Part shown: piece by piece, positions 1 through 64,000 of the stretch
How the letters are laid out: the number at the start of each line of letters is the position of its first letter
Position numbering within the stretch: the stretch's first letter is position 1
NCBI GenBank assembly: GCA_051362555.1
Contig: CM120647.1
Location: forward strand, 15,600,651-15,664,650
Origin: Lingula anatina
Taxonomy: Eukaryota; Animalia; Brachiopoda
Direction of reading: 5' to 3'
Length of the DNA: 64,000 bases
Notes under the pieces: model-generated
The model's input: the letters and a program-made list of their open reading frames with translations, nothing else
The model's database searches: none
What the model was told of the DNA's origin: nothing
Made by a program: the position numbers and the translations under genes

Positions 1-1106
1 CTGTAGGTTTTGCACTCTGTAAAAACGCTACATTTTTTACTCAAGAAATTGGCCCATCGCCTTTTTATTTAATTCTTCTTATATAGCATACGCAACTAAA
101 CACTTGCTGTTGTTTTCCCATTATTTTCCCCAAAGCTGAATGAAAAATGGGGATTAATTAAGCAAAGAGGATAATAAGTATGCATTCTTGCGGCCATAGG
201 ACTTTGACGACCCAACTTACAAATCAATTGTTTATATTTAATATTTGAATATTTTTTCTTTTAAGCTACGACATATGAATAAGCTACCACCAAGCATGTC
301 ACATCCCTATCACATTTGAAAGTTTGGTGGTGAAAACCTTTGTCAAAATTGAGAATGTTTTCAAAAGGCATTCATCTTACTACCTGTAGGATTTGGATTG
401 ACATTTTCTACATTTCTTTTTTTCGCATTAGATAATTTCAGTGCTCAAGGTCCTACCTGTGGCACTTGGTTAATTGCAATTAGGTAGCTGCCAGGGCTGT
501 GAGATGTTTGGTAGTAGCCTTGTGATCTCAAGTTGATTGCAATAAAGCAATGACCACAGGCATTCCAGTGCTCCAGGCCTTACCTGTGGTACTTGGTAAA
601 TTGCAATTAGGGGGAGTCAAATTTTCGTGGGGGAGTCAGATTTTCATTGTGTGCACATTTTTAATTTTCTTATTTTTTCATGAAAATTTTCAGCTGCAAA
701 CTACAAAAAAGTGCCAATGTATCCTCCATTTTACATACTACAAGATCACAGTCATATACTCAAATAAAATGAGATTTAGGCATTTTTGTTGGAAGGAGTC
801 AAATGTTCACGGGGGAGTCAGATTTTCATTATGTGCACATTTTTAATTTTCTTATTTTTTCATGAAAATTTACACCTGCAAACTATAAAAAAAGTGCCAA
901 TGTATCCTCCATTATGCATACTACAAGATCATAGTAATTTACTCAAATAAAATTAGATTAATGAATGTTTTTTGAGGGGGAGTCAAATTTTCATGGGGGG
1001 AGTCACATTTTCATTATGAAAATCTTTCATGGGAGTCAGATTTTCATAATGAAAAGCTGACTGGGGAGTCATATTTTAGGGGAGTCAGATTTTCATGGTA
1101 CATCTG
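1..1106. mobile_element. Right end of a probable DNA transposon inserted in the last intron of a peptide-gene copy
   Basis: ~200-bp direct duplication (~610-810 and ~810-1010) and clustered GGGAGTCAGATTTTCAT motifs up to 1097. At 1107 the sequence switches abruptly to TATTGTTGTGAGAAATTGTGAGA, homologous to ~6848 and ~16414, where this element is absent. The left end lies outside the window. Confidence 0.5.
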
Positions 1107-1326
1107 TATTGTTGTGAGAAATTGTGAGAGTGATAATGGCTCATAAAAACAAGGGATACTAGCACCATAGAAAAATTTTTAAACTAACAAATACAGTTTG
1201 CTCAAAGTTATCAATTGATGAACAAGATGAACGGTCTTTTCAATTTTTTTAGAAAGGGAAAGAGAGAGAAAGAGAAAGACATGGTGTCTGTTCGTGCATG
1301 TGTCAGTGCGTGTGGGTTTGTTTGTT

Positions 1327-1358
<32 letters not shown>

Positions 1359-1568
1359 TGTGTAGGTAAGGGGAGGTGGGAGGAGAAGGAGAGAACCAGG
1401 TTGTGTGTGCGCATGTCATATACTCCGATTGTCGATACTCCGATTCTTTTTGATATAATCTAATGCAACCTTTGTGATGTGCATTCAAATAAGCAAATTC
1501 AAAAAAATCCATCTGTATTCTAAATGGTCAGTTTAATGCAGCGGTTTATTATTTTTCAGTTTATACTT

Positions 1569-1660
<92 letters not shown>

Positions 1661-1665
1661 TTCAG

Positions 1666-1810
1666 AATAGTCTCCAGTCGAGAGGAAGCATGACCAGTTG
1701 GAAAATAGGAAACTTGTTACTCAGCTAAATGTAAAGCTGCTGCATTTGGATTTTTTTGTGAATTTTGTGTTCAACAATAAGTGGTCATAATAAAAATTGT
1801 ATTAAAATAC
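1666..1810 (+). other. Terminal exon of a third Cys-rich peptide gene copy (5' exons upstream of the window)
   Basis: Acceptor TTTTCAG|AATAG at 1665/1666 and AATAAA at 1789-1794; the same arrangement occurs at 7359/7497 and 16916/17049. Confidence 0.55.
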
Positions 1811-2313
1811 GCTGTATTTACTGTATAGTAAACGTTTTAAACATTTGTTGTTGTTGGAAATGGTATGAATGCTTTCTACGCCTCTGCTAGCGTATAAAAA
1901 AAAAAATAATAGAAAAAAAATTGGAATACCAATGTTTCTTGACCAATGTAGATCATTCCACATGGAATACGGTTCTGCCAAAGCACATAAAGTATCAATT
2001 TGTTTCCTGTATTATGAATATATAATTCTTTTCTAATTTTTTGTCAAATGCCTTGCTTAAAAATATTTATTACAGTAGTAATTCTGGCTGTTTTTAACTC
2101 AAACACGAAGACAAATTTCACAGTATTCATACCAGTGTCTCGCGATTAAAAACTAAACAGAAAAAGACTGTAAGTAAGTTTATCAACCACATTTCATGAC
2201 TATAGAAATTTATATCAATTCTTTTAAATTTGTTCTTTGCAGCAAACAAACATAGCAAAAATAATGATATCTTAATATGGATAGAAACATGAACGTGTAT
2301 AATAATAATAATA

Positions 2314-2349
<36 letters not shown>

Positions 2350-2589
2350 AGGAAAAATTCAGATATCCAATAAAAACAATATTAGTTTCTACAAGTTTAG
2401 TGGGCTGCCGTTCTGAACCAAGTAACGGGTAGGTCCGTGGGGGATATGTACTAAATTACCACGCCCTGTATTGGTGAGTGATAAAAAGTGGCTTTAAACT
2501 TGAGTCACTACTCATTCAACCACCAGCACACATTTTGAAAAAAACCGACATGAAGAATTCATAAGAACCAAATGTTAACTTGTAGCATT

Positions 2590-3685
2590 TCAAGTCCGAG
2601 TTGCTGTCTTTATTCTCTTTTTTTCATAAAGTTTTCCGCTGTAGCCATCTGGGCACTCACAGTAGTCGCCAATCAAGTGCCACCGTGCCACCGTTGACAC
2701 ACGCTTTACGGCATTCAATGGTCAGCCTCGCCATGCGCTGTTCTCCAATGAAACCACTTCTGCAGCTGCAGTAAAATAAAGTAATGTGATGAACAGCTTT
2801 CATGAAAGTGCTACGAGATATCACATGGAATTCTATATTCTGATTCTTAATGTATACATATTTTTATATATATTCAATTACGTTTATTTTTATTTGTGTT
2901 CCAGCTTCTGCATTATGTTTATTGAACTGACTAACATACCTACAGACTGGTTCATCATCGTCGTTAAAGATGCAGGTGCCTCCATTGTTACATTAAAGGT
3001 AACAGCCGCCCCCTAACCAGGGATATCTCTTCTTAAACTTCTCATCTTTTTCAACATGAAAGATGAAGCCGCAAATTAAAAGAAACAAGTTTCAATAAAT
3101 AAACAAATAAATAGATAAATAAATACGGATGTTACATATCATATTATCCTAATTTCAAGTCTTATTAGTTAAAATCACTACATGAATGAAACATTCTGTA
3201 TTCCTCCACTTACAATTGATGCATGTTTTCAAGCACTTTCCAAGTGACGTTTTTGCTCCAATTCCACCAGCGCACTGCTTTTCTGGGACACCTTTTCAGC
3301 GTAGCCTACAAGACCATTTTGCCACCTCTAGGCCGTACTGCCCACATCCCTCAGAACCGTTGTCGCCTTTGTAACAGCTACATGTATAAGGTGCCCAAGG
3401 GCTCCAGGCGGCAACTGAAATAATCTTTATGTGAGGCGTTTGCACGTGTTTCACATATTTATAAAGCAACCGCGATTTTGTATTTCTTAACTCTTAATAT
3501 TTTTTAACTCTGAATATTTGTTTAAACGCTGCATCCAAATTCAGTATCGGGAAGCAATAATAATCGTGGTAAAAAACTCACCTTACTGTGCCCTGGTTCT
3601 CCCGCAGCTTCTTAGGCGTGATTCTTCTCTGTAAGTAGCACCAAGACATGGGAGCTTTCCTAGAGATGGTGCAGGGCTATTGCAC
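2590..3685 (-). pseudogene. Duplicated MMP 3' exons (TSP1, TSP1, EGF, EGF), inactivated
   Basis: Homologous to 17770-19094. TTA>TAA stop at 3583-3585, CAA>TAA stop in the EGF exon (~2993-2995), a frameshifting deletion in the last exon, and no upstream MMP exons. Confidence 0.85.
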
Positions 3686-4433
3686 CTTAAATGTCATAAT
3701 TATTTCATTCATTCTCATTTCGTCAGTCTGCTAGAGTTATTCTATTAACATCACGCTATTTATATCACTCACAGGATGCTAGTTGTTATTTTCACCGACA
3801 TGATAGTCGTTCCAGGTTACGAAATCGTTTACTTTAGTCACTGGGTGGCATGGCTCCAGTACAGCTGTCATGACGAGACAAGTTTATAGTATCGGCGATA
3901 AATATTTCAAAATATGATAATTATGCAATTTTATCCGAACGGCAGGCTTAAAAACCAATCATTTGGTGGCAAGACGCCACAAATGTCGTCATCAAGACCC
4001 AAGTTTGTGACACCGTTAATTATTTTAAGTCAGCAGCAATTAACATTTTTATAATATGAATATAAATAATATTAAATTTATGTTACACTTTAACATGCGA
4101 ATAACAACAACAACAAAGAATGAATGTTTTATTTGGTTCCAAAAAGCAAGAGGTAGAAGCTTAGAGAGCAGAAAGAAGGGAGGAAGAATAAATCAGAGAA
4201 GAACAGGCGTGTGAGGCAGGTGTGAAGCAAAAGTCACGCAAAAAGGAACTACTTTCGCCGTGCGTTGCATTATCTTTGTACATGTTTACAAGTGAGTTCC
4301 ACGTACGCAGGAAGCAAGACAAACTCAAGAAATGAGTACAATTTCTACGGTCATCTCACCTTGAAATTAGCGTTCTTGCTTGGAAGGGCATCTGAAGTGG
4401 CCCCTTCGACTCGCAGGGCAGACGTATGCCTTT

Positions 4434-4732
4434 TCATTGAAAATTTTTCTCTACCTCTAGGAACTCCACGGCCTCCACTGCACCCAAAATTCGTAGGGGA
4501 CGTACGGTCTTGAAATTCGGGCGTCCGGTTGTGACTGAGGCTTTATCTTGGAGCTTCCATGTACGAGATGCCGTATTAATTCTTTTCATGCAAAGTTTTC
4601 CGCTGTAGCCATCCGAATTTGCAGTAGTCGTCAATCAAGGTCATCACGCACGTGCCACCATTGACACACCTTTTACGGCATTCATTGGACAGCTGCGTCA
4701 TGTACAGTTTTCCACTAAAACCACTTCTACAG
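4434..4732 (-). pseudogene. Extra isolated copy of the MMP last (EGF) exon with a different 3' continuation
   Basis: Reads [37 protein letters not shown], then a 1-nt frameshift, then DGYSGKLCMKRINTASRTWKLQ...KNFQ*. Confidence 0.7.
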
Positions 4733-5983
4733 CTGCTCTTAAAGTAAAGCAGTATGATGAACAGTTTTAATATAAGTGCTACGAGATATCATATAGTCCT
4801 CTTATTTGGGTATTTTAGATTCGATGTTAAAACAACCCAGTCTGATAACTTTCACGTTATTCAGTGTTAAGATCAATTTTCTACGTTTTGTTAAATAAAG
4901 TTGCTTTGACAAATTGGTGATGGTTTTATTGCGTGACGCTGTATATATAATGGTTAAGGAAATGTTTGAAACAAAAATATCTTGCTGGGACCATATTTCA
5001 TCGTGATTTGTATTATATCCTTATTTTACATCACTGCCGACTACTATTTGAAAGAAAAAAAAGCTGTTTAAATCCGAACTTTAGGAGAGTAGAAAAACCA
5101 ATAGGTACATAAATGAGTACATGAGCTGTTGCTGACATCAATAGTTCAAAATGAAAACTCCAGTGAATTAGATATATTTTAAAGATAAAGGCATGTATCA
5201 TCAGGCAGAAAGTTAGCGATAGGACATATTCATGTCTTTTGTTTGATGCTTGGTGTGTATCAAATACAGCGCCATGTACAATAATCAAATGCAATGAATC
5301 TTCTAGATTTTTCTAAAAGACAAAATGCTGAAACTTGGTCTGGCTTTTAATAAGATTAAAAAAGCAATAAAATGAATGAAATTATTGACAAAAAATCTGA
5401 AAAATAAAAAAAGATAATAAAAATTTAAAGATTGAGAACAATGGAGAGAAAACGAAATGTCGGCTAAGCATTTTGACCAACATTTCATTTACTTCAGTTT
5501 AAGATATTTAGTTGGAACTTTTAAAGAATTAAACAAATAATGGGAATACGGTAGGTGTTTTGAATTAAGGTAAATGTGCTGCAGGAATTACTTTTCAAAA
5601 AAATAATTTACAGATATGTTTGCAAATTTCTGAATTGTTTATTTTATAGTTAATTTCTAGAGAACAAGATTGCTTTCACCAAACGAGTAAACCTTTTTTG
5701 AATATTAATTTTAAAAATGCAACGAGAATTGAATGACTCCTGTCATCGATGAAGATAAACCATGATTGCAAAGTAATTTGGGTTGAAAAACTACAAAAAG
5801 AGAAAAATAATAAAAAATGGGTGCACTTTTACTGTTGGAAGACGCTTTGACTAATGATAATGGTTTTATTGCATAACACTGTCTATTTATGATTCAGGAA
5901 ATTTTTCAAACAGGGAATATCTTACTGGGACCATATTTCATGGCGATACTACTTTATATGTTTCCTTTGTTCGCACAGAATCG

Positions 5984-5990
5984 TATAAAT
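5984..5990 (+). promoter_or_regulatory. TATA box of peptide gene copy 1
   Basis: TATAAAT 100 nt upstream of ATG 6084; conserved at 15554-15560 in copy 2. Confidence 0.6.
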
Positions 5991-6083
5991 AGCGGCTTGG
6001 GTTGCGTAAGATAGCAAGCCTCTTAGTGGAGAACTTATTTCAGAGATTTCAATCTTTTGCTAGGACTGCTTCATTGGAGAAAA

Positions 6084-6703
6084 ATGATGTCGTGCGCCGT
6101 TCTTGTGCTTTTGGTGCTCTTTGCCAGTGTTGCCATAGAAGGTGAGTGAAACAAGTTATACTTCCATAATGACATGCATTATGTAAGGACATTGGTCTGT
6201 AATCTTGTAGTCAAGTAGTTTACTTCACATAGCCGGTTTTCAACAAAATACTAATTGAAAAAAACCTGACAAACCCAGCCGTTTTTCTCCTTCAAGCAAA
6301 ATGGTGCATTACTTTTGTCCCCCCTACCCCAACCCCTGTACAAACGGCAGTAAAGAATGAAGAAGACTCTTGACCAAAAACATGTATTTTGGGTTCGGAA
6401 AGGGCATTGATTGTGCCGGGAATAACTGGCATTATTTTTAAGTGAAATTGGTAAGAATCTGGATTTTATTTCCATTGTGTTACTTTACTTTCCTGATATT
6501 TGAATCTAGAACTTCCACAAAAATGAAAAGTCACATGTTTATCTTTGTATTCTTTTTATTTTTATGTAGACACAGCCGGGCAAATTGCGTATGAAGCTAC
6601 GTGCAACTGCTGTGGTCAGACTTGTAGTAGCGACCATGGGAGTTGCTACTGCGTCGGAACGTACCCCAACTGCCGCTGTGGTGCAATCGATCACACGAAA
6701 TAA
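6084..6703 (+). CDS. Small secreted 8-Cys peptide precursor, copy 1 (63 aa)
   Basis: Exon 6084-6141 (phase-1 GTGAGT donor) plus exon 6570-6703 give MMSCAVLVLLVLFASVAIEDTAG-QIAYEATCNCCGQTCSSDHGSCYCVGTYPNCRCGAIDHTK*. Hydrophobic signal peptide, upstream TATA, probable terminal exon from 7359 with AATAAA at 7497. Confidence 0.85.
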
Positions 6704-7063
6704 AAGGTTCTGTTATCACATATTTCATGGCAGTATTTTCACTAATACATATTCTGACCAGCTACCTGTTCTACATAAAGATGTTGATTATTGTGCTAAC
6801 CTAAGACTGCTAAACCGAGTAGTCAATTCTACAAGTCAATTGAGTGATATTGTTGTGAGAAATTGTGAGAATGAGTTACTGGCTCATAAAAACATGGGAT
6901 ATCAGCACCACAGAAAACTTTCTAAACTATCAAATACAGTTTGCTCAACGGTATCAGTTTACATAAAGACAGAAAAGTCTTTTAGAGAGGGAAAGAGAGA
7001 CGTGGTGAGACGTGGTGTCCGTGCGTGCGAGTGTGAGTGGGTGTGTGTTTGTGTGTTAAAAAC

Positions 7064-7094
<31 letters not shown>

Positions 7095-7277
7095 GGACGG
7101 GGGAAAGAGAGATGTTGGGAAGGTAGAGGGAGATGCGAGGAGAAAGAGAGAACCAAGCTGTGCGTGCGTATTGTCATATCCGATTGTCGATACTCCGATT
7201 CTTTTGTAAAGTAATATAAGGCAAACTTTATAATGTACAGTCAATTAAGCAATTAAAAATGCAACGGCTTATTATTT

Positions 7278-7335
<58 letters not shown>

Positions 7336-8013
7336 TGTTTGTTTGTTTGTTTTTTCAGAATAGCCAGCCTCTCGTCGAGAGGAAGCTTGACCAGTTGAAC
7401 ATACAGAAGAAAACAAGAAACTAGTCACTCAGCTAAATGTAAAGCTGGTGTATTTGGACATTTTTGTGAATTTAGAGTTCAACAATAAGTGGTCATAATA
7501 AAGCTTGTAGTAAACACGCTGTATTTACTGCATAGCCAAAGCTTTAAGCCTTTGTTAACGTTGTTGTTGGAAATCATTTGAATGCTTAATGCGCCTCTCC
7601 CCGCGTATTAAAAACAGTTGAAATACCAATGTTTCTTTCACAAATGTTGTAGATCATTCCATAATCATGGGATGTGGTACTGCTAATGTTTTCTACATTA
7701 TAAGTATAGATTTTTTCATTATTTGTCAAATGCCTCGCTTAGAAATATTTATTACAGTAGTATTTTTGGATGTTTTAAACTCTTTAATGTAGTGTCCAAA
7801 TACAGATTTCACAGTATTCATCCCCATGCTTAGTGATTAAAAACTAAACAGAAAAACACTGAAAGTAAGTTTTTCAAACACATTTCATTTTTATAGAAAT
7901 TTATCTCTATTCTTTTAAATTTCTACTTTGTAGCAAACACACATCGCAAAAATGATCTTGATATGAAAATAAACTTAAACGTGCATAATAATGAAAAATA
8001 CTACTACTACTAC

Positions 8014-8047
<34 letters not shown>

Positions 8048-8285
8048 TAGGAAAAATTCAGATATCCAATAAGAAAAAAATTACTTGCTACATGTTTAGA
8101 GGGCTGCTGTTCTGAATCAAGTAATGGGTAGGTCCGTGTGCGATTTTCAACAAATTACAAAGCCCTGCATTGGTGAGTGATAAGCAGATTTAAACCTGAG
8201 TCACTATTTATTCAACCACCAGCACACATTTTGAAATGACCAATATGAAGAATTCAGAAGAACCGAACATTATCTTGAAACATTT

Positions 8286-8622
8286 CAAGTACCAGTTGCT
8301 GTCTTTACCCTTTTTTTTTTTCAAGAAGTTTTCCCCTGTAGCCATCCGGGCACTCGCAGTAGTCGTCAATCAAGGTCATCACGCCATGCCACCATTGCCA
8401 CACTTTTTACGGCATTCATTGGTCAGCCGTGTCATGCACTCTTCACCACTGAAACCACTTCTACAGCTGCAGCAAATATAAAATACGGTGATGAATAGTT
8501 TTATACAAATGTAAGAGATATCACCCAAAAAAAAAAAAAACAAAAAACAAAAAACAAAAAAAAAAAAAAGACAGAAAAAAAAAAACAATTAAGCGGCTTG
8601 TATATATACTGAATTTATATAC

Positions 8623-8671
<49 letters not shown>

Positions 8672-9502
8672 TTTTCATTTGTGTTCTCTCTTCTGTATTG
8701 TGTTTGGTGAGCTGACTTACATACCTGCAAACTGGTCCATCGTCGTCGTTAAAGACGCAGGTGCCTCCATTGTTACATCAACTTTTTTGAATTGACATAT
8801 TAAGAAATGAAGAAATATTAATATACGAGTACAAATGATACATTGTCGACCACTGACAAAGAGTTTGCAAATGTTTCTCCTGTCTCTTTTTTCACATCAT
8901 CACCCCAATTTCAAGGCTTATTAGTCAAAAGCAATACAATAATGAAGCTTTCTGTTTTCCTCGGTACATGTACATGTTACTTACAGTTGGTGCATGTTTT
9001 CATGCACTTCCCAAGTGACGTGTTTGCTCCAATTCCACCTCCGCACTGCTCTTCTGAGACACGTTTTCCGCGAAGTCTACAAGACCGTGTCGCCACCTCT
9101 AGGCCGTGCTGCCAGGGCCGTAGCCTGAGCAAAATGCCAGGGGGGGCAGTAAGCGAACACGACGGGGCCAAGCCCCCGAGGGGGGAGGGGGTGACCCCCT
9201 ACCAGTGTGGAAAATTCTAAATCCCAGGGGGGGGGGGGCCGCTGCCCCCCTGCCCCCCCCCCCCCCCCGGAGGCTACGGCCCTGGCTGCCCACATCCATC
9301 TGAACCGTTGACGCCTTTGTAACAGCTATAAGGTGCCTAAGAGCTCCAGGCGGCAACTGAAAGAATAATAATAAAAATAATATTAAAAATTAAACAGAAT
9401 GATTGGTTTTATATAGTCCACATAATATTCTTGTATCCCCACAGCGTGGTATATCTGACTATGTGGTGACCACTATCAGATTGACTAACCGCCACTGACT
9501 CT
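8286..9502 (-). pseudogene. Second duplicated set of MMP 3' exons, inactivated
   Basis: 1-nt frameshift in the last EGF exon (…NGGMA*), first EGF exon truncated at ~8780, TSP1 exon split by a MITE (9113-9284), and a degenerate copy of the 19407-19494 exon at ~9420-9500. Confidence 0.8.
9113..9284. mobile_element. MITE (172 bp)
   Basis: TIRs CAGGGCCGTAGCC / GGCTACGGCCCTG; GCTGC duplicated at 9108-9112 and 9285-9289; empty site seen in the paralogous exons (~3335, ~18750). Confidence 0.85.
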
Positions 9503-10479
9503 AACGCTCACAGAAACACTATATAATGTCAATAAAATATGCTAAAATATATCTGACAAATCTAAATATAATTCACATTTAGGGATAGGAAATTTAGATT
9601 GATTTTATTAAAACGATTGGTCTTTAACGCGGTTGAATGCCTCAATTCTATATTAGCACCAATGGGGTTTTAATAGGGTCGCGCCACAAGGTTATTTTCA
9701 GTTGCACCCTGGATTACGCGCGCTTGCTCCGCAAGGTGTCGCTTGTGGTGGGAGGGGGGGGGGGGCGTCACAGCCCATATGGTTACTGTGGCCAAGGTGA
9801 CAGGTACTTCCAAACATTTTATCATAACTGTCATTATTCCTTGTTCTATTCACAAATTTGATATTTTCGGCAATGGAAAATGTGGCAATGGCAAAAGTGG
9901 GTCTAGGTGCATTGACAGGCCGCACAGGTGTCCCAATTGACCGCCGCCAGAGAAGAGACCCCAAGTATTAAACAACACAATCTATAGATATTGGAAAATT
10001 GGCAAAAGTTAAGCAACTGAGGCTTTATTAGATTTGGGGAGAAATCGAGAGTAATGTCCAGTGACATGCCAAACCCCTAAATTCAAGTCTTGGCCCTTGA
10101 CACCTGTAACGCACCCCTTAGTCAAGAATCTGAACAAATCAATGTTGGGCAGGTATGCTCTATATTCTACAGGCGTTTTGTGATTTTATCAACTTGATTG
10201 TCAAGTGCCAGACCTTTTGTTCCCAGGTCCTAGTAGCAAACTTTATCAGATAACAATCTGACACTAACAGCGCTGTAAACCCAGTTATCAATGCTGCCAT
10301 CTTTACCTGTATCTCTACCGGTATTATACCAGTGGTGTGTTTGATATATTTCAGTAGGGAAATATGCTGTGATGCTTATATTTATTTGTAATACGTTAGC
10401 ATTAACCTGTTAATAAAAACTTGGAACCTTTCAATATTATTACACAATAACAGTATAATGATGGGAGCTGTTATGCTTA

Positions 10480-12074
10480 CAGGGTTACCACTTAATATGG
10501 AATATTATTTTTTGGCGGGTAAATTTTCTACAAAATATTTAATTTCTCTCTAACTGCTTTAAATCCAAAGCTGACGCGTCACTCCGTGTGTAGCCAGGTG
10601 TGTTACCTAAGTACCACACAACTCTCGAAACAATTGATGCATGCAGTTGCATGTTCTGTGGTCAGAAATGTGAGGGGTGGTCTTTTCGGCAATTTCTGCC
10701 CTTGTACAAAAACGCATGAGTTTGGTCAATCTTTGGAGTGTGTTAAGAGAAGCAACAACGGGATCGCTCTGAAACTTGACAGGTACTTTAGTGAAGATAT
10801 GGCTCGACAGCTAAGCAACGCAGCTAACTATGGGATTCTTGCTCTCAGAGAATATGGCCAGAAACGGACAGCCATTGCCAGGTAATTCAACATTTATCAG
10901 GAACCGTTTGTGAAGTCCTCCAAAGAAATGCTGCAACAGGGGCAACTACTCCAATACCTCGACCAGGGTGTCCGCGTATCACACTAAGAAGACAGGATCG
11001 CCTTCTCCTTAGAGGACGCCGTGCTGGTCGTACAAAGACAACCAGTGTCCTCAGAAAAGAGAGGCAGAATGTCATTCAAACGTGTGTTAACAGCAGGTCA
11101 TATACAGCGACGTCTGCAATGGGCAGGAGACCACGTGCGTTTGCAGTCAAAACACTGGAATCACGTTGTTTTCAGTGATGAGACCAGATATGGATTTTTT
11201 AGGGTTGAACGTCGAATCCGTGTCCACCGACGTGTACGAGGGGCATAAAACGATGATTGTGTACTGCCTAGGGTGCAAGCAGGGGATGGTAACGTCTCTG
11301 TTTGGGGAGCATTTCATGTCGGTGCCCAGAGCCAGTTGGTTTTTCTAGGAGGCAATCTCATCCAGGATTCCTACAGAGACATTCTACAGCAAACAATGCT
11401 TCGATTGGTAAGAGTCATCTTCAGGAACAACTTTATGTACCAAGACGACTGCACAACCCCACATCGAGGCCGCAGAATCTCTGTTTTTCTTCAAAACCAA
11501 TGGGTTCAGCAATTGCCCTGGCCTGCAAACTCTCTAGATATGAACCCAAATTGAAAATGTGTGGGCGGAAGTAACTCAAAGATTTAATAGCTATGGTCCT
11601 CGGCCGGTAAATAGTGATGAACTGCGACAGGCAAATATCACTGCGTGGAATGATATCCCCACCCAAACTTTAAAAAAGGTGTCACAGGGTATGCCATGTA
11701 GGATGAGGGCGCTGCAAGCGGCTGCTGGAGGTCATACCCGTAATTACTTACTTCTCATGATTTACTGTAGTGAGTTCTTTGACTGTGTAACATATCACTG
11801 TCCGGATGCTATCATTTTGTTTAATATCTTATCTTAAAGTTAATACTGACATCAAACTGTTGATATGGTTTTCTGGGGGTGTTCCTTTCTTTTGAATGGC
11901 ATCTTATGTCAGATTTGATATTATTGACCAAAATATCTCACAACAGAAGACTGGATGTTATTATCACCAGGTGACATACTTTTTAAAGTGACTCAAGCCA
12001 AAAAAAAAAAAAAAATTAATCAGCACTCAAAAATAACAACGATAAAATATATTCCATATTAAGTAGCAACCCTG
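10480..12074 (+). mobile_element. Tc1-like DNA transposon, decayed
   Basis: Imperfect TIRs CAGGGTTACCACTTAATATGGAATAT / ATATTCCATATTAAGTAGCAACCCTG flanked by TA on both sides; internal transposase motifs WNHVVFSDE, VWGAF, YQDDCTTPH, WPANSLDMNPN, GGHT. Confidence 0.92.
10799..11745 (+). pseudogene. Tc1 transposase pseudogene
   Basis: Starts MARQLSNAANYGILALRE; in-frame stop at 10883-10885; the DDE motifs are split across several frames (ORFs 11021-11248, 11273-11554, 11559-11837). Confidence 0.85.
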
Positions 12075-12589
12075 TAGTTAGAAGAAATAATAAAAACAGA
12101 CTATGTGAAGTATATAATGAATTGATTTTATTTGAATTATTTATCTATTTATTTTTCAAACCAATTAATTATCATACATGAAGCTTATTTTTAGAAACAT
12201 CAACATATATTACATTAATATAACCCTGCTGGCACACAGATCTACAGTTCTAAAATGCAAATACCAAGTTCCTTTCACACACCACTGCTGAGATGTGAAT
12301 AATCATATGTATAAAGTAGTAAAAATATCACAAAATGTGTGTAGGAAAGATATTTCTACAAGTAACCTCATTAATCAGTCAGGAAACTTCATAATGCACT
12401 CAATAAATATAGAAATCTGAGCAAGAGAAATTCTACATACAGACATGACAGATTTACCATATATTGCCACCAACCCTAAACTGAATGGGCATAGAAAGAA
12501 CAAAGTGAATCTCCCTCCCATTAAAAATGAATAAAAAATAATTAAAAAAAAAAAAAAACAGATACTGTCATTCTTAATACTGAAAAAAC

Positions 12590-13750
12590 AATGGCACCTT
12601 GCAGCCTTCACTGCCTCACTATTTGCAGACAATGTTCTAGTCACTGTAACTGTGTACATTTGAGGAGGCATAGACGCAAGGATAACTCCTTTAAAGTATA
12701 TTATGAAGGTTTCTTTTGTCATAAATCTACCACATATAACCTGAATGTACATATTGCTATTCACACCGCAGCAGCTTGTCTTAGTAAAGACTCAACCAGT
12801 TGAAAACTTGTGGCACAGCTTCAGGGACAAGATCACACCAACTACCCTTGCTGTGATGATGGATCTACATTATCTTGTTCTCCTAGTTTCTCTGATGCCA
12901 TTTCCCCTTGTCTTTGCTCACATCAATCTCTACAGCTTTACTTACTGCTACACAGTTTTTGCATCTGAAAGTATACAGCAAAAATTGTAATAAAGCACTA
13001 TCAATTTACTTGTTATATATTGATTTCAGGGCGAGAGAAAAAGGCAGAAACCTCATACCATAATCAAAATAATTGAAAATCAAATATGCATAATCAAATA
13101 GCTATAATTGTACATACTAGTGATGATTTAATCTTTTAAACTTCAGCATAAATTTTGACTTTCTCTTGTTAAAGCATAGCCACTTTATCAAAATTTGCTT
13201 GAACAAATAATAATAACAATAATAATAATAATAAACAACCTGCACACATGATGGAACATGGATGTTAATTGCCACAAAAAAGTTGATACGTACTTGGTAG
13301 CCTGAGAAATAACATCAGGTATTAATTTAAGCAGCAATAATACCGCAAAGTTAACAACGACACAAGCATAGGGTGATATGCAACAAAATTTCATGCATTA
13401 CTTGCTGTGGCAGTGTCATCCTCAACCTATCGTGCACCGCAGGTTGTGATTTTCAGTGTCATCAAAATTTTATAATATTGTTAGTTTGACCTATGTATCT
13501 GCTATTCAAATAATATCATTTGGAAAATAACTAACTAATTTAATTATGCTTTTGCAACATGAAATTATCATTAACTTTGCCGATTCACGTGTACACAGTA
13601 CCTTGCTATCAGTGCTGCTCTTTTCTGCCTAACTCGCCACTGACAGGCTAACCGCATCAAAACAACGTATGATCCTTTACTTTTGGTGTAGGCAGTTTCG
13701 CCCCGGGGACATCGTCTTCGGTTAAAAACAACGTATCGTTCTCACCCATC
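12590..13750 (-). pseudogene. Degenerate SAP/SWIM-like transposon accessory gene fragments
   Basis: MGENDTLFLTEDDVPGAKLP (~13750-13690) and GVILASMPPQMYTVTVTRTLSANSEAVKAARCHC (~12690-12590) resemble, from recall only, the SAP and SWIM regions of SWIM/YqaJ proteins of invertebrate DNA transposons. They lie in a ~4-kb segment absent from the other amplification units. Confidence 0.4.
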
Positions 13751-14912
13751 TTTGCATTGCTCCTGTACAAAATGTCCACTTGACGCCCGCCCAAGGGAAA
13801 AATCGTAGCACGTGGGTAGTTACGCAAGTCCTGTGACGTGTAACGCGCGCAAGGTTATTCATTTAAATTTTTTTAATAATCGGAATTTGACTTTAAGACT
13901 TAATCAAACGTGTGAAAAAACGATGAGGGGTAGTTTACTTTTGATGTTAAAATCAACCTAGTCTGATAACTTTCACGCTATTCAAAGTTAAGTTCAATTT
14001 GCAACACTATGTGGGTCGTTTTGTGAAAAATATCTTTTCACTAGATAAGACGGAAAGTAAAACTGTGACGGCGGCAGATATTTTTCATCAAAGAAACAGC
14101 ACATGTTTTATTTGATCCACAGTTTTACTGAATCGTAAAGTGCATTACTTTTAAGAAGCAATGCACTCTGCGTCTATAATATGTGTGTTATAAAAATTGC
14201 ACATTAACCACGACGGAAAAGTATTACTGTTTGCAAAATTGTTTAAGTTAAGAACTGTTAATGAAGAAAAAGAAATAGTGTGAGTACACTTTTATTTCAA
14301 GAGGTTGATTTGACAAATGATGATGATTTAATTGCGTAACGCTGTATATAAATGATTAAGGAAATGTTTGAAATCAAAATGACTTGCTGGGACCATATTT
14401 CATCGTAATCTGAATTATATCCTTATAATACATCATTGCCAACTACTATTTGAAAGAAAAAATTAACTGTTTAAATCCGATCTTTAAGAGAGTAGAAAAC
14501 CATTACATACATAAATACATACAAAGTTCAAAATGAAAACTCCAGTGAATTACATATAATTTGAAGATATTGGCATATATATCATCAGTCAGAAAATTAG
14601 CGATAGGACTAATGCATGTGTTTTGTAGAGATGTTTGGTGTGTATCAAATACAACGTCATGTACATTTCCCCAATATTCAAAAGCAGTGAATCTTCTAGA
14701 TTTCTGTAAAAGACAAACACAACGACTGGGTCTGATTTTTGTTATGAAGTGCTGGGGATGAAATATAATAGGAAAAACAAAAGGAAACATGAGAAGTCGT
14801 CTAATTTTTTTTCTTAATGAGGCATTGAGGTATAGGTGTCAGCTTCTCGTAAAAAATGAAACATATTGATTAAGAATACTAAAAATCAGTAATATATAAA
14901 ATATAATAAAAA

Positions 14913-14969
<57 letters not shown>

Positions 14970-15553
14970 TATAATAATAATAATAATAATAAACAACGTC
15001 TTAACTCTGACATGCATTTCATTTACATTAGTGCAAGATATTTTAAAGGAATTTTTCAAATGTTGAACAAATAATGTTTCGCCCGAAGGTTAATCTTACT
15101 CGCGCATCCGCAGGAGCTAATTTTTTTTTTAAAATAATTAATTAACAGATGTTCTTGAAAATTTTTAATTTGTTCGTTCAGTTAGATACAACAGAATAAG
15201 ATTCTAAACAGAGTAAGATGGGGTTCAGCAAACGAGTAAATGCTTTAGAATCTTAAAATGACGATGGAAATTGAAGGTGTTATTTGTCTGTATTGAAATG
15301 GTTATTTTTATCAATGAAAACAGCACCATGATTACAAAGTTATTTAACTAAAAAAGAGAAAAAAGAAAAAGTGAGAGCGCGTGTGTTGTTGGAAGACGCT
15401 ATGACAAATGATAATGGTTTCATTGCATAACAGTATTTATGATTCAGGAAATTTTTGAAACAGAAAATATCTTACTGAGACCATATTTCATGGCGATCCT
15501 ATTTTGTATGTTTCCTTGCTGAAGATTGATTGACATTTGTTTGCACAGAAACG

Positions 15554-15560
15554 TATAAAT
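15554..15560 (+). promoter_or_regulatory. TATA box of peptide gene copy 2
   Basis: TATAAAT 97 nt upstream of ATG 15651, conserved with copy 1. Confidence 0.6.
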
Positions 15561-15650
15561 AGCGGCTTGGGTCGCGTAAGATAGCAAGCCTCTTACTAGA
15601 GAAGATTTAGAGAGTTTAGTCTTTTGCTAGGACTGCTTCATTGGAGAAAA

Positions 15651-16271
15651 ATGAAGTCGTGCGCCGTTCTTGTGCTTTTGGTGCTCTTTGCCACTGTTGC
15701 CATAGAAGGTGAGTGATACGAGTGATGCTTCCATAATAACAAGTGTTATGTAAGGGCAACGCATTGGTCTCTTATGTTATAGTGAAGTAACTAACCGGTT
15801 TTCAAAAAAATACTAATTGAAAAACCTGACAAATAAAACCCAGCCATTTTTCACCTTCAAGCAAAAAAGTTCAATACTTTTGTCAACCCCACCTTCTGTA
15901 CAAACGGCAGTAAAGAATGATAAAGAATCTTGACCAAAAACATGTATTCGGAAAGGGCATCGATCATGCCGGGAATAACTGGCATCGTTTTTAAGTGACA
16001 TTGGAAAGAACATAAATTTTACTCTCACTGTGCTTCTTTACTCCACTAACATTTGAATCTAGAACTTTCTCACAAAATAAATATCCACCATGGACTTTAG
16101 GAAACATGTTTATCTTTGTATTTTTATTTTTATGTAGACACAGCCGGGCAAATTGCGAAGCTTGCTACGTGCGAATGCTGTGGTCAGACTTGTAGTAGCG
16201 ACCATGGGAGTTGCTACTGCGTCGGAACGTACCCCAACTGCCGCTGTGGTGCAGACGATCACCCAAAATAA
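15651..16271 (+). CDS. Small secreted 8-Cys peptide precursor, copy 2 (63 aa)
   Basis: Exons 15651-15708 and 16138-16271 give MKSCAVLVLLVLFATVAIEDTAG-QIAKLATCECCGQTCSSDHGSCYCVGTYPNCRCGADDHPK*. Probable terminal exon from 16916 with AATAAA at 17049. Confidence 0.85.
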
Positions 16272-17481
16272 AAGGTTCAGTGATCACATTGTTCATGGCA
16301 GTATTTTCACTAATACATATTCTGCTAGCTATCTGTTTTACATAGAGATTTTCATTATTGTGCTAAGCTGAGACTGCTAAACCGAGGAGTAAATTCCACA
16401 AAGCAATTGGGTGATATTGTTGTGAGAAATTGTGAGAGTGAATTAATGGCTCATAAACACAAGGGATACCAGCACCACAGATAATTATTTAAACTTACAA
16501 ATACAGATTGCTCAAAGGTATCAGTTTAAAGACCGAAAGAAATAACGAGATGAACTTTTAAAATCATTTTAGAGAGAGAGAGAGATGGCCATGGTGTTCG
16601 TGAGTGTGAGTGCGTGTGTGTTTGTGTGTTAAAAGAGAGAGAGAGAGAGAAAGAGAGAGGTTGGGAAGGAAAGTGAGGTGAGAGGGGAACGAGATAACCA
16701 GCCTGTGCGTGCGTATGTTACATACTCCGATTGTTATATCCGGCTGTCGATACCCCGATTCTTTTGTGACATAGTCTAATACAACCTTCAGAATGAGCAT
16801 CCGTACAGGCAAATTAAAAAGAAATGAATCCGTATTCTAAATGATCAGTTTAATGGAACGATTTAATATTTTACAGTTCATATTTACAATATATTTTTTT
16901 TTGTTTTGTTTTCAGAATAGCCTCCCGTCGAGAGGAAACATGACCAGTTGGACATATTAAAGAAAACAGGAAGCTAGTCACTAAGCTAAATGTAAAGCTG
17001 CAATATTTGGACTTTTTGTGAATTTTGAGTTAAACAATAAGTGGTCACAATAAAGATTGTAGTAAATACGCTGTATTTACTGCATCGTCAAAGCTTTAAA
17101 CCATTGTTAACGTTGTTGTCATTTGAATGCTTAATACGCATCTGCCCGAATATTCCAAAAAATAAAAAAAAAAATAGTTGAAATACCAATGTTTCTTTCA
17201 CAAATGTTGTAGATCATTCCATGTTTCCTGCATTATAAATATAATTTTTTTCATTATTTGTCAAATGCCTCGATTAGAAATATTTATTGCAGAAGTATTT
17301 CTGGTTGTTTAAAAACTATTTAATGCTTCGTGATTAAAAACTAAACAGAAAAACACTGAAAATAAGTTTTTCGAACACATTTCATTTTTATAGAAATTTA
17401 TCTCAATTCTTTTAAATTTCTACTTTGTAGCAAACACACATCGCTAAAATAATCTTGATATGAATATAAACTAAAACGTGC

Positions 17482-17527
<46 letters not shown>

Positions 17528-17769
17528 GGAACAATTCAGATATCAAATAAGAAAAATATTATTTTCTACAAGTTCAGTGGGCTGCCGATCTGAACCAAGT
17601 TACAAGTACGGGTAGGTCCGTAGACGATTTTCAACAAATTACAAAGCCCTGCATTGGTGGGTGATAAAGCGGCTTTAAACCTGAGTCAGTACTCATTCAA
17701 CCACCGGCACACATTTTGACATTACCGACATGAAGAATTCATAAGAACCAAACATTATCTTGGAACATT

Positions 17770-18092
17770 TCAAGTACGAATTCCTGGCTTTATTCTTTTT
17801 TCACAAAGTTTTCCCCTGTACCCATCCGGGCATTCGCAGTAGTCGTCAATCAAGGTCATCACGCACGTGCCACCATTGCCACACGTTTTACGGCATTCAT
17901 TGCTCAGCCGTGTCATGCACTGTTCACCACTGAAACCACTTCTACAGCTGCAGGGAATGTAAAATAAGGTGATGAATAGGTTTATATAAGTGCTGAGAGA
18001 TATCGCCCAAAATTAGAAAGATACTATTTAGAAAAAAAAAACAATTAAGCGGCTTGTATATATACGGAATCCATATATTAATTTTTCTTTTT

Positions 18093-18154
<62 letters not shown>

Positions 18155-19314
18155 TGCATGTATTTTCATTTGTGTTCTAGCTTCTGCATTGTGTTTGATG
18201 AGCTGACTTACCTACAAACTGGTTCATCTTCGTCGTTAAAGACGCAGGTGCCTCCATTGTTACATTGCAGGTAACAGCCTCCCCCTAACCATGGATATCT
18301 CTTCTTAAACTTCTCATCTTATTCAACATGAAAAATGAAACCGTAAATTAAGAGCACAATCATACATAAATAAATACATACCGCCCTTACATATTATATT
18401 AAAAAATAATGCTAGGTTATACCTTTTTGGAAATGACATGTTAAGAAATGAAGAAATATTAATATACGAGTACAAATGATACGCTGTCGAACACTGACAA
18501 AGAGTCTGCAAATGTTTCTCCTGTCTCTTTTTTCACATTATCACTCTAATTTCAAGTCTTATTAGTCAAAAGCAATACATTAATGAAGCCTTCAGTTTTC
18601 CTCGGTACATGTACATGTTACTTACAATTGATGCATGTTTTCATGCACTTCCCAAGTGACGTTTTTGCTCCAATTCCACCACCGCACTGCTCTTCTGAAA
18701 CACGTTTTCCGCGAAGTCTACAAGACCGTGTCGCCACCTCTAGCCCGTACTGCCCACATCCCTCTGAACCGTTGACGCCTTTGTAACAGCTATAAGGTGC
18801 CCAAGAGCTCCAGATGGCAACTGAAAGGACCTTTATTTGAGGCGTTTGCATGTGTTTCACATATTCATAAAACAACTGCAAATTTGTGTTTCTTAACTCT
18901 TAATACTTGTGAAGGTCGGATAAAACGCTGCAAACCAAATTCAATATCAGAAAATAGTAATTATCGTGGTAAAAAAAAAATTCAGCTTACCTAACTGTGC
19001 CCTGGTTCTCCCGCAGCTTCTTAAGCATGGTTCTTCTCTGTAAGTAGCACCAAGACAAGGGAGCTTTCCTGGAGATGGAGCAGGATTATTGCACCTTGAA
19101 TATAATAATTATTTCATTCATTTCCATTTCTTCAGTCTGTAAGAGTTACTTATTAATGTCACGCTATTGATGTCACGCAATCGATGCTATAGTTGATAGT
19201 ATTATTGACCTGGTAGGCGTTCCTGGTTTCATTTAATAATTGTGTGGTATGGTTCGTGTACTCCCGTCATAATCAGAGAAGTTTATAATGGCGACAATTA
19301 CCATTTCTAATACA

Positions 19315-19361
<47 letters not shown>

Positions 19362-22300
19362 AAGCTGAATGACAAGCTTTATAAAAACGCGAGATCATCT
19401 TCTTACCTTCTACGCAATATTATTGTGTCTCCACAACGTGGTTTATCTGGACATGCAGTAACCACAAACCAGTTTGACCAACCGCCGTCTGACCCTAAAG
19501 TTTAAGGAAATTTAACACCACTCTCATATTATACATAGACTGGGACTTAAACCGTAAATACCTTAATTCATTTGTCAATTGGAATTTTAGAGAGGGTTTG
19601 TCGAACGATTGGTTCATAATAAACGCACATATCTAAATGTAATTGTGTCATTGGGACATGGTAATTTGTGTGAAGAATTGGCGGGACTTCGGTCTCTACA
19701 TGTATGTTGAATAACCAGCCTGACAGCTTTCAGCCATGGCTAGGTACAGTTAGCAGCCATGGTCGCATTGTGAAATAAGTATTTTCATTAGAAATGGCAC
19801 TCCGTCTTTTTTCTTTGGTGTGCCGTTTTATTGAATCACAAAGACTATTTAAATTAGAGACAAATACACCTGCTTTATCCATAACTACAAAAACAAATGG
19901 CATGGTATAAGCGTCTTTGAACCTCACAGGAATGATATTCTGACAGTTATAAATGAAGATCCCCTGTCTAGGAAAGTGTGTATTTTTGAGCCAATACGTT
20001 TTGAGTTCATAGCGAAAAAAATAATATGAACGTGTATCGTATTGCAATAGGCCTTTTGCAGCTAAAAACCTAGATGTTGTTTTCTTTTTGTCCACTGAAA
20101 AGCTTACTAAATACGCTTAATCCAGGTTCTAAGATAAAAGGATAGCACCATCGGGGCAAAAATCATCAAATAAATAGATAAGTAAAGAAATAGTCATACA
20201 ATCAAACAAACAAATAAATATATAAATAAATTATTTATTTATCTAAATAATTAATAAATTAGCTTATTAATGCACCACCTACTTGACGGACAGTTTCTTT
20301 CATCAGACTTGTCAAGACAAAAAGGCACGCCGTCACATACCCAGCGGTTTGGAATACACCGCAAGGTGTCGTCAGTGCAGAGCGTGTAACCAGGCATTCC
20401 GCAGCGTCCTAAGGCATTTAGTGATGAATTTTGAAGAATATAAGATAGTTTTACATTAAGACCTCCCAAAATGTCCCCGTGCAGACTCTATTTCTAAAAC
20501 ATATGGCTCATGATAAATGTAGAAGAGGTTTCTGAATAGTCTGTTATTAGTACAAAGGAATGCAATATGGTTTATTGAAATTTAAAATTAATTGAAAGAG
20601 ATGCCTTTCAATAAAGAAAAAAATATATATATACATATGCTTCGCTTATGTTTTCATTAATATGAAATGTTAATGTTCACAATCGAAATAAGATCATTTT
20701 TGTATATATGCTTGGTAAAAAATTTACAACTTTATTAAGTTTCAAATGAATAATATTTATCAAATATCCTCCTAAGCGCCCCCCCCCCTTTCACCGTCAG
20801 CCTATGACCATAAGAACCATAAACTTGATACAAATAAGGGCGCTCTATCCGTCCAATCAAGTTATCAAATAACAAACCTGAATGAAGACGGCACACGCGT
20901 TCATCTGACTTGTCTGCACAGTGGTAGGCGCCGTCACACACCAGGGCGGACGGTATACACCGCCCATTGCTGCAGCGGAACTGGGTGGCACCACACGGAG
21001 CTGAAGTGCAGAAAGGACGGCCAGTTATTACAATTGACGATACATTCCTACTTGTAATAGGCTATCCAGGTGGTAAATTTTTTATAGTCACACTGTGAAG
21101 GGGGTGGTGACTATTCCCACATTGTCACAGCTTTAAAAAGTGCATCCCCACAAAAAATGCATTAGCATGTTACTTATATTCAGTATTGTAAAAATGCCAT
21201 CTAAATTAAATTGATTTTTGTCCAACCATCATCTACCTGTTCTCATTGGCTTGCCTGTGTTCACGTTCTTACCGGTGCACATGGACTTAATTGTGCTCAC
21301 CGTCGCCCCTGTGCTCACTGTCTCACCTGTGCTCACCGCCTTACTTGTGCCCACTGTCTTTACCTGTGTTCACCGTCTCACCTGTGCTCACGCAATCCGC
21401 CTCGTCCGACCTGTCTCCACAGTTGTTGATTTTGTTACACACGTTTGAACGTGGGATACATTTGCCGTTTCTGCAAGCAAACTTCTGAATGCTGGCCGTG
21501 CACCTCTCTGAAAATATCAGTCTTTAATACAACCCGGCTTACTCTCTGGGTCATGAATTGATCTACTGACAAATTGACACTGAAAATAGTTTTTTCTCCA
21601 CTCGTGTCAAATTTAAGTCATGTTGAATTTCTGCCTCGACTCCCCCCCCCCCCCCAGAAATGCAAGCGATGCTCAAAGCACGTGTCTGTCACTGATTTCT
21701 TAAATGAATCATGAAATGGAAGAGATACGAACAATATTTTTGCACATTATTTCATGTGCATTTATTTATTTTGTGACAACCGGATGAACGTTCTCTCATA
21801 TGAATCTACCAACTTCTACAGATCTTCTGCTAGATTCATAGAGTACTATAGTGAAAAACTTGCCTTTTACCGCGTCATTTGTTTTCAAAACTTGCTCACA
21901 GCGGCAGAAGCGGTTCAGTGGACCTGCGTTCTCCTCCAGAATCTCACACTGTCGTTCACATCCACAGTTGTTTGCTTCGTTCAGCGGCGCCGGCGCTTGA
22001 AACACAACCTTCCTTTATTATTATTATTATTATTATTATTACAGTAATTTGACATTTTTTGATAAGCATTCGGTCTCCCAGTTTATAGGTTTTATTCTTT
22101 TAAGAATCAACAATTTAACTGTCACTTAATCCATTCCAAAAATTGTACTAAGTTTACATATCAAATAGATAGCAATTTTGTACAGAGCAGAGCAGTATAC
22201 TGTTTTTTTTTTTTTTTTTTTTTTTTTTTGTTGTTGTTGTTGTTTTTAGTTTAAATTAGGCCTGCAACAGAAGTCACGCACAACATGTAAACCTAAACAA

Positions 22301-24321
22301 ACGTGTTTTCCATACTTATTAAATTGATGTTGTGGTATTTGAATAGCAAAGGGGTCAAATTATGGTCAGTATTTTATTAATCCGCGGGTGTGTGTGTTTG
22401 TGTGTGAGTGTGCGTATGTGTGTGAGTGTGTGTCTTATGAAAACATAATGCAGTAAGGCATTTCTGTGTCTCCGACGTTCTCTTAATGCGTGTTGTTTTA
22501 CTAACAAAGGTTACCTCTCTCTCCATCTCTTCCCCCCCCCTCTCTCTCTCCTTCTCTCTGTGTGTTTGTGTTCCGTGCCCGTAAACCTATGTGTGTGTAT
22601 GTGTGGGTGTGTACGCATGTATTTAGAACCTTACCTTTGCAATATCTGTGAACAACTCCGTACCGTATCTCATGGTAGGAGTCACACGGCCAAACAGCTG
22701 GTCCCTTGCATACGTCGGCTGCACTGGGTGATCCTAGAAAGTGATCGTGATACAGATTGTGCCTTGCGTTTTAGAATACTTGCACGTCATATCAATTGAT
22801 AATTTATCAGATCCGATGTTCTTTTGGAAACTTATTTTATTACCTTACGGGTTGTTAGTATTTATGCATGCTCGTATGATCTGGAGTATGATATGCAATT
22901 TGCAGTGCACATTTCCCTGTTGTTTCATTAGTTTTAGGTACTTGACCTATTCAAACCATGATTGGGCTATGTAAAGTCGACATTTTCTCTCGGTAGTTGA
23001 GACCTAATTCAGGAAAAGTATTGAAAATACCGCCAAGCTGTGACAATTACTCTAATTGCGCCCATTTATAGTCTGCATGGCGTCGATATCGTCTGTCTGA
23101 GGTTTCATTGAGTGGTCTGCAAGGCGAGGATATCGTCTTTCTGAGGTTTCAGTGACTTACCATATATGGTCTGCATGGCGGCAATATCATCTGCCTGAGG
23201 TTTCAGTGGTCCCTGGTGGTAGGTCAAGGGCCACATGACGGCGGAGGGATCCTCGGAATGCCAAATCCCCAGGGCGTGACCAATCTCGTGGAGCAACACA
23301 GGGTACCCGTCCCAACCAGCTTTGAATAGAAGAGCTGTTCAGAGGAGATTAAAGGAAGTACTGCCCTCTACCGGTCTAGACCTCATACAGTTTTTAATAG
23401 ATGTATTTAAAGTTTCATACTGAGTGTTTCTGTGCACATTTTTGTGCTGACCATTAAGAATGTTACAGAGAAATGACGTCATAAACCAGCTGGAATCAAA
23501 TGTTAATCTGTTTTTTTTTTTTTTTTTTTTTATAATTTTGACACACTACATGTACTGAAATTATGCATAAGAAAAAAAAATAGATACTCACTTTTGGGAT
23601 CTTTAGCGGCATCACGCCATTTCAGAGCATCGTTCATGTGAACTTCTCCATTAAAATTAGTGCCTACTCAAAATTTTACAACATGAAATTATATAAATGC
23701 CTCTAAATTTTGAAGGACTATTTGTAAAGAGGTGTGCAATCTTATTTTAAAATAGAGTAAAATGTAAAGAAATACAAAATCGTTTTAAAAGATATATAGG
23801 CGATAAAATTATAATAATAAACATATTATTTTATAACATCAAAAATGGTTTTAAACCAAAACTGTATTAGTTGATCATTTTGATAAAGATTCATGAGTTT
23901 GGTTATGCTAATAAGGAAACACGTGAAACACGTGTTCTTTTTGTCACAAACTAATATGCAACAGTTAGGAGGAAGAAACACAATTTCACCAACACTGAGG
24001 GCACCAAGGGCATCTTGTGACGTCAGTGCAGACCAAATAGGATGAAATCAAAACCGGTTTGTGAGTATAACAAGTGCTACCTAACGTGATTCTTTAAAAA
24101 CGTATACAAAACATGTGTTAAAATATACAGTGCAGTTCAGACTGGAAAAATGAAAATTATACCTGGGAATAACCCCGGCCAAAAGGCGTGCGCAAAAGAA
24201 GATTTATCAAAGGGAAACAGATCGCCATGGTTTCCGGTGACAAACTTGACTTTCAGGTCACCTTGACTTCCTTGTGGTGCCTTTGAAATTTGTAAACGAC
24301 TTATATCTGACCAGGCCTGGA

Positions 24322-24363
<42 letters not shown>

Positions 24364-25137
24364 TAGATGGTGACAGTGGGTGGCCACTTCATATCCTCAC
24401 ACTGTAAGGAGTAGCTCATTTCATGGACCTCAATCCTTCGATATTTATGACAATGCCAGGGCTCAGTATGTTATATAACCGCAAGTGATCTTCATAGGAA
24501 CAGCATGAATGATATCGCTTAATGTAAAATAAATAAATGACTGACTGCATGGCCCATCCACAATGCTGATGATTGGTCAATCCCCAGATTTTGAACTTCA
24601 TCACTCTGATGGTCTGCAAGAAGAAAGCAAAACTTAAAATTTTCGCAGTGGATGGCCTTTGAGGATAGCAAAGATTAGTAACGCATCGAAGCACAAGCGC
24701 ACGGACGCACAAATGGGCTGGATAACATGATCCCTGACTTTTGTCACAAATGTGCAAGGATAATAATAATAAGTTAATAAATAAAATAGGTGAACAAGTA
24801 AAAATGTAAATATTTAATAAATTAATAACAAAAGTGTTCACCTGACTAGCTGTTTATAGTAGTGACAACAAGTTAATGATTTTGGTGAAGTTAATGAATG
24901 CAATTTATAACTAGTGAAAAGAGTACTTAAAAAGTGGGATTTTTCTATAAGCCAGGCTAGGTGGTTACAAACACATAGGACTCTATTATCAATGACCGGA
25001 TGGAGAGGATTCATTAATATTACCTTGTACGCCCTACCGACCATCTGCTCTTGTTGTTTTCTGCTCATATCCTTGGTGTATGGGCCTATAGACCAGGTGA
25101 GCTTCCACTTGTACCATCGTTCACTTATGCCTTGCAT

Positions 25138-25186
<49 letters not shown>

Positions 25187-25958
25187 GTGTTCAAATGTGC
25201 ACTGGGTCATGTAAAAGCACATAGGAATTCACCTGCACGCATGCGCATTAGCTGCATCTGTGTCTATGTTTCTGCTTGTCATTTTACAACGATTTTAGAA
25301 ATATAGTCAAAGAGTGTTCTGAAATGGTTATTTCCTTATGTCATTTTCAGCTTTGGTGTATTCTCAACCTGACAAAATGAGAAAAAGTAAAAACAACATT
25401 TATTCACATTTTTGACATTGGGAAAATTTGGTCTTGGTCAAATGCATTACAACACATCTTTAAACATATGATAATAATATATATAAGAGATTTCGAACCT
25501 GAGGCAAGGTTAAAGGAAAACTCGTCATCGCCATTGATGGGAGAACGGTCAGGGGCGCTACAACGAGGCATGCGCATTACTTCCAACGTTTTATCGTCTG
25601 CTTCACCAGAAATGGCAATGTGCATGCGCTTCTGGAAGTCTTGCAATGCTTCGCGGAACTCGGACGCAGTCGCAAGTTTGGAAGAGCTTAGATACCCGTG
25701 TTTTACCAAAAAGTCCTGGAAAAACCGAACGGTCGTTTTTCAAATAGGTTGATTGTCTTTAGGGTGAGGTATGGGCGAAGACGCGAGACAGTCAGATTTA
25801 AAGAGTGGTAGAGAGAGATAAAGAAGGAGAGAGAAAGGGAGAGGGAAAGAGCGGCAGCACATGCTACTCACCTGTGCAAACTGGACGTCAGACAAAGGTG
25901 CAGAACTTATATAACAAGCACCAATTGCAAGAAGCATTCCAATGTCTAGAAACCTCAT
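17770..25958 (-). CDS. Matrix metalloproteinase (M10A) with Cys-rich, 3x LDLa, 2x TSP1 and 2x EGF modules; ~743 aa
   Basis: Phase-consistent exons: 25958-25872 (signal), 25715-25499 (propeptide, PRCSAPD switch), 25130-25024, 24316-24163 (HGDLFPFD…AHAF), 23663-23592, 23319-23161 ([11 protein letters not shown], Met-turn AVMWP), 22733-22635, 21995-21864 (GC donor), LDLa 21507-21382, 21000-20878 and 20408-20283, 20061-19870 (least certain), TSP1 19494-19407 plus 19094-18991, TSP1 18820-18626, EGF 18284-18212 plus 17947-17770. Total 2232 nt with no internal stop. Confidence 0.85.
21236..21390. repeat. ~18-bp minisatellite at the donor of the first LDLa exon
   Basis: Degenerate units of CACCTGTGCTCACCGTCT (minus strand GTGAGCACAGGTGAGACG). 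Confidence 0.75.
24361..24765. mobile_element. Possible non-autonomous interspersed element in MMP intron 3
   Basis: ~400-bp block starting AACTAGATG, embedded between AAT-rich tracts; the 3' part GCACGGACGCAC…GATAACATGATCCC…GGATAATAA recalls Helentron-associated elements. Family not verified. Confidence 0.3.
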
Positions 25959-26955
25959 GTTTATCGTCCTTCTAAGCTTATTAAGCACGTGTTATTTTAC
26001 TAGAGACAATCGCATTCAATGTGTATGTGTCCTTATCGTGCTGCATGCAAACGTTGTTTATCTTAAGACAACTCACTTAACTGAAAGTCAACGTTGGCTG
26101 TGTTACCTATTCATATAACCATCTAATAGCACTTTCATAGCCATTACTTGTCACGCATGTTTACTTAATGGCCTTCTTCACAATCAAACACAAATTAGCT
26201 TTAAAATATTTCTAAGTAAACTATCACAATCATGAGTTTGCAAACTCCACTTACGAGATGAAAAGTTAGTCATTATTTTGCGTCAGCGACTTCATTTGGG
26301 GGGGAAACTTAATATTTTTTTCAGCCGAAATAAATCATGTATATCAATGACCAGTACATGTTGCACATGTAACATCTTAGTGACAGATTTAGCCTCGAAT
26401 AAATACAGCAAATATCTCCAAGAAATGGTGTATATATGAACTACTTGTACACTGTACTGCAATTGTTGGACATTTATATTGTGCGGTTCGTTGGCATGTC
26501 TTTGAAGTTTTCGGGTGAAAGGTTTTCTTTTTATTCAAAACGTGACAAATAGATGGCATTTTACTTTAGTGAAGGGGTAAGGACCCCGTGCATATAAAGT
26601 TATTTATTAATGTAATTAATTGATTAGTTTCTATTGTAATGTTTAAAGATGTGCATTATTTAGAAGGTATATCAGCTGGTCAGAAAGGTAAATTTATAAC
26701 GCCGTTTTGCTTAAGACACAATTAGCTTTGATGCATTACTGGTTGGAGCTTTTGTGGTTTCAATAACAAAGAATCAATTTGGACATAAAAAGAAAAGAAA
26801 GACAAAAAACTAAATTGACTGATTCATATACAAGTATATACAGAAAGTGCGCCCTTCCTTTCCATGGCTTTATACAAGGTTATGGTACAGCGTGAATTAA
26901 AGGGTCAAAATCTAGGACAGGGAAATTAAAATTTAATTATCTCCACAAATCAATG

Positions 26956-27133
26956 GGGACCGGTGTGACAGGAATGGCAGTCCGCTAGGAACCGTAGCCC
27001 CTTCCCCATTACTTTGCACAGGTGGCATTCGTCCCATATACTAATCCCAAACCTCCGACTAACCCTAACCTGTACTATTTATATGTGACCCCGGACTTAT
27101 TCCTAGGACCCCCATTCCTGTCACGCCGGTCCC
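26956..27133. mobile_element. MITE (~180 bp)
   Basis: TIRs GGGACCGGTGTGACAGGAATGG / CCATTCCTGTCACGCCGGTCCC; internal CTAACCCTAACC motif; TG on both flanks. Confidence 0.75.
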
Positions 27134-27715
27134 TGGATGTCAGGGAGCTCTCTCGTGCATGACGCCGGTCAGCATGTCTCTCTGAACCGAGAACACAGGT
27201 ACCCAACACACGAAGTGGTAATATTAAGATATTCAATTTATCTTATGACTTTTTTGAAATTTGTTTCTCGAATTCAAATATCATCATTAGTCATCTGTTA
27301 TTTATACATGTTATTCTTGCTAAATATTTTTATCTTAAAAAGTCGGATTAAAAGTATCCGGCATTAGGTTTTTCTGAGTCAGCTTGCTTTAATATTTTCT
27401 AAATGTCAAGATGAAGAAGATTAAACCACTTTTAGTGTAATTGGAAAGAACTTTTGAAAAAATAATCTAACGAGCATTTTTCACAATAAGACGCTATACA
27501 GCGACTACAGTGCACATTTGTTTATATGTTCTTGAAGTATTGTAACATATTTGATCTGTAAGTTTTCGCCAGCTTTTGAATAGTTCACCAGTTGCATGTC
27601 CATCGGTGTATATTTCAATTTCTCGAATTCACATAAATACTTAAATGGCGCTCATATGATAAAGCGAACCAAAGTTTATTCGCGCGTCTACACCGCCTGT
27701 TTTCCTTTACTTAAG

Positions 27716-30700
27716 CTTCGTTCCGCAGCAGTTTAGCACAGCATTTGTTCAGGAGGGACCAAGGATGCCCGCAAGCCTGGGGGAAAAGTTCCAACTTCAG
27801 ATTATACACAAGGTGATTGGTCTCAGTTTCCCTGATTATTGATTATGAAGAAAAGTGTTGTTAAGTACCAGGAGTAGCATCCTTCTATTTTCTTTTTCAA
27901 AATTGTCCCTATCCATTTTTAAATTCATGAGACGTTCATATCTACGTCTTACATTTCATATTGCTATCATTTACTGCATTTCTGATCATAAGGATATACT
28001 GTATCACATTGGAAAAAATAATATTTTGAGAATTAAGCATGAATATATGCACCCCTTAACTGAATTGAACATTTCTAGGTTGTAGAATTATATTGAAGCA
28101 CGCCTTTATGTCATCAAATCGTTTTAGGAAAAACACCGATGGAGCGTGCGTGACCGTGGACGCCTCGACGTTCACTAAGGCCGGGTTTGACACCTCTAAG
28201 AATACCTACATCTTCTCCCACGGCTGGCAGGGTTCTGGGCGGGAAACATTTACTGCTCCCATGGTGAAGGCTCTGTTGAAAAGAGTGCGTATTCTTGGCT
28301 GTTCTGTGTGGCGTGCAATTATTTTGTTCATGTTTTAATGCATGTTTACCTGATTGACTTTCTGTCTAACGGTCATTCTGTCTGTCTGCTTGTCTGCCTG
28401 TCTGTCTGCCTGTGTCTGACTGTCTGCCTGTCTGTCTGCCTGTGTCTGACTGTCTGCTGTCTGTCTGCCTGTGTTTGACTGTCTGCCTGTCTGTCCATCC
28501 TTCCGTCTGCCTTGTGTGTGTTAGTCTCCTTATGCATATAAACACATACATCTACAGTAAACAAGTGCACTATTTATTTAGATGTACTGTATCTAAGATA
28601 TTTGGATTTTTCTGTATAGGAAAACGCCAATGTGATAGTGGTGGACTGGGCATCAGGAGCCAAGACGCCGAATCTGCTCGCTGCGGCTGCGTCATCAAAC
28701 GCAGTGGGCGGTGACGTCGGCTGGCTCGTGGGTACCATGACAACCATGGGTCAAAGTCCAAAACGTATCACTCTGATTGGCCACTCTCTTGGGGCCAATG
28801 TCATGAAGGTGGCTGGTTTGGGACTTATTAATGTGGGCAACATAAAAGTTGGGCAGCTTGTAGGTGGGTTAGCCTACCTGTATATAGCACGATGGAAATA
28901 CAACAAGAAGTTATCTTGTCACAAGTCTTTGATATCCTGGATATGGAAAAAAGTTAACATGATACATGATTTGATCAGATATCATAGCAAACCATTAAGT
29001 GTATATCGAGTCTTTTTTTCTCTTAATTACAATTCTTTTCAGCACATGAGCGCCCTTTTCCGAACGTAAATACAGGCGAAAATATGCATGAGAGAGAGAG
29101 AGAGATCTCAATGTTCAAATTGTAGAAAAATCTGAATTGGATTTTGTTTTTATTAGCACTGGACCCTGTCGCTGGCATATATACAGGAGCCGCAGACTTG
29201 GTGCAAGTGATACATACCAGTTCTGTCGCTGCTCTTGCTGCAGGTAAGAGATTCTCCGTACATTACATGCTTGTGACCAGGGATCATAGTAGTATTTTTT
29301 TCTGGAAAAAAAAACACTTTATATCTCTACTGTTGATCCAACACGAAAATTAGCATTAAATCAAGATCCGCTCAGTCTGCAACTGAATATATTGCATCCT
29401 TTTTTAAATCTACGTCTCTGCCCGCTTGCCGTCTGTTAGTTTCTCCATTTGAAATTTTGATTACTAAACGAGTTAAATCCCTGCATTGCGTTTGTATTAC
29501 CAGGCGACATTGATTTTTACATCAACAACGGAGCCATTGAAGCGAACCAAGTTACAGCCCATATGAAAGCCATTGATATTTATGTGAAGTCTGTGAACGG
29601 CGGGTGTGCCTTTAAAGCCTGTAATGCAGCCGGGTATGTACCATAAAAGGTTGATGGTGATATATAATCATAAGTATTAATGGAAACATTCTGATGATTA
29701 CCAACTTACGTTTGTTTATCATGGCTCTAATTATAATTTAGTTATAAAATGATACATCCAAAATAGAAATTTAATCAGCTTTGTTATATGCTATTGGAAG
29801 TTACATGCTATGATTATATAACTTTACGTCATAGTTAATTATTTAATTTAAATATGAACGCAATCCTTTTTCTCTGTCTTGAGGACTGATCATTTTGTCA
29901 TCACATCTGTTTTATTTAAGTACAGAGGGCGGTTCTCTTACTCCTTTAATGCCCAACACGATTCTTTTTGGCTTCGTTACGTCTTTAAAAGACACGAGGA
30001 AGATGTTAAATTAACTACCACATAACTCTAGACCTACATGTTTATGTAGATATTGTAGGTGAGAATGGTGTAGGTGAGACAGCTATTCGTGTAATTGCGT
30101 CTGCTTGCAATCATTACAAAAAAGCATTCAACCTTTTATTGTTTCCATTTTCCTTTTGGGAAAATAATTTTGTGACTCTGAATTACTGAATTAATGAATA
30201 TATCATGATTTTCTGGATTCTTTTAAATGTACGCTCGATCCTTCTTGAGATGATCCCCTCCCCTTCAATTACGTCTTAATGTGTCCGTCCATGGCCTGAT
30301 TTCATAAAAGTGTCATTAAACACTAGTGTGATTTCCTTTAGCGTATTACTTAACAATTAGAAAGAAAGAAATGAAGGAATAAAAGAAAATATCGGACAAT
30401 TTATTATTACCAAAGCAAGGCAGCACAAACGCTCCTCGTTGTTGCCGTGTTCTTAAAGAGAAACAGAGGGAATATATACAGTGATTAAAAACGGTGACCC
30501 CGTCCTTTGTGGAGGGGAGGGGGGGAGAAAGAGTAAATATTTATAGTACTTGAAAAAGGTGACCTTGTGCTCTTGGAGAGAAAGAAGAAAGAAGGGGACT
30601 ATTTATAGCCATTGAATTGGTGTTTGTGCTTTCCAGAGTAACATTGAAAAAATCAATGCACTGTGTATCAAAAACGTTTTAAATTCGTTCTAAGCAGCAG

Positions 30701-31166
30701 ACCGAATATATGTAACGTAATATGAACGTTTGTCATATAATCATTCATTTACCAAGCGTTTCCCCCTTTAAAATTCCACCTTTCAATTAAAGAGCCTTTG
30801 ATTGTCAATCAATGAAGTTTAAACCTATTTAATACAATGCAATTTGTGTACCTTTTTAGTGTTACTTAGGAATGGCATTTGACTTTTGGGACTTTTACAG
30901 CAATCTTAAGTAAATTCCGAAATTATATTTAAAAAAAATTATTCTTCTACTTGGAATCTTATTTCAGAAAAAAAAACATTTGAGGTTCAAGAAGTTTTAA
31001 AGCAATTCAACAAAAGAAAATAAGATTTTGATACCGTTGAAATACTTCATGTTTTTTATTTGTCTTTTGTTTCAGTGGGTGTAACAAGGTCGGCTACGGC
31101 GTGAACGCCAAAGGAACCAAGGGGCGTTTAGATCTCAGTGTTCCAAACACATCCACATTCTGTTAA
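27716..31166 (+). CDS. Pancreatic-lipase family enzyme, lidless and PLA1-like; start and signal exon not located
   Basis: Exons 27716-27812 (FRLYTR), 28128-28284 (FSHGW), 28620-28863 (NVIVVDW; GHSLG nucleophile), 29157-29243 (LDP catalytic Asp; VIHT), 29504-29633 (DFYINNG…AHMKA catalytic His) and 31076-31166 (CNKVGY…TFC*). Phases are consistent. Confidence 0.85.
28372..28510. repeat. Degenerate (TCTG/CCTG)n microsatellite in a lipase intron
   Basis: TCTGTCTGCCTGTGTCTGAC-type units seen directly. Confidence 0.85.
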
Positions 31167-32597
31167 AGTAACGACAAACCCTCTTTCTGCCAATAAATTG
31201 CACAATTGCTTTTATTTTCATCCTTTTGCTGTAGAGTAGGTAAACCGTATGAAAACACGTGGAATCGTTCCATCTAGTGATAAAATGAATATGACATTGA
31301 CACAATCGGGAGGTTGACACAGGGTGTTTGCAATGCACAAATTAAGCCTCCACGGTTGAATACTTATTGATCACCCCCAACAATTACATAGCAAAGCGAT
31401 TGACGAAATGTAACAATAAGGATAATAATAACTAGAATATGCATGCAACAATTATTGGTTCGCCTGTCATAATATTAGGACACATGTTTAAATAATGAAT
31501 GGCTTTTGGCCATTGTTTTGCTCCATGGAAACTTTCCACGTTTTTCTATTTAAAAAAAATCCGTCGTTTTACAGATGACCTGTAAGACATTTACAGTTCA
31601 TAACGCTTCAAGCGGAAAGACGCAAGTATTAAAACGTAATATTGTCGACTAACATGAGCCTGTTTTCAATACAAACATGTATACCGTATAATTATAAGTT
31701 ATTCTATGCTGTTTTATTGACAGAAGGGTTTCGTTGCTCCTTTTTTTCCTATGAAGAATCAAATAAAATGCAAACCTGTTCGGTAAAATGAGACAGAATT
31801 ATCTAGCTGGGGTCATTCATTTCAGGCTTATCAAGAGAACACATTTGCTCACAGTTCTCACCCGGTGAGTAATTTATTGCAGAAACACAATGTCCGAGGA
31901 CGGAACGACGTTCTTTGAGCCTCGATACTTAACCCTACCAAGCACCTGTGTCACGCAATGGAGTTAGCAATGCATAGGAAATCCAACCCCCTAAATATAT
32001 TACCTGGGCAATTTTCGACAAGCATTTCTTTATGAATGGGAACATTTCCCCAAAACAGATTTCCCTGCCCTTGAAGGCTGCCTCGCCGCCTACAGGAGAT
32101 AATTGCAATACGCGGTAGACGCGCTCGCCATAAGACACGTGACCTTTAACCATCACATACTGATGCTTATGATTCGTAAAATTTGTGAAATATGGCTGAG
32201 CCGTTTGAATATTACGTTTTTTTTTTTAACCTTGTGGAAAACAGTGTGGAATATCAGATTTTCAAGATTTGAGAGATAGAATGCTCTACATTTTAATAAA
32301 CGGCATAAAACATGAATATTTTCAATTGGCAATGTTTGTGCCATGAGTCATAGATAGCGCATCTGGAATGAACATCACTATTTACAATGGTTTACAACTG
32401 TGGTATGGTCGTTCGTAACAAAAAAAAAAAAAAAGTGGAATCAACCTTTTTTACCACGATAGTATTAGGTATACTGCTCCTACCGCCGATCACGCCCCCT
32501 ACACCGCATTTTAGTGAAGTCCTGAATTCACTCGTGACTGACACATCTTTTCGCTTAAAAATCCCAATGTAACCAAAATTGAACACGAATTACACTG

Positions 32598-34985
32598 TCA
32601 CAATTTCGCGCCGAAAAATTTCCAAATGCTCAACCCAAGAAAGAAATCCAGTATCTCTGCTACGGTCATAAGCGTGCTGCCCAGAATGAGGCCAAGAGCG
32701 CCCCCTATATCCGCCAGCAGAGTGAGCGTGCTGTACGCTTCCTGTTGAATCACTTCCTCGTAGCTCATTTCTTTGTAGTACAGGTACACGGCCAAGTAGT
32801 TCTTTTCCACATAGGTCTGGGTAGTGTTTAAGAAGACAGCAGCGGCTTGAGCCGACACATCAGAGACTAGCCCGGTCGTTACAGAGTACTCGAAGTAGAA
32901 CGTCTCGCAAGCCTCCGTGCATGCGCAGTTCTTCATGATCTGTGAGACGTTGGTGAGAAGGGGTCCCCAACACGTGTTGACGTCAATGGGTGAGCATTCC
33001 CTAAGGCCAGGTACTTCAGGGTAATAAACCAATCGACAGCCGCATTTCTCTATAGTTTTGTTGTGTCTATAATGGAAATAAAGACGAACTGGAGATAGAG
33101 TACATCTAGACAAAAGATGGAAAAGGCAACCGTGATACGGTAACTAATTTTACAGTTACCCGTGCTTAAGGTTCTTACTTTTCAACAAAGTAGGATATAG
33201 ATTTGACTTAGAATATGTTTATTCGAGACAAAGGGCAGCTATATAAACACTGTTAAACCTGATCTACTATTATACATATACTACTGCCGGTGTCAAAGCT
33301 GTTTCTAGGTCTGAAGCGATGTTAAATGTAACACACACTGGTGCTAAATTTACTTGTGGTCTATCCGTCTATCTACAGGCGATTTGTGGGGGCACATTTG
33401 CCATCTAATGCACAATAAGAATATGGGATTTATCAATATAATACATGCGCCTGAATAGGGCAAATTGACAATTAGTGTATGCGAACAACAGCGTTTTGTG
33501 AAAAAAAATCGAATTTTACAATGTAATTGTGTGAGAAGGACAAGTATTGCTTCTACTAGTACTCACAAGCACTCTGCCTGACAGTTGATTTTACTGTAGT
33601 GTGGGAAATAAGCCAGTTGCTTATCCGCACATTGCCCGTGGGGCTGTGGTAGATTTTTCACCTGCAGTTATGAAAAAAAAGTACATATTAATAGATAAAC
33701 AATATATATACTGCGTAGTGTTACATATTTCATTCATACAAAGTTTTTGTAGAGCGTTTTTTTCCTTTATAAAAAAGTAAATCAATAATTAAAATAAAAT
33801 GATATAAAATAAAACGAAGAAGAAAGGAATCTAAAAACCGGTATACCTCAAGACATGGTATTCTTAAAAAGTGTGACATGTGACCTTTGGAAAACAATAC
33901 GTGTATGGTTAGTACCACCTCTGTTCCATAAGGCATCTTGCTCTCGGTGATGTGAAAATGTATAGTTAATTAAAAATACTATAATATAAGTTAAGCAGAC
34001 TCAACAGTTCTTGTCGTGTATGTTTTGAAAGGTCCATTCGTCAAATACCGCATGCTTAGATAATTCACTGAATTATAAAACAGAATTATTTGTCCGAAAA
34101 TTCCAAGCAGCCCCTCGAAGTTGAATTTTTACTCAGATCGTCATATTACAACAAGAAATGCAGAGTGACTGTTTTCATTGCGATTGATGAATGCATTATA
34201 TATTGAAAATTATACTTAGTGCGTTACAATACTATTTGATAAACACACACACGCACGCACGCACGCACACACGCACACACACACATTTATACTCACATAT
34301 TTCTGTTTTATGGCGACATTAGCGCTGCCCCCGGGGGCAACCTGGAAACCTTGGGTGACGACGTTAGGGTGATCCTTAGAATTGTGCAGGAGGATCTAGA
34401 ATCACACAGTGTGAGCAGTAAAATATACTAAAAAACTCTTTGAAATAAATATAATTCTAGTTTTTACGAGGAATTCCATGACACTTTCACCCATGTCTGA
34501 TTTCTTTTTTTCATGATTTTTATTTAGACGATCAGTGAGTCAATGTAGACCAAATTCCGACTGAATTTGTTCGACTGACCGTGGTTCTTTCAGAAAAACT
34601 TACCATGATTACATACTAGTGCTAGTAGCCATAAAATCAACTATTATGAAGCATAATCTGCATACACTGAATTAAAACAATATTTCACGATATTGATTTA
34701 ATACAGTAGTTTTAACTCATTGATTTCAAGCCTTTTTATAACTATAATACAAAAAGTTATGAGAGCATCCAAGCTGTCAATATGTAAGTCTGTTTATTCA
34801 TAATAAGCCTCCTAATGCGTTGAATTAATTATCAATTAAAGGATGCAAAATACTATGTGACGGCGGGTATACGGAGATGAGGATATTTGTCTTTCCTTCC
34901 ATCATTTGCCTTTCTTTTTCCTTTTGTCTTACAAGTGAAATTTAACTTAATCAAAACGTTCAAGATGATCCAGATCACAGCTGAA

Positions 34986-35017
<32 letters not shown>

Positions 35018-36276
35018 GAGAAGGGGGAGGCAAATGTTGTTAACCTGTATTTCTCTTCGGGCAACTGTACACCCACCGACTTAATAGCTATCGAAATAGC
35101 CGGGTATAAATCCATTGAACCTAGAGCGTTTAGTAGGTGAAAATGCATCTAGAAAGTATCACGCATGCGCTCTAATTACCCTATATTCTACAATATACGA
35201 AGCCACTAAGAATGAGTTCTAGACTCAAGCCCCCGTCACACTTATTCGGAATCAGCAGGAATGAAGAACAATGAGCCTGAACGAAGAATTCTTAAAATTC
35301 GCGCAATATTCGGGGAAAAATTTAAAATTGACCTTAATTATTGTAAGAGTACCGTTGGAATACTCAGAATGCGCTTGAATTTGCTAGGAATGATGAGTGC
35401 ACTTTCGACTGTATTAGCTCTCAAAAGCAGTTAGGAATATTTAAAATGCTGTCAGAAGGTAATAAGAATATTTAGAATACACTTTGAACGGCGCACTAGT
35501 GCAGTTCGATTGCTGGCAACAATATTTCAGCTCAGCCGAGGCACATTCGAAACATTCTGGCGGGGTATAAAATCCCCGTCACACTAGAGGCGGAATGATT
35601 AAGAATGGCGTCTGAAATAAAATTCCAGGATATTCGAAGGATATTCGAAGAGCATTCTAAAAACATCCTAAAAATCCTGAGTGCATTCCAAATATATTTA
35701 CCCATTCTTGTGGCCGGCTCGAATGTTTTTGTCATGTCAAAAACTTTCGAAGTGCATTCCAAGAGGAAATTTATCGAATGACATTTGAACAGTATTCTAA
35801 CTGCATTATGACTGCATTCTTAATATTCTCACGGCATTCCGGCAGCATTCGAAACATTATGGTAAAAATGACTCCAAGGTATATTTAATATTAACAAGCT
35901 AATTTTTACGTTGCTCTGACACTCAGGGTACCTCTACTGTGACGGGGGTATTACCGTATATTCTACAATATAACGAGGCCACTAAGAATGAGTTCTATAC
36001 TTACCGTATACCCTGCAATATACGAGCCGACTAGATATTCTTCCTGCTTCGTCATGAAGCTTATCATCAACCCATATAGTGACCCCTCGACGTCAGATCG
36101 CTTTCCTTCATCACCTGTTTTAATAGGAAATGACTATTTGATTTCTAAACCCCGTAAGTGTTATTATATGTTAATGTAGTATGATAATGTTTTATTTGAT
36201 GTAAAATTCAATGCCGCTTATTGATTACAAAGTATTTTAGCGCGTGTGGGTGCGGATGTGTGTGTGTTGTGTGTGT

Positions 36277-36321
<45 letters not shown>

Positions 36322-37721
36322 GAGAGAGGCTATTCATGGCCCCAACAATACACTGAGTATTTTTTTCTTACCTGAGTTAAACTGATAGCAGACGCCATGT
36401 TCGGTGATGACCGGCTTCAATACATTGGCTTGACAAGGCGAAGATTTCCAAAAGCAAAACTAGAATGACAAAAAATGTTTTAAAACGATCATTTATTGTG
36501 TCACGTCACTTCACACAACAACAACAACAACAACAACAACAAAAAACAACAGCAACAATAATGACAAAATGATAAATTAAACGAGTGTTCTAAGCATAGG
36601 CTATAAGTGTAGCCTCTTAGAAAGAATAATTGCCTCTTGCACCATTATCAAAACAAAACCATTGACAAGTTGCCTCCACGTTTACTTGCAAAAGTACGGT
36701 GACTATAGCCTAAAAGGCATGTTGACTTTATTTAGACCCCAACGCACACCATTCAATATCTATTTTCTCAAATAATTCGTGCAATAAGTTATTTGTAATT
36801 AAGAAAAAGCAGACGACGTTAAATGATTTTTGGCTATAGAGGAGCCTAGCAATTTATATCGGAGATACACCCTTTAAGTAATTATGTGAAGCATGAGAAA
36901 GAGAGAGGGAGATTAAATGCAGGAACATTTTATCGACCTCATGATTTAACAAAATACCCAAAAGCTGAAAAACGCGACATCTATTGCGATAGTCTCATTG
37001 GCGTTCATTTTCTCTCTTCTTTAACATTTCTACACAGTGATTGAATTTGTTTTTATGTAGACCGACAAAATACAGATGTCTATGGATGTAGTATATTATA
37101 TATTATACATGTATATATGACGTCACTTACCCCTCCGAAAACGTCCATGACAGAATAGCCATTTCTGTAGTAAAAATCCGTCCAGTTAAAACCGGTGAAG
37201 TTATAAGCACTCCAATTTGGATATGAATCGAAAGAAGGATAAAATAAATCCCCTATATATGTTTCATTGTTTGCAGCCAATTTGCTTTTGAGGAACACGT
37301 TATTGTTACAAATTGTCACTGTGGGGAAAAGCAGCGATCCGTCGTAGTTGACCCGTATGTTCACCGAGGCCGGGTTACTGAAATAATAATCGAGTCTGTT
37401 CCACAGATGATAAATAAGAAATCCAGTTCCCGCCAACACAAAACACAGCCACGTGGCCCGTCGAAAGAGCGAAAATTTCGGATTCACGATTTGCTTCATA
37501 CCCAAGATGCTGACATCGTTGGCAAAACTGGACAATTCTGAGCTGAGTGAGAATTCGTCGTCTCCGTCCTTCTCTGCTTTGAACTGTTTCACAATATCGC
37601 GGGAATTCTGTTTCTGCTTTCCTCTGTTGTACACATTGAATGAAATGAGACCGTCGTCGGTAAAGGCCTGCTTTCTTTCACTTGTTCTGTAGTCCACGGA
37701 GAAGGGATCGACTTGACTCAT
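32598..37721 (-). CDS. DEG/ENaC/ASIC-family ion channel subunit, ~483 aa
   Basis: Exons 37721-37131 (TM1, FPTVTICNNN), 36459-36372 (GVCYQFN), 36114-36005, 34395-34297, 33661-33567 and 33066-32598 (Cys-rich thumb; TM2 LLADIGGALGLILGSTLMTVAE). Total 1452 nt in frame. Confidence 0.92.
35227..35951. mobile_element. Non-autonomous TIR element (possibly PIF/Harbinger-like) in a channel intron
   Basis: CCCCCGTCACA at ~35230 and TGTGACGGGGG at 35938-35948, with an internal TIR-like copy at ~35574; no coding capacity. Confidence 0.65.
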
Positions 37722-38947
37722 TGTGCTAATATCAAACTTCGCTGAGAGTTTTTTTAATAAACAGAGAATTCTATTCCAGTACGTAATCCCCTACTATTGC
37801 TTTACTTAGTATATCGTCCACCGTTGCTTCTCTCCTTGCAGTCGTTCTATTTCTTCCAGCTATCTCTGAAAAAGAAATTCAAAAGAATATGTGTCTATGA
37901 TCACCGACTACAGGGAATACTGGCTGCAGGCTCAGACGTTGCCACAGTATCAGAACCATAATGGCGTCCATCACATACAACAGCCTATTAAGTAATGTCA
38001 GCTACCCTTTTATTGTGATCTGATCGATCCTGAACCGCTCTCAGATCCGATATCCCTAAATCGACTTTACGTAATCGCCTATCAGAGATTAGCGGCCAAA
38101 ACAATGTCCCTTTGAAACGTTTGATTCTCTTTCTGACCTAGTTGGTTTTAACATTTTTGAGCCTCTTTCAGACCTAGTTGGTTAGTTGGTTTAAAACTCT
38201 CTTGTCTGAACAATCTCTGTGTCGGTGATGTGACAAAAATCAGAACACACGATAGAGAGGCAACGCGTTTAATATACTGTGATGTGGATACATTGTGCTT
38301 GCCCAAAGCTGATCGCACTTTTGAATTAATGAAAGTAGAACTATATGTACATACCTTGAAATAATAGAAATGTTGTCACATTAAACTGATAAAAGAAAAT
38401 ATCCAATTTCAGTTGACTCTGCTTGACCAAACACTGGACGAGATTAGACTGAGTGGACAACGTCAAAAGCAAATGGACCCTGGAGACTTATGCGATTGAG
38501 ATCGGGTTGCCATTGCTAACAGCATTTACAAAGTTGTGCTATGTAATACCGTCACACTTAACAGCATGGTTTGAAGGCGATGTAACAACGGGTAAATACA
38601 ATGTTAGAAAACACTTACCCGTACAAATTTCCTCTCCAGCTTCAGCGGCGAGTTATGACATCACTCGACATTCGTCGTGTGACGGTATGTAGTTATCTGA
38701 ACGCCAGAGACGCCTTTATTTTCATAAATATAATAGGCGGCTGAGAAGCTGTATTAATGACACGACGTTTACAGACGCTTAATAATTCATAAAAGAACGT
38801 TCAATTTTCATCGACGTTCTCAGTCATTAAAACCCAAGCCGATATTTCCAATTAATGGACCAGCGTAAAAGTGTTTACGTTAGTATCGATAAATAACACT
38901 GGAGTAAAGGTCACTGTTAAGTGATGCTAATTAGATATTACAGTTAC

Positions 38948-39018
<71 letters not shown>

Positions 39019-42000
39019 CTCGCTCGGCCAGAGTTACACTCAAAGTTCACTCAACAGAATGCTTGTATAAACTAGTTATAAAACTACATAGGTCACCGGG
39101 CACACATGACCCTGCCTAATCCATTTTTATTAACGACAGAAGTACAGTATTAGTCATATGAAAATTAATACACTGAAGCCCGGGGTGTTCTTTGTATTAT
39201 CCAAGCAGTGTTTGCGCAGGATCTATTTGTACCCGATCTACATTGTGCATGGTTTTAAGCAGCTTGGCAGGTCATTCCATTGTGACTTCGTACCTTAGAC
39301 TCTTACCAGAAATTAACCCCCTCCCCGTAATCTCATATCTAAACTGTTACGGGGCAACTATTTGACCAATTCAGTCAATAATACAGGCAGGTTGCAGCCA
39401 CTTAACTCGTGACTATGCCATTTAAGGCAAACAGTCATTATTTTTTTATTTTCATTTTGTCATTTTTCAGATCAACCTTTGACATTCACGGACCCCACCA
39501 CGTACCAACCTCATCCGTCATTTAAAACATGAGTCATTATTTTCGTGATATAAACAGGGGTGTTTTTTTACATAATTGGACTACTGTTGATTATCCTGAG
39601 TCAGAGAATACTTGGATTTCGGTCTACAAATTCAGACCAGGTTTCGAAATATAGCGCTTGTAAGAAGACGTCTACCTCCCACCCACACTACCTCATCGAA
39701 CACCCCCTCAAAGCCCCCCTACCCCTCCCCCACGCCCATTCACCCCCTATAACCCATCGTTCTCATTTTGGAGACGATGGCGCTATTATGACGGTGTAAA
39801 TAAAGTTAAACGTGCCGTCAAACTCGATGCCATTCAATTGCAATTTTGTGACTAGCTTGTTGAATAATAGTGCATCGGAAATGTATCGACCGAGAGAGAG
39901 AGAGCGAATGAGATAGAATAGGTGTCTATGTCACCACAATTAACATGTACAAACATTAAAATATTACATTAGGTGCTCTATTTTGCGCTTGTGTACGAAT
40001 CGACGACATTTTTGCTAACTGAATCGGGATATATCGTTTGAATCTTTACCTTAGAAAACCGTCTAAATAAATATTGAAATACCGCTTCGTTTAATTCCGA
40101 GTTTACATGATAATTAGCAACGGGTTGCCTTTACATCGATTATAATTAAACTGATATATTGTGGAAAAAATCACTGGCAATAAAAAAGAGTCCATTGTTG
40201 TCAAATACATGCCGCTTTGAAATCTTATCTGTTTTACCTTTGTTTGAAATGATCAATATATCGATTAAAAAAAAGCTCCATCAAAAAAGCGCTTTCAACA
40301 AATATTACAAATTGTCAAATACGCTAATAACCATGAAGAAATTGACTCATCAACTTCAAAGAAACTGGAACTAACTAATAGAGACCGTGATTGTTATAGC
40401 CTTGAGGCTTTGCAAACGGATGCGCATTGTAACAAAACGTGACGAAAAACAGGGATTGACAGTATTCATTTCTACAATCAGCTTTCTCGAATCAACACGC
40501 ACATTTATTGCGCTAATGAAACTCTTTATTCAACGACTATATTGAAAATAGAAAATGAAAATATTTTCCACTTAATTTTTGAACATTTGGAAACGGCGGG
40601 CCAAAGATTAATTTCATAAACCATAACCTGCTTGACCATTTGAATAATGGTTGGTTACATTCATTTTGCAGTGGACTCTTTTAGTCAACTGAACAAATTC
40701 AAATGTATATGAATTGTATGTTAACAATAAAACACACATTATCTTTGTTGTAGTAAGCGGTTAATTGAACTTCACACCGCAAAACATGTACTTGTACGTA
40801 TATCCAGGTATGTTCGTGTCGCATTACTCCCAAATTCAATGGACACCTCTTTATCTTCCCAGGTGGTAGGTGATCGGATGGTAATATGAGAAGACATGGA
40901 CAAATCTAAGGCATTGTTTTACCTTGGACAAATACATGTTTGCAACTCTTATCGGTGCCAACACATTCATCGTTATGAGGGGATGATGTCCGTACTGAAT
41001 AGCTGACGCAGATCAATCGCTTCCTTGCCTCCCATTTTACATGTAGATGATTTTAGACCGCTTAAAGTTACAGATGAAACGAGCGTAGAACCCGTTTAAC
41101 GCATATAACTCAAATAAGTCGACATGCCAAAAGACAAACCAAATTAATCACTCGGTCAGTAAAAAAACAAAAGCTGCAAAACTGCACCTTCTTCAAATTT
41201 CTGGTTGGAAGCTGGATCTATGAGCGCATTCAGAAGAGATAATCCGCGGCCTAACTGATACGCGAACTAAATGTTGCTGACCCCACTTCAATTGCGATGC
41301 CGCTAAACCCTGATGGTCACCCCGCCTCCACACGCGCCACTGAACGGATAAAATCTCGGTTTCGAGGTTTAATTGCAGGGCCCCTGCGGCGACAGCTAGT
41401 TTGGAGGTGGGGAGAAGGCGCTCATACATATGTCCGTCCCTCCAGTTTTTGTAAAAGTCCGCCAAATGACGTACATTTAGTAATTCATAACACAGAACTG
41501 CTGTATAGCTACAGTATATAGCACACACAGAAGACGGAAAAAAATCGGTTGAAATGCCGTTTTTTTATGTTTTTTAAGTATGAGACGATGTCCTTTGGAA
41601 TTTCTTTAAGATTTGCTACATGAAAATATATGATGGCATTTGGTCGGATATTGAGGCGAAGGTTTGGCATCTTATATATTACATTAACATACATGTACAG
41701 GGCTGGAAGTCGGATACATGTAACTTGCGTACATGTATTATGTCGATCAGACTGCAAAAAGGCATTCGCGGATATAAGAACAAAGATAACTCTTGCGAGT
41801 TTCTTCTTTCTAGTGGGTACATATTTCTCTACATAGTCCTAGTGGAAAGTCTTGAAATACATGTAAGTAAAGATTGACTATATTTAAATAAATACGGGCG
41901 GCTATAAAACACGAACTAAACACCTTATTCCCCGCGTTGTTTTGCTTAAAAACTAAATGTTTTCCTCAAAAAGCCGAAAGAATCGATGTTAGATCGGAGG

Positions 42001-43100
42001 TTTGTCCTATATCACCTCTTCGTATAAAAATCTCGGCACGGCAAACAGAGTTAAAAGAGCCAATCCCATTAGAAAACTGCTTTAAATTACAACTTGCTAA
42101 AGAATGGACCTCTTAGTTATCTGATCAATACCCATTACTGCTACAAGAGGACAAGTGTTTGTCATATTAGTTCCAATGCGATTTACTTAATTGCACTCAC
42201 CTGCTACCGATCTGGGTATTAAATAAACACCTGACCGGAAATACTGGTCGACCATCAGCGCCGGGTTTTACACAAATCAATATCAACGTACCTGGTATAG
42301 GGGTCAGTTTCACAAAAATAATGTAAGAGCGAGAGTTGGTTTCGAACTTTTAAACTTTAAACTGAAAGCCAGATAAAACGCCTGTCGCTTCTGTTTTATA
42401 ACAATTGGATTTTAACCACCGTTGAGAGCAAGAGTAGTAGACAAAAGCAACTTTATCCCTAGACTGCAGTCGACTGGAATAAAGGTCTGAAAATCGAGAC
42501 CAACTTTTGGTTTTACGGTTTATTGAAAAATCGACCCAGAGAAGCCTGAAAACCGGTATTACTACGGTATATTCGGGCCTATTCCCACGCCCTTGGATCA
42601 CCCATAAAGGAGTTCTCAGTATTTTACTAAGAGGGATAACAACTCTTTGTACAGTGTATGAGATCCATATTTCACAATAAATACGTTGTAAATAAGTCAT
42701 AAAAATATACCAAATTAATTTAAAAAAACGGAAATTTTCGGAAGACATGTTTCTTTTATCAAACTACCAGCATTAACATACGACAAAAGTATAAAACTGC
42801 AATTACTTCGCTATAGCGGACAGATATACTTTGGAGAATCCAAGCAATTTGTCAGCTGAGACGATTTTATTAAAGAGTGTATCGTTTTCCTCAAGTTGGA
42901 GCCAACTCATTGTTTGGAACAGCAAAAGCAAATCTGTTTTGGAAAAAATCTTTCTTGGTCACGTGAAACTCCGCTCAGCCAATCAATACCGAGGATATTG
43001 CTGGAAGCTATTTTTCTCTGTGGTTAGTTTGAGAGAAGCTGTCATACTTAGGCAACATTCACAGAAGTTACGTATACCGGCTTCCTTGTGACGGATGGCG

Positions 43101-46100
43101 TTAACATTTCAACCAATCATACTTTATAAGCTCTCTCTGTAAAGGTTTATTGCCTGAAACAATAAAATGCACGTTTTGTTAGTGAATATATCTGAAGAGA
43201 ACCACGTGTACACTGAAGTAATACAGCTTCTTACTACCAAAAAATGAGAGCGAAACTGAAATATCTTAAAGGTGTCAATTTCATTAAATATGAACACATA
43301 ACAAAACCAATCTTTCATTAATTATTACCTACACCCAGTATATACTTACCCATACAGCATACAAAGAAGCACTGCTTTAGCTCATAAGCAGGTTTTTGGC
43401 ACGTCTTGCCGCCATATTGGGGCGGCGGGCTGTTACATATCCTAATCCGCATTACGTGACACGTGGTCTGGTCACAGCTGGACCATCCTGTCCAGTGGCT
43501 CCACCCACCGTCAACTGGAAATGTATATAATAACATGTGTAATATAAAAGTTCCTCATGTACTTTCAATATAATAATTCTAGTTTCTTAGGGGCCATGCA
43601 CAATGAATTATGTCGACCTACAGCTAAGGAGCACTAGTACTACTAGAAACTCCAATGGAGGCTCTCGCTTAATGAAATAGGATTAACAGGCCTCTTGTCC
43701 CCAACGTACTTGTACAATTACCCGCTTTTTCTATATTCTATTCAACGCCGGGGGAGGTGTGTTAGTAAGTCTTTTAATCTGATTGTATACAGCAGAGTCC
43801 CCGTGGAGTTAGTGCGCCTTATCTAGGTCCAGGCCTAACCAACTACCAGACTCGGCACCTACGGACCCAGAATAAACCGGTATATCAGACCACACTACCC
43901 GTTTTCAAGGTGTGTGTCAGATCGCATTACAGAGTATCAGCCACCACACCGATTTTGTCTGGTGCGCGATGTGATAGCGATAATCGTAGTAATAGATAGA
44001 CCCCGAGTCAGCGAGGGTTATGTGGCATTCACGAGTGCGAAGCACGAGTGGATGTCACATAACCCTCGCTGACGAGGGATCTATCTTATTTAGACCACGG
44101 GTCCATTAGCGGGTTATAACGCATTCATGCGAGACGTGCGGTTATGCGAGTTACACCACGTCTGAATCTTTTGTTCTTCACTTCCACCGTGGTCTAAAGC
44201 GGGGTTGAAAAGTAGTGCATCTCATCTAGATTCATGCGCTGCTGCAATTTTCCCTGTTTATGCTAAAAATCTGACAATACCGCAATTTTTAACATAAACT
44301 TTAGGTTCGAACATAGCCAATGATGTTTTGTAAATAAGAACATGCAAACTTTTTCTACTTTTAGAAAAGTAGACCTAATTTTGATAGCGGAAGCATATTC
44401 TGTCGGGAGTTAAATATTTTCTGGACGAGATTCAGTGAGTCGTCTGTCGCCATGTTGTCACTCGGAACTACTCCGATGTCTCCGCATTCGACAATAGTAT
44501 GGAGCTTGCGGAATGAGCCGAGGATTGCCGATTTCCATGTTGTTGTATTCATACGACTCCTACTTGACGAAAACGAGGCGCGATACCCGGATGACAGGTA
44601 GGCTTACAAAATTTGTGATGGGGTATGATACTCTGTAATGTGATCTGACACACACCTTGAAAACGGGTAGTGTGGTCTGATATACCGGTTTATTCTGGAT
44701 CCGTAGGTGCCGAGTCTGGTAGTTGGGTAGGCCTGAGGTCGAAACAAATCATTTTGAACGGTCCCTTAGTGAACAGCTAGTGAAATACACTAGCTGATGC
44801 ATTTACAGTATTTAAGTAATATTTATTCTGCTTACTTCCCTGATTATTCCACCTTAACTTTATGAATAAAGCTGAGTGAAAATTCAGAAAAAAACATCAT
44901 TGTTTTCACTATTTTGTCGCAGTGGATAATTTCATGTATAGTGCAATATTGATAAACAGACAAAAGATGGTTAAGGGGTAGATACAGCAGAATCCATTCT
45001 ATGGAAAACGAATTATTTTTATATCCCTGTTTTCGTCAAAAGTAGAAATTGTGTATATTCTACAGCTTAAAAAGGCAAATTGGGAACTTGTCCTTAATAT
45101 GACAGTTCAATTGCTTACTTGGACATGGTTGTGTATTGCACGCTTCGGTTTCAGTATTGGCACCAGAATTCGATCCGGGGCAAATGGCTCCGCCGTTAGA
45201 TGGCGCTGGATTATTACACTCCCGAGTTCTCGTTCTCCGCCCTCCCCCACAGGTGGCGCTACATGAAGACCACGTGCAGCACCAATCTCCCCATTGGCCA
45301 TCCACTGTAATAATGCAAAAACTGTAATTGTATAATTTCATCAGACATTGTAAAAAAGTGTACGGTTTCCTTAATGGTAAGTTAGGCAAAATTGTTCTTA
45401 AACTTGGTAGTTGGATCATAGATGATAACTATTTATCACATGCTGAAGAGTATACAGTACGTGCATTATATGTAGTAGCATATATGTACATGCATTTCTA
45501 ATATTACTGGTACTAGTAATTTATTTCTACAAATGGCGGATATGTTTGCAAACTATAAAATAGAATTTAAAAAACATAACATACAATTAACAGAGATATC
45601 TGAAAAAAAAAACACTCACCCGGACAGGCCGGTAAGCCACAATCCCTTATTTCCGTAGTTTCGAATCCCTCGCAGAGTTTTCCGGAACCTGCTGGTGCGG
45701 GATTGCTACAAGTGCGGGATCGCATCTGGATGGCATTTCCGCAGGTTTTTGAGCACTTACTGTATTCAGTCCACTCACCCCACTTTCCGTCAACTAAAAT
45801 ATGTTGTTTATGGAGTTTTCTTAAAATATCCGTATGGGCGGCGGTTTATACAAAAATGCAAAACACGATTAGTCGTGATCGTTATCAGATCAGTCGAAAT
45901 GAAAACACGATTAGTCGTCGTCGTTCACAGATCAGAAGGCAAAATACGACTAGTAGTCATCAAAACGCAACTAGTCATCAAAACGCAACAAGTCATCAAA
46001 ACGCAACTAGTCATCATCAAAACGCAACTAGTCATCAAAACGCAACTAGTCATCATCAAAACGCAACTAGTCATCAAAACGCAACTTGTCATCAAAACGC

Positions 46101-49100
46101 GATTTGACGCCAGATGGCGCCCATTGTACGAAAATCTAGGCCAAGTCACATGATCCACAGTGATCAAAATGGCGGACGATATTGAAGCAGCATTATCATA
46201 TTCCTCGCTCGAACTCGAGAATTATCTCGAGTTCGAGATATTATTATATATATAATATCATTTTTAGATTGTACGCGTAGAGATAATTCTCGAGTTCGAG
46301 CGAGGAATATGATAATGCTGCTTCAATAACGTTCGCCATTTTGATCACTGTGGATCATGTGACTTGGCCTAGATTTTCGTACAATGGGCGCCATCTGGCG
46401 TCAAATTGCGTTTTGATGACAAGTTGCGTTTTGATGACAAGTTGCGTTTTGATGACTAGTTGCGTTTCGATGATGACAAGTTGCGTTTTGACGATGACAA
46501 GTTGCGTTTTGATGATGACTAGTTGCGTTTTGATGATGACTAGTTGCGTTTTGATGACTAGTTGCGTTTTGACGACTACTAGTCGTATTTTGCCTTCTGA
46601 TCTGATAACGACGACGACTAATCGTGTTTTCATTTCGACTGATCTGATAACGATGACGACTAATCGTGTTTTGCATTTTTGTATAAACCGCCGCCCATAT
46701 ATCCGTCCTTTTAATGAGGAATGTTAAATAACTGATGTCGTAACGCAGGTGGTAGTTGCATGGTGGTTATAACACACAAATTATAGGCTCGATAACATTA
46801 TTTACCTGGTACTGAGAAGATCCACACCTCTATACACCATTTATACATTATTTATATGACATACTGTATTAAATACTGTATTACTCGTGTGTAGTTTTGT
46901 TAGTCACTCGAATGGGTCTCGCAGTGTATTTGAAATAGCGTAATTAATGGCCCATGGCCATTCTCACCTGGACAGACCTCCCTGTTGCATTGCCGGACGT
47001 CCACTTTAGGGTCACAGCCTTTGTTGTAGCACCTCTGGACGCGCACGCGGGTCTGCACCCCTCCGCCACAAGAAACGTCGCACTCGGACCACTGTGACCA
47101 TTTCTCTCTGACTGAAAGACCTAGTGAAAAAATAGCTGTACTGAATATTAGGAGGACATCGGGCGGCAAGTCTTAAACTGACCCAGCCTGAAGCGGTGTG
47201 GCAGGAATGGAGAGGAGAGGAGGTCTTAGGTTTGATGCGGCTAATTAGCATACAGGCTACAGGGTTAGTCGGAAGTATTGGTCTCCGTATGTGGGACGAA
47301 CATCACCTGTATAAAGTAAGGGGGAAGGGATTTCGGTTTCTTACGGATTACAATTCTTTGCACACTGCTTCGTATTGAGAGATTGACAGCTAAGTCTGAC
47401 TATGACGTAAGAGAGAGTCACCTTAACGTAGCCTACGAGTTTAACACATTCAGTAAATTAATTTAACAGCAGGACGCAAACATATGGAGAACTTGTTGAT
47501 GGTGTTTAAAAAAGCTCGTAACGTAATCCTACTTTATTTTGGGAAAGGCTTAATTGCCCCTCCATTCATTCCGCATGCTTTTAGATGTACGGGTATATAC
47601 CTCCTCCCTATATAATATGTAATTGACTACCAGTAAACGATATCTGGTTGAATAAAGTGCTTAGTGTACATGAAAAAGTGTCATTTGTTGCAAAAGTAAT
47701 CAGTGCTCCCTTTCAAATCTTTACATTCTTACAGGTATGTCACAGCAATTAAAGAACCATGTTTCAGTCAGTGCTTCGGTTTCTGACAAAAGATACCAAG
47801 TTACATGTACGTGTGAAATAATACACATTTAACATTTGACACTTCTGATTTACCTTCAGAGGTAGATGGGGGCGTCGTAAGCTTTAAGACTTTTATAGAA
47901 GTTGGCGAAGATGTCGTTGAGGCAGCTGTCGAAAACATTTTGGTTGATGATGATGATGTTGTTGCACTTGTTTGTTTTGTTGTGGATGGCGTTGTAACTA
48001 TTGTTTTGGCTGTAGGGGTTGTTGAGGTCATGTGTATTGTAGTTGTAGGGGTTGTTGAGGTCATGTGTATTGTAGTTGTAGGGGTGGTAGAAGTCTTTTG
48101 TATTGTAGTTGTAGGGGTGGTAGAAGTCTTATGTATTGTAGTTGTAGGGGTGGTAGAAGTCTTATGTATTGTAGTTGTAGGGGTTGTTGAGGTCATATGT
48201 ATTGTAGTTGTAGGGGTAGTAGAAGTCATATGTGTTGTAATTGTAGGGGTAGTAGAAGTCATATGTATTGTAGTTGTAGGGGTTGTTGAAGTCATATGTA
48301 TTGTAGTTATAGGGTTTGTTGTAATCGTAGTGGGTGTAGTTGTCGTAGTGGGTGTTGTAGCTGTAGTAGTCGTAGTGGGTGTAGAAGTCGTAGTGGGTGT
48401 AGTAGTCGTAGTGGGTGTAGTAGTAGTTGTAGTAGTCGTACTGGGTGTAGTAGTTGTAGTGGGTGTAGTAGTCGTAGTGGGTGTAGAAGTCGTAGTGGGT
48501 GTAGTAGTCGTAGTGGGTGTAGTAGTCGTAGTGGGTGTAGTAGTCGTAGTGGGTGTAGTAGTCGTAGTGGGTGTAGTAGTAGTTGTAGTAGTCGTACTGG
48601 GTGTAGTAGTTGTAGTGGGTGTAGTAGTCGTAGTGGGTGTAGTAGTCGTAGTGGGTGTAGTAGTAGTTGTAGTAATCGTGCTGGGTGTAGAAGTTGTAGT
48701 GGGTGTAGTAGTTGTAGTGGGTGTAGTAGTAGTTGTAGTAGTAGTAGTTGTTGTTGTAGTAGTCGTAGTCGTAGTCGTAGTCGCTGCTACACATGCCCTT
48801 ACACCGATGGTGTCCACAATATCACTCAGCTTGCTGGTGTCTGCGGCCATAAATACATGTGCATCGGTATTTTGCGCTATTAGAAGCAGCTCGTCCTTGT
48901 CTATCATCGGTCCGGCACCTACAGCCATTGTTCGGATACCAGCATTCATAACAGTCGGCATTGCTTGCGCAACAGTTGTGGAGCCTAGAATTAAAACAAA
49001 TATCCAAGGAAAAATAATTCTGTATTGATCATCTAAGTATATTTGATTCGTTGATTATTTGATTGCTTATTCATTTGCTTCATGATAAAAAAACGTATAC

Positions 49101-50557
49101 GATTCAAATAGGTGCAGCTTTCGCCATGAACGAATGACATCTTGTACAGCATGCAGCATATATGCATGCATCTAACATCTGTCAAAAGCAAAACATATTT
49201 TTGTCTTTATAAGCATCTCCTCTCGGATCTAAAGATCACTTTATAGTCGAACAAATAAAAAAAAATTAAAAGTTTTCTTCACTTGACCAGACCATACGCA
49301 AACCTTACCTCTTCTCTTAGTACTCACGCCGTCCGTCAGAACCAAAATCAGCTTTTGTATCTCGAATCCCCTTCGTTTCTCTTCTCGTATCAGAAGATCG
49401 CGGCATCGAATAATGGCCTCCCCAGTTAACGTCTGCCCGCCAGTATGCCTCATGTTTCTCAGTCGGTAAAGGATGAACGGAATAGTCTGGCGGTCCGTAA
49501 ACCGTATGGGGAATTCGAACTTAGTCCCGAACGTAATGGCGGAGTAATGCACCCGGACGTTCTTGCCAAAACTGGCAATGGTTTCGACCAGAGTTATGAC
49601 GAAGTCTTGCTCGTTTTTCCATCCCGTTTTGCCGTTTGGGGTGACCTGGTTCAGAGAGCTGGAGGCATCGATAGCCAGGCATATGTCCACTGTGCAATCT
49701 GGAATTAAAAAATATTGTTTGCTTTTGTAAATGTCCTAAAGTCCTAAATAATTTGTTAACTCGATGTTATCACCTGCTCTTCAACTAAGGCCCTAATGGC
49801 AAGGTCGGATAGACCAATATCCTCCTTCTCCCGATCTTACTCTGTTTGACTAACATGCATTTTCTTTCAGATTTACAAGGGGCATGGGTGTAGGGGATTA
49901 TTTTAAAGTGGAGGCCATGCATATGATTCATTATTAAATCTAAAACTGGACTTGGATTTTTGCCTCACTGACGACGTTGCGTCTCCCCCTATGAGACATC
50001 TGCAAGTTTATTGAGGATACAGAGGAACTATGTAAGATGGGAAGCATGCAGTTTATTGTTTGGAATGTAATGGATTGTCACTAGTCCCGTTACTATTCAG
50101 ACACGCCTGCAGTGGTGCATGCTGCGAAATGGCCATTTCTAGTTCATTCACACGAAAAATTTAAGAGTGCAGCATCACTTTAATTGCGACACAATAATTT
50201 AGAAGTACGGACAGCTCCCTAAAGACTATGCTTGTCTCGCATAAGACCTAACCCAAAGTTAAAAGGCCTATTTTGTACAGGTCTGCGAGTTGATTGCAGT
50301 AGGACTTAGACCACTAAGTAAATAAAAAAAAAACGATATTTATTAAAACTGTAATGTTTGTTGCTCAAGACAGAACGGACTTTCTGATGACGAAGATCAT
50401 TCTGTACCTGTGTATGTATCCAAGTGGTATCCCACTATCTGTCATAATATATTTATCTAGCAAAGACACGAACTTTGGTAATCATGGTAATCATGGTAGA
50501 TATTTAGACTTATGTGTTTAGTGTGTGAGTTTAATTACCAGTTATTTTACAGCTGAG

Positions 50558-50636
<79 letters not shown>

Positions 50637-50984
50637 TTTTTTTCTTATACTGTTATCCTGTAATCACGAAATGGTCACAGACGCGGCATGGTACATGTAG
50701 TGGCTATACATAAGGACCAGTAGATTAATAGCATGTTGAGAAGAACTGGCATACACTGGCATCACTTCATAAGTCCACCAACAGAGCAAACAACATTCTA
50801 TATACTACAGTGTGTGAAGCATCTTGATAGCCATTAGTATTCGTTAGCAACCAACATTCATTAGCATATATTACTCACTGGAGAGCTTTGACCGCAGCAG
50901 TGCACTCTCGGCGGCCTGGGCTTCTACGCGAACCAACAAGACCGTGAACAGGAGGGAGAAAACGGTGAGACTCTTGGCAGCCAT
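43101..50984 (-). CDS. Secreted vWA - Thr/Pro mucin stalk - 4x TSP1 protein (paralog 1)
   Basis: Exons 50984-50879 (signal), 49698-49309 (vWA: DASSS, T, TDG MIDAS residues), 48984-47854 (vWA end plus mucin), TSP1 exons 47120-46968, 45793-45620, 45304-45119 and 43514-43350; all phase 1. The last exon 43153-43101 ([17 protein letters not shown]) is tentative. Confidence 0.85.
43830..44735. mobile_element. Non-autonomous element with ~110-bp TIRs and a 5-bp TSD
   Basis: CAGGCCTAACCAACTACCAGACTCGGCACCTACGG… is inverted at …CCGTAGGTGCCGAGTCTGGTAGTTGGGTAGGCCTG; AGGTC at 43825-43829 and 44736-44740. Confidence 0.88.
45834..46698. mobile_element. Foldback element (865 bp) with an 8-bp TSD
   Basis: Inverted arms 45834-46228 and 46280-46698 containing tandem 18/21-bp CATCAAAACGCAACTAGT(CAT) units; ATATCCGT at 45826-45833 and 46699-46706. 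Confidence 0.92.
48010..48782 (-). repeat. Coding tandem repeats of the mucin stalk
   Basis: 18-nt units (PTTTTT) at ~48320-48780 and nine 33-nt units TTTIH(M/K)TSTTP at ~48010-48310. Confidence 0.9.
50540..50634. repeat. (TA)n microsatellite (similar tracts at ~1573-1657, 7281-7330, 8627-8663, 18095-18152)
   Basis: Direct reading of the sequence. Confidence 0.95.
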
Positions 50985-53740
50985 TTTCGGTTGTGAAATA
51001 TGAAAGTCAGTGCTGATGATTAAGGAAATGCGAATGCGGTAAAAGGACATATTTTGCTTCGCTGGCGCGAGACGAAAGTGCGTGGTTTGATTGTGAAATA
51101 ATGGGGCGTTTATGAGGTCAGAGCTCCCACTTTTGCTTGCACACTGCGGGGATAAATCCAATGTCTAACGTATGTGACATAACAGAAAGTCATTAAAATT
51201 TCGTAATAACTACTAGTACACGTAAATATTTATTTGACATATATGAGCAATGCGATTGTTTATTGTTACTTGCCTTTGTGATGAAATGTTTCGATTTATA
51301 TTTAATGATTTTTTTTATTCGAGATCATCATCGCCTGTAATCTGAGCTCTCGGGCTAATGTAAATTAAACGTTTATTATGGCCTGTAATTTTTTTTCTAA
51401 TAGATATTTGGCATTGGTTTTATTTACCTTGTCTTAAGCATTTATTATGTCTTTCTAGTTTGTTTGAAAGGGACATTTAGGATTGGTTTTATTTACCTCG
51501 CTCCTTATTACCATTAGTTTACAACTTCTGTTATAATAAGATAGGTGTTTGTACAAGAGGGTCCAGCTTTAATTGCACTTTTATCTCATCGTGTGGTTTA
51601 CTCTCTTTCATATATAGTAGTAAGAGAGATGTTACGAACACGATTAATATTGTTGAATGTCCCCAAAACGACCGAAATAATACATGTAATGACAATTAAA
51701 AGCAACTTGAACACAAATTAAATCCATTAAGTAACGTCTTGCATAATAGGTGAGGTTTTTCGCAAAATAAAAAAATGACAAAATCATTGCGGTTGTAGGA
51801 AAGTGCAGTCGACGTGTTTATAAACATTGCATTCCCTCTACATCAAGTCAATTCATCTTGGGCTTTGGTGTTGGTAAATGGCAGGGCGTTACACATATAT
51901 AAACCCTTAATGGTATTCAAATGCCTATCGAAAGGAGAAGAAAGTGTGACAATTTTGGTTTTATCCACTTGATGACATACGTCGCACATTCCTTTTTTTA
52001 TGGTACCATAATGTAGATTTTATTACCAAAAAGAATCCATCGCGCACAGGAAGTGGTATGTTAATCATGTGACCTTGCCATGTGATTATCCCATACTCGT
52101 ACTGATACGCACCCAGTATGAACATCCGAAGTTGGATTGATATTGGCTAGAAAATGCCCCGTCCTTGTTTTTAAACGAATAGATCGACACAAATAAATGC
52201 ACAACGTTTTAGAAATATTGTGATAATACAAAAGCAGCTTTCTTTATTCAAGACTACACTTTGTGAAGGAGACATATTTAATAGATATACGGTTTGCCAC
52301 GCCAAGCACTAGGCCCGAATATCTTTTATTCACCGGCGTCTAGTATGGGGAAATTATTCAAAATTGACACCCATTACTTATTTTATGCTCAAGCTGTGGA
52401 AAAGTGGATGGAGGGCATTTTGTTACACACATTGCGTCTATCAGGACGTTAAAAGACATTGCCACTTAATGTCTTTCTTAATTTCAGTGTTAAGTTTTTT
52501 TTATAAATACAAATAGGATACAACTTCAAAACTATAAAAATACATTGAAAGTGATATATCGACATCTGTATAGTTGTTGCGTGGTATTATAGCATCGAAT
52601 AACGTTGTCTAAGATTTTGTGGTATCATCTATGTCAGTATAAGTTCTCTCACGATTTAATGTTTAATTTACATTACTTATCATGGAACAGATTTGGAAAA
52701 TCACAAGCACGCAATAGCCTCTTCAACGAATCCGCAAACATCAGTACGTTTAAAATGACACAATTTACATGAAAAGACATAAAGTGACGCCAGGCGCCAT
52801 GATATACAATGTACTAATAACCAAAGTCTTCACCTCATCAAAATTATTTGACTATATTTAGTGTTTGAAATATAAAATTACAAATCGTACAAGCCAGTGA
52901 AATGCACATGCATGTTTTTACACGTTCATGTAAAAATATTTTAATATGTATTTTCCATAGCACATTCTCTTAAATGGATAAATGTATTTGCAAATCGAGC
53001 GTAAATGGACCTTTAATCATGAAGCAGAAATGGGCATATTGTATACCCTGCAACTAAGGGGTGACGCCCAAATGAAGCGGCCCCGCCTTTCCCCAGAGCT
53101 GCATGCATTACAGTGTTCATGGTGACAGATATGGTTCATATGTGATAAGGCCATGTGTACCGGTACATTTAGAACACTGGGAAAAGAGGGAGGGAAATTG
53201 AACGTTGAGTACACGTAAATGTATGCGTGGTGCTGTAAACCACGTTTGCTGATACACCGGCCTAACCAGTGGAAATGTAAACTGATACATCACATAACGA
53301 TGAAAATTGTCAGGTTTTTTTTTGTTTTTTTGTTTTCATTTCAACAGAAAGGGGACGCACGTGAACACTGAAGAATCAGTCTGCTCAAAAAATTTAAGAC
53401 ATTTGCGCTGTAACTAGATGGCCGATTTTCAAAAAACATCAACAAGTAAAAAAAAAGGGTGGAGGCCACAACTTCTACATATAATTATAGATTATATTAT
53501 TAGCATACGGGTAGGTCTTAACTTTTTATTCTGCGTATAGGTTCACACAACTATTTATTGCACTTTGTTTGTATTTCCAACTCACTTTAATAAACTATTT
53601 TGGATCGATTTTTTATCTCTTGGCTTTTCTTTAGCTGTATCGTTTTGGCCAATTGATCATCAATTTTTCAGCGGGTTGGAATCAACGTGAAAACTCTAAA
53701 TTTTCTGCATTTTACTAATGGTTCTTAAACACGGGAATCA

Positions 53741-54123
53741 CAGGGTTAATACTTAATATGGAATATTATTTTTTGGCGATTAAAATTTTCTACAAAATGT
53801 TAATTGATTACAGTAAATCATGACGTTCTTTGCCTGTGTACAGTAGCATATCGCTGTCCGGAGGTTATCATTCTCTTTAATATCTTAGCTTAAATTTAAT
53901 ACTGACACCAAACTGTTGATATTGCTTTCTGGGAGGGGTTGTTCTTTTCTTTTGAATGACATATTATGTCAGATTTGATATTATTGACCAAAATATCTCA
54001 CAATAAAGAATGGATATTATTTATTACTCAATTACATATTTTTTGATGAATAAAGCCAAAAAAATTTAACCTGCACTAAAAAATAACAATGATGAAAAAA
54101 TTCCATATTAAGTATTATCCCTG
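53741..54123 (+). mobile_element. Internal-deletion derivative (MITE) of the Tc1 family at 10480-12074
   Basis: Same TIR (CAGGGTTAATACTTAATATGGAATATTATTTTTTGGCG); after ~65 bp it jumps to sequence matching ~11760-12074. Confidence 0.85.
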
Positions 54124-55389
54124 TATTTACTAGTGTAAGGCAAACTAAAACATTATTGCGTACGGGTGATTTCTGCAAATAAACGCATTTGTATCTTTTA
54201 TACACTTTCAGTCATTTAATTTTAATATCTTTATTTTCAGAATTTGTGCTCATTTAAATACAAAGTGTTGCAAAATATGTCTAGTCTAATCTTCTTTCGT
54301 ATGTTGATTTATAGTGAATAAGAAAGAAACACCGGCAACCAATATGGTTTTAATAGAACATTTAAACAAAACCCACTCCGCAATCACAACCTGGGGAATG
54401 CCTTTGATCACCCAATGGTCGAATTCTCCATATACCGGTAACTTTTTTCATTTCAACATGAAAAATATCCTCTTCGATACCCGCCCAAACTGTTGCCATC
54501 TGAAAAGTAAATGAAACTGCATAATCTATGCTCTTATTATAATTCCAAAAATGGGTCCTTAAACGTAAATAAGATTGGTTTCAGCGTTCTTGCGTTGTCA
54601 CAAAAATGGATTATAAAATTGTTAGTACAGTTATCATGTAAAATATATTTCGGTTTGTATGAAAAAAGAAAATAAGCAAAAGCAAAAAACTCTGCAGAAA
54701 CAACTCTGCTATAAAAATTTCTGTTAAGTGTATATTCGTAATATATTGCTTGAACAACATCTTGTAGGTAACAACAACAAATAATAATAATAACTGTTGT
54801 CGCTTACGACAACAAGTTGTGATTACGGTCGTATTACTAGTCATTTTTGTTTTGTTATGCAAATGCTTTGCTCAGTATATATACGGCCAGCAGTAGTTCT
54901 GGGCGCGGCCACGTTTGTATTTGACGAGCAGAAGGCTCAGGTCGCCAAGTCTCAAGATTTAGTAGTCACTTCGGCAAAATTTGTGGATCACCATCGGGCG
55001 GGAAAAGCCACATTTCTCTGTACGTATTGTTAACCATTTGCACAATGTATATGTAAAAGCATAAGTCGTTTTGTCTCGCCAAATTTATAGTATGCACAAC
55101 ATTTCCTGTTTCTTATTATTAATTCATTATTTCTTTTTATATTTGTATTCAGTTTATATTATATTTGTGTATTTTTATACTATCAGTTTGCAGTTTATAT
55201 TTCATTATTTTGTTATTTTAGTATCACCATGTCTATGTCAGTGTATGTGCGTGAATAAAGGTGTGAACATTTTCCCGTTGTTTTTGTTCGTTTGGTGAGG
55301 GATACGCAACAACAATAATAATAATAATAATAAACATTTGTTTCGTGCGATAAAATATTCAAATGAAAGCAATAAAAACCTTAACTTAC

Positions 55390-56012
55390 ATAAGCAGCAG
55401 ATGAAGCAGTATCTAGATTGATATGCTGGTCCAGGGCACCGCACTGCAGGGAGACTGGTGCACCTGCGATGACGCGTGGAACAACACGTTGCCAGAGAAC
55501 AAGGTGACCAGGGTGACCAGCTTGACCATTCACTTTGACCTATAAAACAAGGGATCGTGATATTTATTATATTAACTTAGATTTGAGCTACTTGAAGTTG
55601 GTATTGATTTTTTTCTTTTCCATTTATTGAAAGCTTCGCAGTCCCTACGAAATCAAATTGAATACATATGAAAGAAAACATCCTCATAATTGAAGAATCT
55701 GGTACAGGATTCACACTCCTGATTTTCTATTATTAATTCCAATCTATTATCATTTTTATAACCATTTTAACGGTTATTTTAAGTAATTTAATCTTACTTC
55801 AATAAAGTACTATATTTTATATGTGTGTTCAATATATGTTTTATATATTCCAAAGAAAGTAAAATAAACCCTTATTATGCCTGTTTATTAAACCACATTT
55901 TATCTGGAGAAATATTTCATGAAAGAAAGAGCGAATTGCACAGCAACAACAGCAACAACAACAACAACAATACTGCTTATACTATAACTACCACTACTAT
56001 TACATGCACTAT

Positions 56013-56053
<41 letters not shown>

Positions 56054-59000
56054 ATAATAATAATAATAATAATAAATAATAATAAATAATAATAACGGCA
56101 ATACACATATATTCATTACCTGGGCACTCTCCCCCGGTACACGACCGTGTCTCTGTTTTAGGTTCTGTACAGCGGAGTCCCACCTGAGTCCTGGTCTGCT
56201 TACACTCTGCGTCACAGGCCGACCACTCCTTCCATGAACACACTAAACAGGAGTTTGAAAATATTTTATATTTAATATATTCAGTGTGAATTGCTTATTA
56301 TCATTTTCATTTATTCTTTACATTGTTTTTCCATTTTGTTTGTTTGTTTGTTGGCTTTTGGTTAATTTTACATGCCTATTTTGACGCCTTGGTTGTTTTC
56401 ATGTTTAAGATTTTGTTTGTATGTTTGCATACTCTCGTTTGTTTACAATGTGTCAGGTGGGATGGAAATAGATAAGGGGCTATTGGTCGAACTCTTTTTT
56501 TTTCTGCCTGTATGCTTCTCAACCACTCACTTCTAATTCAGCGGCGGATTTAGGGGGGAGGTGTCAGGGTGGTTCCGACACCCCTTCGATTTCTGAAAAA
56601 AATCACAGCAACAGTCCCCTCTTGAAATTTGAATTTTGACTAGCTGAATCATAGTTCTAAGCCATTGCAAATGACACCGTTCGCCCTCTAAAATACCCTG
56701 GGCCCCAAAGGGGGGAGGGGGTAGGCTTCGCATGCGCAGACCCCCTTCAAATAATCGTGGATTCACCCCTGTAATCTACAGGTAAATACTCACCGCCTGT
56801 GAGCTGAAGCTTCGACTTTGCCAGTTCTAAAGATGGTTGGCCCGTTTTTGACTTCAACAGACTTAACGATGGATTTGTCGTAGTCGTTGGCGTTGTTGTC
56901 GTCGTAGTTGTAGTCGTAGGCGTTGTTGTCGTCGTAGTTGTTGTTGTAGTTGTAGTCGTAGGCGTTGTTGTCGTAGTTGTTGAGGTTGTCGTCGTTGTTG
57001 TTGTCCTTCTGCGTTTGTTTCCCTCTGAAATAAAGGCCGTATATCAGGTCTAAGTTTGACACTGCGTGAGAGCGGAAATCTCCACTCCAGTGTTATTAAT
57101 AAATAGTCTGTTCCATGCAAATTGAATGACCTATATATAATGTATATATTGACCCCATGGGTACACACATGTGGTAGGAACGCTCTACCCCTTTTCGAAA
57201 GCAAATTACAGAATATAATAATTGCCCTGATGCCGTCTGACTCGAGCCCTTAATGCAGGAATACTTCAATTAAGATGCCCCAAAGAGAAATAGAGTTTCT
57301 GGAAAATAATCTGCATGGAGAGTATGGGTAAATTACCCCCTTATAACCCCCCCCCCCTTAATGCTCTTTCATAATCTGATTATCTATGAACTTTTTACAT
57401 TGAATTGGTAACTTAAACAGCACCAAACTGCAACTTTGACATGCTATGGGTGAGATTTGTAGAAAGATGAATGAATCAAAAGTGCAGACTCTTACCCGCA
57501 GCGCAAGCAGCGACACCTATCGCCGTAGTGATTTTGCTCAGACTGCTGATGTCGCTCACCGTGAAAACGAGGTCGGGGTCTCCCTGTGCTATCTGGACCA
57601 GTTCCTCAAAGTCTATGGACGGGCCTGCTCCGACTGCGATGGTGCGAATACCGTCTTCCCCCAACTGATAAGCCGCCTCGTCTACGGTATAACGACCTGG
57701 AATGGACGGATGAAAGGATCGGGTTTTTTTTCATAGCATACCTATTATACTATCCGGGGTTTTTGTACCACATAAATATGAATTTCCTCGGGACAAAAAG
57801 TTCTGCTGAGAATAATTACTGGAGCCTTCACGCCACTTGAAGTCGATGTTTAACAACATTTTCTGTCAAATAATTTAGTCATATGTTCAGACCGCCGTGT
57901 CTTCCTTGCATTTCAGAAGGAAATGCATGTTTATTTTTGGGATTTCTCGTTTTTAAGGTCTGAACCGGGAAAGAAAAAAAAATGTTTTTCAGGATGTGTA
58001 GTCAAAGAAAATATGACTCTGACACATTTTCGGATAATATACACTTAAATTGTTCACACCCACATATACATTTAATCCAAAATAGATTTGATTATCTAAT
58101 GTGATTTTTTTAAAACTGCAGTATTTATACACGAAAAGAAGCATTTTTCATCCATGCATGAACACCCTTTAGTATGTGCCTACACAATTATAAACATATT
58201 TTATTCAACAAAACATCTCGCATAACTGGATACAAATTCCTTTGGGAGGCGTAAGTCGTTAAATTGTATACCAAGTGGTCATTATTAAAATGTGTGATAA
58301 TTCGATACGCGGTGAAACGGTTTACTTTTTTCCATGAGGTACATTACTTTGGTTTAATAGCTCCGCGCGCATATAAACATAAAACAATAAACAATACACC
58401 CTGTGTACAAACCAACAGACGTTGAAATGACAACACATTGCAGAACACATTAACGGTGACATGAATGGTAGGGGTGAAAGAAATATGTGCCCTTGAATTT
58501 TAAATGGGTGTAGGGCAAAGGCGGAATAAAACACCGAGTTTCCGCCATGCCGATTTACATATACATTCAAGTCAACTTTAATTGGTAAGCTTTTCGGAGA
58601 CGTGTTTTTTTATTTTTCTGTAATAAATAATCAATTTTTTTATTTTCGATAACAAAAAAACATACAATTTAAGATTCCAATAGTTATGTTTTATAACTGT
58701 GCAAACATTGTCTCAAAATGGTAAAACGAAAGCCTTTAAAACATAAATTTCTCATTTAATTTTCTTTTTTAACTCTTACCTTTTCCTTTCCCTTTGGTAC
58801 TGACGCCATCAGTCAGAACGAGAACAGCCTGCGTCACGTTCCGATTCTGACCTCGGCCTTTGAAACTGAAACGCTGGTCGTTTCCTTTCAAAATCAGTTC
58901 CCTGCATCTCATCATGGCGTCCCCCGTGAATGTCTCACCGCGGAGGAGCTGCATGTGCCGAAACCGGTACAGGACGTTCTGCGTTGCCTGGGAATCCGAG

Positions 59001-59320
59001 AAACGCAGCTCAGTGCGAAAGCGATTGCTGAACGTCACGGCGGCATAATGGGCTCTCACGTCTTGTCCGAATTCGGCGATTCGAGAGACAAGGTCTTGTG
59101 CGAAGCGTTTTTCGTGCTCCCAGCCTGTCAGCTTGTTCTTCTGCTTCTGTGTTAAGCTGGAAGATGCGTCTATGGCCAGACACATGTTAATCGTACACGC
59201 TGGAATAAAATTGGCCAAGACTCTTTATAGAACCTTTTATAGAACATACATCTGCATTAATAACAGTTACTGTTTTTTTTCAATGATGGGTTGCTAACGT
59301 GTATGACTTCCTTAAAAGGA

Positions 59321-59351
<31 letters not shown>

Positions 59352-60772
59352 GCAATAATAGGATAAGGTGTTATCATTTTTTTTTCTCTAGTATTTGTTT
59401 ATGTTTAATTGTCTGTGACCCTCTTTAATACGGAAGCATTATGGGATTCAATGAACGAATAAAATTGGACCGATACTAGAGATGTTTTATAAACAAATTG
59501 AATCGTAATTTTATTTAGTTCACTTTTTAGTTCATTTTCATTTTTATGTGTACTTTGCACTCAGCGCAAAGAAGGTATTTTACGTGACGTATTTCAACAC
59601 AATAACGGGAATGGTTTCGCAAGAGTCATATACAGAAAATGGCTAAAGCTGATAGAACAGGGGTTTTGGTTACTTTAATACAAAATAATCTCATATGAGT
59701 AGGAGTAAATAAATAACCGACTGGTCAGACAAATTAGCCATGTTTTTTCCTGTTACGAACCAGATCCGTTTAACTGGACTACGAATACTCTATTTTGGGT
59801 CAAATTGACTACAGTTTTAGTCGAAAAGCTTAGACCAATTCTTGGGCTAAAGCCCTTTTGTGACACATGCCCCCAGCAGGGCAAGGTGCGTGACGCCGTT
59901 ATAAATTAATGGGGAATGTATGGGCGTTGAATGTACGCTGACGCGAAATTAAATGCCTTTAATGGGGAAAGTTACACTTAAAATCGAGGGAGGGATGTGA
60001 GGGATCGTGACCTAGAATGAGCACTCATTCTACTGATCTCTTACGCTCTGCCATTGAGGACATTTGTATATACTATAAAATAATGGTGCTGTTATTCAAT
60101 CAAATGTTGAAATTGCTGAATATACCATCTAAAATCATAAAATGGAGGAAACATATAAAAATATGACTAAAAAAAAAAAAAAAGAGAAGAAAGTATTTTA
60201 AGTACTTAATACAGATTTGAGCTAGTTGGTGGCAGTAGCACCTTGTCAAATTCGTTTTGTAGCGACATTTTTCTAATGTAAATGGATTTAATGCCTTTCC
60301 AATTATAAAAGTGGCCAGTGTGTTTCCCTCAGAAATGATTTATCTTATTTTCTGCACTAAACCAAACGCCCATTATAGCCTCAGTGAAGCTTTGTTCGGA
60401 ATTAGTCAACTTCAATAAACTATTTCATCATCGAGTCTCAAAACACAACAACTGAGATACACTTACATACACACAATTAAACAATAAGCATCTAAAAACT
60501 TTACACTAAATGGTTAGTGTTAGGTACGTGATGCATCATCACCCTCACTCTTAGAAAGTGGGCTTTTTTGGAACAAAATTCTAACAATTTATGTTCATGT
60601 TAATATCTGGAGATAGAAGCCTGGAATGCACCCATACCATACACTCATAAAAGCACGTACCTTTCAATCGATTCATTAGCGCCGATGACATTTCGGGCAA
60701 CTTCTGTGATTCAATGACTCCTAGTTTTGCCAGAAGTACTATCGCAAACACAGTTCTCAAGCAGGCCGCCAT
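55390..60772 (-). CDS. Secreted vWA - short Thr stalk - 2x TSP1 protein (paralog 2); 3' end unresolved
   Basis: Exons 60772-60661 (signal), 59199-58780 (vWA, DASSS…TDG), 57696-57496, 57024-56794 (EGNKRRR plus Thr-rich), 56242-56120 (TSP1) and 55539-55390 (WSSWSPWSPC…RYCFICCL); all phase 1. Clearly homologous to paralog 1. Confidence 0.82.
56539..56771. mobile_element. Degenerate MITE
   Basis: CAGCGGCGGATTTA… / …TGGATTCACCCCTG imperfect TIRs; flanks TAATT and TAATC; GC-rich block in an AT-rich intron. Confidence 0.6.
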
Positions 60773-63700
60773 ATTTGCTCTTTGATATTTACTTGTCTTT
60801 CCAAAGTTATTTCTTATCCAATATATCCTGGAATTAAACATCAGACGCCGTATTAATAAAATTCTGGTAAGATAGATATTTTGAATGAAATGTATCAGTG
60901 CATATTAAATTCTAGCACAAAGCATATGCTATGTTGAAAGAAAATTTATAATTAATGTTCCAGCACCATGTCATAGTTGACATGTACCATATATTCCCCA
61001 TGAATGCAAATATTTACCATTAGTTAAACTTATGGTCATTAAAATATGCAAACTTTAGCTAACCTTAAAATCATACCGCAAAACTGACAAATTACCTTAA
61101 TTTTGATAAACGTATTTTCGAAATAGATGGAGTCCGTTCTGTCTGCTTCGGTGGCGTTTCCTCCAAAGACAGCAAAATTATACTAACTGTTCTTAAGTGA
61201 TGGCTATTTATACAACGAGGCTTCACATCCGGGGTGGACCTCGCGAGAAAAATGTGAAGGCGGAAAGGATGAGCATATCTTGTAGACTTAGTCACCACGG
61301 GGTTCTGTATTTAAACTCGCCAGCGTATCCAGCAAATTGATGTCCAATTCCACGACTTCTTGCACAAAAATGCTTTATTTAATAACGCATTTCGATTCCG
61401 TGTGGTTTAATGCCTCGTAATGTAAATTCTATGACCTTGCCTTAAACGAGGTGCCAAGAAATATTTTATTGAAATGAAATTTTATTACATTTGGAACAAA
61501 ACAGTGAAAGGTGAATCGCGCCCTATGGCATGTTTGATGAGTCTAATACCTTAAAGCATTAGCTATATTTGCGTCATGCTCTACGGATTTGGAAGCATTA
61601 TACAATATTACAAACAATATGTGTGCCCCGTGGTTTGTCGCCTCATGCTACATTTACGATCAAAAGGTACCCGTGTTTTCTTAAACCGCTGCTAAATATG
61701 TAATTTCGTTTCGTCTCTTGAGACAGTCCTTATGGTGAATTATTCAATGGTATCCAATGGTTTTATATTCCAAGCACCGGTTGTTCCATATCGTTTAACC
61801 TTAATGCAATCTGTTATCATTTCGTGTAAACATCTTATCAATTACTGGTTTATTAAATAAAATGTCAAATTTAAGTCTCAACTTGGACTCTTTAAATTAC
61901 ATAAAAGAAAATAGCTTGATTGATCCCCCTCCCATTAAAGAACCTAAGATGACGAGCTTGAATGTCATTGTCCTTAAAATGAATTTGAAATTTGATGTGA
62001 GCACATTAATTCTGGCCAAGTTAACTTTTTTTAAGTATTACGGGATTTCCAATTACCTATTTATTATTAAGTGAATGTGATTCAGATAGCCAGTGATATG
62101 TTAGGTCATCCGAGATATTAGAATAGAAAAAATTCATAATTATGATAAAAATAATAGTTTCTCTATGATGAAGAGGGGGCATCGTTGCAATGGGCAGGTT
62201 TAAGAGGCAATGTACATAAGTAAACAAAAATAAATCCCTATGGCTGACCTGACCCCATCCACCCACACCCACCTACGATGACACCCGACATTCCAAAGCT
62301 CACCGAGCCAGTCTCGACGAGTCAGTCGCGCGATCATGGGCCTTGGATCCTGACTCAAATGATTAATGCCATTTAGTCTCTCTAGAGATTACATAGTTTT
62401 TAACCACCTTTATGCAAGAGAAAGTCAATTGCCTGTTTTAATCAAATATATATGTATATTCAACGTTTGAAGGTAAGTAGAACGGTACGGTGGGTGTTGT
62501 AATGTTACATATTACATGACCAATTAAATTTGTTTCATTTATTGTAGTTACTTGTATCCCGAAAAATTGGGATCTCATGCCTTTTAAGTGTACCCCCTCA
62601 TCCCATAGTGACTTTTTGTTTCAATTCCGGTCCATAAATATACCATATAATGTCAATCCCACAACCTCTGGATTTTAGACAATCGCCAATTAATGCCAAA
62701 AAGTTTAGTATCAAGACAGAAATAATGCCAATTAAAACGGCGGTCTGTGGCAAAAGAAAGATTAGTCACAGTCACTGGCATGGTAAAAAGCTGTGGTAAA
62801 ACATACCTTGTGGTAGCTGGTGATGGTAGCACCTGTTAAAAGGGAGGGTGGTGCACTCATATAGCAAAGATAACTTCATGAAATTACCGTTAAAAAGCAC
62901 GTACGTGAATTATCTATTTGCCCCTACGTTACCGGTTTAAATGGTGAAGATTGAAGCTTTTAGTAAAGAATTTAATGGATAAGTCAAAGAAATGAAAAAC
63001 ATTTTTTTAAATATATTTTATAGATAGATTAAATAAATAATGACATATATTGTTGAAAATCTCAGAAAGATTAGTATAATCGTGATATGGCTCAAAGGTA
63101 TTTAAAAATCAGTTGAAGTATCCAAAGATGTGTGTGTTTCTAGGAGAAACTAAGTCTTCAGGTGGATGTACCAGTGATACTTCAGACAGGATACAGACAT
63201 GAACATTTTACCTAAGCCGTTATAAAAAACTAAAATCGGGAAAATCCCTTTTAGTTGTGCCTATAATCAAAGTACACATTGTCAAGGAAACAGGTTTTAA
63301 AATATTTTTAAATGACACATTAAGGTCCTTGGCAATTGGTTGACTTGACTTTTGGTTGACTGAAGCAGTTAGATGTTATTTTTAGAAACTTTTCGCCATA
63401 TCAATTTTAGTGACAGATTTAATGTACAAGCACGTGTCCGAAAAGGTGTCTTTTAAAATACCTGTGGTAAAAGCGGTTATTGGTGAACTTTATGACCCAG
63501 CGACTGACCGCGGTAAGAAGTTATTGGCGAAAAAAATAGAGTCAAATGAAAACTAAGAATAAAGGTTGGATACATAGTCCAATTTCCGTGACAAATCAGA
63601 CGGGTTTAGAATTTATGACGTCTGTTTTTATGGGTTAATTGATGTCATTGTTTTCATGCACTGTAAAACAAAATTAGCTAGTTTGAATGCAGGTATGGAC

Positions 63701-64000
63701 TGACAAGTGTTGGTGACTTTGTTACACATGTCTTTGTCTCTAGGATTTTTATTTGTAATATTTTGGAATACTGATGGCACCTCTGTGTCGTATTGCCGAG
63801 TGTTACACAGATTCATGTAGGATTAATTTATGAGGTCTTGCTCTCTGTATAATAAAGCACTACCGAAAAGTATACCTTAGTGTACTAGAAGGCGCATTTT
63901 ACGTCCACCCAAAATTTGGGTCAGCCTATCGTTGAAATGTGCGGTAATACAGCTAGAATGTATGTATAATGTACGGTTTCATTCACACCATGCCATTTGT

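What the first reader, a model, noticed from the sequence alone, without database searches (positions are those of the whole stretch)
6084..16271. Hidden family of small secreted 8-Cys peptides (C-x-CC-x3-C-x6-C-x-C-x6-C-x-C), toxin- or AMP-like
Seen: two complete genes (TATA, signal-peptide exon, phase-1 intron, mature-peptide exon) that the ORF track reads in the wrong frame, plus the terminal exon of a third copy at 1666. The predicted mature peptide is ~40 aa, starts with Gln after TAG and has 8 Cys. Established: a separate signal exon plus a disulfide-rich mature exon in tandem arrays is typical of toxins and defence peptides. Inference: pyroglutamate N-terminus and 4 disulfides. I do not recognise this Cys spacing as CS-alpha-beta defensin, ICK, ShK, Kazal, Kunitz or Bowman-Birk, so it may be an undescribed scaffold.
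Basis: partly seen in the sequence, partly recalled or inferred. Interest (0 to 1): 0.85.

Follow-up and report, generated by a model that had tools for sequence, protein, structure and literature searches.

The report
Lamp-shell eight-cysteine peptide family
A lamp shell (the brachiopod Lingula) carries tandem three-exon genes whose family is spliced and abundantly transcribed in many variants, encoding short, likely secreted peptides with a fixed eight-cysteine pattern that matched no family I searched, and they likely serve in host defence.

Summary
Two intact genes (ATG 6084 and 15651) each encode a 62-residue precursor: a predicted 23-residue signal and a 40-residue peptide spaced C-x-CC-x3-C-x6-C-x-C-x6-C-x-C. 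The organism is Lingula (a neighbour exon is 98% identical to an L. anatina protein). RNA reads show three exons, the third untranslated. Both introns are spliced at copy B's GT..AG sites, but mostly by relatives of copy B, not copy B itself. The family reaches about 890 reads per million in one run, with at least eight different N-termini. The only database relative is an uncharacterised L. anatina model that fuses two more whole precursors of identical spacing. Pfam and PDB sequences gave no hit. The ICK consensus, mytilin array, Bowman-Birk loop and ConoServer frameworks do not fit. A low-confidence model has two stacked beta-hairpins and weakly resembles the mini-granulin domain of an alphaD-conotoxin (Z 2.2, tied with unrelated folds). 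The peptides are not cationic, so membrane lysis is unlikely. Best reading: a Lingula-specific defence-peptide family on an undescribed disulfide framework; function untested (0.5). The main paper on Lingula immune genes could not be read, so novelty carries that caveat.

The parts
1107..2824 (+). 3' part of a third tandem unit: end of intron 2, untranslated exon 3 (from 1666) and downstream spacer; its coding exons are not in the window
   Evidence: blastn 74-80% to units A and B; no exon 1 or exon 2 match upstream
5984..5989 (+). TATA-like box of copy A, 100 bases before the ATG
   Evidence: in a block nearly identical to copy B
6084..6141 (+). Copy A exon 1, coding part: 19 residues of the predicted signal peptide plus one base
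   Evidence: reads of relatives cover it and stop at 6141
6142..6569 (+). Copy A intron 1, phase 1, GT..AG
   Evidence: homologous to the spliced intron of copy B; joint itself not listed
6570..6706 (+). Copy A exon 2: end of signal, predicted 40-residue 8-Cys mature peptide (6581-6700), stop 6701-6703
   Evidence: only thin read cover at 92% likeness (depth under 2 in X7)
7359..7540 (+). Copy A exon 3, untranslated, AATAAA at 7497 (3' end placed by homology with copy B)
   Evidence: covered by reads of relatives
15554..15559 (+). TATA-like box of copy B
15609..15708 (+). Copy B exon 1 (41 molecules begin at 15609 in X8; true start may lie further up); ATG at 15651
15709..16137 (+). Copy B intron 1, phase 1, GT..AG
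   Evidence: joint in 20, 390, 3, 0 reads of X7, X8, X9, X5
16138..16274 (+). Copy B exon 2: end of signal, predicted 40-residue 8-Cys mature peptide (16149-16268), stop 16269-16271
16275..16915 (+). Copy B intron 2, in the 3' untranslated region, GT..AG
   Evidence: joint in 1, 203, 6, 0 reads of X7, X8, X9, X5
16916..17094 (+). Copy B exon 3, untranslated; AATAAA at 17049; molecules end at 17094
17773..19108 (-). Passenger part of the tandem unit: four open minus-strand exons (EGF by Pfam; two TSP1-like by eye), broken in the earlier units

Best explanation
These are two intact members of a spliced, abundantly transcribed Lingula multigene family whose products are predicted to be secreted 40-residue peptides, likely stapled by four disulfides into two stacked beta-hairpins, and they likely act in host defence by binding specific microbial or parasite targets rather than by lysing membranes. 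Shown: three-exon structure, tandem duplication, splicing, many expressed variants, a fixed Cys spacing in 4 of 4 genomic peptides. Inferred: signal peptidase cuts after Thr-Ala/Ser-Gly; the exposed Gln cyclises to pyroglutamate; the four cysteines of the first hairpin pair with the four of the second; invariant Gly, Asp, Pro and Asn make the turns, while the N-terminal arm, the tip of hairpin 2 and the C-terminal tail vary and would form the binding surface. The array grew by segmental duplication, selection kept the peptide frames open, and gene conversion may have homogenised the scaffold codons.
For: Gene model and expression; 88, 894, 122 and 1.7 reads per million in X7, X8, X9, X5. Diversity: 6 different exon-2 starts among the 12 rows shown in table 5c (15 rows hidden), plus the directly joined type and one more; four genomic cores share all 8 Cys but only 6 of 18 other core positions; 0 of the 18 listed exon-2 coding variants fall in a Cys codon (only the 40 best of 222 rows were shown). 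Selection: passenger exons in the same duplicated units carry stops and frameshifts while both peptide frames are intact; all 7 codons that differ between A and B change the residue. Fold: four strands 9-13, 16-20, 23-28, 35-40; second hairpin also in the independent single-sequence model; only small disulfide peptide among 6 rows at Z>=2 is the alphaD-conotoxin domain 7txf_F, described as mini-granulin in PMC10133702. Non-cationic Cys-rich antimicrobials exist (stylicins, PMC11767717 passage). That constant-signal, variable-mature arrays are typical of defence peptides and toxins is established knowledge (recalled).
Against: No activity, tissue or challenge data. Net charge 0 to -3 in the four genomic peptides. 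No NF-kB-like site in 1.5 kb upstream or intron 1 of either copy. Models are low confidence (pLDDT 72 and 62; pTM 0.38 and 0.33) and differ in the first hairpin; Z 2.2 is tied with five large unrelated chains, mostly beta-propeller or WD-repeat types. Copies A and B themselves are at most minor contributors to the reads. Paralogues and alleles cannot be separated, and L. anatina populations are far apart (genetic distance 0.0759, PMC13425148 passage). The same architecture fits protease inhibitors, pheromones and structural secretions.
Confidence: 0.5

Rival explanations
1. Secreted protease inhibitors: hairpin 2 would present a canonical binding loop, as in Bowman-Birk inhibitors or the granulin-fold antistasins.
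For: Hairpin 2 is C-x-C-x6-C-x-C with an invariant Pro-Asn and variable residues at its tip; one relative has two prolines there. Antistasins share the mini-granulin fold (PMC10133702 section 16).
Against: The loop has 8 residues against the 9 of CTP1SXPPXC (PMC7760496 passages) and lacks the Thr and Ser; in register with the Pro, P1 would be an invariant Gly, which gives no specificity (inference). No Pfam inhibitor family at E<=10.
Confidence: 0.15
2. Toxin-like deterrents or neuromodulators that bind ion channels or receptors of predators or parasites, converging on the alphaD-conotoxin C-terminal domain.
For: Weak fold match to 7txf_F: Z 2.2, rmsd 2.1, 28 of 30 residues, 25% identity. Conotoxin-like pattern of constant signal and variable mature region; one expressed variant ends in Arg-Gly-stop, an amidation signal (inference). 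Best language-model neighbours are scorpion short toxins, but at 0.78, below chance level.
Against: Lingula is a filter feeder with no known venom organ (recalled). The pattern is not among the 31 framework rows in PMC11677113. The fold match is tied with unrelated chains, and a shared fold shows no function.
Confidence: 0.12
3. Structural or metal-binding secretion (mucus, pedicle cuticle, chaetae, shell periostracum) in which the cysteines cross-link or bind Zn/Cu, as in a secreted metallothionein-like peptide.
For: CC and CxC motifs, 1-3 His, invariant Asp residues, neutral to acidic charge, very high level in some samples. The mini-granulin fold has a zinc-bound form in Pirh2.
Against: Signal peptide and 2-3 aromatic residues, 20% Cys; metal-response elements at background rate (1 per 1.5 kb; 0.55 per kb window-wide). 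Lingula shell proteins are described as Gly/Ala-rich; the RefSeq accession is not in the supplement of PMC13425148 (that file seems to hold no sequences). Surface hypervariability is not expected of a structural part (inference).
Confidence: 0.13
4. Reproductive or other signalling peptides (spawning cue, gamete-surface recognition).
For: Strong sample dependence: 0 reads in X1 and X3, 2 in X4, 122 in X7 at 92%; rapid divergence and blocked termini also fit signals.
Against: Tissues of the runs are unknown, and zero counts are no test if those runs are of a distant population. No precursor with dibasic sites or repeats as in neuropeptides (sequence).
Confidence: 0.1

Closest known systems
XP_013403637.1 / LOC106168921, uncharacterised protein of Lingula anatina (P0008)
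   Same: Same family: E 8e-14, 59% identity; near-identical signal; same Cys spacing twice.
   Different: The model joins two whole precursors, each with its own Met and signal, likely a fusion of two tandem genes by the annotation. It has no name or function, and none of its accessions was found in the paper library.
Mini-granulin-fold peptides: alphaD-conotoxin C-terminal domain (PDB 7TXF), phi-MiXXVIIA, H-Vc7.2, antistasin
   Same: Predicted two stacked beta-hairpins cross-linked by disulfides; 28 of 30 residues superpose at rmsd 2.1.
   Different: No sequence match; 8 Cys in a different spacing; no dimerisation domain or propeptide; Z only 2.2; connectivity untested.
Bivalve 8-Cys defence peptides (mytilins; CS-alpha-beta class)
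   Same: Secreted, 8 Cys, multigene, variable, marine lophotrochozoan; a CxxxC followed by CxC is present.
   Different: Mytilin array does not match; mytilins are mostly cationic with an anionic C-terminal extension and a helix (PMC7168163 passages). Here no extension, neutral to acidic charge, no helix in either model.
Bowman-Birk inhibitor loop
   Same: Disulfide-flanked beta-hairpin with a conserved Pro near its C-terminal Cys.
   Different: 8-residue instead of 9-residue loop; no Thr-P1-Ser.

Membership tests
Secreted disulfide-rich peptide multigene family (general kind) | Spliced transcript with hydrophobic N-terminal signal and short Cys-rich mature region | tested here: met
   Joints; best 9-residue hydropathy 3.6 from residue 6; no signal-peptide predictor was available
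Secreted disulfide-rich peptide multigene family (general kind) | Invariant cysteines with variable residues between them across members | tested here: met
   8 of 8 Cys kept and 6 of 18 other core columns invariant in 4 genomic peptides
Secreted disulfide-rich peptide multigene family (general kind) | Mature peptide released with disulfides formed (and pyroglutamate) | not testable with these tools
   Predicted monoisotopic masses 4236.57 (A) and 4198.59 (B) if so
Inhibitor cystine knot (ICK) | Consensus C X3-7 C X3-6 C X0-5 C X1-4 C X4-13 C (PMC10133702) | tested here: not met
   0 of 28 six-Cys subsets fit; the best meet 3 of 5 gaps
Conotoxin frameworks | One of the ConoServer Cys patterns | tested here: not met
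   C-CC-C-C-C-C-C is absent from the framework table of PMC11677113
Mini-granulin fold | Two stacked beta-hairpins | tested here: inconclusive
   Present in the 3-sequence model (pLDDT 62); only hairpin 2 and two bridges in the single-sequence model; Z 2.2 to 7txf_F
Mini-granulin fold | Parallel disulfides linking the two hairpins | not testable with these tools
   Model coordinates were not returned; four Cys lie in each half
CS-alpha-beta defensins and mytilins | CxxxC followed by CxC in sequence | tested here: met
   C14-x3-C18 and two CxC
CS-alpha-beta defensins and mytilins | Alpha-helix carrying the CxxxC | tested here: inconclusive
   No helix in either model, both of low confidence; Atlas lead to scorpion short toxins at 0.78 is below chance level
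CS-alpha-beta defensins and mytilins | Mytilin array C-X3-C-X3-C-X4-C-X11-C..., cationic core, anionic extension (PMC7168163) | tested here: not met
Bowman-Birk inhibitors | Nine-residue loop CTP1SXPPXC (PMC7760496) | tested here: not met
   Eight-residue loop C-[VG]-G-x-x-P-N-C in 4 of 4 genomic peptides
Kazal, Kunitz, ShK, granulin, antistasin and other Pfam families | Match to the family profile | tested here: not met
   0 families for P0001 and P0002 at E<=10; only DUF3923 on the second signal of P0008, E 0.049, below cut-off; HMMER filters drop weak matches
Metallothioneins (features recalled) | No signal peptide, no aromatic residues, about 30% Cys, metal-response elements | tested here: not met
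   Signal present, 2-3 aromatics, 20% Cys, elements at background rate
Classical cationic antimicrobial peptides | Clear positive net charge | tested here: not met
   K+R/D+E = 2/3, 3/4, 1/4, 2/2; some expressed variants gain Arg
Classical cationic antimicrobial peptides | Antimicrobial activity | not testable with these tools
   Needs a bench assay

The most novel reading that the evidence does not exclude
A non-venomous, filter-feeding brachiopod has evolved its own conotoxin-style peptide library: an undescribed four-disulfide framework on a mini-granulin hairpin stack, reached independently of the alphaD-conotoxins, with scaffold codons homogenised between tandem copies and surfaces diversified, made at close to 0.1% of all mRNA reads in some samples and aimed at ion channels or receptors of predators and parasites.
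Probability: 0.12. Interest if true: 0.8.

Novelty: new variant of a known kind. Interest (0 to 1): 0.52.

Why it matters
Two recent reviews of marine or aquatic invertebrate antimicrobial peptides do not mention brachiopods at all (word search of PMC12466427 and PMC11767717). This family is abundant, diverse, short enough to synthesise, and present in RefSeq only as one fused, unnamed model, so annotation-based surveys would miss it. It gives a direct test of what a brachiopod secretes for defence and a new, likely very stable four-disulfide framework. If the fold is mini-granulin, it is another independent use of that fold for a bioactive peptide. Lineage-specific cysteine-rich peptide families are common in marine invertebrates, which keeps the surprise moderate until a function is shown.

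Tried and rejected
No RNA holder listed by the index; the nine runs came by species label. No whole genome held, so copy number in the genome is unknown. Word-based search of 5.8 billion proteins of 23-76 residues: no candidate; it could not see the 150-residue fused model. The three weak phmmer hits P0009-P0011 (E 4e-4 to 9e-4) are long repeats or a zinc-finger exonuclease without the Cys pattern: rejected. PDB sequences: 0 hits at E<=10 with one sequence and two profiles. Foldseek: nothing at E<=0.001 for either model; VIA: no row at Z>=2 for model 1 or in the re-look at 1 chain; such blanks do not show a new fold. ESM Atlas: no usable feature hit for whole P0008, best 0.78 for residues 24-64, structure TM all under 0.5. 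Metagenome scan: 2 of 248 pattern matches passed, both sharing only the 8-residue seed, lacking the other cysteines, one in a frame with stops: rejected as chance. No further exon-2 start in the window. A loose read end that could be read as an FGL-amide neuropeptide motif lines up by eye with the start of untranslated exon 3: rejected. Earlier findings by sequence, relatives, near place and words were blank. Gerdol et al. 2018 (Dev Comp Immunol 82:7) and Nielsen et al. 2019 (JBC) are not held. No complex prediction was run, since no binding partner is claimed.


Full report
Observation. The window is AT-rich animal DNA (GC 31-43%). Two near-identical genes start at 6084 and 15651. Exon 1 gives 19 mostly hydrophobic residues (best 9-residue hydropathy 3.6) and ends in a phase-1 GTGAGT donor. 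Exon 2 gives 43 residues and a stop, with cysteines at 11, 13, 14, 18, 25, 27, 34 and 36. The pattern occurs exactly twice in the six frames against 4e-7 expected. TATAAA lies about 100 bases before each ATG. The feature at 1666 is real but is the untranslated last exon of a third unit whose homology begins at 1107; its coding exons are not in the window.

Organism. A neighbouring DEG/ENaC exon (32610-33113, minus strand) is 98% identical over 90% of its length to a Lingula anatina protein. The window is therefore Lingula anatina or a very close form. Earlier unreviewed notes on this genome also say Lingula; I did not rely on them.

Gene model from RNA. The index listed no RNA holder; nine runs were offered by species label, of which I laid seven. 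On copy A at 92% likeness, X1, X3, X4 and X7 gave 0, 0, 2 and 122 reads and no listed joint; 37 X7 reads stop at the donor 6141 and continue into a different exon 2. On copy B at 82%, X7, X8, X9 and X5 gave 975, 9572, 1401 and 14 reads, that is 88, 894, 122 and 1.7 per million. The joint 15708/16138 (GT..AG) has 20, 390, 3 and 0 reads, and a second joint 16274/16916 (GT..AG) has 1, 203, 6 and 0. So intron 2 opens 3 bases after the stop and exon 3 is untranslated; molecules end at 17094. The libraries appear unstranded, so the strand rests on the splice ends. Against over-reading: 537 of 552 X8 reads at 16152 carry another letter than copy B, and only 168 of 9572 are 99% or more alike, so the reads show the family, not these two copies in particular.

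Family diversity. Table 5c shows 6 different exon-2 starts in 12 rows (15 rows hidden); with the directly joined type and the type there are at least 8. All keep Thr at -3, Gly or Ala at -1 and Gln at +1 of the proposed cut, while the next residue is Ile, Val, Asn, Ser, Phe, Ala or His. This supports cleavage before Gln (inference; cleavage after Ala17 is the alternative). One variant ends in Arg-Gly-stop, a likely amidation signal. Depth over exon 2 is 28%, 58% and 85% of depth over exon 1 in X7, X8 and X9 (bins 16182-16242 against 15633-15693), so more divergent members likely exist and the mix differs by sample; short-exon edge effects could contribute. Of the 40 variant rows shown (of 222), 18 lie in the coding part of exon 2 and none in a Cys codon (p about 0.025 if uniform; rows were chosen by support). 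Alleles and paralogues cannot be told apart, and populations of this species differ widely (PMC13425148 passages).

Database relatives. Pfam, PDB sequences and the word search gave nothing. phmmer against 1.84 billion representatives gave 4 hits at E<=0.001. One is real: P0008, XP_013403637.1, uncharacterised LOC106168921 of L. anatina (E 8e-14). It holds two whole precursors head to tail, each with its own Met, signal and the same Cys spacing; I read it as two tandem genes fused by the annotation. The other three are chance. Across the four genomic peptides the 8 Cys and 6 of 18 other core residues are invariant; pairwise identity outside Cys falls to 7 of 18. No relative outside Lingula was found, but other brachiopods are thinly represented and their transcriptomes were not searchable.

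Evolution of the array. Units repeat at about 5.7 and 9.6 kb. Each also carries minus-strand exons, one an EGF domain by Pfam and two TSP1-like by eye. They are open in the last unit and broken by stops or frameshifts in the copies at 2.6-3.7, 4.6-4.7 and 8.3-9.4 kb. These passengers are an internal control: they decayed while both peptide frames stayed open. Between A and B both introns differ at 14.5% of aligned sites, yet exon 2 has a 78-base identical run, and synonymous differences are 1.5 in 44 sites (p about 0.04 against the intron rate). All 7 differing codons change the residue, and the 5 in exon 2 differ at two or three bases each. This suggests exon-limited gene conversion or patchwork exchange among paralogues; the numbers are too small to claim positive selection (pN 0.10, pS 0.06 in the mature region).

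Structure. The single-sequence model has pLDDT 72.5, pTM 0.38, a hairpin 25-27/34-36 and two bridges. The 3-sequence model has pLDDT 61.9, pTM 0.33 and four strands. Foldseek found nothing significant for either. The wide VIA search gave no row for model 1 and 6 of 48,161 chains at Z>=2 for model 2: five large chains, mostly beta-propeller or WD-repeat types, and 7txf_F, the C-terminal domain of alphaD-conotoxin VxXXB (Z 2.2, rmsd 2.1, 28 of 30 aligned, 25% identity). PMC10133702 (abstract, passages and section 16 read) describes that domain as a mini-granulin fold of two hairpins joined by parallel disulfides, shared with antistasin, EGF-like domains and a zinc-bound lobe of Pirh2. Four cysteines fall in each half of the Lingula peptide, which would allow a four-rung ladder between the hairpins. 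This is a lead only: the Z is tied with unrelated folds.

Mechanism. Most likely the precursor enters the secretory pathway, loses 23 residues, forms pyroglutamate and four disulfides, and is released as a compact, protease-resistant peptide whose variable arm, hairpin tip and tail bind a target. Host defence is my best guess (0.5) from the constant-signal, variable-mature architecture, the high and sample-dependent level and the diversity. The four genomic peptides are neutral to acidic, so membrane lysis is unlikely for them; some expressed variants gain arginines. No NF-kB-like site was found and metal-response elements are at background rate. Rivals are protease inhibition (0.15), structural or metal-binding secretion (0.13), toxin-like action (0.12) and reproductive signalling (0.10).

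Comparison with known families. The ICK consensus fits 0 of 28 six-Cys subsets. The mytilin array does not fit (PMC7168163 passages). The Bowman-Birk loop is one residue longer and needs Thr and Ser (PMC7760496 passages; found through PMC11253845 passages). The pattern C-CC-C-C-C-C-C is not in the ConoServer table (PMC11677113 passage). A text search for it listed 13 papers; I opened 5, and in all 5 it was part of a longer pattern of 10 or more cysteines; 8 were seen as listings only. A CxxxC followed by CxC is present, so a CS-alpha-beta fold is not excluded, though neither model has a helix.

Is it in print? Ten searches found no description; the RefSeq and UniProt accessions occur in 0 papers. 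Passages of the 2015 genome paper and the 2026 shell-proteome paper, and term searches of their one supplement each, showed nothing on it; the latter supplement seems to hold no sequences, so motif blanks there mean little. PMC7203481 mentions brachiopods only for big defensins. Two reviews have no brachiopod entry. The key paper on Lingula immune genes (Gerdol et al. 2018) is not held, and it or its supplements may list this family.

Verdict. A real, expressed, diverse and apparently undescribed family of small 8-Cys peptides of a brachiopod: a new framework within a well-known kind of molecule. The gene model is firm, the fold is a weak lead, the function is open. Interest 0.52.

Noticed in passing
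window 17773-19108 (-), with broken copies at 2593-3693, 4582-4746, 8314-9363: Minus-strand exons (EGF by Pfam, TSP1-like by eye), likely the 3' end of the neighbouring LDLa-containing gene at about 20.7-21.6 kb, were duplicated with the peptide genes and decayed in all but the last unit.
   Followed up: partly
protein P0008 (XP_013403637.1): The RefSeq model joins two complete precursors and is likely a fused annotation of two tandem genes.
   Followed up: partly
window about 10800-12080, second piece at 53825-54129: Decayed element in the spacer between copies A and B with Tc1/mariner-like transposase motifs (recalled; no Pfam hit; second copy).
   Followed up: partly
window 613-1100: Tandemly repeated block rich in GGGGAGTC motifs (613-833 matches 795-1018 at 88%) that interrupts the third unit; possibly a mobile element.
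   Followed up: no
window 45833-46699: Large inverted repeat (arms of 166-176 bases, 97-98% complementary, with an internal 18-21 base tandem unit) between TSP1 exons; MITE- or foldback-like. A second inverted pair lies at 43830-44735.
   Followed up: no
window about 45000-60900 (-): Two or more secreted-looking genes with VWA and TSP1 domains and a long Thr/Pro-rich mucin-like exon (47801-49054).
   Followed up: no
window 25404-37790: Matrix-metalloproteinase-type prodomain exon (PG_binding_1), a lipase exon and a DEG/ENaC channel gene; the first channel exon found only a 50% Lingula relative while the last is 98% identical to one.
   Followed up: partly
reads on window 16273-16296: One expressed relative does not use the donor after the stop but reads on about 22 bases before joining exon 3.
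   Followed up: no
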